Virus record (IMG/VR): IMGVR_UViG_3300021399_000132
Coordinates: 1-64,000 of that record
Strand: one strand, 5' to 3'
Length of the DNA stretch: 64,000 nucleotides
From: a virus
Taxonomy: Duplodnaviria > Caudoviricetes
Shown: in pieces, positions 1-64,000 of the stretch
Position numbering within the stretch: position 1 is the stretch's first letter
How the letters are laid out: each line of letters starts with the position of its first letter
The notes under the pieces: generated by a model
Told to the model about the DNA's origin: nothing
The model's database searches: none
Seen by the model: the letters and a program-made list of their open reading frames with translations, nothing else
Program-made: the position numbers and the translations under genes

Positions 1-2
1 CA

Positions 3-299
3 AATCAGATCCGCGCATGGTTTAAGCGTAATCTTGATAACTTCGCGGACAATGGTATGACGATTGTTTCCAAATCGGATCTTGAGAAACTTCTGGCGGT
101 TTGCAAAGAGGTTTCTAATAGTCATATTACAGATAAAGCAAAGAGGCTTTTGCCGACAAGCGAGGGATACTTCTTTGGGTCTTTGGCTTACGACAAGTAT
201 TACTACCAGAATGTCGACTACACTATCAAGGTCATCGAAAAATTACTTGATGAGTTGAACTTCGACGAATGGGAAATCTATTACGAGGAAATATATTAA
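3..299 (+). CDS. 5'-partial hypothetical protein, paralogue of the next gene
   Basis: Frame is open from the window edge (NQIRAWF...DNG...LEKLL.VCK.V...LLP...G.FFGS..YD..YY) and aligns by eye with 311..682. Confidence 0.85.
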   Translation, partial: NQIRAWFKRNLDNFADNGMTIVSKSDLEKLLAVCKEVSNSHITDKAKRLLPTSEGYFFGSLAYDKYYYQNVDYTIKVIEKLLDELNFDEWEIYYEEIY

Positions 300-310
300 G
301 GAGAAAAGGT

Positions 311-682
311 ATGGGCTTAGACATGTGGCTTCACAAACGCAAGAAGATCAGCTCAGATGATGAGTTGATTTATTGGCGTAAAGCAAATCAGATTCGCGGA
401 TGGATTCAGAATAATGTTGACGGGTTTGTCGACAATGGATCTGTAGTTGTTCCAAAGGAAAAACTCGAAGAACTTCTGCATGTGTGCAAAACGGTTCTTG
501 AGTATGAGTCTGAAAATGTTTCAAAAGAACTCTTGCCCGTAACAAGCGGGTTTTTCTTTGGTAGCAATGAATATGACGAATGGTACTACAACGATGTAGA
601 AGAGACCGCAACACAGTTGGAAAAGATTTTGCAGACTTTTGACTTCGACAATTACGAGGTCGTTTACGACGAGTGGTATTAA
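311..682 (+). CDS. conserved phage hypothetical protein (MGLDMWL...YWRKANQI family)
   Basis: RBS-like GAGAAAAGGT before ATG 311; paralogous to the upstream ORF. Confidence 0.85.
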   Translation: MGLDMWLHKRKKISSDDELIYWRKANQIRGWIQNNVDGFVDNGSVVVPKEKLEELLHVCKTVLEYESENVSKELLPVTSGFFFGSNEYDEWYYNDVEETATQLEKILQTFDFDNYEVVYDEWY

Positions 683-691
683 GGAGGGTTT

Positions 692-997
692 ATGGAACAT
701 ATTTTGCAGATCGGCATAAATGTTGATGATGAGGTGATCAGAAGAAGAATCGAAGATCGAGCCGAGAAAGAGGTAATCGAGTACTTAAAGAATGAGGTGG
801 CAAATCACATCTTTGATATCAGGTGGGGCGGTAGTCGCGGAGACTTTTCGGAATTTGCGAAAGACGTTATCAGAGAATGCTTCGAAGATAATAAAGAGCG
901 GATTATCAAAGAAGCGGCGGAGCATCTTGCTAACAGATTTGTCAGAACGAAAATGGCAAAAGAATATCTTGTCGATGCTTTAAAAGATTCCAAATGA
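692..997 (+). CDS. hypothetical protein
   Basis: AGGAGG RBS; co-oriented in the operon. Confidence 0.8.
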   Translation: MEHILQIGINVDDEVIRRRIEDRAEKEVIEYLKNEVANHIFDIRWGGSRGDFSEFAKDVIRECFEDNKERIIKEAAEHLANRFVRTKMAKEYLVDALKDSK

Positions 998-1044
998 TTT
1001 ATTAACTAAGTAAGTTCAAACTGCACTTCCATCTAAATAAGATG

Positions 1045-1066
1045 GGCTTTTGCTGTTAGCGAAAGT
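1045..1066 (+). repeat. hairpin motif GGCTNNNGCTGTTAGCGRWAGT, copy 1
   Basis: GGCTTTTGCTGTTAGCGAAAGT; related copies at 3259-3280 and 3491-3512. Confidence 0.75.
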
Positions 1067-1373
1067 ACCAACTCGACCAGGGAAGAAATCCTGGGGGCGC
1101 AGGTGTGACCTCCTATTAACTTGTATTTCTCCCAGTCATCAAGAGCTTATCCATCACAGTTCGGTAGATTTTTCAAGTATTTCCTGAAATTAATATTACG
1201 GTTTGTGGGAAAAATTTTATAGATCTGATGTCTATCACTGGTCTGTTACTCGAAAACCATGATTTAACTTGATCAGCTGCCGTCCCTGCGGCTGGCCTCC
1301 GCCGGATATGTGATATGAGAGTTTGAACAAGCTGAGAAATTATGAGCCAATTGATTGGTAGAAAGGAGAAATT

Positions 1374-1682
1374 ATGAGCAGAAAAGGTTTTATGTTCGAA
1401 GAAGGCGAAGAAGTACGAATTGTATGTAGCGGTTCGACATTACTGAATTGTGCAGGTGGATGGGCTAGTGAAATGGAACAGTTTGTGGGAGACGGCATTG
1501 TTTACACGGTTTTACGTCGTTTTTTGAGCAACGGTAAAACACTGCCGGCTTACAGGTTGCAAGGGCCGACAGATTATGAAACGGGATGGACATGGGATGA
1601 GCGTTTACTGGAACGGGTTGACGACCCCATCATACCGGAAGTATCTCTCGGCGATTTATTCAACGGGGGCTATGTAGTATGA
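1374..1682 (+). CDS. small SH3/KOW-like hypothetical protein, paralogue 1 of 4
   Basis: FEEGEEVRIV start; C-terminal EVSLGDLFNG; AGGAG RBS. Confidence 0.8.
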   Translation: MSRKGFMFEEGEEVRIVCSGSTLLNCAGGWASEMEQFVGDGIVYTVLRRFLSNGKTLPAYRLQGPTDYETGWTWDERLLERVDDPIIPEVSLGDLFNGGYVV

Positions 1683-1969
1683 CGCGGTTTTCTATTCAAG
1701 ATCAGGTGAGGGTAGTACGGGCAGACAGTGACTGGGAATACTGGTGTTCTGCGATGAATAACACTGTTGGTTTTGACGGAGTAGTTGTGGATTATGAAAC
1801 AGATCTTGATGGTGAGCGGTACGCGACTGTGCTTTTTACATGCCTCGATGGTGAAATCTATTTCTTCCGTGATTGTTCTCTTGAGTATTCATGGTTATTT
1901 AATGACGATGAGACACTCGAGAGTAAAATGTCCATTTCAGAATTATTAGGAGGGTTAAACAGTGCATGA
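1679..1969 (+). CDS. small SH3/KOW-like hypothetical protein, paralogue 2 of 4
   Basis: FSIQDQVRVV start; C-terminal MSISELLGG; ATGA overlap. Confidence 0.8.
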   Translation: MTRFSIQDQVRVVRADSDWEYWCSAMNNTVGFDGVVVDYETDLDGERYATVLFTCLDGEIYFFRDCSLEYSWLFNDDETLESKMSISELLGGLNSA

Positions 1970-2213
1970 ATTTAATATTGGCGACCTTGTAAAGGTGGTC
2001 AAAATACCAACCGAGTGGTTTGGATATGTTCCGGCCCTTCATAAATACTATCATGAGGTTGGAGAGATTGTTTTTAAGACGTCGGATACGGGAAACGTTT
2101 ATCGTGTTATTTTTTCTGATGGAGATGATTGGAATTTTCCAGCCAACTGCCTCGAGCTGATCCCTCAACCTGTGCTTAACCCCGGGGATTTGTCCGCGTT
2201 GTTCGGCCGGTAA
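1962..2213 (+). CDS. small SH3/KOW-like hypothetical protein, paralogue 3 of 4
   Basis: FNIGDLVKVV start; C-terminal LNPGDLSALFG. Confidence 0.8.
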   Translation: MHEFNIGDLVKVVKIPTEWFGYVPALHKYYHEVGEIVFKTSDTGNVYRVIFSDGDDWNFPANCLELIPQPVLNPGDLSALFGR

Positions 2214-2226
2214 GGAGACTATCGTT

Positions 2227-2478
2227 ATGTTTAAAGAAGGCGATATCGTAGAAGTAGTCGAAGAGCCGTGGCGTTTACATATGGACGGAGATACTGACAC
2301 GTATATTGGCAAAAAAGGCATAGTGAGATATTCAAACTACACGACGGGTAATAGCATTGTAAAGATTGAAGGTAAGATAAACTGGTTCCGTAATTCGGAA
2401 ATTGCAATTTATGACACACTTGAGCCCGGCGATTTACCGGGGCTTTTTAGAGGAGGTGGTAATAATGCCAAGAATTGA
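2227..2478 (+). CDS. small SH3/KOW-like hypothetical protein, paralogue 4 of 4
   Basis: FKEGDIVEVV start; C-terminal LEPGDLPGLFRG. Confidence 0.8.
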   Translation: MFKEGDIVEVVEEPWRLHMDGDTDTYIGKKGIVRYSNYTTGNSIVKIEGKINWFRNSEIAIYDTLEPGDLPGLFRGGGNNAKN

Positions 2479-2734
2479 AGTTAAATATAATGCTGATGAA
2501 TTTGTGACGGCAAACTTTGGTTGCGGAATAGAATCGGCAAAAGAGTATGTTAAGAAACATCCAAAGGATTCATATGGGGCAGATGATTTTGCGGAAGTAT
2601 ACCGCATGCAGGAATCTAAGCGGATGCATAAACGAGACGATCCCGGCGCTGGTTGGATAAATACAAGAGGCTGGGACGAAGAAGACCCATCATTCGATAT
2701 GGTGGTCAAGGCATATGAAAGTGAGGTTTTATGA
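2465..2734 (+). CDS. hypothetical protein
   Basis: GGAGG RBS before ATG 2465 (MPRIEVK); the ORF-track start is too long. Confidence 0.75.
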   Translation: MPRIEVKYNADEFVTANFGCGIESAKEYVKKHPKDSYGADDFAEVYRMQESKRMHKRDDPGAGWINTRGWDEEDPSFDMVVKAYESEVL

Positions 2735-2967
2735 AAGAGAATGATGTGCGTATTATCTTGACCCTTAATATGGACGACATCGAAGAGGCCATTGAATCTC
2801 AGGGATTTAATGGCTTTTTTGAGGAGCATCCAGAAGTAAAGGCCGATGCGTTTGAGTGCGCCTGTAATCGCTTGACAAAATACATTGACAATTATGCATA
2901 CGACATTATCGCGGAAGCTGTCTATGACACAGTCAGTGGTTGTCGCCTACGATACATAAGGGTTTGA
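2731..2967 (+). CDS. hypothetical protein
   Basis: ATGA overlap; GAGG RBS. Confidence 0.75.
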   Translation: MKENDVRIILTLNMDDIEEAIESQGFNGFFEEHPEVKADAFECACNRLTKYIDNYAYDIIAEAVYDTVSGCRLRYIRV

Positions 2968-2988
2968 GCGCGAAGGCGGTTTGAAAAG

Positions 2989-3171
2989 ATGAATTATTTC
3001 AAAATTGAAATCGCTTGCGAAAGTCCGCTGACATTTGAGGATTTTTGCGATTCGGTGTTCGATGATATCCTGAGCTATATTGAAATGAAAATCAAAGGCG
3101 AAGTGGGTATCGCAAGTTATTCTCAGATAGACGAACAGGGTAACACGATCATGGAGACCGGTCGGTTCTAG
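2989..3171 (+). CDS. hypothetical protein (MNYF...DE.GN), paralogue of 25502..25669
   Basis: Shared MNYF start, GEV/GDV and DE.GN end. Confidence 0.7.
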   Translation: MNYFKIEIACESPLTFEDFCDSVFDDILSYIEMKIKGEVGIASYSQIDEQGNTIMETGRF

Positions 3172-3192
3172 GCCGGTCATCCTATATTAGTT

Positions 3193-3676
3193 TAAACTCC
3201 GATGCAATTCATTCCAACAATCATTCCTCCTCTCTTACATCTACATAATTGTTGGTTTGGCTTTTGCTGTTAGCGGAAGTGCTGCATTGCCGGGGAGATT
3301 GATAACCTATAAACTTCGCCTTCGGCTCGTTTATAGGGGCTACGCCCCATTAAAAATGCCCGGATTGAGAATCCTGGCATTTTTAATTCTTTAAATCGCA
3401 ACAATCCCCAGTGCTTAGGGGAGATTGTTGCCGGATCGGAGTTTATTTACGCATGGGTTCATTGTTTTAACCTCGCATCCAAGGTTAAATGGCTACCGCT
3501 GTTAGCGATAGTAACGAAAAGGTTATCTGGTTTTCGATCAGCGACGAATCAGATTACTAAATACTCACGCTAATAATTTGAGTACTTTCCGCTTTGCTAC
3601 AACGCCCTCAAATTATTAGAGTTCGCATTTATTAATCTGGTTTTCGCACGGGAAACAGAGTTTGCCATGCGGCAAC
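3193..3676 (+). ncRNA. candidate large structured RNA or hairpin cluster
   Basis: At least nine inverted repeats in a gene-free gap, plus long-range pair TAAACTCCGAT / ATCGGAGTTTA; family not recognised. Confidence 0.45.
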
Positions 3677-3691
3677 GGAAAGGAAGGTGTT

Positions 3692-3841
3692 ATGGAAGAT
3701 ATCATTTGGAACTGCATGCAAGGGGTTGAGCGGTTACTTAACAGTCCCTTGCCACAAGAAGTCGTCGATGAACAGATTGAGTACCTTGAGGAAACTATTA
3801 AAGAAATGGAAAGGATTGAGGATTTATGTCACGTTTTATGA
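3692..3841 (+). CDS. 49-aa hypothetical protein not in the ORF track
   Basis: GGAAGGTG RBS; MEDIIWNCMQGVERLLNSPLPQEVVDEQIEYLEETIKEMERIEDLCHVL; overlaps the next start. Confidence 0.65.
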   Translation: MEDIIWNCMQGVERLLNSPLPQEVVDEQIEYLEETIKEMERIEDLCHVL

Positions 3842-4179
3842 GTTTTGATGCCACACTGACTCTTAAGGATGATGTTGAATTTAAAGACGTTGAGTCAGAA
3901 CTTCCAAAAACCGATTTGCGTTTTGACGAATTGTCATTCAACCCGCATGACAGAACTGTGCAGATTGAAGGTGATGCTTTCGTCGATAGCCCATGCAGGT
4001 ATTTAAAGGATATTCAGTACGCACTCAATGACTTGAGAAAGTACGTATGCAATGGGGAAGATGCATATGTAATTGATCAAGATGCCGTCTGGCCTGCCGG
4101 ATGGCGTTTTGTTTTTGAGGAAGATGGCGTCAAATGCTATGAAGGAATGATGATTTTTGTAGAGGAGGTAAAACTTTGA
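3826..4179 (+). CDS. hypothetical protein
   Basis: GAGGA RBS; operon-coupled. Confidence 0.75.
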   Translation: MSRFMSFDATLTLKDDVEFKDVESELPKTDLRFDELSFNPHDRTVQIEGDAFVDSPCRYLKDIQYALNDLRKYVCNGEDAYVIDQDAVWPAGWRFVFEEDGVKCYEGMMIFVEEVKL

Positions 4180-4775
4180 TTTCAATTTCAAAAGGGAATG
4201 CCAAGATGGGAGAAATTATGAGCGTTTCTCTTCCGGCAATTATCACCTGCGGCAAAGATGTGCCGTGTAAAAAGAAGTGCTATGCAAATCGCATTGAAGT
4301 GCGTCGTTCTAACGTAAGGGAAGCTTACGAAAAGAACTGGGGGATTTTGAAAACCGATCCTGATACATACTGGAGAGAGGTCGAGGCGTCAATTAAGATG
4401 TCTCGATTTTTTCGTTTCCATGTGTCAGGCGACATCCCCGACATGGATTATCTGAAGCGCATGTTCACTGTGGCTAGAAGAAATAAGCATTGCAAGATCC
4501 TCTGCTTTACAAAGAAGTACGATCTTGTGAATGAGTATCTCAGCACAGGCGTGCACAAACCGTCCAATCTTCTGCTGTTCTTCAGCGTTTGGCCTGGTTA
4601 TGAATGCAATAACCCGTTCCGCTTACCTGAAGCGCATGTGAGATTGAAGAACGGGAAAACGACAGCGCCGGACAAAGCTGTTGAATGCAAGGGTAATTGT
4701 TCGGAATGCGGAATTAACGATAGCGGATGCTGGGTTCTTAAGAAAGGACAGTCCGTTGTGTTTGACGAACATTGA
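4176..4775 (+). CDS. GP88-like phage protein (radical-SAM-like Cys motif)
   Basis: TC-x5-C-x3-CYA, RFHVSGD, FTK and terminal CxxxCxxC...C...VVF.EH, as in the GP88 family; TTG start. Confidence 0.7.
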   Translation: MISISKGNAKMGEIMSVSLPAIITCGKDVPCKKKCYANRIEVRRSNVREAYEKNWGILKTDPDTYWREVEASIKMSRFFRFHVSGDIPDMDYLKRMFTVARRNKHCKILCFTKKYDLVNEYLSTGVHKPSNLLLFFSVWPGYECNNPFRLPEAHVRLKNGKTTAPDKAVECKGNCSECGINDSGCWVLKKGQSVVFDEH

Positions 4776-4785
4776 GGAGGTAAAA

Positions 4786-5079
4786 ATGGGAGAAGTATAT
4801 CCTGCCATCCTGACAATGGATGATAATCTCTTCCTTATTTATATACCTGACATTGATAAGAGCGTCGCCGGAGAGGATTTTTACCAGGCGATTCAGCTTG
4901 CAAGGCAGGCAATTAAGGGATCCGACGAACATCACAATCCCTCAACACTTGAGGGTGCAATTTCCAAAGCAGTTGCTGAGGAAAAATTAATCTCACCCGC
5001 TTTTGATATGAGCAGGGAAAGACAGGTAGTAACAAGGTATCTTTTCATCGATGTGGATATCGATGCTGACAAAGGGTAA
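4786..5079 (+). CDS. HicB-like antitoxin domain protein (orphan)
   Basis: YPAIL...FLIYIPDI...AGEDFYQAIQLARQAI matches the HicB N-terminal pattern; GAGGAGG RBS before ATG 4786. Confidence 0.6.
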   Translation: MGEVYPAILTMDDNLFLIYIPDIDKSVAGEDFYQAIQLARQAIKGSDEHHNPSTLEGAISKAVAEEKLISPAFDMSRERQVVTRYLFIDVDIDADKG

Positions 5080-5094
5080 GGGAGGAAAATACAT

Positions 5095-5451
5095 ATGCCT
5101 GATGTAAAGTATTACAAACTGAAAGTAGCCGCCCAGATGGCTGGCGTATCCGAGCAGACACTTCGCAACGCGGTTCTTAACGGCCGCTTACGTGCTTCAA
5201 CGGTGCCGGGAAAGACACGCGGTCATACATATCTGATCACAGAAGATGATCTTCTTGAATGGGTAGAGGATCGCAAGACCGTTAAGGTTGAACCCACAGA
5301 AGTAACTGCGTCTCTCAAGCTCGCCACAGTTGATCAGCTTGCTGCGGAAATTCAGCGCCGCATTGAGGATAGCTACAACGAAGGGGTTAAAGCTGGTGCA
5401 AAACAGAAGGCATCAGAGTTCAAAATGCTTCTGAAGCAGGGTGGGTTTTAA
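5095..5451 (+). CDS. excisionase/MerR-like helix-turn-helix protein
   Basis: YYKLKVAAQMAGVSEQTLRNAVLNGRLRA...YLIT..DL. Confidence 0.75.
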   Translation: MPDVKYYKLKVAAQMAGVSEQTLRNAVLNGRLRASTVPGKTRGHTYLITEDDLLEWVEDRKTVKVEPTEVTASLKLATVDQLAAEIQRRIEDSYNEGVKAGAKQKASEFKMLLKQGGF

Positions 5452-5771
5452 TGCATAAGCCTCGATATGAAGATGTACGCAGAACATGTGCGCTCTGCGG
5501 AAAGGAAATTACCGGGCCGTTCGGTACATATCGATTTGGTTATGCAAACGGAATTATCTGCTATGACTGCGACGCCAAGGTTACTGAAGAGAACAGGCGT
5601 CGCCGTCAGGCGGTTAACGCCAAGCGTGTGAGACGTAGATCCGAATCTAATCCAGAAGCATCGATTACGAAAAGGATCAAGGAACTTCGCAGAGCCGGCA
5701 AAAAACCGAGCGATATTGCAAAGGAGCTCCACGTTGGGGCAAAGAAGGTTTATGAGGCTTTGAACAAATAG
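5451..5771 (+). CDS. CxxC...CxxC plus C-terminal HTH protein
   Basis: CALC, CYDC and KPSDIAKELHVG; TAATG coupling. Confidence 0.7.
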   Translation: MHKPRYEDVRRTCALCGKEITGPFGTYRFGYANGIICYDCDAKVTEENRRRRQAVNAKRVRRRSESNPEASITKRIKELRRAGKKPSDIAKELHVGAKKVYEALNK

Positions 5772-5993
5772 ATGGATGAGTTGATCAGTAAAGAAAGTGT
5801 TTTAAGAGCGCTCAAAAAGATCGAGGTTGAACCGGGAATTTCCAAAGCAGAGTGTGTCATTACGGACGCACCGGCAGTTGATGCGATTCCTGTTCAATGG
5901 ATGGTCGATGTCATCAAAGATGACTTTTGGGCGCGGAGCGATGTCATGAAAATGATTGATGCGTGGCACTACCACGTTAGAACAAATAAATAA
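5772..5993 (+). CDS. hypothetical protein (MDELIS...APAVD family)
   Basis: Typical small phage protein N-terminus. Confidence 0.75.
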   Translation: MDELISKESVLRALKKIEVEPGISKAECVITDAPAVDAIPVQWMVDVIKDDFWARSDVMKMIDAWHYHVRTNK

Positions 5994-6008
5994 GGAAGGT
6001 AAATACAT

Positions 6009-6365
6009 ATGAATATTATTCTGGCAATTCTGCTTACTATTAATCTTGCTCTCTTCGCATACTACGTCAACCTGGGTAAGAAATGCGAAGCTACTGTGGC
6101 TGTCGATGTAAATTCACTCAAAAACGAAATCTCTCAGGTTTCTGAAAAGCTGAATGGACGAATTGACGGGGTTGTTAAAGTTTCCAATGCAAACACTCAG
6201 GTTGTGATGAGCCGCTTTGAGAGTAATGAGAATGAGATTGATGATATTATTTCGAAGATGGAGTCGTATGCACAGGGTATCGCGCAGGTAGATAAAGATG
6301 TCAAAGAAATCAGACGTTACTATTGCAACTATGTCTCAAAGACGGGTGGTGATGCCGAAGAATGA
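6009..6365 (+). CDS. N-terminal TM plus coiled-coil protein
   Basis: Hydrophobic first 20 aa, heptad-like remainder. Confidence 0.75.
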   Translation: MNIILAILLTINLALFAYYVNLGKKCEATVAVDVNSLKNEISQVSEKLNGRIDGVVKVSNANTQVVMSRFESNENEIDDIISKMESYAQGIAQVDKDVKEIRRYYCNYVSKTGGDAEE

Positions 6366-6463
6366 TTCATAAAGCTTTGCTATTCTTAATCGGGTATTTG
6401 ATTGTTAGCGCAATCACATTTTTTATTGCAATAGCTCTTTGCTCGATCAATAATCTAGAGTAG
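6362..6463 (+). CDS. 33-aa single-TM peptide not in the ORF track
   Basis: ATGA overlap and GGTGGTG RBS; MIHKALLFLIGYLIVSAITFFIAIALCSINNLE. Confidence 0.6.
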   Translation: MIHKALLFLIGYLIVSAITFFIAIALCSINNLE

Positions 6464-6478
6464 TTGAGAGGTTGTAGT

Positions 6479-7093
6479 ATGTCGTTAGGGTTTGTCCTTT
6501 CCTTTATATCAATGGTTTTCATTGCTCTAGGTTATCTGCTGTTCTTTGTGTTTAAAATTGTTGCTGGTTCGATTCATTCAAATAATATGAACAAGCATGA
6601 GACGAACGTCGGGAGACTGAGGGAACGGTTGAGTTACACGCCGAGCGAAAAGATTGACGCCGTTACCGTGATGACAAGATATGTGGAAGCTGGCGCCATC
6701 GGGAAGTATTACGGCGATGAAATGGTACAGATTTTCGGAGAGAATTGGGAGCCAGAGCTGCGCAGGTTGGTTTCGAGAGAGAAGATGCATCTTAAATATA
6801 ACAACCTTTATAAATGGCTTGGGTACATTGCTTTGGCAAGAGATGGCAAATGTGGTACGAACATGCTACTGGACTTTGATGGCTTCGGCCCGACAAAGCA
6901 TAACTTAATGGCGGTTAAATGCATTGAAGACAATCTACGAAAATCAGGGCTTGACGTTCGTCTTGAAATTGCTAAAGTAGACGACACATCCTATTATGCA
7001 AGGGTGTCCGAACTGGAATACCACGGGATTTTTAATCCACCTAATTACATGTGGGAGGATGTAGTAAATGTCGAGAGATGTAATCAACATTAA
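6479..7093 (+). CDS. membrane-anchored hypothetical protein
   Basis: GAGAGG RBS before ATG 6479; long N-terminal hydrophobic helix. Confidence 0.7.
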   Translation: MSLGFVLSFISMVFIALGYLLFFVFKIVAGSIHSNNMNKHETNVGRLRERLSYTPSEKIDAVTVMTRYVEAGAIGKYYGDEMVQIFGENWEPELRRLVSREKMHLKYNNLYKWLGYIALARDGKCGTNMLLDFDGFGPTKHNLMAVKCIEDNLRKSGLDVRLEIAKVDDTSYYARVSELEYHGIFNPPNYMWEDVVNVERCNQH

Positions 7094-7961
7094 TGTACTC
7101 AAAGAAAACAGGGTACGAAAACTTGCCGATGGCATGATCGCCCCGGCAAAAGAACACTTCGAAGAAGAACTCGCAATTGATCACTCTGCTGATCCGATTA
7201 AAGATCTCCATGATATTAACCGGATTTCGAAGTACTTGATTGAACATGGACGGTACAGGGATAACATGCTGTTCATTGTTGGGATCAACTTCGGTTTGAG
7301 AGTGAGTGACCTGCGGGTTCTTCGCTTTTCCAATCTGATTAATGACAATTTAACTTTCAAAGATACGTTCCCGGTTTTTGAAAAGAAAACCAGAAATACA
7401 AGAAAGAAGAAAAAGAACCGCTACATCACGGTAAATAATGCCGTTGTTGATGCGGTTACTTTGTTCTTGGAACACACTGATGGTATTAGCCTGAGCGACT
7501 ATATGTTTAAGGCAACTTCGAACCGTGGCAAAAATCTGGGTAAACCACTTGCCATTCAGTCGATCAACAGGATCTTGACTGATCTGGCAAATGAACTTCA
7601 TCTCAATATTAAGATGTCGAGCCACTCATTAAGAAAGACATTCTGTTACCATCAGATGGTAATGAGCAACAACGATCCTCGAAAGCTTCTCCTGCTGCAG
7701 AAGATGCTCAACCATTCGTCACCGGCAATGACCTTAGAGTACATTGGTATTACGGGCGAGGAAATCGAGGAAGCGTACAAGAAACTTAACTTGGGTTCTT
7801 TAACAGAGAACTATCTTGTCGACAGCACCATTATGGAATGTGGTACAGCCGACGATGAACCGGAGACAACAGAGATTGTCAACAAGCCGCAGGAATATGC
7901 AATCAAATTCCCGCAGGCAATTACAAATACAGAGCAGCCAAGCAATACGGTGTACAGCTAA
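7068..7961 (+). CDS. XerD-like tyrosine recombinase
   Basis: Catalytic set present: GLRVSDL, HSLRKTF, LNHS, LEYIG; no arm-binding N-terminal domain. Confidence 0.9.
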   Translation: MSRDVININVLKENRVRKLADGMIAPAKEHFEEELAIDHSADPIKDLHDINRISKYLIEHGRYRDNMLFIVGINFGLRVSDLRVLRFSNLINDNLTFKDTFPVFEKKTRNTRKKKKNRYITVNNAVVDAVTLFLEHTDGISLSDYMFKATSNRGKNLGKPLAIQSINRILTDLANELHLNIKMSSHSLRKTFCYHQMVMSNNDPRKLLLLQKMLNHSSPAMTLEYIGITGEEIEEAYKKLNLGSLTENYLVDSTIMECGTADDEPETTEIVNKPQEYAIKFPQAITNTEQPSNTVYS

Positions 7962-7971
7962 GGAGGTATTA

Positions 7972-8262
7972 ATGGCATTTGAAAGAGGATGGCACATAAA
8001 AGGAGAACCAGTAGACGCGGAACTTGATTTAGGTTTAAAGCCGGGCGACAGATTAATCTGTAAGCGCGGCTTTTTGTTTAATGAATCGCTCTCGGGAATT
8101 TCCGCGCATGTTCCCGATGTGGTAGTTGTTGAGAAGGTGTTCCCCAGATTCATTGTTGTAAGGGCAGAGTTTTATAGCAATGGCGGTAAGGAATATCGTG
8201 AGTGCATCAACAAGGCAGCATTCATTGCCGGGGATGTTCAGTTCAAACTTGCTGAGGAGTAA
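7972..8262 (+). CDS. hypothetical protein
   Basis: AGGAGG RBS before ATG 7972. Confidence 0.75.
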   Translation: MAFERGWHIKGEPVDAELDLGLKPGDRLICKRGFLFNESLSGISAHVPDVVVVEKVFPRFIVVRAEFYSNGGKEYRECINKAAFIAGDVQFKLAEE

Positions 8263-8285
8263 AAAGCCGTAAAGGGAATGAAAAA

Positions 8286-8540
8286 ATGAATGAAGAGAAG
8301 TTGGAGTTTGATATTGACTTCGATGCGGAAGTAAAGGAACGGGCTTTCCAATTAGAAAAGCAAGGTGTTCTGTTGTGTAAAGATTGTCATTACGCAAAGC
8401 AGTCACCAGTTAAAGGGATGTACCATTGCTCTTACTGGGGAATGCATACCGATTACTACGGGTTTTGTTATAAGGCCACAAAAAGGTCATCTATTGACAA
8501 TGATGAGTTGATCAACTTCGTTTCAAGCCTTATCGATTAA
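8286..8540 (+). CDS. small four-Cys motif protein
   Basis: CKDC...C...FCY. Confidence 0.75.
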   Translation: MNEEKLEFDIDFDAEVKERAFQLEKQGVLLCKDCHYAKQSPVKGMYHCSYWGMHTDYYGFCYKATKRSSIDNDELINFVSSLID

Positions 8541-8555
8541 AGAGGAGGAATAATA

Positions 8556-8789
8556 ATGAAATCTTTTACGGTAAATAAACCGATTACAAAGCCTTTATTG
8601 GTTAAGCCGAAAAAGGCAGACGGTAGTAAGGTCATTGAGTGCGTGAATTGCAAGTTCAGGGTTGAACATCACTATGAAGATGAAGGTGAAGAGCCGTATA
8701 TCAAGTTGACATGCGGGAATAAATACGGGCTCACTGAAAACTATATAGTTCATGATGACGACTATTGTTCAAGAGCTGAGGTGAGATAA
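8556..8789 (+). CDS. small four-Cys motif protein
   Basis: CVNC...C...DYCSRAE; GAGGAGG RBS. Confidence 0.75.
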   Translation: MKSFTVNKPITKPLLVKPKKADGSKVIECVNCKFRVEHHYEDEGEEPYIKLTCGNKYGLTENYIVHDDDYCSRAEVR

Positions 8790-9328
8790 TGGTAGATTTA
8801 GGAGCATATGCGCAGATCGAGAATCTTAATGGGATTATGAATTCAAATGGAATTCGTGTTCCAAGATTGAGAGGGCTTCGCCTGATGGTTAATGAAGAAC
8901 CGATCGACATTGATGAGGTGTGCAAGAACGTTGAGATTGACCTGGTCGAACACTTGTGCAGATGCGGTTGGAACCCGAAGGCCAACTGGCACAACTATTA
9001 CTGGAGAACAGACCGGGCAATTAAGAAATATGTTGATTACAAAAATAATCGTGTCAGATGGGAGTTAATTCATGGCAAAAAACGTCGTATTTTGAAGACA
9101 GAAGTGAAGAATCAGGTCAAAAAATATAGAAAACAGTACGAAATGTACAACAAATACGCTGGTAAAACTGGTGTTTTGTACATCCACGCAAGAATCGGCG
9201 GTGGGAATTGGCCGACATATTACAAAGACGTGGTTGGTAAACCGTGGTTTATTGAAAGAATAGATGACGCTTTTGATAGTACGTACTGTGACATCTATGC
9301 AAGAATAAAGGAGGTTGATGACGAATGA
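8789..9328 (+). CDS. conserved phage hypothetical protein
   Basis: TAATG coupling; HARIGGGNW motif. Confidence 0.8.
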   Translation: MVDLGAYAQIENLNGIMNSNGIRVPRLRGLRLMVNEEPIDIDEVCKNVEIDLVEHLCRCGWNPKANWHNYYWRTDRAIKKYVDYKNNRVRWELIHGKKRRILKTEVKNQVKKYRKQYEMYNKYAGKTGVLYIHARIGGGNWPTYYKDVVGKPWFIERIDDAFDSTYCDIYARIKEVDDE

Positions 9329-10449
9329 TTTATCTTGACAACGCTGCTTCGACTAAGATGTCTCCGGGGGTTATTGAGGCAATGAAGTCCTATCTCGGAG
9401 AAGGGTGTTATGGGAATCCTGACTCGGTGCATTCGATTGGTATCAATGCAAACTCAATGGTTAATGCGGCAAGGATGGCAGTTGCAGATGCAATCGGGGC
9501 AAAGCCTGAGCAGATCATTTTCACTTCCGGTGGAACGGAAGCAAACAACCTGGCGATCCTCGGATGCGGGGCGAGGTATGGTGTCTGTTCGTATGGAGAA
9601 CATGACTCAGCATATAATGCGATCATGAAATATCCGGCGCATAAAATTGTCCGGCTTACCAACAAGGGCGATATTGATTATGACGATCTGGAAAAGGTGC
9701 TTAACAAGGCGGCTGGATGGGATGCTGTGCTGGCTTTCTCTGCGGTGAACAACGAGGTTGGGTCTGTAAATCAGATTAATAAAATTGCCGAGTTGAAGCC
9801 AGCTGATGCGTGGCTCCATATTGATTATGTACAGGCATTTGGGCAGTATCCAATTAACGTGAATGATTACGCCATCGATTCGATGTCGTTGTCGTCCCAC
9901 AAGATTCACGGGCCGCAGGGCGTAGGGGCTCTGTATGTAAGAAGACCTGAGAAACTTAAGCCAATTTTACAGGGTTCGACGGCGCAGGAGTTTGGACTCC
10001 GTCCGGGTACAAAAAATGTTCTCGGTATTGTCGGGTTTGGTAAGGCGTGCAAGGAGGTGGCGCAGGGTTTAACGGCAGTTCCAATTACAACGAGAGATTT
10101 ATTTGTGAAATGCTTATTAAAAGAAATGAAAGATGCATTTGGTGATAAGGCGTATGATATAATAAGAATCAATGGTTGGAGCAATCCGAAAATTGTAAGC
10201 CTGACCATCCGTGGTGTTGATGCAGAAACATTAATCATGATGCTCTCAGCCGACGGCGTATGTGTCTCGGCTGGATCTGCGTGCCACGCACACGAATCTA
10301 AGCCAAGTAGGGTTCTTACTGCGATGGGGATTTCGGATGCGGATGCGATGTGCACAATCAGGGTTTCGTTCTCCAGCGTAACAACAAATATGGAGGTTGC
10401 CGTGGCGGCAGACAAGATTGTTTGTGCCGTTAAAACAGTGAGGACTTAA
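9325..10449 (+). CDS. iscS: cysteine desulfurase, IscS/NifS family
   Basis: MIYLDNAAST, FTSGGTEANN, HIDYVQ, SSHKIHGPQG (PLP Lys), SAGSAC (catalytic Cys), IRVSF. Confidence 0.95.
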   Translation: MIYLDNAASTKMSPGVIEAMKSYLGEGCYGNPDSVHSIGINANSMVNAARMAVADAIGAKPEQIIFTSGGTEANNLAILGCGARYGVCSYGEHDSAYNAIMKYPAHKIVRLTNKGDIDYDDLEKVLNKAAGWDAVLAFSAVNNEVGSVNQINKIAELKPADAWLHIDYVQAFGQYPINVNDYAIDSMSLSSHKIHGPQGVGALYVRRPEKLKPILQGSTAQEFGLRPGTKNVLGIVGFGKACKEVAQGLTAVPITTRDLFVKCLLKEMKDAFGDKAYDIIRINGWSNPKIVSLTIRGVDAETLIMMLSADGVCVSAGSACHAHESKPSRVLTAMGISDADAMCTIRVSFSSVTTNMEVAVAADKIVCAVKTVRT

Positions 10450-10451
10450 TT

Positions 10452-10859
10452 ATGGGAAATGAGTACTTTATTGATATAGAAAAGGCTGTTGAAGAGAAAC
10501 GACGCGAGGATCTGGTTGATCTGTTGCGTGTGATTTCCGAAAAAATAAACAATAAGAACGTAGAATATATAATAGATGTGCACCAAGTTGCAAGATTCGA
10601 ATTGATAAAAGAGCGCATTCAATCATATTTTGCAGATATGCCAGAATTTTCTGTTAAAAATTCTATTGATGAAGATTGTACCAGCGGCTTAATAACTATT
10701 ACCGCCGAAGGCGTTTTAAATTTGGAACTTACTGAAGAGATAAAGATGCTGTTGAAAAATTGCACAAGGATGGATATTTCGCCACGCAATAACGGCATTG
10801 TTGATTTGGACTTTAATTTTCTTAACTTTCGTAAGAAACGCTATAGAGGTGACAAATGA
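10452..10859 (+). CDS. hypothetical protein
   Basis: Coupled to iscS. Confidence 0.75.
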   Translation: MGNEYFIDIEKAVEEKRREDLVDLLRVISEKINNKNVEYIIDVHQVARFELIKERIQSYFADMPEFSVKNSIDEDCTSGLITITAEGVLNLELTEEIKMLLKNCTRMDISPRNNGIVDLDFNFLNFRKKRYRGDK

Positions 10860-11194
10860 TGAATTGTGTTGAACTGGCGAATGCTATTTTGACTGGTGAA
10901 GTCGAAAAAAAACAATATTCCAAACCTCTATTAGACGACGCATTGTATAATAATGTAATGGTAGCTGTCACTGCATTGTCAAAATTATTTGATACCGATG
11001 AGGAACGCAGTTTCGATGTTGAAATAACCCGGAACGGAAATGCTGTTAATGTTGAGGTGTGTTTCAACACGTATTATTTTCAATTTACACAGATCAGCGG
11101 ATTGGTTTTTGATTCGGTCTTCGCAAATGCAAAACGATTGGTCGTCACAACAGTAGATGACGACAATTTGGTTAATGTTAAATTGATATATTGA
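10856..11194 (+). CDS. hypothetical protein
   Basis: ATGA overlap; GAGGTG RBS. Confidence 0.75.
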   Translation: MMNCVELANAILTGEVEKKQYSKPLLDDALYNNVMVAVTALSKLFDTDEERSFDVEITRNGNAVNVEVCFNTYYFQFTQISGLVFDSVFANAKRLVVTTVDDDNLVNVKLIY

Positions 11195-11217
11195 CAATAG
11201 GAGGTTGGTATAAAAGA

Positions 11218-11448
11218 ATGAACAAAGCCAGAAGAAAGAGTATTAGACAGGCCATGTCATATTTAGACATGGCTTTTAATTTGGTGGAAAGTGCTAGAGA
11301 CGAAGAAAAAGATTGCCTTGACAACATGCCGGAGAACCTTGAATATTCAGAACGCTATGAGAAGATGGAAAACGCGGTCGATAAATTAGACGACGCGGTA
11401 TCGAGTATTGAAGAAGCGCGAGATGCACTTGAAGAGGCGGCGGAATAA
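11218..11448 (+). CDS. acidic helical hypothetical protein
   Basis: AGGAGG RBS; MNKARRKSI...DEE...LDNMPENL..SERYE family. Confidence 0.8.
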   Translation: MNKARRKSIRQAMSYLDMAFNLVESARDEEKDCLDNMPENLEYSERYEKMENAVDKLDDAVSSIEEARDALEEAAE

Positions 11449-11474
11449 GTCGTCTCTTTTGGTTAGGAGGATTC

Positions 11475-11804
11475 ATGGATTTATCTGAGTTTGACGCATT
11501 TGTAAAAGATAACAACTCAAATGGCTACTACGGTTTTAGTACTTTGATCAATTATGCTGCAACATCCAAAGAACATTTTGTCATCAAATTCAACTATGTT
11601 TTTGTAAATGGCGAGGCTAGATCAATTTCGTTTTCAAATCCCGTCATTGCCATAAGGCTTGACAGCGTTACGCACATTGATCGAATCGATCTTGATTCTG
11701 GCAGAGTTCAATTCAATATAACTTGTGAAGATAATTTAATAAATGATGGAGGAAAATATGTTGAAAAAATTATCTGGGTACCCGTACGTAAATCGGGCTT
11801 TTAA
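11475..11804 (+). CDS. hypothetical protein
   Basis: AGGAGG RBS; stop TAA 11802-11804 abuts the MazF frame. Confidence 0.75.
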   Translation: MDLSEFDAFVKDNNSNGYYGFSTLINYAATSKEHFVIKFNYVFVNGEARSISFSNPVIAIRLDSVTHIDRIDLDSGRVQFNITCEDNLINDGGKYVEKIIWVPVRKSGF

Positions 11805-12238
11805 CTTGTGCTAACTACAAAGGCCATTCGCCTAGACACGGTGACATTTACCTGCTTAGGTTTGATGGCATCGAGCACGAACAGTCGGGCATTCGCCCTG
11901 GGCTTGTAATTTCCAATAACAAAGGGAATTTTTACAGCCCAAACATTATAGTATTACCGCTCACCACATCACTTAAACGCTTGAGCCAGCAAACGCATGT
12001 TGTTATTAAGGCAAAGGATTCTGGACTTGCACAAGATAGCATGGTATTGTGCGAGAATCCAGTTTGTGTTTCAAAACAGCGGCTCATCCGTTATTTGACA
12101 ACCGTACGACCGCAACAATTGGAAGAAGTTGCAACCGCCTATTTATTAAGTACCGGAGTTTTATCGAGTCTGTCGGATGAACAACTCATTAATATTAGAA
12201 AGAAGGCATTGTCTCTTGACTCATTACTAATTGCGTAA
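11804..12238 (+). CDS. MazF/PemK-family endoribonuclease; reading frame lacks an in-frame ATG/GTG/TTG at its 5' end
   Basis: Frame is open from 11792: PRHGDIYLL...EQSGIRPGLVISNNKGNFYSPNIIVLPLTT...THVVI...GLAQDSMVLCE...SKQRL. It aligns with B. subtilis NdoA/MazF including the Arg and Thr catalytic positions. The ORF track shows only the C-terminal half (TTG 11981). Confidence 0.85.
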   Translation, partial: TCANYKGHSPRHGDIYLLRFDGIEHEQSGIRPGLVISNNKGNFYSPNIIVLPLTTSLKRLSQQTHVVIKAKDSGLAQDSMVLCENPVCVSKQRLIRYLTTVRPQQLEEVATAYLLSTGVLSSLSDEQLINIRKKALSLDSLLIA

Positions 12239-12266
12239 TACATATTAAAGAAAGAGAGGTAAAAAT

Positions 12267-13259
12267 GTGTATAATGACGCAATTAAGAGGCGATATCTCG
12301 ACGAGATAGACGCGCACAATCGCACATTGGCAATGTATGAAGGCGATCTTGAAAGGATTTCTCGTCTCGAAACAAAGCTCGGCAAAGACCTGAGCGCTTT
12401 TACTGTTGATGAGTTCGAAGAGGCAGTAAATAGTATTGGTGGGGTTTCAACACATTCATTACAAACTCGCGCATGTTTACTGAAAAGATATGCAAGGTGG
12501 GTAATCGATAGCGGTTTGGATGAATTGAATCCAAATCATGCGCTTTACAATCTATCAGTAACGGAAGTTGCGGATACAACTTCTAACATCTCTAAAAGTT
12601 TAATTAAAGATCCACAACACTTAAAAAGGATTCTTGATGCAATTGACGAGTACAATGAAACGCCGCCTTCGTTTATGGGGTTAAATAAAATAAGACGCGT
12701 TTTTGCGTGGCTCATGTATTCAGGGTTTGCACAAGAAGATATAGTCATGGTGAAAGACAGTGATGTGGATATCAAACATCGAATGATTACATTTAAATCT
12801 GATGTTTACCCAATTTATTATTTGGCATTGCAGGATTTTCAAGATCTGCTTTCTATGGAAACTATGTCTACAAAGAAAACCTCGAAGAAGATCGTCATGC
12901 AATTTCCAAGAGTGGATGGCGATCTTCTCCTTCGGGGAGAAGCAAACCCGGTTTTTAAGTCCTTATATAATAACTTTGGCATGCTTGTAGCCGCAGCTGG
13001 AAAAGTAAACCCGGTCGTAATACCATTGCCATATAAAAAAGTTCACATCTCTGGGCTCTTTTACCAAGCATATCTAGAAGAGATTGAAACTGGATTGGAA
13101 CCGCGATTCAGAGTACAGGCGGAACGTGACCTAGAAACATCAAAAGATTGGGAAACGGCGAGCATTGAATCGAAGCGTGACAGGATTTATAAGAAAGCTC
13201 TGAATTACCGAACCGATTATAAAAAATGGAAAAATGCATTCGATCTTGTGAATAATTAA
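12267..13259 (+). CDS. MrpR/YopR-like repressor (degenerate tyrosine-recombinase fold)
   Basis: MYN..IK..YLD, ETKLGKDLSAFT, S.Q....LL..Y..W.I, L.YSG...D.V.VK..DVD, SGLFYQAY resemble SPbeta YopR/MrpR; similar length (330 aa); no HxxR...H...Y catalytic set. Confidence 0.7.
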   Translation: MYNDAIKRRYLDEIDAHNRTLAMYEGDLERISRLETKLGKDLSAFTVDEFEEAVNSIGGVSTHSLQTRACLLKRYARWVIDSGLDELNPNHALYNLSVTEVADTTSNISKSLIKDPQHLKRILDAIDEYNETPPSFMGLNKIRRVFAWLMYSGFAQEDIVMVKDSDVDIKHRMITFKSDVYPIYYLALQDFQDLLSMETMSTKKTSKKIVMQFPRVDGDLLLRGEANPVFKSLYNNFGMLVAAAGKVNPVVIPLPYKKVHISGLFYQAYLEEIETGLEPRFRVQAERDLETSKDWETASIESKRDRIYKKALNYRTDYKKWKNAFDLVNN

Positions 13260-13261
13260 AC

Positions 13262-13286
13262 AAACCTGCGGAAGCGCAGGTTTTTC
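13262..13286 (+). terminator. intrinsic terminator
   Basis: AAACCTGCG-GAAG-CGCAGGTTT followed by a T run. Confidence 0.85.
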
Positions 13287-13340
13287 TTTACATACTAAAA
13301 TAAACAGCTACACTATAAATACAACCAATGAAATCATGAT
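13287..13340 (+). promoter_or_regulatory. sigmaA-like promoter of the replication operon with downstream CAACCAATGAAATCATGAT box
   Basis: TTTACA-16-TACACT; the box matches 22212-22230 at 18 of 19 nt. Confidence 0.5.
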
Positions 13341-13418
13341 ACACGGAGAAAAGGGTAAATGCAGTTCGACTCTGCAATTCTCCATCACCAAGCAGAGCAA
13401 GGAGGTCAGGTAAAGATC

Positions 13419-14192
13419 ATGGAAGAGATTGAAGAAGTAAAACTCAACTTGGTTCAGAAACTCGCCAAGATCAGGGAAATGTCCAATGCTGTAACAAAAT
13501 CTAAATCCGGTTATGGTTACAAGTATGCAGACATTACTGAAATTTTGGCAAAAGTCACAGCCGGAATGAAGAAGTACAGCGTAAGTCTTATCCCGGAGAT
13601 TGTGCCAGGTACATTCGTGGTAGAAACTATCCGCAAAGAGAAGACTAAAAAAGCGAAAGACGGAACGCCATTCATCGAGGTGTCAATGGAGTCTCAGGTT
13701 AATGCGCAGATGTTATTCAAGTGGGTTAATGATGAGAACGCCGAAGAAACAATCACGGTGCCGTGGCATCTTGTTGGATCGCAGTCAGATCCATCGCAGG
13801 CTATGGGGTCAGCCCTTACATATTGTACGAGGTATTTCTTGACAGAGTATTTCCAGATTGCAACGCCAGAAGATGATGTCGATGCATACCGCAGCAAGCA
13901 GAAAGAGGCTGAGGAGCAGGAAGAAAAGGCACTGGTTGAAGCAATGGTTTCCGAGATTGATCAGGCAGTTAGAACATATCTCGAAGGGCATTCTGACAAG
14001 GGCGATGAAGTAAAAGAATTCATTGGCAGATATGTAAAGGGTTCCAACTATACGAAGATTAAGGACTCTAATACTGCCGGCAGACTTCTCAACGACTTTA
14101 AAGCAAAGTTTGTCGAAGTGCAGGTAAGTTCCCAGGCCGAGGAACCTGAGAAAGTGAAGCAGGAAGAGAAGAAAGGTAAAGGTGGAAAATAA
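13419..14192 (+). CDS. ERF-family ssDNA annealing protein
   Basis: GYGYKYADITEI and QAMGSALTYCTRY motifs; GGAGG RBS before ATG 13419. Confidence 0.85.
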   Translation: MEEIEEVKLNLVQKLAKIREMSNAVTKSKSGYGYKYADITEILAKVTAGMKKYSVSLIPEIVPGTFVVETIRKEKTKKAKDGTPFIEVSMESQVNAQMLFKWVNDENAEETITVPWHLVGSQSDPSQAMGSALTYCTRYFLTEYFQIATPEDDVDAYRSKQKEAEEQEEKALVEAMVSEIDQAVRTYLEGHSDKGDEVKEFIGRYVKGSNYTKIKDSNTAGRLLNDFKAKFVEVQVSSQAEEPEKVKQEEKKGKGGK

Positions 14193-14193
14193 C

Positions 14194-14574
14194 ATGGGTT
14201 TCAGAAAAGATGCATATGCAACAGTGTGGAGAGTAGAATCAATCTCTCCGACACTTACAAAGGCGCAGCTGTCAATCAGCCGTAAGAACAGAGATGGTGA
14301 ATACGAACAGGATTTCGGATCATACGTAGCATTCATCGGCACATCTGCTGCTGCTAAGGCGGCAAGATTAACCGATAAAGATAAGATCAAGCTTGGTGAT
14401 GTTGATGTGTCCACAAAGTACGACAAGGAAAAGAAGATCATGTACACAAATTTCAAGGTTTTCTCCTTCGAGACAATGGATGAGGTAAACGGGGACAAGC
14501 CGGAACATACAAATAAAGCAGAGGAAAAGACAGAACCGGAAATCGAAATCGACGATTCGAACCTGCCGTTCTAA
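14194..14574 (+). CDS. ssb: single-stranded DNA-binding protein
   Basis: OB-like core; acidic tail ending DDSNLPF. Confidence 0.8.
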   Translation: MGFRKDAYATVWRVESISPTLTKAQLSISRKNRDGEYEQDFGSYVAFIGTSAAAKAARLTDKDKIKLGDVDVSTKYDKEKKIMYTNFKVFSFETMDEVNGDKPEHTNKAEEKTEPEIEIDDSNLPF

Positions 14575-14589
14575 TGAGAAGGTGGCTGC

Positions 14590-15384
14590 ATGTCAGAAAA
14601 GGATTACAAGTCTCTTATTGAGAAGATGACGTGGAGCTATTCGCGAATTGACTGCTTTAACACCTGCAGGTATAAATGGTTTCTCAGGTACATTGATGAT
14701 CCGCTTGGGGTAAAGTCAGAGCCGATGTTCTATAGCTCATACGGTTCGTTCATCCATGAATTGCTGGAAGGATTCTACAACGGTAAATATACGAAGGACG
14801 AGCTCCCTACAATATTCCTGTCGCAATTCGGTAAAAGGGTTCGTGGTGAACGACCGCCGGGCGGAATCGCCCAGAAGTACATCCAATCTGGATACGAGTA
14901 TTTGAAGTCATTCGAACCATTTCCATACAAGATGCTTGGCGTAGAAAAACGAGTGGCATTCAGCGTTGGGGGCAATCGGTTTATAGGGTTTATCGATTTC
15001 CTCGGTGAGAAAGATGGCGAACTGTACATCATCGACAACAAGTCGCGTGATCTCAAACCGAGAAGTAAACGCAAGAAGCCAACGATAAAAGACATGGAAC
15101 TTGATGAGATGCTGAGGCAGTTGTACCTGTACGCTGCTGCTGTGAAAGAAGAGTACGGGAAATTCCCTAAGGCATTGTGCTTCAACTGCTTCAAAAGCGG
15201 TGTCTTCATCGAAGAGCCATTCGTAAAAGAACGGTTTTATGAGACGCTCGAGTGGGCTGAGAAGACGATCGATAGGATCACCAACGCAACGGAGTTCTAT
15301 CCGAATCTGGATTACTTCTTCTGCAGGTGGTTGTGTGAGTACCGCAACGAATGCTGCTATGTAGACAGGGGTGATAAAGAATGA
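14590..15384 (+). CDS. PD-(D/E)XK exonuclease, Cas4/AddB-like, Fe-S type
   Basis: WSYSRI..F..C, E...F.GFID...IIDNKS; C-terminal C..LCEYRNEC. Confidence 0.85.
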   Translation: MSEKDYKSLIEKMTWSYSRIDCFNTCRYKWFLRYIDDPLGVKSEPMFYSSYGSFIHELLEGFYNGKYTKDELPTIFLSQFGKRVRGERPPGGIAQKYIQSGYEYLKSFEPFPYKMLGVEKRVAFSVGGNRFIGFIDFLGEKDGELYIIDNKSRDLKPRSKRKKPTIKDMELDEMLRQLYLYAAAVKEEYGKFPKALCFNCFKSGVFIEEPFVKERFYETLEWAEKTIDRITNATEFYPNLDYFFCRWLCEYRNECCYVDRGDKE

Positions 15385-16712
15385 GAGCGGATGACATAAA
15401 CAGTATCGAAAGTGAAGCGGGAATTATTGCATCGCTGATACATAACCCGGAGCTTGTTTACTACTCCGAGTTCCTTCACCCCAACCACTTTACCAACAAA
15501 GAAAACAGGCTGATCTATACGGCAATCTGCGATCTCGTCAAAAGAGACATTAAGCACATCGACCCGTATAACGTCATCGAATCTCTGAATGCTTCCGAGG
15601 CAACACGAAAACTCGCCGAGGGGCTCTCCGTAGAAAAGCTACAGGAACTGTTCGAGATGAGCGATGTCCTTTGCAGAAACACTGTCGAAGAATATAAGAT
15701 GCTTGTCTCGAATGTGCTCGATGCGGCGTTCCGGCAAGAGGTTTTCCGTAAACTTCAGGAATGTCAGGGGTTGTGCTATGACCGCACGGTCGAGGGAGTT
15801 CAGCAAAAGATCTACAACATTATCGACGAAACAATGACAGCGTACTCTGTTATTGATGACACTCCAGTGTTTGGTGAGGTGATTGACGATTTGTGGACAG
15901 AGATTGAAGCACATCAGGATGGGAAATTCGCAGGAACGCCGTTCAAATTCCCAACACTTAATGAGTATGTGACGATTGAGCCGGGTGAACTGGTAGTCCT
16001 CGGTGCGCCAGCCAAAGGTGCTAAGTCGATGTTTATGCTAAATGAAGCTGTCGATCTTATGCGCCGAGGGAAATCTGTTATGTACATAGACAGCGAACTC
16101 TCAAGCAGATTATTCCTGTGCAGGTTGGTTTCACATCTCACGGGTATTGAATTCCGTAGGGTTCGGAGTGGTAACTATACCGCCGAAGAGTACGATCAGA
16201 TCCAGTCAGCCTTGGCATGGGTTAAACAGCAGAAATTCGTACACCTGTACATGCCGCTGTTCAGTCAGGATGCGATTTACACAGCAGTCCAAAAGATATC
16301 TCACAAGTTTGACGGGCTTGACGTGTTGATCGTTGATTATCTGAAATCAAGCGGTGATTCAGATGCATTCGCGACCTATGCAGAACTCGGAAAGCTTACC
16401 GATATGGTAAAGAACGACATCGCTGGCGCAATGGGAATTGCAGCCCTTGCTGCGGCACAGCTCAACAACTATGGAAAGCTGGCTGACAGCGCGAAGATCT
16501 ACAGAAACGCAAGTTCAATCTTGCTTCTGACAGATAAGAGCGATGAAGAGATGGAAGCTGACGGAATCGAATGCGGTAACAAAAAGCTCATCGTTTCTCA
16601 TAACAGAAACGGAATGCAACATGTGTCCGGCGAATGGATTGACATCGAGTTCGAAGGCAACACCTGTATGCTGACCGAAGCAAAGCAGCACATCCCTGCA
16701 ACGCCATATTAA
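15381..16712 (+). CDS. DnaB-like replicative helicase
   Basis: N-terminal DnaB domain, Walker A variant GAPAKGAKS, DSEL, IVDYL, AAQLN, IADS-like LADS. Confidence 0.9.
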   Translation: MRADDINSIESEAGIIASLIHNPELVYYSEFLHPNHFTNKENRLIYTAICDLVKRDIKHIDPYNVIESLNASEATRKLAEGLSVEKLQELFEMSDVLCRNTVEEYKMLVSNVLDAAFRQEVFRKLQECQGLCYDRTVEGVQQKIYNIIDETMTAYSVIDDTPVFGEVIDDLWTEIEAHQDGKFAGTPFKFPTLNEYVTIEPGELVVLGAPAKGAKSMFMLNEAVDLMRRGKSVMYIDSELSSRLFLCRLVSHLTGIEFRRVRSGNYTAEEYDQIQSALAWVKQQKFVHLYMPLFSQDAIYTAVQKISHKFDGLDVLIVDYLKSSGDSDAFATYAELGKLTDMVKNDIAGAMGIAALAAAQLNNYGKLADSAKIYRNASSILLLTDKSDEEMEADGIECGNKKLIVSHNRNGMQHVSGEWIDIEFEGNTCMLTEAKQHIPATPY

Positions 16713-16757
16713 GAATCATCTTAAAAAACAGGAAGGATAAAAAGGTTAAAAACAAAT

Positions 16758-16967
16758 ATGTCTGAAGTTGAATTATCTCTTATTGAGGGCGAGGTGCGTA
16801 ACTGCCCAAATGTTGGCACTACGTGCTGGTTCAGACCAAACCCCATCGGATTTGGCAAGGGAACTGTTAAAAGAAGATGGAGCGACGGCGATGACATCTA
16901 TGTTGAGGTGCCGGAGTGGAGTGCCTCGGTGAAATATTCGCTGGACAAGATTGTGTGGGAAGATTAA
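16758..16967 (+). CDS. small hypothetical protein
   Basis: Co-oriented ORF between helicase and primase. Confidence 0.6.
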   Translation: MSEVELSLIEGEVRNCPNVGTTCWFRPNPIGFGKGTVKRRWSDGDDIYVEVPEWSASVKYSLDKIVWED

Positions 16968-16993
16968 CGCCAAATTAATAAGGAGAGATTGAC

Positions 16994-17977
16994 ATGGAAC
17001 TCGAAGATCTGGTTAGACAAATTGACATCGTCGAGTTCATCGGGCAATACACAGAACTCGTCCAAAAAAACGATGAGTATTGGGGTTTGTCCCCGTTTAC
17101 AGAAGAAAAGACGCCGTCATTCTCGGTCAGAAAAGAGATTAACCAGTGGTACGACTTCTCTTCCGGACAAGGTGGAAACGTGTTCAACTTTGTGAAGAAG
17201 TACCATCAGTGCTCCAACGCTGAAGCGGTTGAGATCCTGAAAAACTACGCGGGAATTACGGGCGACGTGGTTGTCGGTGGCATTAAGCTGTCGGCAACCA
17301 CAATCTGTAAGCGGTTTAAACCTAAGAGGCACGATGGCAGACCGTCGGCGGGAGTTATATTGCCTGATGACTGCATGGAGAAATACGAGGATCGTGAAGA
17401 CAAGTTACAGGTGTGGATAGACGATGGCATCGGGCCGGAGTCGTTAAAGAAGTTTCAGGTCAAGTATGATCCGTTCTCGAATCGCCTGGTGTATCCGATC
17501 CACAATCTCAAGGGAAAGGTTGTTAACATTGGCGGGCGAACGCTTGATCCGCGTTACAAGGAAAAAGGGCTTCGCAAGTACACTTACTTCTATCCATGGG
17601 GCCAGCTCGACACGATCTACGGGCTTTATGAGAACCGAGATGCAATCCAGAAACAGCACGAGGTGATCCTGTTTGAGGGGTGTAAGAGTGTTCTGATCGC
17701 AGATACTTGGGGGATACACAATACGGGGGCAATACTCACATCGCACCTGTCGGTGTATCAGATGAGAATTCTGGCAAAACTTGCGGCTAATGTGGTGTTT
17801 GCACTCGACAAAGATGTCCAGCCTTGGGCTATAGAGCGGCTTTATAAACTTAAACAGTTCGTAAATGTCAGCTACATCTACGATGGTGGCGGGTTACTAG
17901 ATGAGAAAGACGCGCCAGTTGATAAAGGAAAAGAGGTATTCGAAGAACTATATGCACAACGGAGAAGGATCAGATAA
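16994..17977 (+). CDS. DnaG-type primase
   Basis: GLSPFTEEKTPSF...DFSSGQGG zinc-binding-domain-like region, RLVYPI...GGR, FEG and ALDKD TOPRIM motifs. Confidence 0.9.
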   Translation: MELEDLVRQIDIVEFIGQYTELVQKNDEYWGLSPFTEEKTPSFSVRKEINQWYDFSSGQGGNVFNFVKKYHQCSNAEAVEILKNYAGITGDVVVGGIKLSATTICKRFKPKRHDGRPSAGVILPDDCMEKYEDREDKLQVWIDDGIGPESLKKFQVKYDPFSNRLVYPIHNLKGKVVNIGGRTLDPRYKEKGLRKYTYFYPWGQLDTIYGLYENRDAIQKQHEVILFEGCKSVLIADTWGIHNTGAILTSHLSVYQMRILAKLAANVVFALDKDVQPWAIERLYKLKQFVNVSYIYDGGGLLDEKDAPVDKGKEVFEELYAQRRRIR

Positions 17978-17984
17978 TATCCTG

Positions 17985-18263
17985 ATGGTTAGTTCGGCTG
18001 GCTACAGTGGGTTCGGCTCGAGGGTTTTCGCCTCCTTTAATCCAGCTAGTATGGAGATAACTGTCGACACATCAAAGATACGTGACAGGATTTTTTTAGA
18101 GAGAATGAAGGCGGCTGAGGAGTTTGTTATGCCAGATGTTGACTTATGGCGACCGTCGTGGGAGTTGATATATGACGGGAGAGAGTACGGTATAGCTGCG
18201 GCTGCCGTTCGCGAAGAATTGAAGCCAGAAACTACGTTAAACGAACTGTTCAATGCCGACTGA
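17985..18263 (+). CDS. hypothetical protein
   Basis: Co-oriented; ends TLNELFNAD; start uncertain. Confidence 0.6.
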   Translation: MVSSAGYSGFGSRVFASFNPASMEITVDTSKIRDRIFLERMKAAEEFVMPDVDLWRPSWELIYDGREYGIAAAAVREELKPETTLNELFNAD

Positions 18264-18278
18264 TAGGAAAATGATTGT

Positions 18279-18494
18279 ATGCAATTTGTTATTAATGTTG
18301 TGATAGCCTGCATCTTACTCTTCATATTTCTCGCATCGGTGGTCACCCCGGTTTTAGTGATAACCCACGGTGATGATTTCGACGAGGATGATAAGAGGGT
18401 GGCTATTGGTATGATCCTTGGATTCTTCGGATGCGTATGTTTGTGGTTACTCGTGGAAATGATTATTGCTGGGTTGTTAGCACCGCTTTTATAA
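18279..18494 (+). CDS. two-TM membrane protein
   Basis: Two hydrophobic segments split by an acidic loop. Confidence 0.7.
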   Translation: MQFVINVVIACILLFIFLASVVTPVLVITHGDDFDEDDKRVAIGMILGFFGCVCLWLLVEMIIAGLLAPLL

Positions 18495-18500
18495 AAACCG

Positions 18501-18896
18501 ATGAAAGGAGAAGAAGAAATGCTGGAATGGAATGTTTATTACCATGATTTCAATGGACGTAAGATAGATACGTATAATATCTTCAACCATGGCACATTAT
18601 GTATCCGGCTCGCCAAGATTGCGAGACGCCGCACGCTTGGGGAAGACGGAAAAAGACATTCGATTACGAAAGAGGAATTCACAAAAGAGCTTAGGGGCTG
18701 GCTTATGTACTGCTATTGGTCAAAAGCCGAATGGGAAGTAATCATCGGCCCGTGGATTTCTAATCAGGAGGAGTTCGACAAGGAGTCTGTAAAGATTGAC
18801 GTCTTCGACCAGATTATGTTGAACTTCGACATTCTCGCAGATTATGTTTGGGATCATATCTCCGAGGTAAGAAAGCTCGACAAAGGCCTGAGATGA
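18501..18896 (+). CDS. conserved phage hypothetical protein
   Basis: LEWNVYYHDFN...YNIF...WSKAEWE; ATGA overlap with dnaE. Confidence 0.8.
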   Translation: MKGEEEMLEWNVYYHDFNGRKIDTYNIFNHGTLCIRLAKIARRRTLGEDGKRHSITKEEFTKELRGWLMYCYWSKAEWEVIIGPWISNQEEFDKESVKIDVFDQIMLNFDILADYVWDHISEVRKLDKGLR

Positions 18897-21800
18897 CGGG
18901 AAACTATTTCTGCTATCACATTCACTCAGATCTCAGTAACGCGGTCACAAATATTGACAGTGTTACCAAGTTCGGTGATTACATAAAGGCCGCAAAGGAA
19001 TGCGGTATGACAACGTTCGGGTTTTCCGAACATGGCTCCGTAATGGAGTGGCTCCACAAAAAAGAAGCCATCGAAGCAGCCGGAATGAAATACGTCCACG
19101 CTGTCGAAGCGTATCTCACCAGTACACTTGATGAAAAGATCAGAGACAACTACCATTGTGTCCTGATCGCAAGAAACTATGACGGTGTGCGGGAATTAAA
19201 CAGGCTAATCAGCCGGAGTTTCAACAGAAACGACAACCACTTCTACTACGCACCGAGAATCAGCTTCGATGAGCTGTTCGCGACGTCTGATAACATTATC
19301 ATAACGTCGGCGTGCATCGGCGGTGTGCTTGGTAAAGGTGCAGACAACCAGTTTGTGGTAGAACGGTTCATGAGATTCATGACCGAGAACAAACATAGGA
19401 CTTTTCTGGAGATCGGGCACCATATCGATGAGAAACAAAAGGCCTATAATGAAAAGCTCGTTTTATTGAGCTCTCAGACGGGAATTCCACTCATTGCAGG
19501 CACTGATACACATGCTTTAAACAACGCTCACGTAGAAGGACGCAGCATTCTCCAGAGAAGTAAGAGAATTCACTTCGATGGCGAGGATAATTGGGATCTG
19601 AGGTTCAAAACCTATGACCAGTTAATCGATGCGTACAAACTGCAGGGCACTTTGTCGGAAAAAGTGTACATGAGGGCAATTGAGAACACGAATGTCCTCG
19701 CAGATATGATTGAACCGTTCGAAATTGACCGTTCGCCTAAGTATCCGCACATTTATGAGAACCCGGAGCAGACTTTCAGACAAAAGGTGTACGATGCAAT
19801 TGAAAATCATCCGTATGCGCTCAAAAATCACACGAGGGAAGAGCTTACGGCAGCTGTTGAACAGGAAATCGATGTCTTTAAGAAAACAAAATCGATTGAC
19901 TTCATGCTTTTGCAGACATACTTGCGAGAATGGGAGAAAAAGAACGGAATTAACTGCGGCCCGGGTCGTGGGTCAGTGTCCGGCAGTATGGTAGCCTATC
20001 TGCTGGGCATTACACAGATGGATAGCCTTAGATTTAACCTGAATTTCTTCAGATTTTCCAATCCAGACCGTGTTTCTCTTGCAGATATCGATACGGACTA
20101 TGGTGGAGAGGACAGAGACCGAGTAAAAAGCTTCCTTTTGAAGGACAAGATGGGCTTGCCGCAGATTCGGACTGCTGAAATCATCACATTCAATACAATT
20201 GCACTTCGCGGAGCCATTAAGGATGTGTGCAGGGCGCTGTTTGCAACAAAAGATGATCCTTCTGGCTATATTTCCAAGGCAGATGAGATCATCGAGGCTG
20301 CCGAGGCTGATTTAGATAGCGCTAAAGAGAAATACAAGCCCGTATTCCGCTATGTTGACATCGTAAACGGCACAATTGTATCGGTTGGTACTCACCCGAG
20401 CGGGGTTCTTGTCAGTGACAGGAATATCGAAGAGGAAATTGGGCTCTGCTCTCTTGCAAGCACAGATTATCCGGTCTCAATGCTTAATATGAAAGAGCTA
20501 GACTCGAGAATGTACGTGAAATTGGACATACTAGGGCTCGACAATCTCCAACTGATGAACGAAACATGCAAACTGGCCAACATTCCATACCTCACACCGG
20601 ACAATGTCGACCTTGAAGATGAAAATGTGTGGAAATCTATCCGTGATGACACGACATTGATCTTCCAATGGGAATCTAACAGCGCTCAGCAGTACATTCG
20701 CAAGTTTATGTCCGACAAAACGATCGAAATTGCCAAGTCTAGGGTGCCAAACTTCTCCATGTTGAAGTGGATGTCGTTTGGAAACGGGCTTTTGAGGCCT
20801 GCATGTGCAAGTTTCCGCGATAGTGTTGCTGCTGGGCAGTTTTACGACAACGGATTCGACGCATTGAACGAGTTCTTGGCACCGGAAGCAGGCAGAATTG
20901 CTATGCAGGAGACGATCATGCAGTTTCTGGTTAAATTTTGTGGTTATTCAGCCGCTGAATCAGACACTGTAAGACGTGCGATCGCCAAGAAGAAGGGAAC
21001 TGAAACTCTTTTGCCTGAAATTGAGCGCAGATTCGTCGAATTTTGCACCTCAAACTACGATATGGACGTCGACAGGTGCAATTCTATCATCAAACCATTC
21101 ATCCAGATCATCCTCGATGCCTCTGAATATGGATTTTCATGGAACCATTCGGATGCTTACTCAATGATTGGGTATATCTGCGGGTATTTACGGTATTATT
21201 ACCCGCTCCAGTTCCTTACGGCAGCACTTAATACATTCGGTGACGACCTTGAAAAGACCGGACAGATTATTAACTACGGTAAAAAGGTTGGAATTGAAGT
21301 ATCAATGCCAAGATGGGGCATTTCCAAAGACGAATATGTCTGCGATCCTGAACGCAACATCATTGCCAAGGGCGTTAGCGCAATCAAGTTCATGAATAAG
21401 AAGGTCGCGAGCACTTTATATAAGATGGCGCATGGTGATAAGAAGTACACGCACTTCATGCAGGTTCTGTACGACATCAGACATAACACTGAGATCAATT
21501 CAAGACAGGTCGACATCCTCATCGGAATCGATTTCTTCAAGGATTTTGGAAATCAGAGAGAGCTAATGTTCATTGCATCGTTGTTCCGTGAAATGTTCAA
21601 AGAGGGCGACGCAAAGATGATCAGGAGAGAACTCGTTGATGGCTCGGTGTACGAAGATGCGATCAAAAAATATGCAACAGGAATGACAAAGTCGGGCGGA
21701 ATCGCAAAGAGTTATACGCTGGTTGACATTCAATCTGCGATGGATCTTTGTGAGGATGTAATTTTAGGTGAAAATCTTGAGGATTTGTCAGAACCTGTGA

Positions 21801-22096
21801 AGGTCAAGAAGTTCGTCGAAGCCATGGGATACATGGGGTATGTTACAGGAAAAGAAGAAGATCGCAGAAAGCTGTATATTATGGATATAAAGCCGATTCG
21901 CAGCCGTCAGACAAAGAAAATTATCGGCAGATCAATCTTTACCAAGTCAATTGGTAGTGGTAAAGAGAGCAGATTCACATGCTGGAACAGGGTTTTCAAG
22001 GAAAATCCGATTGTTGCAGAGGATATTATCCAGTGCAGGTCATACACAAGAGATGGCAAGTATTTCACACTTGAAAAGTATACAAAAATGACTTGA
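18893..22096 (+). CDS. dnaE: DNA polymerase III alpha subunit (family C)
   Basis: PHP HIHSDLS/SEHG/DTH, GRGSVSGS, ADIDTD, HPSGV, KLDILGL, YGFSWNHS; no intein or intron seen. Confidence 0.95.
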   Translation: MTGNYFCYHIHSDLSNAVTNIDSVTKFGDYIKAAKECGMTTFGFSEHGSVMEWLHKKEAIEAAGMKYVHAVEAYLTSTLDEKIRDNYHCVLIARNYDGVRELNRLISRSFNRNDNHFYYAPRISFDELFATSDNIIITSACIGGVLGKGADNQFVVERFMRFMTENKHRTFLEIGHHIDEKQKAYNEKLVLLSSQTGIPLIAGTDTHALNNAHVEGRSILQRSKRIHFDGEDNWDLRFKTYDQLIDAYKLQGTLSEKVYMRAIENTNVLADMIEPFEIDRSPKYPHIYENPEQTFRQKVYDAIENHPYALKNHTREELTAAVEQEIDVFKKTKSIDFMLLQTYLREWEKKNGINCGPGRGSVSGSMVAYLLGITQMDSLRFNLNFFRFSNPDRVSLADIDTDYGGEDRDRVKSFLLKDKMGLPQIRTAEIITFNTIALRGAIKDVCRALFATKDDPSGYISKADEIIEAAEADLDSAKEKYKPVFRYVDIVNGTIVSVGTHPSGVLVSDRNIEEEIGLCSLASTDYPVSMLNMKELDSRMYVKLDILGLDNLQLMNETCKLANIPYLTPDNVDLEDENVWKSIRDDTTLIFQWESNSAQQYIRKFMSDKTIEIAKSRVPNFSMLKWMSFGNGLLRPACASFRDSVAAGQFYDNGFDALNEFLAPEAGRIAMQETIMQFLVKFCGYSAAESDTVRRAIAKKKGTETLLPEIERRFVEFCTSNYDMDVDRCNSIIKPFIQIILDASEYGFSWNHSDAYSMIGYICGYLRYYYPLQFLTAALNTFGDDLEKTGQIINYGKKVGIEVSMPRWGISKDEYVCDPERNIIAKGVSAIKFMNKKVASTLYKMAHGDKKYTHFMQVLYDIRHNTEINSRQVDILIGIDFFKDFGNQRELMFIASLFREMFKEGDAKMIRRELVDGSVYEDAIKKYATGMTKSGGIAKSYTLVDIQSAMDLCEDVILGENLEDLSEPVKVKKFVEAMGYMGYVTGKEEDRRKLYIMDIKPIRSRQTKKIIGRSIFTKSIGSGKESRFTCWNRVFKENPIVAEDIIQCRSYTRDGKYFTLEKYTKMT

Positions 22097-22122
22097 TAAA
22101 ACATTAACAAGTTACAAAATGG

Positions 22123-22234
22123 TTCACATATTCATTGGTTTACTATATAATTAGTTCATACCAATCAAAGATTGGTGGTCGCCAGATACGGGGCGACAAA
22201 AAATATGTTTTCAACCAATGAAAACATGATTGGT
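22123..22234 (+). promoter_or_regulatory. sigmaA promoter with CCAAT/ATTGG operator-like boxes
   Basis: TTCACA(22123)-17-TATAAT(22146); TTCATTGGTT in the spacer; ACCAATC-AAA-GATTGGT at 22160-22176; ACCAAT...ATTGGT at 22214-22234. Confidence 0.7.
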
Positions 22235-22242
22235 GGAGGGCT

Positions 22243-22632
22243 ATGAACATGATTAAGCCAAAGAAATTGTGTGGGAAACACATTCTCTCAGGCGTCAATC
22301 GCGATTACACAGTACACGACGCCGAATGCATCGACTTCGTGCTCGACGGTAAGACTTACAGGGCTATTGAAGATCCCGAGGACGGTTACCGCTCATGCTT
22401 AAAGGGAATTGAGATCTCTAATAAGAGAATTCCGAACAACATTCCCGACACCGAGGTGGTGGTCGCATACGATACATCGGGCAGTAGTGAGATGCTGAGG
22501 TTCTATGAAACGAAATATGGCAGGGAGGTTCTTTCAATAGGAACAAGGTACGATGAGGAATGGTACCCGGTATGTGTGTTCGAATATGCACCCGAGAATC
22601 TTCCCTGCAACGTTAGTAGAAAGAACAGATAG
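22243..22632 (+). CDS. hypothetical protein
   Basis: GGAGG RBS; first gene after the promoter. Confidence 0.75.
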   Translation: MNMIKPKKLCGKHILSGVNRDYTVHDAECIDFVLDGKTYRAIEDPEDGYRSCLKGIEISNKRIPNNIPDTEVVVAYDTSGSSEMLRFYETKYGREVLSIGTRYDEEWYPVCVFEYAPENLPCNVSRKNR

Positions 22633-22639
22633 GGGGAAC

Positions 22640-23269
22640 ATGACAGCATTGAATGCAGATATTGAAGATGTGATTCAGGTACAGGGCTGTGCCTGCGTAT
22701 CCAACGCTAAGGTATACGGCCTTATGGATAGCATCCGAAGGGCGAAATTCCCTATGAACGTTGACACAGAAAGCATCAGTTCTGAGCTTACCAAAGGAAT
22801 TGAAGCGATCGCTCAGTCACCGGCCGGAAGTGGTCATGATCAGTGGCTGACAGGGGTGGTTGTACAGTTCGACCTTACATTCAGCAATAAGGCATGGGTG
22901 GAAGCCGAACGTTATCACTTCCTAGACTTCGTAAGTTCGCAGAGTACCATGCATCGCATTGCCAGATTCAACCTTGAGGAATCATATAACGAATATGTTG
23001 ACCCAAGGATCGTGGCGATTATGCATGAGAAGATCAACGAATACAACATGATGGAAAGCGGAGATCTGAAAGCACGAAAGTACCTTGAAGTTCTCTACAG
23101 TAACCCTGCCGGATTCATGCTCACGGCGGGTATGACGACCAACTACAGACAGCTCAAAACAATTTACAGACAACGCGTCAATCACAGGTTGCCTGAATGG
23201 AGAGTGTTCTGTAAATGGATCGAAACACTCCCATACGGGTATCTGATCACGGGTATTCAAGAGGTTTAA
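22640..23269 (+). CDS. divergent ThyX-like (flavin-dependent thymidylate synthase fold) protein
   Basis: GHD..L, ERYHF.D.VSSQSTMH, TNYRQLKTIY.QR..HRL.EW; sits next to the dNMP kinase. Confidence 0.55.
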   Translation: MTALNADIEDVIQVQGCACVSNAKVYGLMDSIRRAKFPMNVDTESISSELTKGIEAIAQSPAGSGHDQWLTGVVVQFDLTFSNKAWVEAERYHFLDFVSSQSTMHRIARFNLEESYNEYVDPRIVAIMHEKINEYNMMESGDLKARKYLEVLYSNPAGFMLTAGMTTNYRQLKTIYRQRVNHRLPEWRVFCKWIETLPYGYLITGIQEV

Positions 23270-23270
23270 G

Positions 23271-23807
23271 ATGATGAAAGTGATTCTTATTTCTGGACAT
23301 GCACAAAACGGCAAAGATACGGCGGCCGGGTTCATCAAAAAGTACCTAGAAGATCATGGTGAACGAGTGCAGATCATGCACTACGCAGACTTGCTCAAGT
23401 TCATCTGCAAAGAATACTTTGGATGGAATGGACTGAAGGACGAACGGGGCAGGAAGATGCTCCAGCATGTCGGGACTGATGTTATCAGGAGGAGATACCC
23501 CGACTTCTGGGTCGAATGGCTCACCTCATTAATTGAGGCTCTCTCATATGAATGGGATTACGTAATCATTCCCGACACCAGATTTCCAAATGAAGTCGAT
23601 CTCATGAAGGACATGTACGACGAATGCTGGCACATTCGAGTTGTACGTCCTTGGTTCGAATCCCCGCTGACAGAGGAACAGCGCAACCACCCGTCTGAGA
23701 CAGCTCTGGACGACTACGAACCCGACTTCATGCTCTACAACGACGGAACCCTCGACGACCTGAAGGGTGAGTCGATCGAACTTACACGGAGGATTATGCA
23801 GGAATGA
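23271..23807 (+). CDS. deoxynucleoside monophosphate kinase
   Basis: ISGHAQNGKDT, RKMLQHVGT, DTRFPNE, HPSE. Confidence 0.85.
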   Translation: MMKVILISGHAQNGKDTAAGFIKKYLEDHGERVQIMHYADLLKFICKEYFGWNGLKDERGRKMLQHVGTDVIRRRYPDFWVEWLTSLIEALSYEWDYVIIPDTRFPNEVDLMKDMYDECWHIRVVRPWFESPLTEEQRNHPSETALDDYEPDFMLYNDGTLDDLKGESIELTRRIMQE

Positions 23808-24451
23808 CAATGAAACGGTACCATGGTGTGGAAATTGACTTCGATGAACTTAACGTCGATAACCTCGCAAATGGGGTCGGATTAGAAGACCTCTTCGAAT
23901 ACAAGGATCTTCAGGACAGAAAGCTTTATCTGACAGGCGAGGTCACAGTCTGGAATACAACCGACCTGATTCACAAGATTCTGCAGTACAACGCAGATGA
24001 CAAGAACATCCCGGTCGAAGAGAGAAAGCCAATCAGGCTTTACATCACATCGGAAGGTGGAGATGTTCAGTCGGGTTTCGGACTGATGGACGTAATTACA
24101 GCGAGCAAGACACCGGTGTACACAATTAATCTTGGGTACTGGTACAGCATGGGACTCATGATCGGCCTTACAGGCCACAAGAGATATGCTGCTCCCAACT
24201 CTTCGATTCTGCTGCATGATGGTTCGAACTTTGTTTACAGCTCTGCTAACAAAGCACAGGATCAGATGGAGTTTTTCAAGAAGTTGGACGGTAGGATGAA
24301 AGCAATCGTCTTGGAACGTACAAAGATGACCGCAAAAATGTATGACAAGAAGGCAAGAATTGAGTGGTACATGCTTGCGGATGAGGCAAAAGAACTCGGG
24401 TTTGTTGATTATCTGATCGGAACCGATTGCGAGCTTGATGAGGTACTCTGA
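23804..24451 (+). CDS. ClpP-like protease subunit
   Basis: RKLYLTGEV, PIRLYITSEGG, YSMG (Ser), LLHDG (His), WYMLADEAKELG. Confidence 0.85.
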   Translation: MTMKRYHGVEIDFDELNVDNLANGVGLEDLFEYKDLQDRKLYLTGEVTVWNTTDLIHKILQYNADDKNIPVEERKPIRLYITSEGGDVQSGFGLMDVITASKTPVYTINLGYWYSMGLMIGLTGHKRYAAPNSSILLHDGSNFVYSSANKAQDQMEFFKKLDGRMKAIVLERTKMTAKMYDKKARIEWYMLADEAKELGFVDYLIGTDCELDEVL

Positions 24452-24456
24452 GGGCG

Positions 24457-25224
24457 ATGCCTAAGAGAAAAAATTCACAAGTAAGTGGATTGCCAGAAAC
24501 GTTCAAAGGAGAGCCGTTCTACGGTCTAGATCTCGACCCTGAGCAGCTGGCGTTCGCTGACGCGATCATAAACCCAAATTTTGACATAATCTTCGTCAAC
24601 GCAAAAGCGGGCACAGGAAAGACCACAATAGCTACAGGAGCCGCAAATTTGCTAATAAAATCGGGGTTTTACAAAAGCATGATTTACATCATGGCACCGT
24701 ATGGCGAGAAGCGGCAGGGGTGGTTGCCGGGAACAATCACCGAAAAGAGCTCAGTTTACTTCGAAGCGTTCTATCAGGCTCTTGTTAAATGCCATGTAAA
24801 CCTTAACACGGCAATCAAAAGTTCCTCACTATCTGAAAGTGGGGCACAAAGCGAGGGCGGATATATCACATGCATCACCGACACATACCTCAGGGGTTCA
24901 AATCTGGATGACGCTGTCATCATCATCGACGAAGCACAGAACTACACTCTCCAACAACTTCAGAAAACGCTAACCCGGGTTGGACAGAAAGTGAAAGTAA
25001 TTGTGATCGGACATGTTGGTCAGTGTGATCTGGACAACCCAGAGCAGAGTGGGTTTGCAAGATACATTGAACACTTCAGACAATGTGAACGTGCGGCAAT
25101 ATGCACGCTGTCGACGAATCATAGAAGCTGGATCAGCGATTGGGCTGACCAAGTCTACAGAACGGATGTTATACAAATGCCAATCACACAACATGGCGAC
25201 CATCCGTTCATTAAATTAGTGTAA
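24457..25224 (+). CDS. phoH: PhoH-family ATPase
   Basis: AKAGTGKT, LPG, YLRG, IIDEAQN, LTRVG, IGHVGQCD. Confidence 0.9.
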   Translation: MPKRKNSQVSGLPETFKGEPFYGLDLDPEQLAFADAIINPNFDIIFVNAKAGTGKTTIATGAANLLIKSGFYKSMIYIMAPYGEKRQGWLPGTITEKSSVYFEAFYQALVKCHVNLNTAIKSSSLSESGAQSEGGYITCITDTYLRGSNLDDAVIIIDEAQNYTLQQLQKTLTRVGQKVKVIVIGHVGQCDLDNPEQSGFARYIEHFRQCERAAICTLSTNHRSWISDWADQVYRTDVIQMPITQHGDHPFIKLV

Positions 25225-25235
25225 AAATAGTGAAA

Positions 25236-25490
25236 CCCCACACCCGATTTAAGGCGACCTCCCCAAGGGCTTAAAATCCCGGAGCAAATCGGAGTGCTAA
25301 AGCTGGTTAAAAGGGAGCCAGAACCAGAGGCGGCGAGGTTAAGAAGGGTTCGCAGCCGCTAGGGTGCATGTAAGGCCTGATCAACCACATGACCCGACCG
25401 CAGTTGCACCGGGGGATAGAGTTCCTATCCAACGGTGCGGCTGGGTTTAGCTGACCAGATGCGGGTTGAAATCTGGCACTAATGGTGGGG
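25236..25490 (+). ncRNA. candidate structured RNA of about 255 nt
   Basis: GC-rich, ORF-free gap closed by CCCCAC/GTGGGG with several nested stems; family not recognised. Confidence 0.45.
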
Positions 25491-25501
25491 AAATAGAACT
25501 C

Positions 25502-25669
25502 ATGAATTATTTTGAATTATCAATCGTAGGCTGTACTGAATTGCCACACCGGGAAATCGAGCAGAGACTCGAGTATCTCATCGAGACAATCAACCAACAG
25601 CTTGAAGGGGATGTAAAACTTGCTTACTTCCCAACCGATGAATACGGGAATGTGTTAAAGGAGTACTGA
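25502..25669 (+). CDS. hypothetical protein, paralogue of 2989..3171
   Basis: MNYFELSI...DEYGN; TGATG coupling. Confidence 0.65.
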   Translation: MNYFELSIVGCTELPHREIEQRLEYLIETINQQLEGDVKLAYFPTDEYGNVLKEY

Positions 25670-25992
25670 TGGCGCGACCGACATGTAAAACATGTGGTTA
25701 CCATGTCAATGGAACATGCTTTCTAACATGGGACACAAAGAAAGACAACGATCTCTGTACATTTAAGAAAACAGAAGATACGTCGACGATTGTACGCACC
25801 GATCCTGATGCGGGCAAGAAACGCACCAAAAGTAAAAAGGAGAAGAAAGAGAAGATATGTACAAAGGAATCGGATTCAAAAAGCCGTTCAAAGTCGAATA
25901 CAAAAAACTCGCCGAAAACGCAATCGAACCAAAAAGAGGCTCGTCCGAAGCGGCGGGCTGGGACTTATTCTCAGATGCGGCTTATGATATAG
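25669..25992 (+). CDS. four-Cys protein with basic tail overlapping dUTPase
   Basis: CKTC...C...LC; the last 136 nt overlap the dUTPase in another frame. Confidence 0.6.
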   Translation: MARPTCKTCGYHVNGTCFLTWDTKKDNDLCTFKKTEDTSTIVRTDPDAGKKRTKSKKEKKEKICTKESDSKSRSKSNTKNSPKTQSNQKEARPKRRAGTYSQMRLMI

Positions 25993-26318
25993 CCCCACAT
26001 TCAACGGTTAAAGTCCACACCAACATCGCCTTGGCCATACCCAAGGGGGCGTTCGGGGCCATCTATGCGAGATCGGGCATCGCGCTCAAGAAGGGACTTC
26101 GTCCCGCAAACTGCGTAGGCATTATTGACTCGGATTATCGGGGCGAGATCATCGTCGCATTACATAACGACACGGACGAACTTATGAGCATTGAAGGAGG
26201 CACACGGGTTGCCCAGCTCATCGTACAACCGTACATGCCAATTTGTCTGGAAGAGGTTGAAGATCTTGACGAGACAGATCGCGGAGAAGGCGGCTTCGGA
26301 AGCACAGGTGAACACTGA
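25857..26318 (+). CDS. dut: trimeric dUTPase
   Basis: AAGWDL, ARSG, GIIDSDYRGE, RVAQL, RGEGGFGSTG. Confidence 0.95.
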   Translation: MYKGIGFKKPFKVEYKKLAENAIEPKRGSSEAAGWDLFSDAAYDIAPHSTVKVHTNIALAIPKGAFGAIYARSGIALKKGLRPANCVGIIDSDYRGEIIVALHNDTDELMSIEGGTRVAQLIVQPYMPICLEEVEDLDETDRGEGGFGSTGEH

Positions 26319-26410
26319 TGCATGCCGGTCTCTATTATGCGGCAGCGATAGCTCTTGCTGTGATCGTATGGAAATACTGTGACATTAGAAATGGTGGTGG
26401 AATGCAATGA
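26318..26410 (+). CDS. 30-aa single-TM peptide not in the ORF track
   Basis: TGATG overlap upstream and ATGA overlap downstream; MHAGLYYAAAIALAVIVWKYCDIRNGGGMQ. Confidence 0.6.
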   Translation: MHAGLYYAAAIALAVIVWKYCDIRNGGGMQ

Positions 26411-26616
26411 AAAAATATGATTTGAAGACCGTTATCATATATCTGCTGATTTTCGCGGCAATTATGGCTCTTAGTTACCTCATAACAGCTGGAACATTCT
26501 ATCTGATCTGTAAATGCTTCGACCTCGACATCTGGTCGTGGAAAACTTCACTCGGCTTATGGCTCGCACTCTTCTTAGTCAGCGGCATCCATGTAGCCCG
26601 AGAGGATAAGTACTGA
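26407..26616 (+). CDS. two-TM membrane protein
   Basis: Hydrophobic; coupled to neighbours. Confidence 0.7.
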   Translation: MKKYDLKTVIIYLLIFAAIMALSYLITAGTFYLICKCFDLDIWSWKTSLGLWLALFLVSGIHVAREDKY

Positions 26617-26816
26617 TGTTCGAATGCTTCCATTGTTTGCACAGAAGTGTCATATGGGGCTGCGACTTCACATTTGAAGACTACGGTCTCGAAGGTGAAG
26701 GGTTGATCCACGAATTGACCTGCTCAAATTGCGGCGCGTCAATCACTTATTACATAAGATTTGATGAAGATGAAGATGCGGAGTTGGCTTCGCCAGAGGA
26801 TAAAAATGCAGACTGA
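26616..26816 (+). CDS. small Zn-ribbon protein
   Basis: CFHC...CSNC. Confidence 0.75.
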   Translation: MFECFHCLHRSVIWGCDFTFEDYGLEGEGLIHELTCSNCGASITYYIRFDEDEDAELASPEDKNAD

Positions 26817-27006
26817 TTACAACTACAGGCTCGGCGACAGGTATGCGCTCAGGATTAAAGACGCAGCCGCCTACTTCTCAATTGGGGAAAATAAGATCCG
26901 TCAGATTGTAAAAGAAAACCCGGAACTTTGTATCACATCCGGGAACAGAACATTGATCAAGAGAAAGCTCTTCGAGGAGTTTCTGGACAAGGCTGAATGT
27001 GTATGA
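26806..27006 (+). CDS. xis: Tn916-type excisionase
   Basis: LRIKDAAAYFSIGENKIRQI...SGNRTLIKRKLFEEFL; AGAGGA RBS before ATG 26806. Confidence 0.75.
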   Translation: MQTDYNYRLGDRYALRIKDAAAYFSIGENKIRQIVKENPELCITSGNRTLIKRKLFEEFLDKAECV

Positions 27007-27353
27007 CAAATGAGATGCCTGGATGTTTGCAGTGTAAGCGCTGCGTCATATCAGAACGCGAAGATGGTCTCTACGGATTGTACTGCGAAAGATACTTAGA
27101 TAACGTACCGCCTGTCTATCAGGTTGTACGGGCTCGCTGTCATAGCTTCGAATATGATCCCGAGGAGATTGATGAACGGAAGCTAAGTACTAAAAAAGCG
27201 TATAAAAACACCGAAAACGATACCAAAAAAGAGTACACAATCACAACCGAATGCAAGGAATGTGTCTACCATAGCAACCGGACTGGTATGTGCCACATCT
27301 GGTTCAGGAATACAGACCCAAACGGATATTGTTATCGGGGCAAAAAGAAATGA
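27003..27353 (+). CDS. protein with two four-Cys motifs
   Basis: CLQC...C...C and CKEC...C...YC. Confidence 0.7.
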   Translation: MTNEMPGCLQCKRCVISEREDGLYGLYCERYLDNVPPVYQVVRARCHSFEYDPEEIDERKLSTKKAYKNTENDTKKEYTITTECKECVYHSNRTGMCHIWFRNTDPNGYCYRGKKK

Positions 27354-27365
27354 GAGGTAATCTGA

Positions 27366-27761
27366 ATGGCTGAACTTGAGCTTGGAAATCTTCTATGGAA
27401 TGTCGGCAATGCTAACCAAGTATACAATTGCCCACGCTGGGTGGTCGCATTACTTGCTGACATCGAGAAAGAAATCTCCAGAATCTACTGGAACAAAAAC
27501 CAGACCGAATGGAGTTCAGCCTTCAGAAATACTGGGGCTGAATACAAAGGCAACTGCTTCGAAGTGCATGCCTATAGTTGGAACGATGATGATGACCAAC
27601 CATGCAACTTCCAATGCGATGATATAAAAATCTCGTGGTACAAGCACTTATTCCGTAATCCAACTATCAATATTAACCCTGCCAGTCCGGGTTTCGACAC
27701 AAAGATCATCTGCATGTATGAAAAGATTATGGATGAGCTGGGGAGTAGCGAAAAATGGTGA
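27366..27761 (+). CDS. hypothetical protein
   Basis: GAGGT RBS. Confidence 0.75.
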   Translation: MAELELGNLLWNVGNANQVYNCPRWVVALLADIEKEISRIYWNKNQTEWSSAFRNTGAEYKGNCFEVHAYSWNDDDDQPCNFQCDDIKISWYKHLFRNPTININPASPGFDTKIICMYEKIMDELGSSEKW

Positions 27762-28057
27762 GACCGATTGATGCGAATGCGCTTTTGATACAAATGAAAG
27801 AGTATCTTGAGAGACGAGAAGAAGAAGCAAATACGACAGGTAACAGGTCGGCATGTGTTACTTGGAATGATGCGGTTATGTTAATAAAGAATGCACCGAC
27901 CGTTGAGACGCAGCCGGTCAGACGTGGAGAATGGGAACTGTCAAGATACGCGTCAAAATGGAGATGCGATAATTGCGGTCGGACTGTTGATGAAGATGAA
28001 GCAAACACAGAATACGACTATTGCCCGCACTGCGGAGCAAGGATGAGTGGTGAATGA
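27755..28057 (+). CDS. RPIDA...CxxC...YCPxCGA phage protein
   Basis: Common Bacillota phage family motifs. Confidence 0.8.
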   Translation: MVRPIDANALLIQMKEYLERREEEANTTGNRSACVTWNDAVMLIKNAPTVETQPVRRGEWELSRYASKWRCDNCGRTVDEDEANTEYDYCPHCGARMSGE

Positions 28058-28398
28058 TGGTTAGAGTGATTGATGCGGATGCGCTGGTACATGATCTTGA
28101 GTATGATGTGGAACTATGTGCAATGGCGCTCGATGATATGAATCTGGTCGGAAAGGAAAGAGAGGATATGCAGTGGCAGAAAGACTGCAAGCAGAACTGC
28201 ATATGGTACATTTCAGAACAGCCTACAGTTGATGCAGAGCGAGTAATTAGATGTAAGGACTGTGAATATTTCGATGTCAAATGGGAAGAGGATAAGTTCG
28301 GATTCCTGAAGTACGAAAACGTCTGCAATTTGAGAGGTCGCGACTTCATAGTGGATGTAAATGATTATTGCTCATGGGCTGAGGAAAAAGAAAAATGA
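28054..28398 (+). CDS. RVIDA...CKDC...DYCS protein
   Basis: Ends AEEKEK; ATGA overlaps. Confidence 0.8.
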   Translation: MMVRVIDADALVHDLEYDVELCAMALDDMNLVGKEREDMQWQKDCKQNCIWYISEQPTVDAERVIRCKDCEYFDVKWEEDKFGFLKYENVCNLRGRDFIVDVNDYCSWAEEKEK

Positions 28399-28631
28399 GT
28401 CAGCTAACACTCACAGATAAAATCCTTCAGATGATAAGCAATGGATATCGCATTGAATTTGATAGCCGATTGGGTTATCGAGATGGTCTAAACGTAGTTG
28501 TTTCCAAGGGAGATTATCACACAAGTCACTTCATCGACGGATTACCCTTCCGCGATACCGAGCATATGATTATTGTCATTTTAGAAAATAACGAAAGACG
28601 CATCCGTGAAATGCAAAAGGGGGATGACTAA
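28395..28631 (+). CDS. hypothetical protein
   Basis: ATGA overlap. Confidence 0.7.
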   Translation: MSQLTLTDKILQMISNGYRIEFDSRLGYRDGLNVVVSKGDYHTSHFIDGLPFRDTEHMIIVILENNERRIREMQKGDD

Positions 28632-28634
28632 AAA

Positions 28635-28874
28635 ATGAACTGGCGTCTGAAAAGAAACACGGGAACAAATGTCCCTCCGCCCACAATAATCCCACATGCG
28701 CCGAAACGGATACGTTGTCCATACTGCGACGCCCCGTTGCGACCCGGACAACCCCAGTGTGAGTACTGTGGTATGTGGGTCGGTACGCTCTCAAGTATCG
28801 ACTGCCGGACTTACACTCATGGTGTTGCAACATATGGAGTTCGTGATGCGGTGAATGGGAGAAAAGAAGGATGA
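28635..28874 (+). CDS. Zn-ribbon protein
   Basis: CPYC...CEYC. Confidence 0.7.
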   Translation: MNWRLKRNTGTNVPPPTIIPHAPKRIRCPYCDAPLRPGQPQCEYCGMWVGTLSSIDCRTYTHGVATYGVRDAVNGRKEG

Positions 28875-29257
28875 CAAAGGAAGAAGCGATTTTGATACTC
28901 GAAGAAGTAAAAATGTTCGATGATTCAATGTATCAATATAACCAAAGCTACATGGATGCATTGAATATGGCGATTGAAGCGTTGCAAACAGCAACAATTC
29001 ATATGACAGGACAGAGCGAATTAATCAGATGTAAAGACTGCAAGTATTTCAATGGCAACGATGACTGGTGCGATTATTACAGGCACGTTTACAACGAAGA
29101 TTATTGCAGCGCGGCAGTTCATGTCGTCAGATGCAAAAACTGCACGCACTGGATTAATGGATATTGTGCAGGTATTCCGTTCAGTTGTGATGATTCTTCC
29201 TATATCGAAACAAATGAAAATGATTACTGCGATTATGCGGAGAGAAAAGAAGAATGA
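28871..29257 (+). CDS. protein with tandem four-Cys motifs
   Basis: LIRCKDC...DYCS and VVRCKNC...DYCD; ends AERKEE. Confidence 0.8.
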   Translation: MTKEEAILILEEVKMFDDSMYQYNQSYMDALNMAIEALQTATIHMTGQSELIRCKDCKYFNGNDDWCDYYRHVYNEDYCSAAVHVVRCKNCTHWINGYCAGIPFSCDDSSYIETNENDYCDYAERKEE

Positions 29258-29631
29258 CAAAGGATGAAGTAGCCAAATATCTGATTAAACCGATTTGCAC
29301 AAGCACTATTGAAAGCGAAGAGTATTGTAAACAACTTGAAGCATACACAACGGCTGTTGAATCATTGAATGGCAGAGATGAAAGAAGAATGAAAGAATAT
29401 ATTGTACATCCACCGAAAGACAATCTGCTTGTGGTCGAAGAATATTCAACATTCTACGGCGAGCCTGTGAAAGAACTGATCAGATGCAAGGATTGTAAGC
29501 ATATGATCAATTGCTATCGGGCGGTATTGATGTATGGAAAAGACGGATCTGTTGAGCCTAGACGTTTAGATAGCTTTGAAAATCGATTCGGGATGGGATT
29601 CTGCTCACTGGCGGAGAGGAAAGAGGAATGA
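29254..29631 (+). CDS. four-Cys motif protein
   Basis: LIRCKDC...GFCS; ends AERKEE. Confidence 0.8.
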   Translation: MTKDEVAKYLIKPICTSTIESEEYCKQLEAYTTAVESLNGRDERRMKEYIVHPPKDNLLVVEEYSTFYGEPVKELIRCKDCKHMINCYRAVLMYGKDGSVEPRRLDSFENRFGMGFCSLAERKEE

Positions 29632-30029
29632 AAAAGATAATATATGCTGTCTTGTTGATGTTTTGTCTCGTTGGCTGTGAAAAGTCCGACCGGGTGAACT
29701 TCAACATCAGAAGAGAGGCAAATAACTTCAACATTTACAGACGAGTAGTCGCAATCAACACCCGTTTGAATGAAACGCTGTTTGCGGTAGAAGGGTACAT
29801 ATCCGTTAATGTTGACTCTGACGGCGATCTGAATGTGACGATTCAGACAGGAGCAGAAGAATTCAAACTGTTCTATGCACATCTCGGAAACGATGTCACA
29901 TATACGGTTATTCAGACAGAGCCAGCGAGTGTGACACCATACGCATACAATATCAGCTTCTTTCCGGCAAAAGAGGTGCTTGAACATGGGCTGATCGATG
30001 TGGTTTCCAGCGAGAGGAAAGAAGAATAA
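29628..30029 (+). CDS. phage lipoprotein
   Basis: MKK + hydrophobic stretch + LVGC lipobox; F...RRVVAIN motif. Confidence 0.8.
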   Translation: MKKIIYAVLLMFCLVGCEKSDRVNFNIRREANNFNIYRRVVAINTRLNETLFAVEGYISVNVDSDGDLNVTIQTGAEEFKLFYAHLGNDVTYTVIQTEPASVTPYAYNISFFPAKEVLEHGLIDVVSSERKEE

Positions 30030-30074
30030 AAGAAAGACTGATTGATGCTGATATTTTGATGGAGGTATTTAAAG

Positions 30075-30335
30075 ATGACACTGAATGAGTTTTTTGAGTG
30101 GCTAAAGACGCAGACTATTGAAACGATGATTGTGTCCTTGAGATACAAATATTCTTGGGAAGAAGAATGGACTTATTCAAATGAAATCCTCGAAATTGAT
30201 TTCTCTGTTGACAGCATTTATATTTGGCTGAATGACTGGAATGAAGGTCAGACGGATGTTGAAGTTCTTGGATGCATTCCTCTGAGTGAGGTAGTTGTCA
30301 TGCCATTGGATATGAGAGGTGAAGACAGTGAGTGA
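30075..30335 (+). CDS. acidic hypothetical protein
   Basis: GGAGGT RBS. Confidence 0.75.
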   Translation: MTLNEFFEWLKTQTIETMIVSLRYKYSWEEEWTYSNEILEIDFSVDSIYIWLNDWNEGQTDVEVLGCIPLSEVVVMPLDMRGEDSE

Positions 30336-30387
30336 TTTAATCAGCAACTGTGGAGCGAGGACGGGTGCAGAGGAGAAAGAAAAATGA
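30328..30387 (+). pseudogene. 19-codon collapsed gene remnant (MSDLIS fused to NCGAR)
   Basis: GTG start overlaps the upstream stop; ends AEEKEK like 28054..28398. Confidence 0.45.
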
Positions 30388-30617
30388 ATCATGATTATGC
30401 TCATTGCCTTGATTTGAAAAAGAGCTGTCCGAAATCGTGCTTCAGAGCGCAGCTCACAAGGGAAGTTGAAGAGCGGGATGACCTAAAAGAGGTTCCGATG
30501 ACATGGGCTCGTTTCAAAGGCACAGATGAGTGCCCGAAGAAAAAGAAAAACCATGCGGCCGATTGCGCGACTTTTGTTCATGGGGAGAAAGGTGGGGAGA
30601 AAGGTGGGGGAGAATGA
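30384..30617 (+). CDS. Cys-rich hypothetical protein
   Basis: DYAHC...CP..C.RA family motif. Confidence 0.7.
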   Translation: MNHDYAHCLDLKKSCPKSCFRAQLTREVEERDDLKEVPMTWARFKGTDECPKKKKNHAADCATFVHGEKGGEKGGGE

Positions 30618-30766
30618 GATTGATTGATCTCGATGACGATCGCCACGTGTATACAGGGGACATGGGGGATTATGAAAACTGGAACATTGACCCTGATGCA
30701 GTGGTAGATGTCGAATCTTTGAAAAGAGCCATTGAAGAACTGGGAGGGAAGAAAAATGAAGACTGA
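30614..30766 (+). CDS. hypothetical protein (MRLID...)
   Basis: ATGA overlap at 30614. Confidence 0.65.
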   Translation: MRLIDLDDDRHVYTGDMGDYENWNIDPDAVVDVESLKRAIEELGGKKNED

Positions 30767-30968
30767 AGATATTTTAAAAATCATCCTTGATGCTGGATAT
30801 GAAGGCAGCATCAACCTGCAGTATGACTCCATATCGTTCTGGGCGCCTAAGAAAACGGATGCAATCCCGGTTTCCAAACTTAGGGAGCTCAAAGAAGAAT
30901 CAGTTGATGAGAACATGAAAGATTACATTGATATCATTCTCGCCTTATGGGAGGATGAGTCGGAATGA
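30756..30968 (+). CDS. hypothetical protein
   Basis: GGGAGGG RBS before ATG 30756. Confidence 0.7.
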   Translation: MKTEDILKIILDAGYEGSINLQYDSISFWAPKKTDAIPVSKLRELKEESVDENMKDYIDIILALWEDESE

Positions 30969-31246
30969 TCCATATCAAAGGCGACTGGTATATTGATGTT
31001 GACGAGCGCACGTATAATCTGATGAAGTTCATGGGCACATATCAAGACAAGGATGGGAAGGAGTGTAAAACATTTGCCAACACAACGTACCATCGCACAC
31101 TTGCGGAAGCCCTTCAGAGATACATGACCTATGTTGTTAGAGACGCGCTCGAACCGGACATGGAGATCAAAGAAGCCGTACAGACTCTCTGGGATGCCGT
31201 AGCCCAGGCAAAGGAAGATATCACTGGTATTACTGGTGGGTTATGA
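30965..31246 (+). CDS. hypothetical protein
   Basis: ATGA overlap. Confidence 0.75.
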   Translation: MIHIKGDWYIDVDERTYNLMKFMGTYQDKDGKECKTFANTTYHRTLAEALQRYMTYVVRDALEPDMEIKEAVQTLWDAVAQAKEDITGITGGL

Positions 31247-31290
31247 TATCATTCCAATACATAGCGGCTCTTCTCAGAGAGGAGATGTAG

Positions 31291-32553
31291 ATGTCTGAAA
31301 AAAGAAAAGACAAGAAGGGCAGGTTGTTGCGCCAGAATGAAAGACAGCGCAGCAACGGAATGTACGAATATAGGTACATTGACGGCGGTGGCACCAAGCA
31401 CAGTGTATACAGTTGGCGGCTGGTGCCCACCGACCGGGTTCCATCGGGCAAAGACGATAAAAAACCGTCATTACGGGAGCTTGAGGACGATATTCTAAGA
31501 GAAATCTCGTCAGGCATTAATCCCAGTTCATCAGCACTCACACTCAATGAGTGCTTTGACTTGTACATGCAGTCGACTAAGCTGCTTCAAAGGAAGACCA
31601 GAGACGAGAAAGCCAGAATATATAAAGATAAGATCAAAGACGTTTTCGGGAAGAAAAAGATCTCCAAGATAGCCAGAAACGACGTCAGAAACTTATATAT
31701 CGCCATCCTCGAATCTGGCGGGTCAATGGATTCAGTCACAAAAGCCGATCAAACGTTGAGCTGTGTGTTCGAAAATGCCATTGCAAACAGGGCAATCAAC
31801 TACAATCCATGCAATGGCGTTGTAGCAGAACTGAAAAGAGTACTTCGCTACACCCGCGAGCGCAAGCACAGTTTGACTATAGCTGAGCAAAATGCCTTCC
31901 TTAATTATATATCGGGGAGTAATAAGCACAGCCACTGGTACCCGTTCTTCAAGTTCATGCTTGGTACTGGGTGCCGTATCGGCGAGGCTCTCGGTCTCAC
32001 TTGGGACAATTGTGACTTTGAAAACGGTGTGATTAGTATTGACCACGCCATTCGTTATTACAAGCTCGGCGACTCGGACGATTATGGGCTGGAGATCACA
32101 AAGCCTAAGACAAACGCTGGCGTTCGCACTATACCCATGCTCGATGCGGTTAAAGAATTATTACTTGCCGAACGTGATAAACAATCGCGGATGCTGCTTA
32201 AAGATGTGGTAGTAGACGGAATGACCGGATTTGTGTGGAGAACAACACGCGGAACTCTCCCAATCCCTGGGACAATTAACGCAGCGCTCTACACCATCCA
32301 AAAAGATTACAACTTGGAAGAGGAATCTACGGCAAAGAGAGATGGGCGCGAACCTTTATATCTTCCCAAGTTCTCGGTGCATGTCCTGAGGCATACATTC
32401 TGCACCAGATTGTGCGAGAATGAATCGAATGTAAAAGTTATCCAAGAAGTAATGGGGCACGCTTCGATCATCACAACGATGAACATTTATAATGAGGCTA
32501 CGATGGATGCGAAACGCGAATCGTTCGAAAAGTTGAATGGAAAAATTGTTTAA
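31291..32553 (+). CDS. int: tyrosine integrase, Tn916/Tn1545-like
   Basis: N-terminal arm-binding domain (KRKDKKGR.L...GMYEYRY), GCRIGE, KPKT, HVLRH, MGHAS, IYNE. Confidence 0.95.
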   Translation: MSEKRKDKKGRLLRQNERQRSNGMYEYRYIDGGGTKHSVYSWRLVPTDRVPSGKDDKKPSLRELEDDILREISSGINPSSSALTLNECFDLYMQSTKLLQRKTRDEKARIYKDKIKDVFGKKKISKIARNDVRNLYIAILESGGSMDSVTKADQTLSCVFENAIANRAINYNPCNGVVAELKRVLRYTRERKHSLTIAEQNAFLNYISGSNKHSHWYPFFKFMLGTGCRIGEALGLTWDNCDFENGVISIDHAIRYYKLGDSDDYGLEITKPKTNAGVRTIPMLDAVKELLLAERDKQSRMLLKDVVVDGMTGFVWRTTRGTLPIPGTINAALYTIQKDYNLEEESTAKRDGREPLYLPKFSVHVLRHTFCTRLCENESNVKVIQEVMGHASIITTMNIYNEATMDAKRESFEKLNGKIV

Positions 32554-32560
32554 ACAGGTT

Positions 32561-32828
32561 GTACCACCGAAGGCTGTACCACTCAGCAAGCACGCATGTC
32601 AGAAATACCACAAAGTTTACCACTTTTGACGGCAACGATTTAAGAAGATACGTGACGGTCTGTGAAGTCACGAATTGTGACAATAACGATATATAACGAT
32701 TCGTGAAGATACGTGAAGAATTTAGCACACAGCTATTGACAGTGCTAATGATTTGCGAAAACATCAGTAAACATCGGCATTTAGACGGTGTTTAACCAAG
32801 TGATTTACCACCTTTTTACCACTTTTCA
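32561..32828. mobile_element. candidate attP with arm-type repeats
   Basis: TACCAC at 32562, 32577, 32606, 32618, 32806 and 32817 in three pairs flanking a core with GAAGATACGTGA x2 and GTCAC-N5-GTGAC; directly 3' of int. Confidence 0.65.
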
Positions 32829-33087
32829 AGATACGGAGAGCCGCTATGATTATATCCGTAACAAAATAGAAATCGAAATATCACATTTGTTATCAAACAA
32901 TTGATAGTAAATGTTATATCTCGATTCGAAACACGCTTATATTACCTTCTGCAGCTTCCTGGAGGCTCTACGGAGCGATTTAACGCGAAGCTTGAAGAAG
33001 TAATCAAAGAATTATTATGGCTCTCAGAATGGCTGAAATAAGCTCTAGGAAGGAGGCGGATGCAATGTCATAACGGGAGGTGATGTT

Positions 33088-33339
33088 GTGTCTTACCAGC
33101 GCAAGCAAGAAGATAAAAGAAGGCTCGCTAAACTCTATAACGATGTATTCCAGCACCGCAGGTGGATCTGCTCCGGTGTGTGCCCGCATTGGAAGGATGA
33201 TCGCCTATGCAAAATTTACAGGGGCAGGCGAAGCAGAGAGTTTAAACAAATCTGCAACAGGAAGCTTCGGCATGTTGAAGAGATCCCCAATTATGGAGGA
33301 TATAAAAAATGTTCTGAGTTCTGGTGGAGCATCTGGTAA
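33088..33339 (+). CDS. small basic hypothetical protein
   Basis: GGAGGTG RBS; GGYKK..EFWW motif; last gene of the + arm. Confidence 0.75.
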   Translation: MSYQRKQEDKRRLAKLYNDVFQHRRWICSGVCPHWKDDRLCKIYRGRRSREFKQICNRKLRHVEEIPNYGGYKKCSEFWWSIW

Positions 33340-33385
33340 AAAGAAGGCAGACTGACAATTAAGTCAATCTGCCTTTTCTATTTTT
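33340..33385. terminator. bidirectional terminator where the two arms converge
   Basis: AAGGCAGA...TCTGCCTT stem with inner TGAC/GTCA, A run 5' and T run 3'. Confidence 0.75.
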
Positions 33386-33480
33386 CAAACTAACAATTTT
33401 ATAGCTGTGATAAATGACATATAGCGTATAAATGTCATTTAAATTGCTGACAAAAACCTTGTTTTATTCAGTGTGTTTTT

Positions 33481-33687
33481 ACAGGCCGGGCGTGCAGTTT
33501 CAATCACGCGCATCCCACATGGAGTTACACAACGTTGTTGACGGAGTTCGCCCTCCGAGTGTTCCATTTACTGGGCAGCTATTGTCTTACCGTCTTTTAA
33601 TGCTTGACTACCGACCTTTGCTTTATTTATCCTGCGTTAGGAAAGATTGTCATTGCCAGGGTTGTCGACCATCGGCTCAGTGCCTGT
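33481..33687 (-). ncRNA. candidate structured RNA of about 207 nt after the last late-arm gene
   Basis: Terminal stem ACAGGC/GCCTGT; internal CGGAG-GGCGAA-CTCCG, TCCT/AGGA and GCGTG/CACGC hairpins; strand inferred from context. Confidence 0.4.
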
Positions 33688-33899
33688 TACAATTCTGGTT
33701 CTTCATTGGTGACTGCTTCGGCAATTTTGGCGAGGAACCACTCTTTGCGTGTCTTCGGGTTCACGGAGATTTTTTCTTTGTATATAATGGCGTCGAGCAG
33801 TTTCTCCTCAGCGTTTGTCGGGGTGAGATCAACAGTCTCACCATTTGCGATAGCGTAAAGATACTTCTCCTCTCTTGTAACGGGTGTTAAATTTTTCAT
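33687..33899 (-). CDS. hypothetical protein with P.TR.E.(Y/W)(L/F)..IA repeats
   Basis: GGAGGAG RBS; internal repeat. Confidence 0.75.
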   Translation of the reverse strand: MKNLTPVTREEKYLYAIANGETVDLTPTNAEEKLLDAIIYKEKISVNPKTRKEWFLAKIAEAVTNEEPEL

Positions 33900-33914
33900 A
33901 TTCTCTCCTCCTAA

Positions 33915-33940
33915 AAAGAAGGGGCTGCTTAGGCAGCCCC
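33915..33940 (-). terminator. intrinsic terminator after the lysis cassette
   Basis: GGGGCTGC-CTAA-GCAGCCCC followed by TTCTTTTT on the minus strand. Confidence 0.85.
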
Positions 33941-33946
33941 GATGTG

Positions 33947-34321
33947 TTATCTGTCAATGAACCATTCTGTTAAATCGTCTGCTTCGTCTGCCATTTCTTT
34001 CTGACCGTTACCGGTCACAAAGTGGCGCAAGAGCGAAATCTGAGATTTCCCAATTCGTTGAATGCCTTCATTAACTTCTTTGATCTGAAGCTGGGTGTCG
34101 TCTGACTTTCTTTCCAGATGTTCGATCTTCTCATCGATCGCCTTCAAATGCTCGTAATCATTCCTTACTTTCTTCTCAACATCCTCGACACGAATTTCCA
34201 GCTTGGCAGTAGGGGTGAGTGAGTTGAGAAACTGAAGTCCTTTGATAGCTGCGACAATCACACCAATGACTGCCGCGACCTTACCAAGTAATGACCAGAC
34301 TGCCTCAATCTCACTCACCAT
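33947..34321 (-). CDS. lysis-cassette membrane protein (N-terminal TM plus coiled coil)
   Basis: Hydrophobic N-terminus, heptads, adjacent to the holin. Confidence 0.7.
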   Translation of the reverse strand: MVSEIEAVWSLLGKVAAVIGVIVAAIKGLQFLNSLTPTAKLEIRVEDVEKKVRNDYEHLKAIDEKIEHLERKSDDTQLQIKEVNEGIQRIGKSQISLLRHFVTGNGQKEMADEADDLTEWFIDR

Positions 34322-34544
34322 CGTCTGCTACCGGCCCCTCTGAATACTCGTATCCAGCATTGGCGGAGTCGATTAATCCTTCAGAGATGATGTAGGAGAT
34401 AACTGACGCCGCTGACATAATCAGGGCGCTCACCTGTGTCGCTTCTGACTCTGTTCTGCCAAAAAATACCATCAAGCCAGAAACGAATCCGGCGATTGCC
34501 AGCCAGAGTTTACGGCTGGACAACTTTCTTTTCCAATCAATCAT
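34311..34544 (-). CDS. holin
   Basis: MIDWKRKLSSRKLWLAIAGFV, two TMs, acidic tail; next to the endolysin. Confidence 0.85.
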   Translation of the reverse strand: MIDWKRKLSSRKLWLAIAGFVSGLMVFFGRTESEATQVSALIMSAASVISYIISEGLIDSANAGYEYSEGPVADDGE

Positions 34545-34572
34545 GTTCTTTTCCTCCTGTCATTTAGGTAAA

Positions 34573-35592
34573 TCATTTGATGTATCCGATGAACTTCCCG
34601 TCCTTGTCGAATGTGACAGGGACGTTATGCAAACCGGTGAACATTTCACCGTTTTTGCCAAGGAAATACCATTCGTTGTTATATTTAAGCCATCTGCTTG
34701 CAGCCATGGTGCCATCCTTCATAAGGTAGTACCATGTGCCATTCGATTTGAGCCACCCGGTTTTCATACGGCAGTTTTCATCGAAGTAATACCACTTGTC
34801 GCCGATCTGTTTCCATCCAGTTACCGCCGCACCATCAGTGCCGAGATAGTATTTTCCATCTTCGAGCGTGAGCCAGCCTGTCTGCATGTATCCTTCGGCG
34901 TTGAAGTGATACCATTTGCCGTCGATCTTTGACCATCTATCAGCCGGGTATGAGCCGTCCACATTCTTGTACCACCAGCCTTTGGCGTCTTTCTGCCAGC
35001 CGCCGGAAAGGTACGGATTATAGATAAATCCGATAAAAGTCTGTCCAAGAATGTTATACGGCGGTTTGTGTTTTGTCAGGAAGAAACGAGTTCCCCCATA
35101 ATTTGATTGTGATACGGTGATTGTGCCGTCAACGGCAACATCCTCAACCGTGCCAACATGTCCGCATCCGTCTAAGCCATTCCAAAGATTACCTGACTTC
35201 CACACAATGGTCGCTCCGATCTTCGGAGTGTTCCCCGTGTTGAGTCCGTTCTTCTTTGCAACGGCAAGCCAGTCTTCTGCGTTGCATGTGGGCAGCTTTG
35301 CATTTGCTGTTGCGCCGCCGATCTCAAGAGCCCTGCCGTATACGTACCCAACGCAGTTGGGAAGGCATGAGTTACCAGAAATCAAGATGCAGCGATTGTA
35401 ACCGCCCTTGCCATACTTAAGGTAGTAGGGGTTGGTTGTTGATGGGGCTGTCAGTCTGGCTGTGTATCCAATAGCCCCGATGCCTTCTGGCTTCTCCTCG
35501 TCTTCCTCTGGATAGATAATTTCAATACCATCCTCCTTCAGAGACTGTTCGAAGTCATCGTAAGTAATTGTCTGAAGTTCCTGCTCAGGCAT
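34573..35592 (-). CDS. endolysin: CHAP domain plus choline-binding-type repeats
   Basis: NCVGYVYGR (Cys), GHVGTVE (His); repeats of GW...GKWYY...G.M.TGW. Confidence 0.9.
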   Translation of the reverse strand: MPEQELQTITYDDFEQSLKEDGIEIIYPEEDEEKPEGIGAIGYTARLTAPSTTNPYYLKYGKGGYNRCILISGNSCLPNCVGYVYGRALEIGGATANAKLPTCNAEDWLAVAKKNGLNTGNTPKIGATIVWKSGNLWNGLDGCGHVGTVEDVAVDGTITVSQSNYGGTRFFLTKHKPPYNILGQTFIGFIYNPYLSGGWQKDAKGWWYKNVDGSYPADRWSKIDGKWYHFNAEGYMQTGWLTLEDGKYYLGTDGAAVTGWKQIGDKWYYFDENCRMKTGWLKSNGTWYYLMKDGTMAASRWLKYNNEWYFLGKNGEMFTGLHNVPVTFDKDGKFIGYIK

Positions 35593-35690
35593 AGTTAAAT
35601 CTCCTTGTTAATACGAATTTGGAGTGTAACTCAAAACAAGTTACAACCCAAAATAAAGTTAAATCCTCGAATGTGATAAAAATTAAAAAG

Positions 35691-35872
35691 GCCGCTGCGA
35701 GAGCGGCTCGTAATTGGGACACAGCGAAACTTGTTATCTCCCGCGCTATGACGTGGCACAGAAGGGGAGACGGCGGTTTGCTGTGGTGCCTGAAGACATC
35801 ATACGATCTTCATGTCATCCATGAATTTGAGTTGTATAAAGACAGATAGGGGCGCTTAATGCGCCCCGTTTT
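35691..35872 (+). ncRNA. candidate antisense-oriented sRNA with its own terminator
   Basis: GCCGCT/AGCGGC hairpin, long CACAGCGAAAC...GTTTGCTGTG stem whose G-U pairs favour the + strand, GGGGCGC/GCGCCCC-GTTTT terminator on +. Confidence 0.45.
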
Positions 35873-35914
35873 ATGATTAACCCGTAAATGCAGATTGTGA
35901 TTTAAAGTTTCCTT

Positions 35915-36127
35915 TTATTTAGAAGCATACTTCATCATATTTATCATTCTGGTTTTTGCAGGCTTCGGTAACTCCATCCATGCATACGGCTTCTTTGCAT
36001 ATTTTCCATGCATTTTCCAAAGTCCATGTCCGAGATAGTTGCCAGTGCAGATGTAACCACCTTGGTAACAGCAGAGATATTTGCCCTTTTCTTCAGGCTT
36101 TGCATCCTCTAAGTAAGTCCATTCCAT
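35915..36127 (-). CDS. DUF551-like small protein
   Basis: W...P...YL...G...W...AWMELP.P; GGAG RBS. Confidence 0.65.
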   Translation of the reverse strand: MEWTYLEDAKPEEKGKYLCCYQGGYICTGNYLGHGLWKMHGKYAKKPYAWMELPKPAKTRMINMMKYASK

Positions 36128-36337
36128 TGTGATTTTCTCCCTTCTCTAAATGTAATATAGCCGATTTCGAGAAGGGTTTAAAGGATGACATTTAAACTTC
36201 AATTCTTCTGAAGTCTTTTCGTGCTTTACGTTTCCAGAATCGCCATGCTTTGCGATTGTTCTTTACCCAACATGCATGCTGTCTCCCGAAGTGATCTTCA
36301 AAAGTCAGCTTTTTATGGATATTGCTTTTCATGCCCT

Positions 36338-37411
36338 TTAACTGCTTGTGACGGTCACTTTACAGAGAGCAGTATATCCGTGCTTGGAAATTGCCTGTAC
36401 AAATGTTGTACCTGCGCTAACTCCAATTAACATGCCACCGTTGCATGTCACAATGTCATCGTTATGAGAAAGCCAACGAACTGTCATGTCTGAAGGGTTA
36501 GAAGGTGTAAATGTCGGTGTGCCAAGCCACTTTCTTTCGCCAACTGCCAGTGTTTCCGTTGCTTTGATACTGATCGCCGTTTCTACTACCTTTTCAGTAA
36601 CACCGACAGGAGCATAAACTCTCACCCATGCCACTTGTGTTTCGGCAATATCCCATTGCGGTGCACCTGCTGTTGCAGACACACAATTTAAAATAATGAA
36701 ATGCGGATGCATAAACGGATTATAACCATTCACAGTCGCTCCTGGTAATCTGAAGCTGGTTTTGCGAACACCATCGACATAGAAACCAATTGACTCTTCT
36801 GTCCATTCGCAAGCATAAATGTGCCAATCTGACGGTGTTGAGGTAATATCGGCAATATTCCCACCTGTCGAATAGTTTGTGGTTGCATCGAGTCCGTCAC
36901 TGCTCCAGTGAGTCCGACATCCTACCGTACCGTTATGAAACTCTGCAATATCAATTTCTCCACAAGAAGGGAACAGAACGCCTTTCGTTTCGTCATACGC
37001 AACTCCGTCACCATTTGAAAGACGCTCAAAATTTGCTCCAAGTGTCCAAAAAGTAGAATGATGAACTGCTTCACTTGTAAATTTAATCTTTGCTTCAAGT
37101 CTGCCGTATTTAAATTCAAACAGATTGCTTGTACTCAGATACGCAGATGACCACGGTTTGTTATTGTTGCCTTTTCTGTAGTCTTTAATCGCTCTATACT
37201 GCAAACCGTGATTTGAATTTGCAACAAGGTCTAAATCCTCAGCATAATCAACAGAGCCGATGTTATTCCACTTTGTTATATCAATCTCAGGCTTATTAAA
37301 TTCATCGTGCCAAATCAGAAGTCTGTCTGTCAGTAAATCCTCAAGACCCTCTGTTGATTCGCCACCACCAGTTACTAATGGATTCCCATCAATATCATAT
37401 ACAATGCTCAT
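36338..37411 (-). CDS. GH16 glycoside hydrolase plus C-terminal Ig-like domain
   Basis: WHDEF, FKYGRLEAKI, FW.LG, GEIDIAE (ExDxxE), WHIYACEWT, F...HFIILN, VAWVRVY; Big_2-like tail. Confidence 0.85.
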   Translation of the reverse strand: MSIVYDIDGNPLVTGGGESTEGLEDLLTDRLLIWHDEFNKPEIDITKWNNIGSVDYAEDLDLVANSNHGLQYRAIKDYRKGNNNKPWSSAYLSTSNLFEFKYGRLEAKIKFTSEAVHHSTFWTLGANFERLSNGDGVAYDETKGVLFPSCGEIDIAEFHNGTVGCRTHWSSDGLDATTNYSTGGNIADITSTPSDWHIYACEWTEESIGFYVDGVRKTSFRLPGATVNGYNPFMHPHFIILNCVSATAGAPQWDIAETQVAWVRVYAPVGVTEKVVETAISIKATETLAVGERKWLGTPTFTPSNPSDMTVRWLSHNDDIVTCNGGMLIGVSAGTTFVQAISKHGYTALCKVTVTSS

Positions 37412-37419
37412 ATCTTACC

Positions 37420-38775
37420 TCACTGTTCATATCTGAGTTTCATGGATTTATGAAGTGTTGACCCACCGTTCAGCTGATAGATTTTTGTCTGAGCCGATGT
37501 CGTTGACGCAATTCCGAATGTAGTAATGAGTGAACCGTCAAGATAAAGAGTTGCGGTATCGGATGTATCATCGACTTCCAACCTAACTGTATATTCTGTT
37601 TCTGTTGCGATAGAAACATCAGCAAAATGCCATCCTTTTGTAGCCGTGTCTTTGCCTTCATAATAACCAAGACCGCCCGAATTCACCGCAACGTTAATGC
37701 CTTTCCCATTGTTAACAAACAACACATAATACCCACATCCCTTCGGAGTTGAAGGAAGGGTTGCTAATGTTTGTGGGCTGAACACTGATTCAAAAATCAG
37801 CCGTTTACAAGGAACAGGTTCGTTTGTGACTCCATAAGAAATGTTTCCCGTGCTTCCAGTGTTTGCAAGAAGTAAACCATCTTCTCTAAGTGTTTTTGCT
37901 GAAGCGTTGGTTGACAATAAAGTGAATCCGTTGTTTTCAGGTAACCCATCTGTATATGACCAGTTGATATCCCACTGCTCATAATGGGTTACTGTAACAT
38001 CGAATGTCGCGGATTTTCCACCATATGTAACTGTAATCGTACTCGTTCCTTCAGTAAGCGTTCCACTCAGTACATACGCAGAAACAACTTCGCTTGATTC
38101 ATCGTCATAATATGCCGTAACAACAAGATTCTCCTTTAACGAATCGAGGGAATCAGTATCATACACAGTACCACCCTGTGTATACACAGCCGTAATTCTC
38201 GTCAAATTTGCGGGTGGGAATAAAGCACTTCTGAAGTTTTCGACATATGTCCGTCCGTTTCCGTCAGTCCATGCACCGATATGTTCAACTACTGCCATCA
38301 GCGTTGTTTTAATTTCTTCCGAAAGTCCGCTTTTAGAGCTTATTTGGCTCTTTAACTCTGAAAGTTCTGTATCAAATTCTGTTTTTGTAACAATCTCCAA
38401 CTCGCTAGTAGTAGGGGAGACCAACATCTGCGTGTGGCTGTCCTGTACTTCTGAACCTACGTAAACGATGTTATTAATTGCGTCGCCAGTTGCTTTTGAA
38501 TCGGCTGCGGCTCCGCTAACAGCCAGCGTTGTATCGGTTTCGATACCTGAGCTCTGGTAAATACCACCACTCACCCAAGAGGTACCGTCATAGTAGTACC
38601 AGTTACCTGCTGTGTAACCTGTCTCAGAGCCAGTGTATACATAAATCTTGGATGTATCTGTCATACCGGCGGCAGTTGAAGCAACAGCAGGTGAACTGCC
38701 GGAACCTCTTCTGGCGACCGTATCCTTAATGTCATATAAAGTGCCTCTAACTCTGATTTGTGACACTTCTGCCAT
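37420..38775 (-). CDS. tail-associated protein with Ig-like and lectin-like domains
   Basis: TDTTL..SG.AADSK.TGD motif; LKENLVVTAYYDD...GTL.EGT.TITVTYGG Ig-like domain; beta-rich C-terminus. Confidence 0.7.
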   Translation of the reverse strand: MAEVSQIRVRGTLYDIKDTVARRGSGSSPAVASTAAGMTDTSKIYVYTGSETGYTAGNWYYYDGTSWVSGGIYQSSGIETDTTLAVSGAAADSKATGDAINNIVYVGSEVQDSHTQMLVSPTTSELEIVTKTEFDTELSELKSQISSKSGLSEEIKTTLMAVVEHIGAWTDGNGRTYVENFRSALFPPANLTRITAVYTQGGTVYDTDSLDSLKENLVVTAYYDDESSEVVSAYVLSGTLTEGTSTITVTYGGKSATFDVTVTHYEQWDINWSYTDGLPENNGFTLLSTNASAKTLREDGLLLANTGSTGNISYGVTNEPVPCKRLIFESVFSPQTLATLPSTPKGCGYYVLFVNNGKGINVAVNSGGLGYYEGKDTATKGWHFADVSIATETEYTVRLEVDDTSDTATLYLDGSLITTFGIASTTSAQTKIYQLNGGSTLHKSMKLRYEQ

Positions 38776-38791
38776 AGTCGTACCTCCTTAT

Positions 38792-40135
38792 TCAAGACCT
38801 ATGCACATATGCATAGGACGTATTAAAAACTGACGCCAGGTCTGTCTGCTCGACCCAAGCGCCGTTAACTTTCTTATATACTTTGTCAACGGCAGTCCAC
38901 GCACCATTGACTTTTAAATACATTTTTTCCTGTGCCCCAACTGTGACAACGATTGCCGCATCGCCGCTTACCGTGTACGTATAGGTATAATGGTCTATAG
39001 TGCCGGTACCAGTTGAATACGCGATTGTTACCGTAATACCAAGAACCAATCCACCATAATAGCCGACCGTGTGTCGGATGGCTAAATTGTCGAGCTGTGA
39101 CCTTGTAACCGTTCCAGTCGGTTCTACTGTAATCGTGGTGTTACTGGTTGACGGAAAGTCGACATCTTCACTGATAGCGGTACCGTTGACCACAATAGCT
39201 ACGCTCGAAATGTGAGTTGAATCAATCGTTGCGTTTTCTCTATGCCCATAACATTTAACTGACATTTCTTCGATGACCGCATTACTTGGGATTGAGCTGA
39301 AATTAAATGTATAATCCGCATACCCAGTATCAGAAGCATACATATTAGATGATGTGCCGGAAGTTGACGGATCTTCAGCGCTATTCCCAACCGCATACTC
39401 TGCATAACTGGAACCGCTCTGTATATCGGTTAATGTTACATCGGCAGGGACGAAACTTACTGTTTGACCTGGTGCGTGAACAACTAACTCCGCAGTCACA
39501 TCGACTCCGTCTTTGGTGATAGTAACTTCTTCCGTTACATCATCAGGAGTAATGGTTAACTCATATGTTTCGCCCTCATATGTCTGATAAGCGCCGCTTG
39601 GTGTAATTGTTCCATTTCCAACGAGTGTTGATGTGATCGTTGCAGGATTCGGAACGGTATAATTAACTTCGATCTCGGCGCCGTAAATATACACGTACCC
39701 AGTAGTATTTCTTGACGCTCTTCGGCAGTTAATACGAATGCCGAAATCACTTCCATAGCCAACGATTGTTTCCCAGTCAGCTGACAAACCATCAAATTCA
39801 AGCACATGAGCAGTAGTGGTGATTGGATCGCATGTTCCATTAATAGCGGATGTTCCGTTTGCCAAATATGGTTTGTACGACGTTGATGTACTAACACCAC
39901 TTTCACTTGCTTTCAGCTTGACCGTAAATGAACTGACTACCGCTGCACTCGGGATAGCGTCGAAATTAAACCCGCGCAAATAGATATAGTAAGAGGTAGT
40001 GTTTGTTCTTGAGTTTGTTACAGTAGCATAGGTTGTACTGTCTGTATTTGCATACATGTTGTCTTCACTGGAAACGGATAGATACGATGTGCTACTAAGA
40101 TAATAATCACTTGGAACTAATCTTGCTGTCGGCAT
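38792..40135 (-). CDS. tail/fibre-associated beta-rich protein
   Basis: Two related S/T-rich beta domains; ends Y.KVNGAW..V..VY.KVNGAW. Confidence 0.7.
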   Translation of the reverse strand: MPTARLVPSDYYLSSTSYLSVSSEDNMYANTDSTTYATVTNSRTNTTSYYIYLRGFNFDAIPSAAVVSSFTVKLKASESGVSTSTSYKPYLANGTSAINGTCDPITTTAHVLEFDGLSADWETIVGYGSDFGIRINCRRASRNTTGYVYIYGAEIEVNYTVPNPATITSTLVGNGTITPSGAYQTYEGETYELTITPDDVTEEVTITKDGVDVTAELVVHAPGQTVSFVPADVTLTDIQSGSSYAEYAVGNSAEDPSTSGTSSNMYASDTGYADYTFNFSSIPSNAVIEEMSVKCYGHRENATIDSTHISSVAIVVNGTAISEDVDFPSTSNTTITVEPTGTVTRSQLDNLAIRHTVGYYGGLVLGITVTIAYSTGTGTIDHYTYTYTVSGDAAIVVTVGAQEKMYLKVNGAWTAVDKVYKKVNGAWVEQTDLASVFNTSYAYVHRS

Positions 40136-41394
40136 TAGCTACTCACCTTTAGGTACAAGTCCCCATTACTTCCCGTGGCAGAAGATGGGTCGCTCGTGCC
40201 AGTATAACAATTATGAATCTCCAAAGAACCGGTGACCTTCGCCCCGTTAACATATGCGGTCTCACCTGAGACAATATCTCCTGAGGTAGCCGTTGCATCT
40301 GTGGTAGTAATATACTGAGCTGGTATAGCCGCGACTGTGACAGCGCCCGTTGTATATCTTCCAGCGGCTACTGCTGTCTGAGAAGACTTTGTTGGTGTAA
40401 TCGTAGTTGCCGCTTGCGTTGTTAACTGCTGTGTCTTTGAGCCACTGACAGTTATTGCACCAGCGGTGCCAGCGGACACATATCCTGCGCTGACTGTTGG
40501 TGTGACGTTCTGCGTTGCACTTGCAGCTGCGGTAATCAATCCAGCAGAGCTGACCGTGATTGACGGATTTGCTGTGATGGTTGTGGCTGGAGTAGTTGCC
40601 GATCCCGAGGAAACAGCCTTGCTTGCCTGTTCTGAATAATAACCAGCAGGAACTGTAACCGTAGCACCAGATGCAGTTAAGTCACTTGACGATCTACTTG
40701 TAATGTCAGAACCTACATAAGTTGAGCTAATCGCCCCGACAGTAACAGAACTTAACCCATTATGACTTGAATCTGGCACAACGACCTGTTCACTTTCAGA
40801 CGGAGTAACGGTCTTTTCCTGTAGATTTGGAATAACGTATTCACTTGGAATCGGATTGACCACTACGTTACCTGTCATATATTTTCCAGACACAGAGACT
40901 GTCTGGGACGAGGCTGAAGGTGTTACCGTTGATCCGGCATCGGTTGTTAGTTGGAGAGTCTTATTTGTTGTGCCCGCAGCCACGTAACCCGCAGCCTGTG
41001 TGTGGCTGGCTGTAACAAGCCCCGTTGTACTATTAAGACTAACTGTTGGGTCTGCATGCGTAGCTGTTGCTACAGATTTTGAAGCTGCGACTTCATAATA
41101 ACCGGCCGGAGCTGTGACAGATGCGCCGGAGACAGTAAGATTAGTAGAAGAGCGTCTAGCGACCGTAGAACCCACATAGTCCGAGTCAATAGCACCTACG
41201 CTTACAGACGAAAGACCGTCATAGCCGGAGTCAGGCACAATGGTCTGAGCCGATTCCGTCGGGTTCACAGATTTTGTTTGAAGGACTGTCTCGGCGCCAC
41301 GAATATACGTCAAAACTTCATCATTTGGAGTTGACGCTTTAATGCCTGTGACATTCATATATGTCTTTCCAAATATTTTTAATGTATCAGTCAT
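40135..41394 (-). CDS. fibre protein with internal duplication
   Basis: LQ.K.V.P.ES.Q..VPDS...GLSSV.VGAI...G..VT.PAGYY twice. Confidence 0.75.
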   Translation of the reverse strand: MTDTLKIFGKTYMNVTGIKASTPNDEVLTYIRGAETVLQTKSVNPTESAQTIVPDSGYDGLSSVSVGAIDSDYVGSTVARRSSTNLTVSGASVTAPAGYYEVAASKSVATATHADPTVSLNSTTGLVTASHTQAAGYVAAGTTNKTLQLTTDAGSTVTPSASSQTVSVSGKYMTGNVVVNPIPSEYVIPNLQEKTVTPSESEQVVVPDSSHNGLSSVTVGAISSTYVGSDITSRSSSDLTASGATVTVPAGYYSEQASKAVSSGSATTPATTITANPSITVSSAGLITAAASATQNVTPTVSAGYVSAGTAGAITVSGSKTQQLTTQAATTITPTKSSQTAVAAGRYTTGAVTVAAIPAQYITTTDATATSGDIVSGETAYVNGAKVTGSLEIHNCYTGTSDPSSATGSNGDLYLKVSS

Positions 41395-42188
41395 GAATCA
41401 AACCCCACATACATTCTTGCACCCGCGATAACAGTATTCATACACGAGTTCCCGGATGAACCAAGATACAAACCGGCACCGGAATAATATGAATGCTGTG
41501 TTGTCGGTTTATACCAAAATTCATTATCTATATACCAATAGTCACCGTCTGGCCTTATTTCCAGCTTAAGCGTTTTCCCGTTAAGTACCGTTTGCGAACT
41601 TACCGATGTATCCGTTGCCCAACCGCTGGAGCCAACGGCGCTTGACGTGTAATACGACCACCTGCTATTCGACCTATATATAAGGCCTGAATCGGTGGAG
41701 AACATAATAAACCGATGATGAACACCGCCATTAGCCCTTGCAAATGACACAATATCAAATTCATATGTTCTATATAATACTCGTCTCATTCCAGTAAAAT
41801 ACATATACTGATTAGCCGCAGAAATGGTGACCCCGTTTTCATCTTGAACAGCATCGTTATAAAGAATGGCGGTTTTGCCCGAGACTGTATCAGTTAAACT
41901 TTGCGTAAAATCCCAGTTTAATACGAGCTGTTTTTCGTCCGGTTTAATATAACCATTTTCGTCAATCGTGTAACCAGAGGTGCCAGTGCCACCCGACTCC
42001 TCGCTACCTAGTACAATGTACCCGTTAGCGTCTTGGTAAATGCCACCTGTTCCGCCACCCTCAATACTATCAACGGCAGTTTTCATCTCATCGATTGTGA
42101 GGGGAAGGGTTGCGCCGGATTTAGCCGCTATCGAATTGGCCAAGGCGTCAAGTTTTGATGTTGTAACGATAACTTTCGATGCTGTCAT
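41391..42188 (-). CDS. fibre-associated protein with lectin/ConA-like domain
   Basis: KLDALANSI..K N-terminus; WDF..SLTD..SG...beta domain. Confidence 0.65.
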   Translation of the reverse strand: MTASKVIVTTSKLDALANSIAAKSGATLPLTIDEMKTAVDSIEGGGTGGIYQDANGYIVLGSEESGGTGTSGYTIDENGYIKPDEKQLVLNWDFTQSLTDTVSGKTAILYNDAVQDENGVTISAANQYMYFTGMRRVLYRTYEFDIVSFARANGGVHHRFIMFSTDSGLIYRSNSRWSYYTSSAVGSSGWATDTSVSSQTVLNGKTLKLEIRPDGDYWYIDNEFWYKPTTQHSYYSGAGLYLGSSGNSCMNTVIAGARMYVGFDS

Positions 42189-42532
42189 GCCGAGCTACCC
42201 CCATATGAAGCCGTATCGCCATTGCCGTATTGTGCCAGCGCAGTATCGATCATTGATTGCACCGTCGCCGATGTAATCGCGCTGATCACACCATCGGTGA
42301 TGGTGATTCCAGAACCAATCTTTACGCCCCCAAGGGTGGATGCGGAAGCGGTAGGGAGGACATAGCTTCCACCACCTCCGCCACCTTCGTCTTCTCCAGG
42401 TGTGACCTCAGAATCAATAACAAGAACCTCACCCTCAGTCGCGACCCCCAATCCCTCTTTGGAGTCTGCATACTGTTTAAGCCTTGCAACAATTTCTCCA
42501 GCTCCAGCGAGATTTAGATATTTGTCTGCCAT
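42185..42532 (-). CDS. head-fibre-like protein
   Basis: YVLPTASASTLGGVKIG motif. Confidence 0.7.
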   Translation of the reverse strand: MADKYLNLAGAGEIVARLKQYADSKEGLGVATEGEVLVIDSEVTPGEDEGGGGGGSYVLPTASASTLGGVKIGSGITITDGVISAITSATVQSMIDTALAQYGNGDTASYGGSSA

Positions 42533-42554
42533 CCTAGAGCCTCCTTATTATTCT

Positions 42555-43721
42555 TTATGCAAATAATGCATCAATTTCAGATGTTGTGATTGCGACCATA
42601 TCTGTTTTGAGCATATATCCAGAAAGGTCAATATCTGTGTTGCCGATCTTTTCAAAAGAAGATCCTACCCAGATATACTCGTCGTAAACATCACCAGTTC
42701 CGTGGCTGTGGGATACGAGATAAATAACTCCATTTTCACCAGAAGCCGGGAGTGACGCAACGACCCTGTAACTAATTGAAGTTACACCCGCGATAGCGTT
42801 AGCAACCGCAGTACTGACAAATTCCGTTGTAGCAATCTGAGTACTATTTGTTCCAACTGCGGCCGTCGGCGCTTTCGGTGTTCCTGTGAATGTAGGCGAA
42901 GCCAATGGGGCTTTCGCTGCAAGGGCTGTATTGATTACCTTATTCTGCACAGGATTCGCGCTCGAGTCACTGAGCGCACTATCAACAGTTGTCTTCGTGG
43001 CTCCGGCCTCAATGCCATTCAGTTTAGTCAGTAATGTGTCTGTCAGATTGTTATCTGTGTGTACATATGACGCATCTGTGACATAGTCGGCGTCATTTGT
43101 CAAATCAGATAATGCAGTCGGGACTGTAATATTTACAGCTTTGCCTGTAACAGTCTGAGCGGTGTTATTAACCTTGATTGATTCAATAACGTTAACCTGA
43201 GCACCTTCAGCAATGCCGGAAAGCTTTGTCTCAGCTGTGCCAACGCGTGTTTCCAGGGCGGTAAGATCACTTGCCGCAGCCCTGGATGTGTCTGTCGGGT
43301 GGACATGATCGCCTCGTGCGAATCCATTATCTGTACCACGTGCTGCTGTGCCGTCCATTTTCGGTGTAACACTAGAAGCCGCGGCTCCTTCGGGGACATC
43401 CGCGCTTGTAATATAGCCGGTGTCATTTGTAAGCTGTGATACTGCGGTAGGAACCGAAACATCTACCGCTTTACTCGTAACAGAAAGGGCGGTGCCATTT
43501 ACTTTTACGCTCTCAATTACGTTGACCTGAGCGCCGGAAGCAATGTTGCTAAGTTTGTTCTTCTCGGTCGTTGTGTAGTCATTGGTCGATAAGCCTTTAC
43601 CAGTTTCTTTGTCGACCTTATCAGCCAAAGCTGTATTAACATCGGACTTCTTGGCGAACAAACCCAGTAATTTTTCGGTGTAGTAACTAAGACCAGTTAA
43701 ATTTAAAAAACTGTCAGCCAT
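42555..43721 (-). CDS. tail fibre protein
   Basis: KVDKETGKGLSTNDYT..EKNKL, GAQVNVIES x2, APLASPTFTGTPKAPT...QIATT.FV. Confidence 0.8.
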   Translation of the reverse strand: MADSFLNLTGLSYYTEKLLGLFAKKSDVNTALADKVDKETGKGLSTNDYTTTEKNKLSNIASGAQVNVIESVKVNGTALSVTSKAVDVSVPTAVSQLTNDTGYITSADVPEGAAASSVTPKMDGTAARGTDNGFARGDHVHPTDTSRAAASDLTALETRVGTAETKLSGIAEGAQVNVIESIKVNNTAQTVTGKAVNITVPTALSDLTNDADYVTDASYVHTDNNLTDTLLTKLNGIEAGATKTTVDSALSDSSANPVQNKVINTALAAKAPLASPTFTGTPKAPTAAVGTNSTQIATTEFVSTAVANAIAGVTSISYRVVASLPASGENGVIYLVSHSHGTGDVYDEYIWVGSSFEKIGNTDIDLSGYMLKTDMVAITTSEIDALFA

Positions 43722-43737
43722 GTTATTATCCTCCTGT

Positions 43738-43998
43738 TTAACCGAACAGCAATTCATCAATGTCTTGATATGTAATTGCGTTCATTTCGTGCTGAACATG
43801 AAGCTCAGCCGAAAGCTTGTTTCCCTTTAAAGTCACGCTGTTGATTTGAGGAAGCGTATCCTCTTTTAATTTGTTGTAATCATTATTGGAGACTGTATTA
43901 ACCGCCATTGAGAGTGAACCGGACAACGTATTACCTAACGATAATGTCCCGCTAAGCTCTCCAGCGGATGACAAAGTTCCATTAAGTTCATGGGGCAT
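43738..43998 (-). CDS. small tail-module protein
   Basis: L.G.LS repeats; DYNKL...PQINSVTLKGNK. Confidence 0.7.
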   Translation of the reverse strand: MPHELNGTLSSAGELSGTLSLGNTLSGSLSMAVNTVSNNDYNKLKEDTLPQINSVTLKGNKLSAELHVQHEMNAITYQDIDELLFG

Positions 43999-44333
43999 CA
44001 GTCAACCTCCTCGGTGATTCTGAACGTTCCATTTGCAATGAACGTATCGATGTCGCCATTAATATGTGTTAACTGAATATCGTATACATATTCGCCCGGC
44101 TGTTTAAGTCCTTTTGTATCTTCTGGATTGATCTCCAAAAGTCTGGTGTCGAGCGGAATATCTTTTTGAATTTTGATTTCGTTTGAATTATAGTTTTGCT
44201 TCATAGCAAATCTAACGCTGTCGCCTTCAATAGGCTCATACGCCGTGCCGTCTGGATTGAATATATCGACAGTCGCTTTAAATGTGTCACCACGCGTAAG
44301 CGTGATTGTCTTTCCGCTAATACGTGCTGTCAT
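43998..44333 (-). CDS. BppU N-terminal-like baseplate adaptor
   Basis: ITLTRGDT...EGD.VRFAMK...YVYDIQL...GD.DT. Confidence 0.7.
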   Translation of the reverse strand: MTARISGKTITLTRGDTFKATVDIFNPDGTAYEPIEGDSVRFAMKQNYNSNEIKIQKDIPLDTRLLEINPEDTKGLKQPGEYVYDIQLTHINGDIDTFIANGTFRITEEVD

Positions 44334-44542
44334 AATTCAAGCACCTCACCGGCAACAGTAGGGGACGTCGCCACATCCGCCCACTCGGCGCCATCATCCG
44401 TCTTGGTCAGAACCTGACCGGTAAGACCCTGATTATCTGGAAGAATTTCATTGGCAGATTCAATTCCTTCTTCCATGTTGTTCAGCCTTTCGGCTGTGAT
44501 TGCGGTCGTATTATCGACCCAAGATGTCTTTTTATATGCCAT
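44330..44542 (-). CDS. small tail protein
   Basis: MAY.KT.W....T.ITAERLNNMEEGI. Confidence 0.75.
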   Translation of the reverse strand: MAYKKTSWVDNTTAITAERLNNMEEGIESANEILPDNQGLTGQVLTKTDDGAEWADVATSPTVAGEVLEL

Positions 44543-44553
44543 GCTATTCCTCC

Positions 44554-46434
44554 TTATGTACTTGCCGCACTAAAGGTAATCGATAGACTGCTTCCCGGTG
44601 TTACGCATACCACTGAATTGTTTGCGTAAGATACCGTCCCCGCCAATGTGATTCGCACCCTGACAAAGTTTCCATCATAATCAACCTCAGACGTGCCAAG
44701 GTTGCCAATGTTTTGATTAGGCGTGCCAATGTACCCGCCACTTGCGTGACGAACCGTGATATCTCCAGCCACCGATGCAACCAGTCCGCTGCCGATGTGA
44801 TATGGCAATGGTATGCTGAATGCAATAACGTTATTCCCGGATGCATTCGTAGTTAAAAAGCCGGAGAACGTTGCAACATTCCCTGTGAATGCGTACACGT
44901 CGCCAGCAATAAACTCATTACGAAACGAATTGTATGCGTCATATGTCAAAACTGTAAATTGGTTGGGGTCATCTCTTCTATGGATATGGATGTCACCGAA
45001 TACGTCAAAGTGATTACTAAACATCGCAAATACAGGCAGATATTCATAAATCTGAATTGGCTGGGATCTAACGGTAGTTAACAAATCAGATACAACAAAT
45101 CTCACCGCACTTGAGGCAGTGTCGGAAAGATTGTTAAACAATTCACCAGTGTAATTCCAAACGCCATTCCCAACAACACTACTCGGAAGGACGGTCGGCC
45201 CCGTGTTAGGGTTGGTGTAATACACAGAAACGCTCAGTGTATTGTTCATCGCTCCCAGCGATGCGTTATACCATGTACCGCTCGTCGTTCCTACGACAGT
45301 CTCTGATGCATCCGCCGCGGTGCTTCTGTCGGCTGCTGACTGAGTAATCACAGGCGGATAATATCCGATAGTACGTATCTGTACAGGAATTGTTGTTTCA
45401 TAACCACGGTTATCGCGTGTAGAAACATACAAGTCTTGTGTGCCGTCGCCGAAATCACCTGTAAGTATCATCTCAATCTCACCCTGTTGATTGATCTCGG
45501 CTTTCGCCGTTTGATCGTTTAGCACGGCCACAGTGCGGCGTCTGGTAGTTCCATATCTACCTTCCGCTTCAACGATGACATGAATTTCTGATACGTTTGA
45601 AATGAATGCCCCACCTGTAATATCATCTAACGTATACTGCCCGTATTGATCATTTGCCTTTGCATCATAAATTCTCGTAATGGTAAGCGTAGGCCCGTGT
45701 ACCTCGTAATCAGTTACGGCTGTAAATGTCGCGGTCGAGGCGCCTAGCGCGGTCGAGCCTTTATACGTTCGACAAGAAATAGTAACAGTGCCGCTTGTTG
45801 CGTAGGGAATTGCGTTCAACACTTCAACCGGAACAACCCAGTCAATAGTTGTATTGGTTGTATTGTTGACAATTGTACCGCTGACATTACCAATACTATA
45901 AGTAAGAGTATCGGTATAGGTGGAAACCGCACGCCCTATAGTAATACGAATTGAATTCGTACCATCAACAAGTACTGATGTTTTGTCCAGTGTTAACGAA
46001 GACCCTCTTGGAATTGATGTCAGGTTCGTGGCAGCAGTCTGGACAGTAGAATTTGCCGGCGGATTCGACGTTCCGTCAGAAGTCCAATATGACAATGCAT
46101 AACCAGAAAGCGTCCCATCATTTTTATGCGCGACAGTAAGTGTTCCACTCACTGTCAAGTTCCCGCCAATTTCTATTGCTTTGGTTGACGTAATCGCGAC
46201 ACGGGTTCCCTTGGAGTTCGCTCCGTCATCAAACCAATAAATACTTAGCCAGTTGTCGGTTGCGCTTCCGAACCCTGCGCCGTTTGATGTCATACTGGCA
46301 GTGAATGTTAAAGACGAGGTGTTGTTTGCTGTATCAGTCGAGTTTTCTTTGAAATAAACATAATGTGTATATGGATAAGACGATGGATACACCGGTGCAT
46401 ATACACTTCTGCTTTTGCTTGCTTCAGCCGCCAT
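44554..46434 (-). CDS. siphovirus minor tail / receptor-binding-like protein
   Basis: V.H..DGT...TL..IPR.S...R......TL.Y..G...GTI (DUF859/Gp37-like pattern). Confidence 0.65.
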   Translation of the reverse strand: MAAEASKSRSVYAPVYPSSYPYTHYVYFKENSTDTANNTSSLTFTASMTSNGAGFGSATDNWLSIYWFDDGANSKGTRVAITSTKAIEIGGNLTVSGTLTVAHKNDGTLSGYALSYWTSDGTSNPPANSTVQTAATNLTSIPRGSSLTLDKTSVLVDGTNSIRITIGRAVSTYTDTLTYSIGNVSGTIVNNTTNTTIDWVVPVEVLNAIPYATSGTVTISCRTYKGSTALGASTATFTAVTDYEVHGPTLTITRIYDAKANDQYGQYTLDDITGGAFISNVSEIHVIVEAEGRYGTTRRRTVAVLNDQTAKAEINQQGEIEMILTGDFGDGTQDLYVSTRDNRGYETTIPVQIRTIGYYPPVITQSAADRSTAADASETVVGTTSGTWYNASLGAMNNTLSVSVYYTNPNTGPTVLPSSVVGNGVWNYTGELFNNLSDTASSAVRFVVSDLLTTVRSQPIQIYEYLPVFAMFSNHFDVFGDIHIHRRDDPNQFTVLTYDAYNSFRNEFIAGDVYAFTGNVATFSGFLTTNASGNNVIAFSIPLPYHIGSGLVASVAGDITVRHASGGYIGTPNQNIGNLGTSEVDYDGNFVRVRITLAGTVSYANNSVVCVTPGSSLSITFSAAST

Positions 46435-49400
46435 TAACTACCACTCCCTTCTTCGCTTGTTGTATTTGTATTAATCCAGTACCATCCGATGCCATGTTCC
46501 TGGTCGGCGGAGCTGTAATAAACTTTCATTGTCGAAAGGTACCCTTGGCCAGAATCGTAGGTGAACAGCTCAGTTGCTTTGAATCTCGCCGCTTCAACCT
46601 CGCCGTCTTTGGCTTTCATGACTGTCTTAATTACTTCATTGCCATGCTCATCCTCAGTTACCTCACGAACCTCGAGGCCAGTGCCGTCAATAAACGATTC
46701 AGTCGTACTCTCGCTTGTCTTAACATGCAGACCATTTTCATCAAGCCATGTTTTTGCATATTTAATGTCTTCACCGAATTCGTCTCGGACAGTTTCTGTA
46801 ACTTGTGCGGTGATGGCCTCAGCGTCGATATTAATTGATGCGATCTTCTCAGTAAGCTCAAGTTCTTTCTGATCAATCTTGCCATCAAGACGTCTAATCT
46901 CTTCTACATTGGAAGACACGCTGCTTGCTGTCAGAGTGATTCTGCTGTCAAGCTGTTCGATGTTGGTTGAGTTCCTTGTTGTCTCGATCCATACACGACT
47001 GAGTAATGTATCGACATACGGATCACTGTACACAATTGTTCCGTCGCTATATTCGGTGCCGACCCGTCTCCAGTAATAATGATCTTCGACGTATTCGGGC
47101 GGCGTTTCACTCCAATCAATAGAGATGGACGGATATATACTAGAGCCCACAATTGTTTCGGTGCTCGGATAAATAATTGGTGTGATTACCTCTGTGGAAC
47201 CACTAATCGTGTATTCATACCAGACTCTAACGACACTAATCCCGCTTTCGCCGTCTTTACCTGTCGCTCCAGTGATATCTTCAATGGCCTTGATCTCGGT
47301 CTCACCGCTATCATGTGTTACGACTGTTTTGCGCCACACTCTCTGACCATCTTCCCAAGAAACGGGGAACGTGCTAGACCAGTCGGCGTCTGAGGCGTTT
47401 GGCGATACACCAAAATCACGTACACAGTACGTATATGCCGTGTCAACGATTGTGTCTTTGAGTCTTGCGTCAATGCTATCGACCTCGGAAGCAATCTTTC
47501 CATCTATGATAGTGAATAGGTCATTTCCGTCATTGTCTTTAATGACAAGCTGATTACCGATAATCAGATCACCAATGATTGTCTCAGCATTAATACCGTA
47601 AGTCGTTGAGCCGTCGCCGAGCATGATCTCGCCGATTGCAACCTTACAGGATTCCCATGCGTCATCTGTAAAGACAAGACTCTTACCAGTTAGTTTTACC
47701 TGCCGCGGGTCGTATTCATCTTCGCTGATCTTCTCTCGGCCTGTGTAACCGGAGCCATCGATCGTTACTTCCTGATTCGTAGACGAAAGGGCGGCATCCA
47801 TTGTAAGATCGCGTGATGCCTGAATCTGCTCACGCATCTTATTGAACTGACCGCTCTTGATTGGATATACAGTATCCTTCAGATAGCTGATCGAATTTGC
47901 AGATTTATTAATACCGCCAAGCACATTCTCGAATAACGTTTTGGGATCGTATTTGTTAAATCGATTTCCAAAAGTCATTGACAGTGCGTGGTCGTCATAG
48001 TTGATTGTTATGTTTGTTAAAAAGAGCTGAGCAACATCATCAGCGTCCAGCTCGACATTAATCAGGCACCCGGTCTCCAGCTCTTCTGACCATCTCTCGA
48101 ATTCCTTGGCAAAGACGAAGTTCTCCGCATCAATCGTGAACTGCTGAGTCGGCTTACATATACGTGCAAGCTGTGACTTGGCACGGTCATACAGAGTCTT
48201 CATCTGCTCGAACTGCTCGAGCGGTGTCATGGTCTCTGTAATAATTACATACTCATCGCTATAGCTTCCCTCAAAGATGTAATAGTAGAGCTCTTCAAAT
48301 TCTTCCTGCGTGAAGTAGGTTTCAAAAGAAACCTCGTCGACAATCGCCTTGATTGAAGTTTCAAGTTCATCAAGCTCTGCATTAGCGTCATCCAGATCTC
48401 CGTTCAATTCGTCAATTTGGCTCTGACATTGGATAATAAGCGCATCAATCTGATCGAGCATTGACTGGATATTTTCAGTGATGGGTACAGCCGTGCCACC
48501 ATTCTCCTGAATAACCTTATTGTATTCGTTGAGAGCGTAGCCGCTGGAACCAGCAACTATATTGTCTCTGAGCCTGCGATAAGCTGTGATCTGAGTCTGT
48601 AACTGTTGGACAGAGTGGGACGCGGTCGAACATTCTCCAAGCTTTGTATAGTACTGCAGGCTTAGGTTGTAGTATTCCTGCTCTTTGTTTGCAACAAGAG
48701 CCTGCCATGTTCTTACCTTGGCAGCGAGCGAATCGCTCATCCAGTCAATATAATATGAGAAGTCGTAGATCGTATTGATACCGAGCGGGTTGACTGCGCC
48801 GATAGTGACATTCTCACCGCCGATGACACTGATTGCAGTGTATACATCACCGCCATTTTCTTCGATATTCAATGTATCGATCATGTCATCTTTTGTAAGG
48901 TGAATGCTCGTCATCCTTACATAATTATGCTGGTCATATACATTGATTACGCGATTGATAATGTCAAAGACAAATATACATTCATAAGCGTCCTGCATGT
49001 CCTGCAGCATGAATGACAGAACGTTCGCATCAACAGAGACATCTTCGAATGTCCTCCATCTTTCTGCGACCGCCTGATCGATAGTTCCAATACTCCAAAT
49101 CGGGAGCAGTGCGACCAATGTATCGATCAGCCCGGTAGTCTCAGATGTTGGCTGAGTCGTGAAGGGGTAGGTGCCGTCTTCAATATATGGGATCTTCTTC
49201 TGTTCGATCTCCGACTCGGCAGAGTGGGCAGTGACGTCAATATAATCCGTGTGCCCATCAAAGCCGATAGTAATATCAGAGATGACAAAGAAACCAATAT
49301 TATCAACGAACACCAGCCTTTTGTTCTTAATAGCTCTATATAAAAACGCCGCATGGGCGTTACGTTCACTATCATCGTGTTCTACTTTATAAACACGAAA

Positions 49401-49571
49401 GTTTAGGTCGGATGTCGAATTGAAATTGAAAACAATTTCTTCTGAATCATAATCGGTCAGATACCCGAGGCAGTTGGTTAGACATCCGTTGGAGTCAATT
49501 CTCGCCCCGGGATTGCACAATGCCAATTTTGGCTTCTCAAAACGATCGAGCGAGTTATAACTTACAATCAC
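46434..49571 (-). CDS. baseplate hub / tail-tip (Tal-like) protein
   Basis: Follows Dit; hub-like N-terminus, coiled coil, GINAETIIGDLI.G, beta repeats. Confidence 0.7.
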   Translation of the reverse strand: MIVSYNSLDRFEKPKLALCNPGARIDSNGCLTNCLGYLTDYDSEEIVFNFNSTSDLNFRVYKVEHDDSERNAHAAFLYRAIKNKRLVFVDNIGFFVISDITIGFDGHTDYIDVTAHSAESEIEQKKIPYIEDGTYPFTTQPTSETTGLIDTLVALLPIWSIGTIDQAVAERWRTFEDVSVDANVLSFMLQDMQDAYECIFVFDIINRVINVYDQHNYVRMTSIHLTKDDMIDTLNIEENGGDVYTAISVIGGENVTIGAVNPLGINTIYDFSYYIDWMSDSLAAKVRTWQALVANKEQEYYNLSLQYYTKLGECSTASHSVQQLQTQITAYRRLRDNIVAGSSGYALNEYNKVIQENGGTAVPITENIQSMLDQIDALIIQCQSQIDELNGDLDDANAELDELETSIKAIVDEVSFETYFTQEEFEELYYYIFEGSYSDEYVIITETMTPLEQFEQMKTLYDRAKSQLARICKPTQQFTIDAENFVFAKEFERWSEELETGCLINVELDADDVAQLFLTNITINYDDHALSMTFGNRFNKYDPKTLFENVLGGINKSANSISYLKDTVYPIKSGQFNKMREQIQASRDLTMDAALSSTNQEVTIDGSGYTGREKISEDEYDPRQVKLTGKSLVFTDDAWESCKVAIGEIMLGDGSTTYGINAETIIGDLIIGNQLVIKDNDGNDLFTIIDGKIASEVDSIDARLKDTIVDTAYTYCVRDFGVSPNASDADWSSTFPVSWEDGQRVWRKTVVTHDSGETEIKAIEDITGATGKDGESGISVVRVWYEYTISGSTEVITPIIYPSTETIVGSSIYPSISIDWSETPPEYVEDHYYWRRVGTEYSDGTIVYSDPYVDTLLSRVWIETTRNSTNIEQLDSRITLTASSVSSNVEEIRRLDGKIDQKELELTEKIASINIDAEAITAQVTETVRDEFGEDIKYAKTWLDENGLHVKTSESTTESFIDGTGLEVREVTEDEHGNEVIKTVMKAKDGEVEAARFKATELFTYDSGQGYLSTMKVYYSSADQEHGIGWYWINTNTTSEEGSGS

Positions 49572-50803
49572 CGGAAGTTCCTCCTGTTATTGTATCTGAC
49601 TGTAACCGACTGGACATCACCACTTATTGCAAGATCGTTGTTACCATTCAATAAGCGGGGGAAATTCTGATTGGAGAACTTAAGGTAATACTGCCCGCTG
49701 ATATAGTTGTAGCTGCTGTCAATTACGATAGTTGCTCCAGCCGCAACATCAACGAAAGAGGTGCGTCTTGTCGTGCTGTCTGTGTAGTTCGTGATAGAGA
49801 AATCGCCACCGGTACTGCCTAATACCACAGTAATCTCGGGGTATGTGTAATCATCAATATCCGTATCAATAGTGACATTAATATGTGTAATGCTTCCCTC
49901 GGTTGAGTTATCGACCGCGAACGTTTCGGTGACCTGTTCTTGAATCCAGTATCCGCTTGAAGCTTCGAGCGTTGCTCTGTATCCAATAATACCGCCGTTA
50001 TATTCCAGTACCGTTGGATTGATGAACCTACATTCAAGATAGATATCCTTCGGTTCGCCGTTTATATACTCGACGTCTGCTCCGCTGATAAACACCTTAT
50101 AGACATTAATGGCGTTTCTGATCTGCATTGAGGTAGATGCCTCGTTTGAAAGAACATCATAAGTATACGAAAGCACCGAACAAGTAATAGACATTGAACT
50201 TGATTCGCTTGCCGCTTTGATTACGAATGTCCTGTCAAACGAATTCGGATTGCACTCCGCAGTTTTGACGAAAAAGCCTCTCGCATTTTCATCAGTAAGT
50301 GCTACGTCACCATCAATTGTAAAGGTAAAGTTGCTTGCGCTGTATCCATCCTCGAATTCGAAGTAAACATACAAAGCGCTTGGCGGAGTTGATGAACTTA
50401 ATGCGAGCGAATAGCCCTTGATACCACCAACAGACCCGCTCACAATAGCTCGGTAGGGGAACACCTCTCCAACACCGATCGAATCGCAGTCATATGCTGG
50501 ATTGATATATAGTTTCCTGTAGCGGTGTCTGTTAAACAGCCACCTTTCAATGTTGTGTCTTTCGGCACGAGAAAGGGTACTGCCGTCGCCGGTAACAATA
50601 TCTATATCGAATGAAAGAGGAGACTCTGAATAATCATCATCGATAAGATAATTTCGTTTGCCGTTTTTATTAAAGATCTTCACTCCAGAAATTGTTCCGG
50701 CGACTTGGGCGAATCGATCCGTCTCTACGTTTGCAAAAATAAGGTCGTAGGGCTTGGATGACAGGCCACCATATGTGAAGTGTGATCCATAAATATCTGC
50801 CAT
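49568..50803 (-). CDS. distal tail protein (Dit) with inserted domain
   Basis: Directly after TMP; F.YGG.SS..Y.L, PLSF.I, FPRL..G.N; 411 aa suggests an insertion. Confidence 0.7.
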   Translation of the reverse strand: MADIYGSHFTYGGLSSKPYDLIFANVETDRFAQVAGTISGVKIFNKNGKRNYLIDDDYSESPLSFDIDIVTGDGSTLSRAERHNIERWLFNRHRYRKLYINPAYDCDSIGVGEVFPYRAIVSGSVGGIKGYSLALSSSTPPSALYVYFEFEDGYSASNFTFTIDGDVALTDENARGFFVKTAECNPNSFDRTFVIKAASESSSMSITCSVLSYTYDVLSNEASTSMQIRNAINVYKVFISGADVEYINGEPKDIYLECRFINPTVLEYNGGIIGYRATLEASSGYWIQEQVTETFAVDNSTEGSITHINVTIDTDIDDYTYPEITVVLGSTGGDFSITNYTDSTTRRTSFVDVAAGATIVIDSSYNYISGQYYLKFSNQNFPRLLNGNNDLAISGDVQSVTVRYNNRRNFR

Positions 50804-50909
50804 AGCTCTTCAGGCTCCTTTCTAAAAGTGTGATTTTAAAAATAAAAAGTACCCGATAGGGCATAGGTTGTCGGCGGTATTTCTACCACCGACAACCTTT
50901 GTTGAATTA

Positions 50910-53900
50910 TTAATGAGCATTCCTGTAAAGAACACCATTGTATCTGCTGAACGCTTTGAGAACATCGTTGATCTGTTCGCGCTGTGCACGACGAATATCG
51001 GAAACCGTCTGCTGATCCGTATTGCCATTGATAATAATATCGCCCATTGAAATATCAATTGGCTGATTGACTGTACCAATGTTGCGGAATGTGTCAGACG
51101 CGGCGCCTTTCATCTTGTCAAGGATCTCTGCTCCAGCCATCGCGAAGTCATACAAGAAATTCGTTGCCTTAGCATTGAGAACCTTTTCGCCGCCAGAGAA
51201 CATACGATACGTATTACCGTCTCCAGATTTGAAGATCGCCTCGTTACCTTCTTCGTTAATCCTATGAAGGCCAGGTGTGGCACTCTTTGTTCCTTTCTTA
51301 TATCCAACGATATCAGACTTGTAGATCCATCCCGTATAAACGCCATCACGTCCAATAAGGACTTCGTTGCCGCTTGTCTGATAGACGGTATAACGGCCGC
51401 CCGGTACAAATGACGCCATGCGTACACCGCCACTCTTAGGGCTGAAGTGTGTCGCCGACGGTTTGACCTGCACTGTAGAACCAGACGAAAGAGAAGGGGC
51501 AGAAGCGTTGCTCGATTGATTGCTATTGCCACCGCCGTTATTATTTCCAGCACCAGCGCTGTTCCCGTTGCCGTTTCCAACCTGAGAACCTGCACCAGTC
51601 GGAATCTTATATCCGGTATAGTTGCCAATCTTCGCATCGTTATAATACGAACCGAAGATAGACTTAAATGCCTCACTGTTCTTGAATGCTTCTTCCCACA
51701 TCTTGATGATGGTGGCGTCATCGCCGTCACCATACTTACGGTTAAAGAGAAGGAACGCTTTGAACAAGTCCTCAGTGTTGCCCTTAATATCTTTAAGAGC
51801 TTGATTGTAGAGAGTATTAGGATCGTTGATCAACTCGTCGATCGCATCGATTTCCTTATTCAGCTTTTCTTCTTCGGCCTTATAAGTATCATCGAGAGCG
51901 TTAAGCGCCTGCTCGAGAGCACGTTCATCTTCGAATTCCTGCAGGTCTTCTTCGGCCTTAGACAGTTCTTCAAGCAATTCCTGCCTACGCTTCTGAGCCC
52001 AAGCCGAATTATCAAACTGAAGCTGTGCAAGCTGACTTCTGATATCATCAACAGCCTGACGTTTTTCATTCTGTTCCTTGATGTACTTAGTTTCGTCCTG
52101 CTGTTTCTGAAGCATTTCTTTCTGCTTGTCATAGAAATCCTTCAGGTCATCGAGTTGCTTTTTAAGAGAATCTTTCTGATCTTCCTGCTGCTGTTTAAGC
52201 ATCTTGACTCGATACTCAACCAACGCATCGAATGTAGACTTTGCAGCCTCTTTGATCTGATTGAAGCCATTATAAACTTCTTCCTCGTATTTATAGAACT
52301 CATCAAGGGTGATGATGCCTTCGTTGTACGCCTGCTTATAAGCTTTGTCTAACCACTTAAGGAAGTCAGCAGTGGTCTCCTTGTCCATATTGACATAGTG
52401 CTGATGAAGCTTGTACTGCTTTTCAAACCACGTCTCTTCTTTTTTGGAAGAATCGGAGCCGGAACCACCGCCACCGCCGCCGCCACCGCCACTAGAACCA
52501 CCTGACGAACTCGGTTTGTAATTCTTGATACCGCTTAACGCGGAGTTACGCAAACTCTCCAAAGCACTAATCTGCCCATTAATTGCACCGATTGCACTAG
52601 TATAGCCGCTAATGTCGGCTTTGATATTTGAGATCAAGTTTTGAAGATCGACGTTAGTACGGTTACTTGCTCTGAGCTCCGCATTAACAAGAGCCTTTTT
52701 GTTGACCGCTTTATTGAAATTATTCACATGCGCCGATCCGGCTCCACCATCATCATAAACATTACCAGCCTCATTTCCACTTCCAATGCCACGCACAGCC
52801 TTTGCTGCCTCATGTGCGTGCATTACCACTTTATTAATGTTGGTGTTCATGAGTTGGGTGTTTGCATCAAGTGAGCTAGCACTACTCTCGGAGGCTGAAT
52901 CAAAATTGGCTGCGATGCTTTCAGCAGCGTCGCCAACATTACCATCGAAAATGTCAGTGTTGTCAGACATCTGTTGCAAAGCCATCTGATAAGCTGTGGC
53001 CTCGTCGTAACCCATTTGGATAAGAGCGTTGACAACCTTGTTAGAATTATCGATTCTATTTTTTAATTGCGCTACTGTAATAGCATCCTCGCCTTTTGCA
53101 ACCGATTCAGCCATTTGCAACTGCCCAACCGCAAATGCCTTTTTTGCTTCCAAGACAGCAGCATCCGCCTTCAGTTCTTCGATCTTAGCATCGATTGAAG
53201 AATTGATTTCCTGCTCTTTACCTTCAATAAATGAGTTTACGGTAGCTTCATTTAACTGAAGTTGGCCTTCTGCTGTAATAGTTGCATTATCGAGAATAGA
53301 AGGATAGGCAGCCGCAAGTTCCATGGCCTTCTGAGTGTCGACTACAAAGCCATCTGCTATAAGATCCTGTACCGAATTAACCGCCTGTAAGGAGTTTGTG
53401 ACATCGTCAACAACCTCCTTGACACTTTTAAATGCCTCATGCACCGAATTCAATGCGTCGGCCCCGCTCGAAATGTTGCTGAAAACTCCTTGGATATTAT
53501 CGGAGAATCTATCCAATCCATTCTGCTGACTGAGGAAATTGTCAACAACGTCTGTTGCCTCAGCCATAGAGCCGGAGAATTCCTTTGAAGACATTACAGT
53601 CTCGATCAACTGATTACGAAGATTGTAGTACTCGGCGGCAGTTTGTGGAATCTGACTGTTTAAATAGTTTTGCTGCAGTTCATTAGTCAGAAGATTTTGA
53701 AGCGCTGTATTATAGGCGCTAACAGCCGGCTCCATCTGGGTATACAGGTCGTAAATGTCCTGATATACTGCTGTATTGGCGTTCCCGTCGTCAACAAGCA
53801 ATTGCATCATCGAATGTAATTGCTGATATGCATTAAGAACATCTTCGTATGAAGATATGTCACCAAAGTCATACGCAAATGTCCCCGATTTGGCGGTGTT

Positions 53901-55148
53901 GGAAGCACCCTTAACATAGCCAGCCTTTTGTAGCGCCGCAATCGCATCCAAGTTACCCTGCGCGTTATCGTTACCCCAGCTAACCCGCCGCACATCTTGA
54001 TACCTTCCAAAACTTTCAGTGGTCAAGTTTTCTCTGGAAGCATTGAGCGCACCTGTCAAAGTATTTTGCTTGGACTTGAGTTGTTCGGTCGTAGCATGTC
54101 TAATTGCCTCTTCGTAATTTCCATATTCACGAATCAGCTCCTCGACCTCCGATCGTTCTAGCCCAAGACGACTAATGATTTCATCTCTTGCTTCTAAAAC
54201 TTCACCGTTATCACTACTCACCTGGGCAAGTTCCATATACTTGTCAACAAGGTCGACCAGTTCATCACCCTCGGTGGCCGCCGCTTCACCAAGTCTTATG
54301 GATTCCTCCCGCGCCTCTGCCTGTGCATTTTTGACTTTTGTTATAACTGCAACGAGAGCAGAAGCCGCTACTAGCGCAAGTCCAAACGCGCCAGCAGTTG
54401 AAGCTACCGCGGTGCCCGTAGATGTGGCCCCGGCTTTAACCATATCGAGCGTCGTTACGACGCCAAGGCCGGTTATCTTCATTGTACTAAAAGCCGATGT
54501 AATCGAGCCAATAATACCCACTGCCGCGGTGCCAATCGCACTTAACGCGCTGGCGAACAAAGCCGGTTTAAAAACAAGTAAAAGCCCAGCCACAGTTGTG
54601 AGAATCGGTATCAATCCGCCAGCCGATTTAATGAATTTTGTGATGGCATTGCCGGCATTGAGTAGGGCGGTGCCGAAGTCAACAACTGATTTAAGCAGGT
54701 CGCTGTCAACAATAGTGTGCGATAAATCCTGGAACGCTGATTTAAACTGATTTAAATGAGCAGTCGTCGTATCCATGTAAATATTATTTGCACGGGCCGC
54801 CGCTCCAGCGGATTCCTGCGCTGTCACAAGAGCGTTCTGTGCATCTTTCCAGTTGCTGATGATAGATGCAATTACCTGAAGCTGTCTTGTACCACCAAGA
54901 ATTTCAGCCGTTCGAGCCTGCTGCGTATCAGTAAGGGTACCCCACACCCTGGCTATCTCGTTCATGATGTCGTACAAATCTTTAAACTGATTTGTAGTTC
55001 CTTCCACCATGATGTCAACGCCGGTGATTGCCTTCAGTTCTTTAGCGTATTTAGAGAATCCATCAGCAAGATCTTTTGTGTCCTCGCCCAATTCCTCGAG
55101 GTCGGTCTTTGAACCTCTGATTCGGGCGGAGATTGTTTTTAATGCTGT
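50910..55148 (-). CDS. tape measure protein, exon 2
   Basis: Resumes at ACA GCA TTA AAA (TALKTISARIRG); long helical/TM region; GT...G..L..E.G.E C-terminus. Confidence 0.9.
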   Translation of the reverse strand, partial: TALKTISARIRGSKTDLEELGEDTKDLADGFSKYAKELKAITGVDIMVEGTTNQFKDLYDIMNEIARVWGTLTDTQQARTAEILGGTRQLQVIASIISNWKDAQNALVTAQESAGAAARANNIYMDTTTAHLNQFKSAFQDLSHTIVDSDLLKSVVDFGTALLNAGNAITKFIKSAGGLIPILTTVAGLLLVFKPALFASALSAIGTAAVGIIGSITSAFSTMKITGLGVVTTLDMVKAGATSTGTAVASTAGAFGLALVAASALVAVITKVKNAQAEAREESIRLGEAAATEGDELVDLVDKYMELAQVSSDNGEVLEARDEIISRLGLERSEVEELIREYGNYEEAIRHATTEQLKSKQNTLTGALNASRENLTTESFGRYQDVRRVSWGNDNAQGNLDAIAALQKAGYVKGASNTAKSGTFAYDFGDISSYEDVLNAYQQLHSMMQLLVDDGNANTAVYQDIYDLYTQMEPAVSAYNTALQNLLTNELQQNYLNSQIPQTAAEYYNLRNQLIETVMSSKEFSGSMAEATDVVDNFLSQQNGLDRFSDNIQGVFSNISSGADALNSVHEAFKSVKEVVDDVTNSLQAVNSVQDLIADGFVVDTQKAMELAAAYPSILDNATITAEGQLQLNEATVNSFIEGKEQEINSSIDAKIEELKADAAVLEAKKAFAVGQLQMAESVAKGEDAITVAQLKNRIDNSNKVVNALIQMGYDEATAYQMALQQMSDNTDIFDGNVGDAAESIAANFDSASESSASSLDANTQLMNTNINKVVMHAHEAAKAVRGIGSGNEAGNVYDDGGAGSAHVNNFNKAVNKKALVNAELRASNRTNVDLQNLISNIKADISGYTSAIGAINGQISALESLRNSALSGIKNYKPSSSGGSSGGGGGGGGGSGSDSSKKEETWFEKQYKLHQHYVNMDKETTADFLKWLDKAYKQAYNEGIITLDEFYKYEEEVYNGFNQIKEAAKSTFDALVEYRVKMLKQQQEDQKDSLKKQLDDLKDFYDKQKEMLQKQQDETKYIKEQNEKRQAVDDIRSQLAQLQFDNSAWAQKRRQELLEELSKAEEDLQEFEDERALEQALNALDDTYKAEEEKLNKEIDAIDELINDPNTLYNQALKDIKGNTEDLFKAFLLFNRKYGDGDDATIIKMWEEAFKNSEAFKSIFGSYYNDAKIGNYTGYKIPTGAGSQVGNGNGNSAGAGNNNGGGNSNQSSNASAPSLSSGSTVQVKPSATHFSPKSGGVRMASFVPGGRYTVYQTSGNEVLIGRDGVYTGWIYKSDIVGYKKGTKSATPGLHRINEEGNEAIFKSGDGNTYRMFSGGEKVLNAKATNFLYDFAMAGAEILDKMKGAASDTFRNIGTVNQPIDISMGDIIINGNTDQQTVSDIRRAQREQINDVLKAFSRYNGVLYRNAH

Positions 55149-55430
55149 CAATCTGTTACTTTTATGACCATTACAAAAATGGCGGGCAAGTCTTTCGGCT
55201 TGCCTCTCACGTTTCACAATGAGATTATTGCGTGAGTTCAGACTGTATATTCATCCCCATTAGATAGGGGAGGAGAACTTCAGGATGCACGTCGCCGCGC
55301 AACCCCTGCAGTCGTTACGGATACAAAGCTAGAATGTGGCTTTGTCTTTCCTCGGTCTCCGCTGTCTCCAGCCTTTGACCGATATAGTTCTCAACTAAGC
55401 ATACATTACTGTATGCATGGGCAAAACTTT
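55149..55430 (-). ncRNA. ORF-less group I intron (282 nt) in the tape measure gene
   Basis: P1 GTGGGT/GCCCAT with U-G at the 5' splice site, P2 GCATAC/GTATGC, P3 GAGAACT/AGTTCTC, P4 TCGGT/ACCGA, P5 GCTG/CAGC, P6a ACAAAGC/GCTTTGT, P7 GACTG/CAGTC, P8 CCCC/GGGG, P9 stems, terminal G; removal restores the frame STVG|TALK. Confidence 0.92.
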
Positions 55431-58400
55431 ACCCACTGTACTGCTATTCTGAATAGCAGCATTTGCCGCCGCAATAAGGGCGGCCGATTTATCAAATGAT
55501 GTGTTAGTGGCTGCCAATGCGGCACCAGCACGCTCATACGCTTCCATCATTTCGCCAGCCGATACAGCGTACTTCTGACCAATGTCAACAAGGACGTCTG
55601 ATACATGCTCTGCCTGTTCAACATGCATGTTATAACCCTTGATGATTGCGGTCAGACCGGTTGTTGCCTCGTCGGTAGAAACGTTGGCTACATTTGAAAG
55701 GGTGGTCGCATATTCTGCGAGCACCGTCGCATCCGGTAAAGAATAACCGAGTCTTGAGAACACTTCGATAGAGGCTGCGATATCAGTAATACTCTTACCA
55801 AGTTCTGACGCGATTTTTGATGCTGTATCGTAGAACTCTTCAAGCTCTTTATCGGTTGCACCAGTTACGATCTGTAATTGGGCAAAGGAATCTTCAAGCT
55901 CAATGGCAACATTTGCCATCTCCCTAAGAGTCTGCCACGCCTTACGAGCAAGATAGAGCGGAGTGATAAAGCGAGTTAGTTGCTGGGCGAGCTCAGAAAA
56001 CTTACTTGATGTTTTATCTGTGCTATAACCAGCCTCATCTAAAACCTTTCTATACTCATTTAGTGACCCAGTTACTTGGGCAACTTTCTTATCATATTCG
56101 CCTGTCGTATATTCGCCGGAACGTAATTTCTCTTCAGCATCATCAAGTTCAAAACCTAATTTCTGAATCTCTTCATAAGCTTTACGAACCTTGTCACTAC
56201 TATCTTCGGCGGCTTTTTCATACCCAACGCATGCGTCCTCGATATCCTTGTATACCTTAGCAGTCTTTTTAATATGACTCTCATGCTGACCGAATTCTTT
56301 AGTCAAGCCTTTGACTGACATTTCAGAATCACGATAAATAGCCTTCATATTAGCCATTATCGTATTGAATTCTTTTTGTGTCAGATTAAGCCCGTCGAGT
56401 TCTTCCCCCAATGAGCCAAGAAGGGCAAGGTATGCATTTAACCGCTGAACATTTGCATTGTCCATCGATACGCCCGCGGCGCCAGCATTATTAATAAGGC
56501 TAGAAACTCGACCAAATTCTCCAGCAATGGTACCCTGCGCCTGCGTTGTGTTGACCCTTGCGGCCTCGGCTTTTGCTGCCTCCCTAGCTGCTGCGGCTTC
56601 TTCCCTGTTAAGCTGAATAGCGAATCCAAGCTGTTTGGAATAGAGCTGAATCTCAGCGACCGAATTTTCGAGTGCAGAATCGTAATTGGCCTGAGACATA
56701 CCGGCGCGATCGATCTCTTCCTCAAGAAGGCTGAACCAATCACGCATATCTACGAGAGCGCGAAGTGCCTCGTTATCATCGGTCACACCATTACCGATTG
56801 CCTTGTCGATAACGCCTTGTATTTTTAACTGAGCATTCTGTAATTCCAAAGCGGCGGCCTTGGAATTTACCATTTCAACTTCTTGTTCTTTTTGTGCGGC
56901 CGTCTGCTCTTTGAGAATGCTTATTAATAGGCTACTCTTAGACCTGGCATTATCCATGAAGAGATTGTAATCCTTCTGGGCAACGCCGCCGTTCTTGATG
57001 GCATCTTCTAGCATCTCATATGAACCGATCAGGTTTTTAGTCTGAGTCAATTCGCCACTCTTAACACCAGCCTCCAAAGCTATGTTGTATTCATCTTGAG
57101 CTTTACGTTTAGCCTTCGTTACATCTGCCAAACGCCCATCAATTTCAACAAGTTTTTCTTCAGACGCGGCCGCCTCGTCAGCAGTCATCTTGAAGTTTTC
57201 AGCACCTTGAGCTAACTTTGCAGTCCAAGTGACCTCATCTGTTTCCTCATTAACATCTCGTGTAAACTGTACAATACGCTGGAATGCGCCGCCAGTTTCA
57301 TTAAGACCGGAAAGAATAACGGAGGTTACATGTCTACCTTCTTCACCATAATTTCGCCAGTTAACTTTGACGTTGTCGATCTTCCCATCAACAGCATCCA
57401 GGGCGTTGACGATTGATGCAATGTCTTCTTTAGGGACGGCCCTAGTCGCTAATGCGTCTGCAACGTCTCCTTTGAGCCCCTTACTTTTTGTTACATCGAA
57501 AATTGCTTCCTCGAAATCATTTACACTGGATGTTGCAGTCTCGGTGGCCTGAGAAACGTTTTGCATCCTGTCGATAATTTTATCGAGCTCTTGTGTGCTG
57601 TCGCCCTTGAGCGTAAGGTCAACATTATTCTCTTTAAGTATTTCAACAGCTCGTGCAAGATTTTCGACATTTGTAATGGACGCTTTACTTACCTTTAATC
57701 CATTGATTCCAGAGGTGTCAACATTAAAAATCTTTTCAAGTTTATTTGCGTTAATAGCAGTGATATTAGGAAGGTGTGTGGCAAGGTGCTCTAATGATGC
57801 TTTACTGACTTTTAAATTGTTTATGCCATTTACAGGATTTGCTTCGAAAATTTTTTGAACCTTCTCTGGGTCAACCTTCTCAGAAATTGTAGGTAAAAAT
57901 TCTGCCATATTTGACAAAGAAGTTTTACTAACCTTTAGTTCATTCAAGCCCGTTATTTCGAAACGAATAGGCTTACCATTGCCAGCATCCGATATAGTCT
58001 GAAGCTGCTTTACCAAACTAACTAGATTATTAGCCGTGCTGCCGCTCATTGACTCACCACCAATAGTTGCCAGGTTTCTAAATGCCTGCGAAATAGAGGC
58101 GAGTTTATTGCCGTCAACATTAGCGTATTCAGTCATAGCGGTAATTAGCTTTGTTAGTGGTTCATACGCATCCTTCGCCTCATCAGACATTTCGTCAATA
58201 GCTTTATTTAATTCATCAAAAGATTTCTTGACGTCGCCAGAGCCACTCGCTTCCGGCATTACAAAATTACCATCCTGAATGAGGTTAATCTTTTTTAAAA
58301 CCTCGTCTAATGTTGTAGTAATAGTTTTTAATGTGGCGAGCAATGTATTAAAAACATCGCTATCGATAGACCCACCGCCGGAGACATCGTCACGCATCAA

Positions 58401-58793
58401 ACCATATTCTTCTTTAAACCTAACAATGGCTTGCGATGCCGTTAAATAACCTTCTTCTACTTCTCGAAGAGTATCGTCAAAATTGCCAAGATTCCAACCG
58501 TCAGAGCTCAACAATTTCTGGGATTCGAGGAACGCTTCTACTTCATTTCTGGCGTTTGCCATTGTGTTTTCGAAACGAGCCAATCTTTCATTCATCTCAT
58601 CGAATCCAGTCTCTTTTTTTAAGTCTGACAATTCCTCTTTTAAAGATTCGATTTGATCTCTTAAGCCGCCAATTTTATCATTTAAACGATCAGTCTCTTC
58701 GCCTGATGCTTTTAATTCACCTTCCAGTCGAGTGATGTCTTCTTGACCGGAGACTTGTACAATGTTATTAATTACATTTTCAAATTTTGGCAT
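55431..58793 (-). CDS. tape measure protein, exon 1
   Basis: TP901-type TMP core ELEDSFAQLQIVTG...FSRLGY...EAYERAGAAL...IQNSSTVG; spliced product is 2533 aa. Confidence 0.9.
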
Positions 58794-58806
58794 TTATCTT
58801 CACCCC

Positions 58807-59487
58807 CTACAATTTAGCAATCCTTTCATTGACGCGCTGCATAGCTTTATTGTTGTGTTCGTTGGATATGCTGCAAAACCTTTCGAACATTTCTCCTTTT
58901 TCTGCTTCTTCCAGTTTGCGTCTAAAAATATCTAAAGGAGATTCTGATTGAAATGCCGGGCTGTCATACCAACGACCAAACCTATGCTTAAACATAGTTC
59001 CATCGTCGTCCATGACCCATCCAACCGTTCTCCAATAGGGAGTGCCCTCCGCCGGGTGATATCCCCATTTCTTCGGGTTTGTCGTAATCTTGGTAGCTCC
59101 GCCATGAAATCCCATTTCAAATACGACTTTATACAATTCTTTATTATTCCCATGACGATCTGGAGCCATTTTACTCGCATCAATTAGGTCGTCAGCTGTT
59201 TCGTAATCAAGTTGCCCAGTAGATTTATCTATATCTAAATCTGCTAATAAATTATATAAGCTTTCTCTTCGTCTATATCTAACAGGATCATATGCTCCAT
59301 ACCATTCTGCAACGGCGGAATTAAACACATCCCGAACGATTCTTTTTTGTTCTGGAACAAATTCGTCATTGACTTTTGCCATCTCCTTTGACACTTCTTC
59401 ATTCATGATATCTTGAACAGCCTTTACACGCTCAGCTATTCTCTTATTTACGGCGGAGATTACCTTGTTCACTTCTTCACTGCTCAT
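58807..59487 (-). CDS. tail-region hypothetical protein
   Basis: Y.P..Y.R...L motif; precedes TMP. Confidence 0.7.
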   Translation of the reverse strand: MSSEEVNKVISAVNKRIAERVKAVQDIMNEEVSKEMAKVNDEFVPEQKRIVRDVFNSAVAEWYGAYDPVRYRRRESLYNLLADLDIDKSTGQLDYETADDLIDASKMAPDRHGNNKELYKVVFEMGFHGGATKITTNPKKWGYHPAEGTPYWRTVGWVMDDDGTMFKHRFGRWYDSPAFQSESPLDIFRRKLEEAEKGEMFERFCSISNEHNNKAMQRVNERIAKL

Positions 59488-59878
59488 CCATCATACTCCC
59501 GGTTTGTAATATTAACCTGGCGCTTTCCAAAATTGCATCAATCTGAGCAGGATTTGTTCTTTTGTAGACAATTTCAAAAAGGTCTGACGCGTAAATTATG
59601 TAATATAAAGTGTCGATATCGGTTGGCAAATCAACGTAGGCATATGCGTTAATAATATTGACCCTAAAAGAAAAATCTAATAACATGAACGATTTGCTGT
59701 AGTCATCTCCAATACAATCTTGCACGATGGCGGACACGACTCCTGTAAATTCGTCTAGTGTGAGCATACTTTTGACTATTATTTCTGAGGTGTGCCACAA
59801 TGCCTTTTTACATTGCCTGCCGGACACGCCTGCCAATCTTACAACATCATTCGATGACAATTTCTTAATTTGACCCAT
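59477..59878 (-). CDS. tail-region hypothetical protein, similar to the next gene
   Basis: I.VK..L.LDEF...V..IV..C...Y...L.DF..R..II..Y..V.LP.DI..LY pattern shared with 59921..60508. Confidence 0.65.
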   Translation of the reverse strand: MGQIKKLSSNDVVRLAGVSGRQCKKALWHTSEIIVKSMLTLDEFTGVVSAIVQDCIGDDYSKSFMLLDFSFRVNIINAYAYVDLPTDIDTLYYIIYASDLFEIVYKRTNPAQIDAILESARLILQTGSMMDEQ

Positions 59879-59920
59879 AATTTCATCGATGCCAATGCGG
59901 CACCCTCCTTTCTTAATTGA

Positions 59921-60508
59921 TTATCCTCTCTTTTCTACGAGTTTATGATCGCGCTTTTTCCTTTCATCAAGCAACGCAGAAACAATTTTATTTTCATCAA
60001 TATTTGCATTTGACAGTACTTTGATAAAGTCTTCGAATTGTTCTCCATCAACTTCTCCAACCGTCTCATTCAAAACATTCGCCAGACTCTTCATCATTGC
60101 ATAGATGTCTGCCATCTGCTTTTCTGCGGCAGATCTTCTGTCGTACTTAATTAAGTTGATATGTTCGTTGATCGCAGACCACAGAGTGTCGAGCTGGTCA
60201 GGATCAATTACCTCATATACGGCGTCACACAGATTTGTTCCATACAAGATCTTGTATTCAGCCGCAATATCTTCAGGCATTTCGATATTTGTATATCTGC
60301 GGATTAACTCCCGACGACGTTCAAAATCAAGAACGGCAGGGTAGTAATCGCCATTCTCATCAATGCATCCGGCAACCACATCATCGATATATCCCATTGC
60401 ATCTTCAACCGGGAGGAATCTCTTTACCTCAATTGTGTAACCATTCCATTCAAAAGTTCTAACATCGTTTTCAACAATCGATTCATTAATAGCAACTTTT
60501 TCTGCCAT
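59921..60508 (-). CDS. possible tail assembly chaperone
   Basis: AGGAG RBS before ATG 60508; acidic helical protein upstream of TMP. Confidence 0.6.
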   Translation of the reverse strand: MAEKVAINESIVENDVRTFEWNGYTIEVKRFLPVEDAMGYIDDVVAGCIDENGDYYPAVLDFERRRELIRRYTNIEMPEDIAAEYKILYGTNLCDAVYEVIDPDQLDTLWSAINEHINLIKYDRRSAAEKQMADIYAMMKSLANVLNETVGEVDGEQFEDFIKVLSNANIDENKIVSALLDERKKRDHKLVEKRG

Positions 60509-60509
60509 A

Positions 60510-61031
60510 TTATTCTCCTTCTTTTTCCTTAGCTTTCCATGACGGCAACTCTTCATCTGCTGCCGCATATTCGTGCACAACTATATCCAAAACAGTCCTC
60601 GGATTGTCGTGGTCTGTTGCACACTCCAAAGTAATTTTCGCGATGTGTTCAGAGTCGTCATCATCAATCATTCCACTCTGCACAAGCCCATCAAGAATGA
60701 ACTTTGGCACACCGTTGTCGAGATCATGTCTACGATTCGTCTCGTAAAATATCTTCTGCGAAATCTCACATCGCTTTATGCGCAGGTTAGAATAACCTCG
60801 ATCTTCGACAAGCCAACATATAAAATCTTTCCATTTTTGTTTCAGCCCGTTCATCATAGGCCGACGCATAATCATCCATTGATTTATGCTTTCGTGATAC
60901 GGATGCTTGATAGGACGTACCCGAGCTTTGGGATGTAAAGTAAAATATGCTTCGGTATAACGATCCAATAAAGCATTATCAATTACCAACGTAATTTCAT
61001 CTGATATCTCCTTGTCCAAAATTTGTCTCAC
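60510..61031 (-). CDS. RusA-like Holliday junction resolvase
   Basis: RRHDLDNG.PKFILDGLV..G.I.DDD...I. Confidence 0.8.
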   Translation of the reverse strand: MRQILDKEISDEITLVIDNALLDRYTEAYFTLHPKARVRPIKHPYHESINQWMIMRRPMMNGLKQKWKDFICWLVEDRGYSNLRIKRCEISQKIFYETNRRHDLDNGVPKFILDGLVQSGMIDDDDSEHIAKITLECATDHDNPRTVLDIVVHEYAAADEELPSWKAKEKEGE

Positions 61032-61049
61032 TTTCGCTTTTAAGCTAAA

Positions 61050-61087
61050 TAAAGAAAAGAAGGCATCCCATTACGAGATACCTTCTT
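61050..61087 (-). terminator. intrinsic terminator after the five-gene module
   Basis: AAGAAGGTATC...GATGCCTTCTT then TTCTTT on the minus strand. Confidence 0.7.
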
Positions 61088-61167
61088 ACACCCTCAAAAA
61101 TAAAAAATACCAAGATTAAACAAAGTTGTACTTACACATTCTAGGCCGTTACCACCAGATGTTAGAG

Positions 61168-61566
61168 TTATTCAGCCGCGACCTTAGCAATCCAACCGGC
61201 CAGAATGCCACGCTCATATTCTGAGCCAGCATCATCCATCATTCTTTCCAGCCGATCTACGATCCGATCGTTGATGCTATGACGGCTCTCGCCATGGTCA
61301 TAGCGCTCATATCGATTTGAATATCTACGGCCTCTGCCTCTTGCATAATTGCCACGACGATAAGAAGAGTATGATCCACCGCGTTCGGAATATTCATCCT
61401 CATCTTCGTCGACGTCTTCGTTGAATTTGCGAATCTTTTCAAGCAAACAGACAGCTTCTTTCGCGTTCTGAACTTCAGCAGGGGTGAGGTCTCCTTTTTT
61501 GACCATCTTCTCGAGTTCGGTACTGATCGTATCCTCGAGGTTCTCTAAAACTCTTTCGATCTCCAT
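61168..61566 (-). CDS. module gene 5: acidic helices with an R/G/Y/S-rich disordered core
   Basis: YSERGGSYSSYRRGNYARGRGRRYSNRYERYDH. Confidence 0.8.
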   Translation of the reverse strand: MEIERVLENLEDTISTELEKMVKKGDLTPAEVQNAKEAVCLLEKIRKFNEDVDEDEDEYSERGGSYSSYRRGNYARGRGRRYSNRYERYDHGESRHSINDRIVDRLERMMDDAGSEYERGILAGWIAKVAAE

Positions 61567-61574
61567 AATTCACC

Positions 61575-62015
61575 TCACGCCCGCTGAATGACAATATTTG
61601 CATTTGTCATTGCAATCGGAATAGTACTTGTATTTGTAATTGTGACTGTTTCACAGCAGCCTCTCCATACTTCGACGTTTGCCGCACGGCTCACGTTGAA
61701 GAACTCTTCGACAGCTGCCGGAGTTACAATCATCTCTGTAGCAGGTACGTTTGCCCCGTCAAGTGCAATCGCAACCGAAATCGGCCCGACTGTTTCATTT
61801 TCAGGCACTGCGATATTAGCTCCGAAATCAACAAAATAGTTCGCTGTTTTCTTACATCTGCACGCAGTAGGGGAAACATATCCGCTCAGAAGGAAGTTGC
61901 CAGCTCCTTCTCTGTGTCTAACAAAGCCGTATCTGCATGGCTCAACAGTGACATTGAACACAGCAGATGCGCCCGGATTGATTACCTGTCTAGCATCATT
62001 ACTGAATTCAGCCAT
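61575..62015 (-). CDS. module gene 4: Cys-containing beta-sandwich (BclA-CTD-like)
   Basis: PC..G.V.HREG.G.F.L, CRC, FGANIAVP, GCC.TVTI.N; GGAGGTG RBS before ATG 62015. Confidence 0.75.
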   Translation of the reverse strand: MAEFSNDARQVINPGASAVFNVTVEPCRYGFVRHREGAGNFLLSGYVSPTACRCKKTANYFVDFGANIAVPENETVGPISVAIALDGANVPATEMIVTPAAVEEFFNVSRAANVEVWRGCCETVTITNTSTIPIAMTNANIVIQRA

Positions 62016-62029
62016 GTCAGCACCTCCCG

Positions 62030-62815
62030 TTAGGCGCCACAACCACAGCCGTATCCGTACATGTTGTTAGCACAGCAATTAGGGTTCTGAACCATATACG
62101 CAGGAATCGGAGTAGGATTCAGATAGTGCTCAAGTGCAGCTGTCTGAGCGGCATTATCAGCAATGATCTGTGCCATACGGTTGTTGTTAGCCGCTTCAAG
62201 GTTTGCAGCAGCCAGCTGGCTCTGGAGCTCAGCAATCTTTTCGTTCTTGGCATCAATCTTGTCATTGCACATCTGGTCGAGAATTCTCTGAATACCTGCA
62301 TTCTGGTTGGCCAGAACATCACGAACCGCATCAGAAACTGCAGCACGATCTGCACAATTCTCGCTGAGAATTGTAGAGTTTAAGTTAGCTGTAGCTAACC
62401 TATTGTCACAGCAACACTGCGCGAGCTGAGAAGCGAGGCTGCTAATTCCGCCGGAAATAGCTGTCTGTGTTGCAAAGGCCTGCTGCATGTTCGCCATCTG
62501 GCGAGCGTTGTCAGCGACTTCTGCATTTGCGAAACCTGCATTAACTGCAGTTCCAAGGTTGGCAACTGCGGATGATACACCTGTGATTCCGTTCATGACA
62601 GCAGACTGGTCGAAGCCACGCTGTACATCATTCTGAACATATCCGGCGCCACCTCCAAAGCCAGCGCCAAATCCATTTCCACCCCATCCGATGAGAAGAA
62701 GTACGATGAGCCACCAAGCTCCATCGCCGCCGAAACCAAAACCGGAACCGGAATTTCCATACATAGGGGATACGGGCATAATCATACCGCCATTGTTGTC
62801 GTAAGAAAGACTCAT
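62030..62815 (-). CDS. module gene 3: Gly-rich/hydrophobic N-terminus, coiled coil, CCC motif
   Basis: GGDGAWWLIVLLLIGWGGNG, QRGFDQ, AQCCCD, CC..YGYGCGCG; GGAGG RBS before ATG 62815. Confidence 0.8.
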   Translation of the reverse strand: MSLSYDNNGGMIMPVSPMYGNSGSGFGFGGDGAWWLIVLLLIGWGGNGFGAGFGGGAGYVQNDVQRGFDQSAVMNGITGVSSAVANLGTAVNAGFANAEVADNARQMANMQQAFATQTAISGGISSLASQLAQCCCDNRLATANLNSTILSENCADRAAVSDAVRDVLANQNAGIQRILDQMCNDKIDAKNEKIAELQSQLAAANLEAANNNRMAQIIADNAAQTAALEHYLNPTPIPAYMVQNPNCCANNMYGYGCGCGA

Positions 62816-62855
62816 AATAATATTACCTCCAAGGTTAGCCAACCTTTTCTAAACT

Positions 62856-63092
62856 TTAAAAAGGATGTCGCCCAGTCAGGTTGTTTGCAATCTGCATTGC
62901 TTGATTTAACTGTTCCTGAGTGATCTGGGACGACTGCAGCATAGATTGAACTATGCTTTGCGGATTAAAATTCGGTGGTAATATCTTAGCCATTTGCTGT
63001 GCTCGCGCAAGGACATTGTTATACATCCCGGCATTATTCATTTGAGGAGTCGGTATATTTCCCCCAAGTTTTTCAAAAAGGGGGTTAGACAT
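62856..63092 (-). CDS. module gene 2: Q/N/M-rich helical protein
   Basis: MSNPLF..LGG...PQ.IVQ.MLQS.QITQEQLNQA. Confidence 0.8.
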   Translation of the reverse strand: MSNPLFEKLGGNIPTPQMNNAGMYNNVLARAQQMAKILPPNFNPQSIVQSMLQSSQITQEQLNQAMQIANNLTGRHPF

Positions 63093-63579
63093 TCTTATTA
63101 TTTCCTTTCGAAGCGTTCGTCTGGTTGCTTCTGTTTGCCATTTGCTTAATATAATTCATGATCTCATTGAGGTCATCCTTTGTTGCAAAATTACTTGTAT
63201 CAATTGGCGGCGCCGCCTGTGCGGTTTCGCTCTGCATATTAAGATTAAGCGGTTCGTATTTAAATGCCATCAAAGGTTCAGGCCTTCCATCGGGCCCGAC
63301 GACCTTGATATAAAAAATCTGATCCTTAGAGTCCAGAAGAACTGCTCTAGAACCAGGTTCCATTTGATATGCTTCAGCACCAGCCTGACCGGCTACCCAA
63401 ATAATATTCTTATTGTTGACTGCATTTGCATAGCCCTGCATCGGCTGTTGATACTGGCTGTATTGCTGGGACGTACCATACGGTTGCGTCTGATAATAAG
63501 GTATAGTGCCAGCAGACGGGTAAGTCTGCGGCTGCGGTACCGGCTGGTACATCCCATACGGATAATTATAATTTGCCAC
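63085..63579 (-). CDS. module gene 1: Y/Q/P low-complexity N-terminus plus small beta domain
   Basis: GTG start with AGGAGG RBS; IIWV.G.AGA.AY...PG....LLDS...FYIK; FATKDDL. Confidence 0.8.
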   Translation of the reverse strand: MANYNYPYGMYQPVPQPQTYPSAGTIPYYQTQPYGTSQQYSQYQQPMQGYANAVNNKNIIWVAGQAGAEAYQMEPGSRAVLLDSKDQIFYIKVVGPDGRPEPLMAFKYEPLNLNMQSETAQAAPPIDTSNFATKDDLNEIMNYIKQMANRSNQTNASKGNNKNV

Positions 63580-63723
63580 AGTAAACCTCCTTTAAAATAA
63601 AAAAAATAACAACGTTATTAAATTCACTGCACAAAATGATTATTTCAAGCATACGGAAGGGGATGACAAAACCCCGTTAACTCCGTGACAAAACAACAAG
63701 AAGGGGATACCGACCCCTAAAAT

Positions 63724-63879
63724 TTATTTGTCATCTTCCTTATCCTCGGTGTCCTCAGCATCACGAGGTAGATGAATATGACATGAATTCGCCAATGATT
63801 TTAGTTCCCTGCGCTCATTTACAATGACCTCGGGAAAATCGTCAGCCTTATAAAAATAAGATCTGTTATTTCCGCTCAT
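63724..63879 (-). CDS. 51-aa hypothetical protein not in the ORF track
   Basis: MSGNNRSYFYKADDFPEVIVNERRELKSLANSCHIHLPRDAEDTEDKEDDK. Confidence 0.55.
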   Translation of the reverse strand: MSGNNRSYFYKADDFPEVIVNERRELKSLANSCHIHLPRDAEDTEDKEDDK

Positions 63880-63907
63880 ACATTACCCAAAATTATAAGT
63901 CTTTCTT

Positions 63908-64000
63908 TTATGCGTCATCTTCTGAGCCGATCTTGAGCGCACCCCATAATAAGAAAATAAGACCTGTCTGAATTAGACAGAATCCAATAAGTTCTATAAT
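63908..64000 (-). CDS. 5'-partial membrane protein
   Basis: Open from the window edge: IIELIGFCLIQTGLIFLLWGALKIGSEDDA. Confidence 0.55.
   Translation of the reverse strand: MIELIGFCLIQTGLIFLLWGALKIGSEDDA

Follow-up and report, generated by a model that had tools for sequence, protein, structure and literature searches.

The window analysed here, a 64,000-nt stretch of a phage contig (G000), carries three intergenic copies of a small hairpin, H2, on its plus strand (Table 1). The phage is one of a clade of large, uncultured phages of the gut or rumen. It is a tape-measure-bearing siphovirus with a dsDNA genome of roughly 110 kb that encodes a DnaB helicase, a primase and a DnaE-type polymerase; in the window, the tape-measure protein is split and no ORF exceeds 1435 aa. 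A MrpR-like (integrase-fold) protein is encoded at 12267-13259 (Pfam MrpR_N_CB match). H2 forms part of a unit that measures 220-315 nt overall, and the units (U1, U2 and U3 in the window) head early operons, the co-oriented downstream gene cluster spanning ~30 kb. Each unit is located 11-75 nt, or a few hundred nt, 5' of an ORF with a Shine-Dalgarno (SD) sequence; the SD of ORF 1374, for example, lies 45 nt past the a1 repeat of U1, and the product of this ORF gave no PHROG match.

Table 1. Coordinates of the three units and of the genes that follow them in the window
Feature	Position	Strand	Basis
U1, retron-like msr-msd RNA gene, complete, 315 nt	1014-1328	+	MFE fold, covariance model
U1 a2 repeat GTTCAAACT	1014-1022	+	perfect 9-nt complement of 1320-1328, beside conserved G
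U1 conserved unpaired G, candidate branching G (2'-OH primer)	1023	+	directly 3' of a2; family box
U1 H1, CCATCT / AGATGG, loop AAATA	1029-1045	+	fold, family covariation
U1 H2 (copy 1), candidate RT-recognition stem-loop of msr	1046-1066	+	fold, covariation, 21-mer match
U1 conserved tail ACCAACTCGACC; family consensus AACAACUUGA	1067-1078	+	family alignment
U1 msd-like template region, last base G1319 opposing G1023	1079-1319	+	long hairpin in MFE fold
U1 a1 repeat AGTTTGAAC	1320-1328	+	complement of a2
First gene past U1, 102 aa, first of several small paralogues	1374-1682	+	ORF list
U2, retron-like msr-msd RNA gene, complete, 253 nt	3193-3445	+	MFE fold, covariance model
U2 a2 repeat TAAACTCCGAT, then conserved G3204	3193-3203	+	11 nt, 100% complementary to 3435-3445
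U2 H1, 8-bp stem, 26-nt loop holding UACAU words	3214-3255	+	fold
U2 H2 (copy 2)	3260-3280	+	fold, 21-mer match
U2 msd-like region, three hairpins, ends in G3434	3281-3434	+	inverted repeats, fold
U2 a1 repeat ATCGGAGTTTA	3435-3445	+	complement of a2
U3, retron-like msr-msd RNA gene, about 225 nt, tandem with U2	3446-3675	+	MFE fold, covariance model
U3 a2 core CGCATGG, then conserved G3457	3450-3456	+	pairs with 3665-3671 in MFE fold
U3 H1, 8-9 bp	3465-3489	+	fold
U3 H2 (copy 3)	3492-3512	+	fold, 21-mer match
U3 msd-like region, one long hairpin, ends in G3664	3513-3664	+	inverted repeat, fold
U3 a1 core CCATGCG	3665-3671	+	pairs with a2 core
First gene past U3, 49 aa from ATG 3692	3692-3841	+	sequence, ORF list; orthologous start in G002

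The three intergenic copies had been reported in an earlier note on this DNA and are present where they were claimed. The degenerate 21-mer GCTNNNGCTGTTAGCGNNAGT (two mismatches or fewer) has no other matches in the window, and the expectation by chance is a mean of 0.02 matches in 100 shuffles, none of which reached three. Two further exact GCTGTTAGC sites (38515 and 53718, minus strand) were rejected as hairpin copies, as they lie within coding sequence, lack a stem and represent chance matches. When folded as plus-strand RNA with ViennaRNA, all three copies form the same stem. The common stem of the earlier description is thus retained, but its 8 bp and UGUUA loop are replaced by 9 bp and a GUU triloop, because a U-A pair also closes. 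The changes listed for copy 3 (T-A to A-T, T.G to C-G and one C.A mismatch) are correct, and covariation deduced from three copies alone is weak evidence.

Each unit consists, in order, of a repeat a2 (7-11 nt), an unpaired G, H1 (of free sequence), H2, a box AACAAC-UUGA, an extended structured segment, another G and a repeat a1 that is the exact complement of a2. The semi-conserved 'box' seen upstream of H2 represents the 3' end of a2, the G and the linker. As judged from sequence and predicted folding, this layout corresponds to that of a retron msr-msd RNA, which has been described as containing 'two opposing G residues', the branching G after a2 and the other before a1 (PMC7736814). In the window, the opposing pairs are G1023/G1319, G3204/G3434 and G3457/G3664, and the role of G1023 as a branching G is inferred by analogy with retrons (PMC7736814). 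The conserved tail that follows H2 may mark the msr/msd boundary.

The unconstrained MFE fold of U1 contains the closed a2/a1 helix, H1, H2 and the long downstream hairpin (z = -3.3), and this unit scored 64.5 bits (E = 8e-14) with covariance model R3. The unconstrained MFE folds of U2 (z = -6.3; 32.3 bits with R3) and U3 (z = -4.5; 34 bits) also close a2/a1 and likewise include H1, H2 and long hairpins further downstream. The msd of a retron is expected to form a single or double long hairpin with a 10-50 bp stem. The template regions here contain one long hairpin in U3 (36-nt arms, 3547-3582 with 3607-3642), a long irregular one in U1 and three separate ones in U2.

Conservation of the units in related phages

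A search with covariance models identified 39 units among 13 contigs of related phages, and every unit lies on the strand that encodes the early and replication genes. Over the whole family, 96.6% of the stem cells are paired, the corresponding values being 68.6% for shuffles and 35-52% for slid controls, and 13 of the 15 pairs change on both sides. The covariation that had been proposed for the H2 stem holds in these relatives: 97.7% of its cells are paired in the 39 members, and seven of the nine pairs vary on both sides. All six pairs of H1 covary, with four to six pair types each, and H1 contains no conserved sequence. The units therefore possess the short hairpins expected of a retron RNA, namely an H1 of 6-9 bp and an H2 of 9 bp with a triloop, both covarying.

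Sense-strand G.U pairs are common in H2 (for example, in 31 of 38 units at the base pair of the stem). Because such pairs would be A.C mismatches on the opposite strand, they support a fold of the plus strand, and the earlier argument from wobbles for a plus-strand RNA applies across the family. The H2 apex is identical among the units of one genome and different between genomes, the triloop being GUU, UUU, AAA or GAU; this pattern fits a single, genome-specific reader that recognizes all units. The selected pairing, the strand-specific wobbles and the shared apical variant all agree with the general proposal of a protein-bound RNA hairpin, and H2 is a plus-strand RNA hairpin that is probably read by a protein.

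The terminal helix is likewise conserved. In 28 of 38 units, a2 and a1 are perfectly complementary over 8 nt or more, with the match anchored at the conserved G, versus 1.8% in a cross-unit null; a G immediately precedes a1 in 28 of 30 units, and a2/a1 is closed in the unconstrained folds of 29 of 30. The G after a2 is conserved across the family within the box 'atGca'. All three units of the window show compensatory a2/a1 changes relative to their orthologues in G002: ATTCAAACT paired with AGTTTGAAT for U1, a compensated change in U2, and CACATGG paired with CCATGTG for U3. The long template-like regions, on the other hand, differ between units.

Some observations weigh against or fail to support the assignment to retrons. 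The base 5' of the proposed branching G is U, whereas the usual UAGC motif has A, and one hairpin of U2, which looks like an intrinsic terminator, could end the RNA ahead of a1. In addition, an Rfam search of the element found no family, retron msr included, at the gathering score or at E up to 5. A tRNA scan and an INPHARED blastn search returned nothing relevant, and a scan of genome contigs found two distant loci only, one of them in a goat-rectum Clostridia MAG.

The linked reverse transcriptase

The phages of this clade encode a reverse transcriptase (RT) of 380-456 aa, for which retron RT models are the best matches. The PADLOC models RT_II-A/I-A/III-A matched with E values of 1e-42 to 1e-47. 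In NCBIfam, retron_St85_RT scored 147-173 bits, which is below the curated cut-off of that model (235 bits), and group II RT scored 71-89 bits. In a comparison with solved structures, all matches with E below 1e-6 were retron RTs (Ec78, Ec83, Ec67 and Kva2), the best E value being 5e-19. The RT carries YADD, and its region X, between RT2 and RT3, reads xALYH or xxLYH with an invariant H (NALYH in G007 and G025), in agreement with the NAXXH motif of retron RTs, in which H is the best-conserved position. The region Y of retron RTs contains a VTG triplet in RT7, of which the G is the most conserved residue (PMC7736814); here, in an alignment made by eye, the triplet is not kept and reads NLG, LLG or HLG, with only the G retained. 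From these sequence features, the enzyme is classified as a divergent retron-type RT.

The RT gene and the units are closely associated. In each of the 11 relatives for which this region is available (G001, G002, G003, G007, G008, G009, G010, G012, G017, G025 and, partly, G004), a unit is situated ahead of the RT gene, and further units follow past the gene. In the seven relatives in which a1 was mapped, it ends 18-32 nt ahead of the RT start codon. Each RT of the clade is accompanied by three to seven dispersed RNA units that have a common handle and unrelated template regions. All element-bearing genomes form one clade sharing most proteins; phylogenetic profiling was uninformative as to the partner of the element, yet it exposed the RT.

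The RT gene was absent from the window's own contig in a tblastn search. This contig is 76% complete and appears to end short of the position that the RT occupies in the relatives. From this completeness and the synteny with G002 and G003, we infer that the RT gene of this phage would be located just outside the contig, upstream of position 1. A ubiquitin-like cassette would also be expected there. No canonical retron effector was identified beside the units.

Proposed function and alternative explanations

On the basis of the evidence described above, the three hairpin copies are likely to be the conserved handle of three separate retron-type msr-msd RNA genes, U1, U2 and U3. One phage RT would serve these three template RNAs in trans by binding H2 and its surroundings. 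Priming would be from the 2'-OH of the G that follows a2 (G1023, G3204 or G3457), and copying would start beside a1, at template G1319, G3434 or G3664, and proceed in the direction of the conserved tail. This would give rise to three distinct msDNAs with maximum lengths of about 240, 150 and 150 nt. Taken as a whole, we consider this scheme of one RT and three template RNAs to be the probable one. Co-transcription of the units with the downstream early genes is probable, given that each unit directly precedes an early gene or operon.

The strongest alternative regards the units as structured 5' leaders or riboregulators that have a shared protein-binding handle and are not reverse transcribed. 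At most the RT-adjacent copy would then be a real retron RNA, and the others would be duplicated handles for RNA stability, processing or translation control. This explanation draws on the position of every unit 5' of an SD-bearing ORF, the fast evolution of the downstream regions and the lack of an RT in the window's contig. Moreover, when U1 is folded together with the downstream sequence, anti-SD-like tracts of its template region pair with the SD of ORF 1374. However, in the units away from the RT, the a2/a1 helix is retained through compensatory changes, as are the two opposing Gs and long downstream hairpins, and an element for stability or processing needs no helix that places the 3' end beside a conserved unpaired G. 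We regard such leaders as unlikely, but as an explanation that deserves to be weighed.

The earlier note gave an antitermination signal as an example. The nut site of phage lambda consists of boxA and a boxB hairpin, which is read by the N protein, and phage HK022 uses put RNAs. Like these signals, the units present a small sense-strand RNA hairpin and a conserved single-stranded box near the start of early operons, where they could load a factor on RNA polymerase for processive antitermination. The note also pointed to terminator-like stems past copy 2. The stems exist (for example, that at 3349-3387), but they lie within the msd-like region of U2, inside an RNA that is closed by the 11-bp helix of 3193-3203 with 3435-3445, itself compensated in a relative. 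The same closed layout surrounds all three copies and, in the relatives, stands directly before the retron-type RT gene. A lambda-type nut site combines a boxA resembling CGCUCUUA with a GNRA-like pentaloop in boxB, whereas H2 has a triloop, its sequence varies, and no boxA-like UCUUU element is present beside it. Furthermore, a second identical signal (U3) right after U2 would be redundant, and neither the terminal helix with its opposing Gs nor the spacing of 18-32 nt to the RT gene would have a reason. A nut- or put-like signal is therefore quite improbable.

We consider it highly improbable that the element is used as single-stranded DNA, either as an sso-like lagging-strand origin or as an N4-like hairpin promoter. 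The ssoA sequences are single-strand origins of rolling-circle plasmids and contain a CS-6 box. The element is similarly strand-specific and hairpin-forming, and the TAGCG that it holds in the window, which the earlier note had compared with CS-6, resembles that box. Whereas ssoA keeps CS-6 (TAGCGT/A) in the terminal loop of a long hairpin, has an RS-B site and belongs to a rolling-circle replicon, TAGCG is not conserved in this family: the apex is GCGUUUCGC, GCCAAAGGC or GCGGAUCGC in relatives, and the element is an RNA of the transcribed strand in an operon leader of a large dsDNA phage. The element is positionally linked to gene starts and the RT gene. As for promoters of the N4 type, these fold in the template strand, while the G.T-rich pairs of H2 are on the non-template strand. 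The phage is a siphovirus that has its own DnaB and primase and no giant virion RNA polymerase; N4-like promoters were rejected in view of the split tape-measure protein, the absence of any ORF above 1435 aa in the window and the strand of the wobble pairs.

It is scarcely credible that H2 is a duplex DNA operator for the MrpR-like repressor. The phage encodes such a protein, H2 is an inverted repeat, and SPbeta has about ten MrpR-bound SPBRE elements at early promoters (PMC10516654), so that both phages combine a repeated element at several early units with an MrpR-like protein. SPBRE, however, is an unrelated AT-rich duplex site at the promoter and ribosome-binding site (AAATACAAAWAATATGTATA as extracted here), without covarying stems or a closing helix, and the 15-bp motif derived from seven SPbeta promoter regions is unrelated to the element. 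A duplex site would keep its half-sites, but the H2 arms change compensatorily even within one genome (GCUUUC/GGAAGU versus UCCCCC/GAGGGA in G001), and no sequence is conserved in H1.

Several other candidates were rejected. A promoter recognized by a phage sigma factor or by a T7-like RNA polymerase was discarded as neither protein was found; Sigma70_r2 and PF00940 gave no match in G000 or five relatives, a weak negative for PF00940, whose control was silent too. Homologues of YonO occur in relatives but sit beside the late cluster on the opposite strand, where there is no element, which excluded a YonO promoter. A sigma-A promoter was dismissed because inspection by eye and a scan revealed no consistent -35/-10 upstream. 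A small ORF or SD inside H2 was ruled out by the covarying 3' arm and by the variable triplet after the conserved tail (UUG, AUG, ACG, UCG or AAG), which is not a start signal. Template/target pairs of the DGR type were rejected because each template region occurs only once in the genome.

Under the retron-type reading, the DNA might serve to control the downstream genes, as anti-defence decoys or in prophage defence. It is possible, although we advance this only tentatively, that the RT and its template RNAs belong to the early programme of the phage and are not defence cargo, acting either by switching operons through remodelling or destruction of the leader or by providing DNA decoys against host defences. 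In the former case, which would resemble the type VI retron hybrid RNA (hyRNA), each leader would be reverse transcribed into a folded ssDNA of its own, and the same act would remodel or destroy the leader RNA and thereby switch the operon behind it. Under both versions, a virus would be employing a retron with one enzyme and many templates, either to control genes or for counter-defence.

In these phages, the retron design appears as a conserved module of a widespread clade, with each RNA placed before an early gene or operon. If the DNA is made, reverse transcription would be a regular part of infection or lysogeny in this clade, which raises the testable question of how a virus uses small ssDNAs. 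If the scheme is true, it would also provide a natural case of one retron RT acting on several templates in trans, which would be of practical interest for retron-based DNA production and editing. For annotation, the gene-free blocks of nested hairpins in these phages would be retron-type RNA genes rather than terminators, origins or new giant RNAs.

Comparison with known systems

Retrons are bacterial anti-phage systems that consist of one RT, one template RNA and one effector. A layout of one RT with several different template RNAs was found in no paper and is not a described property of retrons. By RT sequence, the nearest canonical retrons are those of the St85/Ec78/Ec83 group (types II-A and I-A, Mestre et al. 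2020, PMC7736814). The units resemble them in having an a2/a1-closed RNA, two opposing Gs, short msr hairpins including a conserved stem with a 3-nt loop and, in U1 and U3, a long hairpin in the msd-like region, and also in that, in the relatives, the RNA ends a few tens of nt 5' of a co-oriented RT gene of the retron clade. Unlike canonical retrons, a single RT gene is combined with three to seven dispersed RNA genes that share a handle but have unrelated templates, and the module is conserved in a phage clade instead of occurring sporadically in bacterial defence islands. The template regions are long (150-240 nt), every unit stands at the head of an early gene or operon of the phage, no known effector is adjacent, and the VTG triplet is not kept.

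The hyRNA of the type VI retron Vpa2, as outlined in a recent preprint, carries the template and a downstream CDS on one structured transcript, and msDNA synthesis derepresses the translation of the downstream gene (bioRxiv 10.1101/2025.10.22.683967). As far as this outline goes, such a logic would fit units that lie directly before early genes; that reverse transcription alters downstream expression here as well would be a guess, made from one alternative fold. In the same outline, the Vpa2 operon serves bacterial defence and encodes a single RNA together with an HTH protein and a small toxin, whereas the system described here comprises several RNAs in a phage.

Hairpin copies and the element that contains them

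The three intergenic hairpins described on the + strand in an earlier note were confirmed at 1046-1066, 3260-3280 and 3492-3512, and these were the sole matches to a degenerate 21-mer searched with up to two mismatches (0.02 expected by chance). On the - strand, coding sequence contains two more exact GCTGTTAGC sites, neither with a stem. All copies fold into a stem-loop, as claimed, but the + strand RNA gives a 9-bp stem capped by a GUU triloop rather than an 8-bp stem with a TGTTA loop. A tRNA scan, Rfam families and cultured-phage sequences provided no match to the hairpin region.

In IMG/VR, a pattern scan identified G001, a distant relative in which three copies lie on the same strand, and the DNA polymerase used as a query retrieved 76 related loci. 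Covariance models, of the hairpin first and then of the whole element, were searched against the related contigs. This search, which the earlier note had suggested, revealed that the motif is present in 13 related contigs and covaries. We identified 39 element instances (1-6 per contig), all of which are on the strand of the early/replication genes and none in the late cluster; the window contains exactly three units. In all instances, a semi-conserved box with a final G is followed by a hairpin of free sequence (H1), the conserved hairpin (H2) directly abutting it, a tail of the form AACAAC-UUGA, and 100-300 nt of structured, fast-evolving sequence. H1 comprises approximately 6 bp without sequence conservation, and all six pairs covary. 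In the 39-member alignment, standard pairs occupy 96.6% of the cells, compared with 68.6% in shuffles and 35-52% in slid controls, and 13 of the 15 pairs show changes on both sides. This alignment was fitted to the model and is thus biased towards structure; nonetheless, the complementarity of H1 is obvious in the raw sequences. The sense strand is the one that folds, as it is rich in G.U pairs. These results support the general idea of a + strand RNA hairpin read by a protein.

The word UACAUA(A) is kept in the H1 loop of every unit with a long H1 loop (window site, 3222-3247; G002_93308, G003_101172, G009_37078, G009_41521, G025_18507 and G025_18842 in relatives). UACAU is the cut site of Bacillus-type MazF.

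Conserved, covarying RNA architecture and its linkage to a retron-clade reverse transcriptase

Each of the three hairpins is probably the conserved msr stem-loop of a retron-type RNA gene of its own (U1-U3). The 7-13 nt just 5' of the conserved G (repeat a2) are exactly complementary to a stretch located 100-300 nt 3' of H2 (repeat a1). In 28 of the 38 units, the anchored complement is perfect over at least 8 nt, compared with 1.8% in a cross-unit null. Furthermore, G is the base preceding the downstream repeat in 28 of 30 units, and the a2/a1 helix is closed in 29 of 30 unconstrained MFE folds. The helices of U1, U2 and U3 are all closed in free folds, and all three show compensatory changes between the window and the orthologous units of the relative G002. 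U2 is followed in tandem by U3, and the two make up a gene-free block of nested hairpins of approximately 480 nt. The terminator-like stems 3' of the second copy, which had led to the proposal of a nut/boxB-like antitermination signal, fall inside U2, and that proposal is not supported. A DGR-like system was ruled out, because each template region occurs only once in the genome.

Coordinates of the proposed msr-msd units of the window and of associated loci in related phages
Feature	Contig	Position	Strand	Opposing G	Free-fold z
U1	window	a2 1014-1022, a1 1320-1328		G1023/G1319	-3.3
U2	window	a2 3193-3203, a1 3435-3445		G3204/G3434	-6.3
U3	window	a2 3450-3456, a1 3665-3671		G3457/G3664	-4.5
Cassette	G001	L012:10904-11581	-		
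Cassette	G002	L131:1835-2653	-		
Cassette	G002	L169:1381-4911	-		
YonO-type RNA polymerase	G002	4795-7569	+		
YonO-type RNA polymerase	G025	113147-115882	-		
YonO-type RNA polymerase	G007	4558-7116	+		
YonO-type RNA polymerase	G009	59148-61748	+		
YonO-type RNA polymerase	G008	71456-74194	+		
YonO-type RNA polymerase	G001	8516-10933	+		

Whole-genome comparison of the relatives revealed that the gene directly 3' of one element in each is a reverse transcriptase (RT). By its sequence, this RT is a member of the retron clade. Among PADLOC models, it best matches retron RT types II-A, I-A and III-A (E = 1e-42 to 1e-47), and all matches to solved structures with E < 1e-6 are retron RTs (best E = 5e-19). 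The best NCBIfam model, retron_St85_RT, scores 147-173 bits, which is below its curated cut-off of 235, and the group II intron RT model scores 71-89 bits. The motif YADD is present, and an invariant H in xALYH occupies the place of NAXXH; the position of the VTG triplet is taken by NLG, LLG or HLG. With 48-65% identity across the clade, the RT is approximately as conserved as the structural genes, and its family in metagenomes is large and unnamed, with contigs of up to ~117 kb. Compared with the other clade members, the RT of G025 (12504-13874) has ~70 additional amino acids inserted between RT motifs 1 and 2.

In the seven relatives mapped, 18-32 nt separate the end of a1 in the RT-adjacent unit from the start codon of the RT, and tblastn placed the RT beside a unit in four others. 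No RT gene was found by tblastn on the window's contig. In G003, a close relative, a unit is followed by the RT, then by a small homologue of window ORF 269-682 and by the U1 orthologue; the 5' end of the window falls within a small gene of this kind. Therefore, the RT is expected within ~1-2 kb upstream of position 1.

Across the clade, a co-oriented cassette is kept directly upstream of the RT-adjacent unit. It encodes a ThiF/E1-like protein (Pfam ThiF; PADLOC E1-E2 models), a ~280-340-aa protein with a weak JAB-like match, an uncharacterized protein of ~490-506 aa and a further protein of ~131-149 aa. The cassette resembles a ubiquitin-like conjugation system linked to the retron module.

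Gene content of the phage and its relatives

The window covers the initial 64 kb of an IMG/VR virus contig that is 89.7 kb long and an estimated 76% complete. The phage is of the siphovirus type, with a tape-measure gene in two pieces, and encodes a DnaE-type DNA polymerase, a DnaB helicase, a primase, an Erf-like annealing protein and an MrpR-like repressor. In G001, the DnaE-type polymerase gene (C1:64430-68411; L013, L014) consists of two pieces separated by ~850 nt, and a stop codon is present; an intron or other insertion may account for this, as in the window genome, which is intron-rich. The early region includes a class-V aminotransferase (9325-10449; Pfam Aminotran_5, E = 8e-59; 36-61% identity across the clade). 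Among the early proteins, the one best conserved within the clade (62-86% identity) is a 297-aa integrase-fold protein (7068-7961; Pfam Phage_integrase), which could be a regulator like MrpR instead of a recombinase. Four consecutive small ORFs of ~83-102 aa behind U1 (1374-2478) have no PHROG match; at least some of them may be paralogues, judging by BLAST links to G002.

A YonO-type single-chain RNA polymerase is encoded beside the late cluster in the clade and is absent from the window's truncated contig. It is ~29-31% identical to YonO of SPbeta and 58-64% identical within the clade. In SPbeta (AF020713), ~1.7 kb between yonN and yonK (59153-60833; L149:2654-4334(-)) contains no annotated gene, and the YonO-made late transcript has been reported to begin there (PMC5467207). 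As for a transcription signal read by YonO, the homologues exist but belong to the late cluster, and this reading failed. A promoter for a sigma factor or T7-type polymerase also failed, as neither enzyme was found in the clade members searched, the window's contig and five relatives. No consistent host-type promoter lies upstream of the elements, the SPBRE operator, extracted from SPbeta itself, is unrelated to them, and the earlier suggestion of a single-stranded DNA origin (sso) is not supported.

Proposed mechanism and comparison with known retrons

The apex of H2 is the same in all units of one genome and differs between genomes (GUU, UUU, AAA or GAU types), a pattern consistent with a single H2 reader specific to each genome. 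We infer that this reader is the RT. With the G that follows a2 as the primer, it would reverse-transcribe the template, starting beside a1 and proceeding towards the tail, and the products would be three different msDNAs. Each unit lies directly before an early gene, and in an extended fold of U1, anti-SD-like template tracts pair with the SD of ORF 1374. One option for the msDNAs is therefore a switch resembling the type VI retron hybrid RNA (bioRxiv 10.1101/2025.10.22.683967). Other options are anti-defence decoys or prophage-borne defence.

Retron-like RTs of viral contigs have been counted in bulk only (PMC13681634), and our literature search found no paper on a single retron RT paired with multiple template RNAs or on such a one-RT/many-template system as a conserved phage module. 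According to Mestre et al. 2020 (PMC7736814), retron msr-msd transcripts have hybridizing terminal inverted repeats, two opposing G residues, 1-3 short hairpins in the msr and a long one in the msd, and they lie immediately before an RT gene. The units of this clade share the repeats, the opposing G residues and the short hairpins, and in the relatives one unit lies just before an RT gene; the template region forms a long hairpin in U1 (irregular) and U3 and three separate hairpins in U2.

Follow-up and report, generated by a model that had tools for sequence, protein, structure and literature searches.

A MazF-type gene and an MrpR/SroF-type gene form a conserved operon in temperate phages of gut Clostridia, with a candidate recoding site in a start-less toxin frame

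Results and Discussion

The mazF-MrpR/SroF-type operon

A gene for a MazF-family toxin and, directly downstream of it, a gene for an MrpR/SroF-type protein form a conserved two-gene operon in temperate phages of gut Clostridia. The window analysed here is a stretch of 64,000 nucleotides from an IMG/VR phage record of 89,745 bp (about 89.7 kb), for which CheckV gives a completeness of 76%. The arrangement of mazF, MrpR-like gene and terminator that had been described from its letters was confirmed. The gap between the two genes is exactly 28 nt (12239-12266), as originally claimed. The operon is located just ahead of a replication/recombination operon encoding ERF, SSB, a PD-(D/E)XK nuclease, DnaB, DnaG and Pol III alpha, and the record also encodes a Tn916-type integrase. 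The features of the region are the following.

11475..11804, + strand: gene for a 109-aa protein, from the ORF list; both the SD and the ATG of the leader lie in its 3' end
11748..11814, + strand: leader uORF encoding MLKKLSGYPYVNRAFNLC, with SD GGAGG at 11748-11752, ATG at 11758 and TAA at 11812-11814
11792..12238, + strand: mazF-like open frame, with the PemK domain at about 11837-12139 and the stop at 12236-12238
11807..11814, + strand: candidate recoding site TGTGCTAA, where the leader-frame UGC-stop overlaps the mazF-frame UGU-GCU
about 12160-12235, + strand: subfamily-specific C-terminal helix of MazF, about 25 residues
12239..12244, + strand: TACATA (UACAUA), candidate MazF self-cleavage site, immediately after the mazF stop; 9 nt separate it from the SD of the mrpR-like gene
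12267..13259, + strand: MrpR/SroF-like gene (PF22822), 330 aa, GTG start, SD GAGAGG at 12254-12259
13262..13290, + strand: intrinsic terminator with a 9-bp stem, a 4-nt loop and a T-run
13287-13314, + strand: promoter of the ERF operon, with -35-like TTTACA, 16 nt and -10-like TACACT
13289..13294, + strand: second TACATA, where the T-run of the terminator ends; overlaps the -35-like TTTACA
13322..13340, + strand: 19-nt box CAACCAATGAAATCATGAT, possible operator or 5'-UTR element, with a second copy at 22212-22230

The pairing is conserved well outside this phage, as the original prediction required. The start of an MrpR-like gene lies at most 40 nt after the mazF stop in 79 of the 80 IMG/VR loci with this MazF subfamily, which fall into 38 clusters, and the same order was found in 13 further lineages, where the MrpR-like proteins are only 25-31% identical. 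The pairing is thus beyond chance. No locus was seen in which a MazF of this subfamily lacks the MrpR-like gene, while the MrpR-like gene occurs without MazF in L018 and L020. Comparison of the window phage with L028 revealed a mosaic break exactly between mazF (82-87% nucleotide identity) and the mrpR-like gene (98-99%). At E <= 1e-20 the MazF subfamily comprises 2,714 proteins; a first single-sequence scan of viral contigs had given no match, nor did tblastn against deposited phages with the MrpR-like proteins of the window phage and L015.

The terminator reported after the MrpR-like gene was recovered as a terminator-like hairpin followed by a T-run, and is kept in all close relatives. The CAACCAATGAAATCATGAT box, of which two copies were found at three or fewer mismatches against 0.05 expected, lies downstream of the ERF-operon promoter here and is conserved upstream of ERF in relatives. 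In a distant clade the unit stands alone, with its own strong promoter (TTGACA-17-TGnTATACT) followed by mazF and the mrpR-like gene, and in L015 it ends with a terminator-like hairpin. The 109-aa gene precedes mazF in 10 loci by tblastn. As a neighbour it is conserved in the close clade, and in the distant one it has weak look-alikes; its product has no Pfam, PHROG or Atlas assignment. Rfam and ARAGORN searches of the interval 10.5-14.5 kb gave no credible match, and megablast of the region gave none.

The MazF protein

The translation of 11804..12238 matches PemK_toxin (PF02452) with an E-value of 2.6e-22 (79.5 bits, cut-off 23.1) and PHROG 1936 with 3.4e-26. Among solved relatives, S. aureus MazF and B. 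subtilis EndoA come closest (E 7e-17 to 2e-15). The catalytic Arg (GIRPG) and Thr (PLTTS) align with those of S. aureus MazF in the phmmer alignment and are invariant among 13 family members (R23 and T46 of alignment A2); we take them to correspond to R25 and T48 of B. subtilis MazF. Judged by its residues, the mazF product is therefore a catalytically intact MazF-family endoribonuclease, and the proposed MazF/PemK identity with both residues stands. The additional C-terminal helix is also present and is conserved across the subfamily. An AF2 model of MazF, for which a dimer-forming SH3-like barrel would be expected, reached a pLDDT of 48 from a 13-row alignment, too poor to place this helix. 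When a complex of a MazF dimer and the MrpR-like protein was predicted, the score was 0.02, which counts neither way on binding.

Partner genes known from related systems were searched for in the whole 76% complete record. Searches for MazE (PF04014) and AimR (NF038310) gave no match, which extends to all 89,745 bp the earlier statement that MazE and arbitrium genes are missing. No antitoxin family was found next to mazF, neither a MazE-type gene (AbrB/SpoVT or RHH fold) nor another, the small upstream proteins having no family assignment. A SroE/YopQ-like (DGQHR) protein was not found in the record by motif. In the sro system SroE/YopQ is encoded upstream and the Sar/YopT antirepressor downstream; the MrpR-like gene here has mazF and ERF, respectively, at these places.

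The MrpR/SroF-like protein

The 330-aa protein is an integrase-fold protein of the MrpR/SroF type, modelled with the two-domain fold of tyrosine recombinases. It matches MrpR_N_CB (PF22822), the N-terminal core-binding domain of the MrpR type, with an E-value of 1.5e-13 (51.6 bits, cut-off 27), and the profile of its family matches SroF of phi3T at 3.7e-10 and YopR at 1.8e-8. With its AF2 model (pLDDT 87.5) as query, Foldseek places YopR, MrpR and SroF in ranks 1-6 (E 3e-8 to 4e-7), above XerA, Tn1549 Int and lambda Int, with an identity to SroF/MrpR of 14-17% in these alignments. The agreement of Pfam, family profile and structure search upholds the MrpR likeness proposed for 12267..13259. 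When a low-probability hhalign alignment was read by eye, the position of Arg-I appeared to be F/A (YSGFAQED versus SGRRKAEL), and inspection revealed no HxxR motif.

By homology with MrpR/SroF, we infer that this protein may be the lysogeny repressor of the phage. The phage has the Tn916-type integrase, the gene is followed by the terminator and then by a conserved promoter and box, and no XRE-type repressor (HTH_3) was found in the 89,745-bp record (76% complete). A divergent XRE-type HTH gene does occur nearby in L015 and L018, so the MrpR-like protein need not be the sole repressor.

Translation of mazF

In the window phage the mazF frame is open from 11792 and contains no ATG, GTG or TTG before TTG 11981, which is in mid-domain. 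Position 11804, formerly taken as the start of mazF, is not a start codon, and the earlier gene model had overlooked that mazF is start-less. The same layout recurs in independent samples. Lack of a canonical start, together with a mazF that gene callers skipped in four independent assemblies, would be expected of a pseudogene decaying in this lineage. We consider this very improbable, because the frame is open, the catalytic residues are invariant, the start-less layout is shared by independent samples and dN/dS is 0.05-0.13, also between start-less lineages and with dS up to saturation. Such values indicate that mazF is translated.

A short leader frame runs one base behind the mazF frame. 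Its SD and ATG are kept in 12 of 12 lineages; the Gly codon overlapping the SD is GGA in all 12, and the codon overlapping the ATG is NAT before GAA in 8 of 8, though the residue varies between D, Y, H and N. A rough estimate puts the chance of such conservation at 0.0015. The leader is open up to the motif in every lineage (12/12) and ends in TGC-TAA or TGC-TGA in 11 of the 12. At the overlap, TGT and GCT are each written with a single codon in 12/12 lineages, as are only 3 of 69 other invariant residue columns, and TGTGCT is invariant in the DNA alignment. Two features expected of a programmed frameshift were thus found, namely a conserved slip site where the frames overlap and an upstream frame with initiation signals of its own.

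Purifying selection on a start-less mazF, together with a conserved SD-ATG leader ending at an invariant TGTGC-TAA, makes a -2/+1 frameshift the best account of its translation, and we lean slightly towards it. Ribosomes would enter at the conserved SD-AUG of the leader, which begins inside the upstream 109-aa gene. With UAA or UGA in the A site, peptidyl-tRNA-Cys would slip from UGC to the overlapping UGU (a -2 slip, net +1), and a small share of ribosomes would make the toxin. Slips of -2 are rare in bacteria. No SD-like stimulator was found, nor a conserved RNA structure 3' of the slip site (-6.4 kcal/mol, little covariation). The leader is open with an identical ending also in lineages having in-frame mazF starts, and may therefore serve coupling instead of frameshifting.

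Other routes were considered. A -1 frameshift from the 109-aa gene is excluded by stops in the mazF frame past the end of that gene in L003, L011 and L009, and transcriptional slippage at the A-run of the leader by the in-frame TAA at 11789-11791. Initiation at GTG 11808 with a subsequent -1 slip at A_AAG is workable in only 4 of 8 lineages; A_AAG or A_AAA follows the GTG in the window phage, L006, L011 and L009, but the A_AAG site is missing from L003, L028 and L026. This slip, initiation at ATT 11846 (the GD-I codon) or ATC 11792, and reinitiation would all give MazF without a frameshift from the leader, and together they form a minority possibility. The GD[I] codon is ATT in the window phage, L006 and L003 and GTG in L028, and the stop of the upstream gene is 1-4 nt from TTG and GTG codons, which would suit reinitiation. 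However, L026 has no such option, and a start at GD[I] would lose the conserved ..TCA..SPRxGD N-terminus that is translated in relatives with normal starts. All these routes leave the invariant TGT-GCT codons and the kept SD and ATG of the leader unexplained.

UACAUA sites

UACAUA is the strict cut site (U^ACAUA) of MazF from Bacillus, Listeria and Staphylococcus (bioRxiv 10.64898/2026.08.06.743204). The identity of the phage MazF to the characterised UACAUA enzymes is about 37% of aligned positions, counted by hand from the alignment, and by analogy we infer that it cuts at the same hexamer. TACATA is present at the mazF stop or junction in 22 of 38 IMG/VR clusters (0.53 expected) and within 75 nt after the mrpR-like stop in 17 of 38 (1.6 expected); in the 13 other lineages it was found at these places in 10 and 11, respectively. 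The hexamer is nearly strand-specific, its reverse complement occurring in 4 clusters at the junction and in 0 of 38 after the terminator. The junction copy floats 0-15 nt from the mazF stop, and the hexamer is all that the two copies have in common. It is missing in eleven clusters with gaps under 16 nt, and L030 lacks it as well.

The mrpR-like coding sequence of the window phage contains no UACAUA. Across lineages these coding sequences hold 2 UACAUA against 6.3 in synonymous shuffles (P=0.02, a modest depletion among lineages that share ancestry), and the next gene is enriched, with 22 against 9.4. The window phage genome has 18 sense-strand UACAUA in the early block of 33.9 kb and 9 in the late block of 55.8 kb. 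For the pentamer UACAU no depletion was found, the operons holding 20 against 22 expected; with synonymous shuffles the mrpR-like coding sequence has 5 against 7.6 (P=0.17) and mazF 3 against 4.2. The earlier proposal to test the repressor mRNA for depletion of the cleavage motif thus gave a pattern for the hexamer only.

TACATA could instead be a DNA or promoter element, i.e. a -35-like box or the core operator of the MrpR-like protein or RNA polymerase. The post-terminator copy overlaps TTTACA, 16 nt ahead of the -10-like TACACT, and in the distant clade a conserved TATCAA..TAAT context comes after it; this copy could thus owe its presence to constraint on a promoter or operator. As an explanation of both copies a DNA element is unlikely, because the junction copy has no promoter context, floats and shares only the hexamer, because the motif is nearly strand-specific, and because the hexamer coincides with a cleavage site that experiments had established independently. 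A 6-mer that stays invariant while the repressors share only 25% identity is also more in keeping with a conserved RNase than with a long operator of the SroF type, which in phi3T measures 24 bp (bioRxiv 10.1101/2025.11.27.690993).

A possible regulatory circuit and its alternatives

Taken together, these data suggest a circuit in which the phage owns both MazF and repressor, UACAUA sites bracket the repressor cistron and the start-less mazF is recoded; for this proposal as a whole we judge the chances to be even. Cleavage at the UACAUA of the mazF stop would detach the toxin cistron, a negative feedback. Cleavage past the repressor terminator would cut back transcripts that run on into the replication genes, a repressor message free of sites would remain, and early replication messages that carry UACAUA would be cut by MazF. 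The phage would thereby run, with a MazF of its own, the scheme of phi3T/SPbeta, where host MazF leaves the sro operon uncut and favours lysogeny. A low yield of toxin, combined with a specificity of six bases, may be what allows the phage to do without an antitoxin gene. In a more far-reaching form, put forward tentatively, the host MazF arm of an SPbeta-type circuit was internalised as an antitoxin-free operon, with the toxin tamed by specificity and, in one clade, by the frameshift; its dose would track termination efficiency, and its own cuts would free a cleavage-immune repressor message.

The earlier interpretation of the locus as a lysis/lysogeny switch is thus partly supported. It had left open whether MazF is an active RNase or a decoy that titrates host MazE or poisons host MazF dimers. 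Purifying selection and the UACAUA sites bracketing a site-poor cistron favour an RNase tied to the repressor, while the decoy gets no support, the catalytic residues being invariant and candidate cut sites conserved.

Two other views of the pair were weighed. It could be a toxin-antitoxin, addiction or abortive-infection module, with MazF as a prophage-borne toxin for defence or stabilisation that plays no part in the choice between lysis and lysogeny and is restrained by host MazE, the 109-aa protein or the MrpR-like protein. PHROG places phage MazF under morons and host takeover, and lone MazF genes are common in phages. In higBA and mqsRA the toxin gene comes first and the second gene encodes a DNA-binding protein, a resemblance that counts for such a module, as does the antitoxin-like asymmetry by which MazF never occurs without the MrpR-like gene and the reverse does. 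Nevertheless we hold it to be unlikely: the searches revealed no antitoxin family, the mosaic break within the pair argues against tight pairwise co-adaptation, and a plain toxin-antitoxin model predicts neither the conserved UACAUA sites nor a site-poor repressor coding sequence.

Alternatively, the pair may have an early lytic function, MazF acting as a host-shutoff RNase and the MrpR-like protein as an accessory of replication or recombination (a binder of origin or site, or an early-to-middle regulator) and not as a lysogeny repressor. This would agree with the position of the pair, which in every relative lies immediately before ERF-SSB-nuclease-DnaB-DnaG and in the same orientation, with the separate XRE-type repressor candidate of L015 and L018 and with the distant homology to MrpR/SroF. 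We find it less likely still, because in the close clade and in L015 a terminator lies between the pair and the replication operon, in the distant clade the pair has a strong promoter of constitutive type to itself, the top fold and profile matches are two characterised repressors and not active recombinases, and the record has no other repressor candidate.

If the phage-owned circuit is correct, lysogeny control by selective RNA cleavage would not be a peculiarity of Bacillus but a general layer that phages themselves encode. The operon would then also be a natural example of a type II toxin that persists with no antitoxin, and its toxin gene would contain a rare recoding event, a -2/+1 frameshift of the shifty-stop kind. 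The phi3T/SPbeta decision runs partly via host MazF, while the phages of gut Clostridia described here, a large group, bring a MazF of their own (80 IMG/VR loci). Our search of the literature found no paper on a phage-owned MazF beside an SroF-like gene.

Comparison with known systems

The closest parallel is the sro operon (sroA-F; SroF = MrpR = YopR) of phi3T/SPbeta. Both systems have an integrase-fold protein of the same Pfam family, here a putative DNA binder that is probably non-catalytic, with the same best structural match. In phi3T, host MazF degrades most phage mRNAs and spares the sroF operon (bioRxiv 10.1101/2025.11.27.690993); this sparing is also described in PMC10769878. In both cases MazF seems tied to the message of the repressor, the putative repressor coding sequence being here poor in UACAUA and bracketed by such sites. 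However, MazF is phage-encoded here, in the same operon and directly upstream of the candidate repressor, whereas the sro system relies on host MazEF. AimR and a DGQHR protein (SroE/YopQ-type, by motif) were not found in the 76% complete record, the hosts are gut Clostridia and not Bacillus, and the identity to SroF/MrpR is low.

With the chromosomal mazEF of Bacillota (B. subtilis ndoAI/ndoA, S. aureus, L. monocytogenes) the phage gene shares the PemK family, the catalytic Arg and Thr and the best sequence matches (E about 1e-16), and the U^ACAUA specificity measured for those enzymes is the one proposed for phage MazF. In contrast, the phage mazF has no MazE, its product carries the extra conserved C-terminal helix, a gene for a putative DNA binder of 330 aa follows it where an antitoxin gene precedes the chromosomal toxin, and the start codon is missing in this clade. 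The lone phage genes for a "MazF-like growth inhibitor" (PHROG 1936) belong to the same family and also have no adjacent MazE; those of Coprococcus phage NatCom_22372 and Psychrobacillus phage Perkons are shorter (357 and 363 nt) and, unlike the gene described here, have no MrpR-like neighbour.

The candidate recoding site has its counterparts among shifty stops. The prfB gene for RF2 uses a +1 frameshift at CUU-UGA-C, and Weiss, Dunn, Atkins and Gesteland reportedly observed -2/+1 slips next to stops in E. coli in 1987. As in such cases, a P-site tRNA would re-pair (from UGC to UGU) with a stop in the A site, and a short upstream frame would feed the main frame. The site in mazF differs in that the proposed slip, deduced from comparative data, is a -2 slip on tRNA-Cys that has no detected stimulator and yields a toxin.

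Identity of the MazF and MrpR-like proteins

The open frame at 11792..12238 encodes a MazF/PemK RNase (Pfam E 2.6e-22). Its closest solved structures are S. aureus MazF and B. subtilis EndoA, with which the catalytic Arg and Thr align, and both residues are invariant across this MazF family. An extra C-terminal helix is conserved in the subfamily, which is large (2,714 proteins at E <= 1e-20). The mrpR-like gene (12267..13259, 330 aa) begins 28 nt past mazF, and MrpR_N_CB matches the N-terminus of its product with a score over the curated cut-off. In a PDB profile search with the MrpR-like family, phi3T SroF (3.7e-10) and SPbeta YopR/MrpR (1.8e-8) were the only matches. The AlphaFold model of the 330-aa protein (pLDDT 87.5) has YopR, MrpR and SroF as its six top structural matches, with active recombinases ranking below them, and a low-confidence alignment suggests loss of the recombinase Arg-I position. 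The original prediction of a MazF ahead of an MrpR-like gene, followed by a terminator, was thus borne out by Pfam, profile, fold and terminator. Its remark that no MazE or AimR was visible extends to the whole record (89,745 bp, 76% complete), where MazE, AimR and XRE-type HTH proteins were not found.

Phage and gene layout

The window spans positions 1 to 64,000 of this 89,745-bp IMG/VR virus record, which has a CheckV completeness of 76%. The phage is tailed and temperate, with a Bacillota host; Oscillospiraceae and Clostridia MAGs carry distant relatives of the locus. An early block lies on the plus strand; the minus-strand block, which includes the lysin, is presumed to carry the late genes. 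Not counting the MrpR-like protein, the record encodes three tyrosine recombinases, each with a Phage_integrase domain.

Features of the record (window positions unless marked genome)
7068-7961, tyrosine recombinase, Phage_integrase
9325-10449, cysteine desulfurase (Aminotran_5, 374 aa)
11191-11448, 85-aa coiled-coil protein with DNxPENL..ERY motif, PHROG 4068 (related contigs: L014 578-829; L018 409-642)
12239-12244, TACATA directly past the mazF stop
13262-13290, terminator 3' of the mrpR-like gene
13289-13294, TACATA at the end of the terminator T-run
13322-13340 and 22212-22230, 19-nt box CAACCAATGAAA[T/A]CATGAT, upstream of the leading gene's RBS in two early operons
31291..32553, Tn916-type integrase with N-terminal Integrase_DNA domain
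34573..35592, minus strand, CHAP and choline-binding endolysin
genome 84587-85579, LAGLIDADG endonuclease
genome 87279-88304 (L002 7279-8304), minus strand, tyrosine recombinase, Phage_integrase

Conservation of the pairing

The pairing of mazF with the mrpR-like gene is a real module. Nine close MrpR-like homologues, 51-98% identical, come from phage contigs whose gene order matches the window: recombinase, cysteine desulfurase and small genes, then mazF and the mrpR-like gene, followed by ERF, SSB, a PD-(D/E)XK nuclease, DnaB, DnaG and Pol III alpha. Metagenome and genome scans gave further lineages, with identities of just 25-31% for the MrpR-like protein and about 48% for MazF; even there the two genes adjoin, with gaps of 16-37 nt. 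The distant lineages L015 and L030 have the pair under its own strong promoter, and in L015 a terminator-like hairpin closes it. An IMG/VR search with the MazF alignment yielded 80 loci, which group into 38 clusters at about 90% identity; the mrpR-like start lies at most 40 nt from the mazF stop in 79 of the 80, and at 449 nt in the remaining one. No member of this MazF subfamily without an mrpR-like neighbour was seen among the surveyed loci, the other phage MazFs examined have no such neighbour, and mrpR-like genes without MazF occur in contigs L018 and L020. When the related contig L028 was compared with window 9266-16260, the sequences were unalignable at 10.4-11.3 kb (33-46%, forced alignment), 76-92% identical over 11.3-12.2 kb, mazF included, and sharply more identical (98-99%) from the mazF stop codon on. 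This mosaic break exactly between the genes indicates that they are separately exchangeable.

In every one of the longer related contigs, the synteny block upstream of mazF includes the cysteine desulfurase. The PHROG 4068 protein, two genes upstream of mazF, is kept in both clades and found even in the mazF-less L018. In contig L009 (5882-7210) an HNH/RRXRR endonuclease is inserted between the mrpR-like gene and ERF, and in the Clostridia MAG locus L031 (871-2418, minus strand) a 515-aa opposite-strand gene separates mazF from the mrpR-like gene.

UACAUA sites

The strict cut site of B. subtilis MazF is the hexamer U^ACAUA, a specificity shared by its counterparts in L. monocytogenes and S. 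aureus (bioRxiv 10.64898/2026.08.06.743204). We infer the same specificity for the phage MazF, which has about 37% of aligned positions in common with S. aureus MazF, as counted from the alignment. In the window, TACATA is absent from mazF and the mrpR-like gene and present at the junction and past the terminator.

TACATA sites, counted in lineages of shared ancestry
Junction, 38 IMG/VR clusters: 22 observed, 0.53 expected
Junction, clusters with gap >=16 nt: 21/27
Junction, clusters with gap <16 nt: 0/11
Junction, 13 other lineages: 10 observed, 0.13 expected
Past terminator, 38 clusters: 17 observed, 1.6 expected
Past terminator, 13 other lineages: 11 observed, 0.39 expected
Reverse complement, 38 clusters: 4 at junction, 0 past terminator
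mrpR-like CDS: 2 observed, 6.3 expected (synonymous shuffles, P=0.02)
mazF CDS: 2 observed, 2.5 expected
Longest downstream ORF: 22 observed, 9.4 expected

The post-terminator site overlaps a -35-like TTTACA, a caveat for reading it as a cut site. In this genome, sense-strand UACAUA occurs 18 times in the 33.9-kb early block (0.53/kb) and 9 times in the 55.8-kb late block (0.16/kb), and the antisense density is 0.32/kb in both.

Translation of mazF

ATG, GTG and TTG are absent from the mazF frame between an in-frame TAA (11789-11791) and a mid-domain TTG (11981). The gene is likewise start-less in the related contigs L006, L003/L039 and L026, and L028 offers only a GTG, at the GD[V] codon; these sequences were assembled independently from different samples. 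Between pairs of lineages dN/dS is 0.05-0.13 (the window and L028, for instance, give 0.064 at dS 0.77), and therefore the gene is translated.

In all 12 close-clade lineages a short leader frame, one base behind mazF, begins inside the 3' end of the upstream gene with an SD GGAG and ATG (TTG in L028). It is open for 15-19 codons in 11 lineages, ending TGC-TAA or TGC-TGA on the motif TGTGCT, and continues beyond the motif in L025; the chance of the open middle segments is roughly estimated at 0.0015. The Gly codon over the leader SD is GGA in 12/12 (genome-wide usage 0.23). The residue ahead of Glu is D, Y, H or N, yet its codon is NAT in 8/8, so the leader-frame ATG is preserved. TGT and GCT are each single-codon in 12/12 lineages, as in only 3 of 69 other invariant residue columns. 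Judging from these codon patterns, the leader initiation signals are held by nucleotide-level selection and not by the overlapped protein.

We put the chance that mazF is made by -2 recoding at the leader stop slightly above even. Peptidyl tRNA-Cys on the leader-frame UGC would slip onto the mazF-frame UGU with the stop codon in the A site; since this tRNA reads both overlapping codons, the product would carry ..NLC-ANYK.., an N-terminus closely resembling the MNCAKE.. and MKTCAEA.. of relatives with ordinary starts. The same leader is, however, also kept in lineages with in-frame mazF starts, and a search for a stimulatory RNA structure found none. The rival routes, namely a non-canonical start codon, reinitiation, or a GTG start with a -1 slip, do not cover L026, and none explains the nucleotide-level constraints on leader and motif.

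The ERF-operon 5' region

ERF probably starts at ATG 13419 (SD AAGGAGG), as in its 253-257-aa relatives, and not at ATG 13359. The 19-nt box occurs twice against 0.05 expected; relatives keep it upstream of ERF, and it is possibly an operator for the MrpR-like protein. A self-complementary box ATCATGAT (13333-13340) is able to pair with the ERF start region GATCATGG; the fold z-score was not significant. The 5' UTR, between the mrpR-like gene and ERF, also contains a conserved tRNA-like minihelix (13343-13400; also in contigs L003, L009, L011, L026 and L028), where GGAGAA and TTCTCC form a stem enclosing a T-arm-like hairpin GCAGTTCGACTCTGC, trailed by ..ACCA in most relatives. ARAGORN and Rfam made no call on it; it could be a handle for RNase P or the CCA enzyme, or what is left of a tRNA attachment site.

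Proposed function

With the RNase and repressor-like genes on one transcript, junction cleavage would detach the toxin cistron and open it to decay, and post-terminator cleavage would trim read-through to the replication genes, while the repressor message, having no UACAUA sites, would be spared. Antitoxin-free host survival may be possible via six-base specificity, low-yield recoding, host MazE or an unrecognised partner. Our literature search turned up no report of a MazF that a phage encodes next to an MrpR/SroF-like gene. This analysis adds the survey (79/80 loci), the arrangement of UACAUA sites, and the conserved leader ahead of a mazF that lacks a start codon; every functional step is one that we infer. 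In phi3T, host MazF destroys most phage mRNAs and leaves the six-gene sroF operon intact, which favours lysogeny, and in phi3T/SPbeta MazF is inhibited by AimX and YosL. By analogy, the locus looks like a phage-owned form of this MazF/sroF logic.

Follow-up and report, generated by a model that had tools for sequence, protein, structure and literature searches.

Several described systems resemble parts of the locus analyzed here. In the programmed +1 frameshift of prfB (release factor 2), at CUU UGA C, a short ORF1 ends at a stop codon that sits in the A site while the P-site tRNA re-pairs in the new frame, ORF2 has no initiation site of its own, and the shift is retained across relatives rather than "corrected". 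The -2 frameshifting of phage Mu, cited in the review PMC5009743, and the "shifty stops" and backward steps of Weiss et al. 1987 show that backward 2-nt re-pairing occurs in bacterial ribosomes and in a dsDNA phage, and that a 3' adjacent stop codon stimulates such shifts. In phage tail-assembly genes, frameshifting (-1, -2 or +1 in different phages) makes a minor C-terminally extended product beside a major one. A -1 shift occurs at CGA_AAG in B. subtilis cdd. In hok/mok type I toxin-antitoxin loci, translation of the toxin depends on translation of an overlapping leader reading frame, which keeps toxin synthesis low and conditional. The MazF/PemK type II toxins with solved structures include S. 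aureus MazF (4mzm) and B. subtilis EndoA (4mdx, 1ne8).

We examined a MazF/PemK gene that has no usable start codon of its own, in a window of 64,000 nucleotides from an 89.7-kb IMG/VR virus record. In all 12 related phage sequences compared, the reading frame one base behind MazF ends on the same eight bases, which suggests, on comparative sequence evidence alone, that ribosomes slip there into the toxin frame. As in prfB, a short ORF would end at a stop in the A site and the net shift would be +1, but the re-pairing would be 2 nt backwards (UGC to UGU) rather than 1 nt forwards, no conserved Shine-Dalgarno sequence lies 3 nt upstream of the site, the stop is UAA or UGA, the gene is a phage toxin, and no feedback logic is established. 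In contrast to the phage tail-assembly genes, the shift would be needed for any MazF at all, and the site lies at the 5' end after a 15-19 codon leader. hok has its own start codon and is coupled to mok, not frameshifted; it is controlled by an antisense RNA and encodes a membrane peptide, not an RNase. With cdd the locus shares an A_AAG tetramer, but the tetramer is found in only 2 of 12 sequences, no Shine-Dalgarno stimulator lies upstream of it, and the GTG that would feed it has no ribosome binding site. Compared with the solved MazF proteins, the gene has a C-terminal tail of about 25 aa and an N-terminal leader, no MazE-like antitoxin gene is recognized, the upstream gene has a different predicted fold with no significant match, and the MazF gene lies in a phage next to an MrpR-like repressor gene.

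A MazF frame without a canonical start codon

The earlier note reported that the MazF frame has no canonical start although its motifs are intact, and this observation is correct in every point. The frame is open from 11792 to 12238 (148 codons) and contains no ATG, GTG or TTG until a TTG at codon 64, in mid-domain. The codon at the usual TAATG coupling position (11804-06) is ACT, and the GTG at 11808 reads GTG CTA ACT ACA AAG in the frame of the upstream ORF. Pfam PemK_toxin (PF02452) matches residues 16-116 (79.4 bits against a cut-off of 23.1, E 2.9e-22), and PHROG 1936 "MazF-like growth inhibitor" matches at 2.1e-26. The closest solved relatives are S. aureus MazF (4mzm, E 7.5e-17) and B. 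subtilis EndoA (E about 1e-16). QSGIRP and PLTT align with GGVRP and AAIT of 4mzm, placing their Arg and Thr at the catalytic positions (R25 and T48 of B. subtilis MazF), and R35 and T58 are invariant in 24 relatives.

Coordinates of features at the MazF junction (all on the + strand)
Feature	Position	Details
Upstream ORF	11475..11804	109 aa, stop TAA 11802-04; 3' end carries the leader's Shine-Dalgarno sequence and start codon in an overlapping frame
Shine-Dalgarno sequence of the leader	11748..11752	GGAGG, 5 nt before ATG 11758 and 8 nt before TTG 11761
Leader ORF	11758..11814	Frame one base behind MazF; MLKKLSGYPYVNRAFNLC, then stop TAA 11812-14
In-frame stop	11789..11791	TAA closing the MazF frame on its 5' side
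Entry window	11792..11830	Between the in-frame TAA and the invariant Pro codon (11831-33); no ATG, GTG or TTG
Octamer, proposed shift site	11807..11814	TGTGCTAA; MazF frame TGT GCT AA, leader frame (T)TG TGC TAA
GTG and A_AAG of the earlier note	11808..11822	GTG 11808-10, A_AAG 11819-22
MazF/PemK coding part after the proposed -2 shift	11810..12238	GCT onward, stop TAA 12236-38; predicted product join(11758..11811, 11810..12235), 160 aa; the join is inferred
First canonical start in the MazF frame	11981..11983	TTG; would give an 85-aa fragment; used by the public gene call P0016
MrpR-like gene (SPbeta master-repressor type)	12267..13259	28 nt after MazF; terminator-like hairpin at 13262-83

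A protein search found a near clade at 63-88% identity plus many relatives at about 50%, from phages of about 100-130 kb and prophages of gut Clostridia, including Oscillospiraceae, Ruminococcus and Acutalibacteraceae MAGs. A metagenome scan with the protein P0001 found only relatives at 47% identity, a genome scan found relatives at 54% or less, and a search of a phage DNA collection returned no match. We obtained DNA for 12 distinct near-clade junctions, the window and eleven others designated L001, L002, L004, L113, L116, L124, L125, L128, L129, L130 and L131, and in addition for L115. The nearest relative, L001 (88% aa identity, an independent assembly), has the same in-frame TAA and the same lack of a start. 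L004, L124 and L125 also have no ATG, GTG or TTG in the open MazF window, giving five startless genes of 12, from independent assemblies of different samples with the same frame layout. On a MazF tree these five fall in four separate subclades, each beside relatives that do carry a start, with support of 99/100 (window with L001), 97/98 (L004), 90/65 (L124) and 80/90 (L125). The refuting condition named in the earlier note, a normal ATG in close relatives, fails for the closest relatives and is fulfilled only patchily in more distant ones, where the start-like codons sit at varying positions and lack a good Shine-Dalgarno sequence.

The startless gene is under purifying selection. Between the window and L001, which differ at 40% of synonymous sites (dS 0.58), dN/dS is 0.117 over the whole gene and 0.109 for the part before TTG 11981. 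Against the other sequences pN is about 0.2 while pS is 0.75-0.85, which is saturated. A Pro four codons before the GD motif is invariant across three different codons; the frame is therefore translated from upstream of 11831, and entry must occur within 11792-11830. Public gene callers truncate the gene to 85 aa in the window and to 130-136 aa in L001, L124 and L125. In L001 and L125 the called start is the Ile/Val of GD(I/V)Y, and in L124 a GTG four codons earlier. We rejected a start at the Ile/Val because the window has ATT and L124 has GTT at that position, and because the invariant Pro upstream of it is under protein-level selection. Read-through of the in-frame stops was rejected because the stops differ (TAA, TGA, TAG) and no start lies further upstream. 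Fusion with the upstream gene by a -1 shift was rejected because in L004 the upstream gene stops (1484-86 of that sequence) before the MazF frame opens (after TGA 1492-94), so that the two frames do not overlap.

A conserved leader frame and octamer

Translation of all three frames of the junctions showed a short ORF in the frame one base behind MazF. Eleven of the 12 sequences have such a leader of 15-19 codons, with GGAG or AGGAG upstream and an ATG (TTG in L001). The Shine-Dalgarno sequence and the start lie inside the 3' end of the upstream gene, at its conserved G-x-x-Y-x-E motif. The Gly codon there is GGA in 12 of 12, as compared to 19 of 96 Gly codons in the MazF genes, and the next base is G in the 11 sequences with a leader. 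In 10 of the 11, the variable residue before Glu (V, Y, H, N or D) is encoded by a codon ending in AT or TT, which forms the leader's ATG or TTG, while in L004 the ATG is formed one codon earlier by the motif's own TAT. In L116 an indel has put the upstream gene itself into the leader frame, and there both the GGAG and the leader start are missing. The distance from the start to the leader's end always varies in whole codons.

In all 12 sequences this frame ends xTG TGC TRA on a shared octamer TGTGCTRA, among flanks that are variable on both sides. The octamer is conserved at the nucleotide level beyond what the coding requires, even though synonymous sites are otherwise saturated. The stop is TAA in 8 and TGA in 4, and the MazF residue after Cys-Ala is only N, K, D or E (codons RAx), which preserves the stop. 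Among 67 alignment columns with an invariant, degenerate amino acid, only 5 use one codon in all 11 sequences aligned, and two of those 5 are the adjacent TGT and GCT, although the Cys-Ala could be constrained at the protein level. L131, whose protein begins MKTCAE, was retrieved after the pattern had been seen in order to test it, and its DNA has the expected leader with a Shine-Dalgarno sequence, ending TTG TGC TGA. The octamer is not a dispersed regulatory motif: it occurs 4 times in the window against 4.5 expected, and the other copies are not at comparable junctions. No conserved RNA structure accompanies the site (consensus fold of only -6.4 kcal/mol with almost no covariation, covariation term -0.66; single-sequence z-score -0.7), and no conserved Shine-Dalgarno-like run precedes the octamer, leaving the adjacent stop codon as the only candidate stimulator.

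A proposed shift at the leader stop and alternative readings

We propose, with a probability of about 0.5, that the MazF gene of this clade has no initiation site of its own and is reached by a "shifty stop". In this view ribosomes would load at the strong Shine-Dalgarno sequence inside the upstream gene, start at ATG 11758 or TTG 11761, and translate the 18-codon leader. At its end the P site would hold peptidyl-tRNA-Cys on UGC (11809-11) and the A site the stop UAA. While the stop awaits a release factor, a fraction of ribosomes would let tRNA-Cys un-pair and re-pair 2 nt upstream on the overlapping Cys codon UGU (11807-09), a -2 step or net +1, so that GCU (Ala) enters the A site and translation continues through MazF to give MLKKLSGYPYVNRAFNLC-ANYKGHSPRHGDIY... 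Most ribosomes would simply terminate, and the toxin would be made at a small, fixed fraction of leader translation. The frame layout, the conservation of the Shine-Dalgarno sequence, leader start, leader frame and octamer, and the purifying selection on the startless gene are read directly from the sequences, whereas the occurrence of any shift, its direction (-2 rather than +1 without re-pairing), its efficiency and the joined protein are inferred.

Every base of the octamer is explained by two overlapping Cys codons (UGUGC) followed by a stop (URA), and UGC and UGU, offset by 2 nt, permit perfect re-pairing; a plain +1 shift (UGC to GCU) would give almost no re-pairing and would not need the upstream UG. 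In L004 the MazF frame opens only three codons before TGT, after the upstream gene has stopped, so that the leader is the only frame that can feed MazF there and the octamer is the only sequence shared across the clade at that point. L115, which falls inside the unresolved clade, encodes MNLIKKLSTESGCRSPKLGEVY in a single frame behind a GTG with a Shine-Dalgarno sequence and has no TGTGC. It may be a natural fused version, but the resemblance (KKLS, Cys) is short and is only weak evidence. The sample is 12 sequences from one clade of uncultivated phages, and our searches found no report of a UGU_GC_URA shift site. Full-text searches also found no paper linking MazF/PemK to programmed frameshifting as a mode of expression, and MazF, PemK and "toxin" are absent from the GeneTack survey of prokaryotic frame transitions. 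Programmed frameshifting, -2 steps and shifty stops are all described (PMC5009743); what would be new is the site, its position after a short leader at the 5' end, and its use to gate a type II-like toxin.

The main rival, unlikely but serious, is termination-reinitiation, in which ribosomes that finish the leader or the upstream gene restart in the MazF frame at a nearby ATG, GTG or TTG, or at a near-cognate codon where none exists (ATC 11792 here; AAG or ACG in L004; ATT in L124; CTG in L125). This would also give very low toxin output, and it would explain why a leader with a Shine-Dalgarno sequence ends at the MazF 5' end. Seven of the 12 sequences have a start-like codon 2-6 codons before TGT, 11-23 nt from the leader stop, and in three of these it overlaps the upstream stop (GTGA in L002 and L131, TAATG in L128), so that ordinary translational coupling could serve those genes. 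Start-like codons in the open window are also more frequent than base composition predicts (13 observed, 5.4 expected). However, several are automatic by-products of a TGA stop or a TGG codon in the upstream frame, none has a good Shine-Dalgarno sequence, and their position is not conserved. L001 has no near-cognate start in its window (GTC GGG CTT TTA ACT), yet is under the same purifying selection, and reinitiation does not explain the invariant third bases of TGT and GCT or why the leader must end in Cys. Perhaps the two mechanisms coexist, as the survey PMC3711429 reports for coupling and frameshifting in one gene cluster.

Independent initiation at a non-canonical codon, with the leader and octamer as by-products of overlapping coding, is very unlikely. 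AUC, AUU and CUG can initiate at about 0.1-1% of AUG in E. coli, and ATC 11792 directly follows the in-frame TAA, but this codon is GTC in L001 and absent in L004, L124 and L125, no Shine-Dalgarno sequence precedes it, and the reading does not explain the octamer, the 12 of 12 conservation of the leader frame, or the conservation of the leader's start and Shine-Dalgarno sequence at synonymous sites of the upstream gene.

The interpretation in the earlier note is partly supported: the gene is alive and needs non-standard decoding, probably recoding that keeps toxin output low. Its specific mechanism, initiation at GTG 11808 followed by a -1 slip at A_AAG, is not supported, because A_AAG occurs only in the window and L001 and is absent in the other 10 sequences, including the startless L004, L124 and L125, the GTG is only the inner part of the invariant TGTGC and has no Shine-Dalgarno sequence, and no conserved slippery motif follows the octamer. 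The silenced allele or assembly error that the note left possible is rejected as very unlikely, despite the truncated public gene calls, given the five independent assemblies, the dN/dS of 0.12 and the intact 148-codon frame with its aligned Arg and Thr.

If the shift is real, overlapping Cys codons plus a stop would be added to the short list of natural -2 or +1 frameshift sites in bacteria and their phages, and this would be, as far as our searches show, the first MazF toxin whose synthesis depends on recoding, a simple way to hold a lethal RNase far below the level of its neighbors. It would also correct a systematic annotation error, as gene callers truncate these genes or give them arbitrary starts. 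More tentatively, UGU_GC_URA would be a previously undescribed bacterial recoding signal and the only route to synthesis of this toxin, whose dose would then be set by, and could respond to, termination efficiency at the leader stop. In SPbeta-type Bacillus phages host MazF takes part in the lysis-lysogeny decision (PMC10769878), and a tightly dosed, phage-borne MazF beside an MrpR-like repressor gene in gut Clostridia phages could therefore bear on how these phages choose their life cycle.

Genomic context

The upstream 109-aa protein is conserved with MazF, only in the near clade (24-42% identity to the window's protein, 79% over the part held in L001), and evolves faster than MazF. As a candidate antitoxin it has little support, as it matches no Pfam or PHROG family and gave no Atlas lead. 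Its model (pLDDT 78.6) has no MazE-like fold, and no PDB fold match reaches E 0.001 or better, the best being YojF 1njh at E 0.011. No phage tRNA is present in the window, and matches in a promoter scan were at chance level. The gene order is conserved across the clade: cysteine desulfurase, four small genes, MazF, an MrpR-like gene (Pfam MrpR_N_CB, 1.5e-13, in the window), then ERF. In the window a terminator-like hairpin comes only after the MrpR-like gene.

Variant junctions in two relatives

In the relative L116 an indel has put the upstream 113-aa gene itself into the leader frame, so that this gene ends ...GEGMC* on the TGTGCTAA octamer, and a shift there would fuse the upstream protein to MazF. 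L116 also has a 15-17 residue insertion after Cys-Ala-Lys and an in-frame ATG 11 codons before TGT. In the clade member L115, MazF lies in one frame behind a GTG with a Shine-Dalgarno sequence. Its N-terminus, MNLIKKLSTESGCRSPKLGE, resembles leader plus junction and it has no TGTGC. Perhaps L115 is a natural 'corrected' fusion.

Positions of the features in the window and in individual relatives
Sequence	Position	Feature
L116	1200-1541 and 1501-2010	Upstream gene in the leader frame, and MazF
L115	1501-1953	MazF in one frame
Window	9300-14200	Conserved gene order
Window	11475-11801	Upstream 109-aa protein
Window	12161-12235	C-terminal tail, MazF residues 124-148
Window	12262-12270	Start of the MrpR-like gene (ATG 12265, GTG 12267)

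Protein features and gene calls

The predicted model of the upstream 109-aa protein (pLDDT 78.6) is an N-terminal helix followed by a seven-stranded beta structure. The best PDB match, which is not significant, is B. subtilis YojF (1njh, E 0.011), and the model does not look like MazE. In MazF, a tail of about 25 aa (…SSLSDEQLINIRKKALSLDSLLIA) lies beyond the last helix that aligns with solved MazF structures. This tail is conserved across the whole family, including the relatives at 50% identity, with a nearly invariant A139. Public gene calls for the startless members are truncated, to 85 aa in the window (P0016) and to 130-136 aa elsewhere (P0002, P0011 and P0014), the latter starting at a GTG inside or just before the GDVY motif, a systematic annotation artefact for this clade.

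Gene order around MazF

The gene order Aminotran_5 (cysteine desulfurase), four small ORFs, MazF, an MrpR-like gene, then ERF recombinase is conserved in phages of about 100-130 kb from gut Clostridia (the window, L113, L115, L116, L124 and L125). The proposed shift codon is Cys and a cysteine desulfurase gene lies a few genes upstream, although no link between the two is shown. At the start of the MrpR-like gene, an ATG and the in-frame GTG overlap as ATGTG, and the ATG frame closes after 14 codons. The same sequence occurs in L001, the nearest relative.
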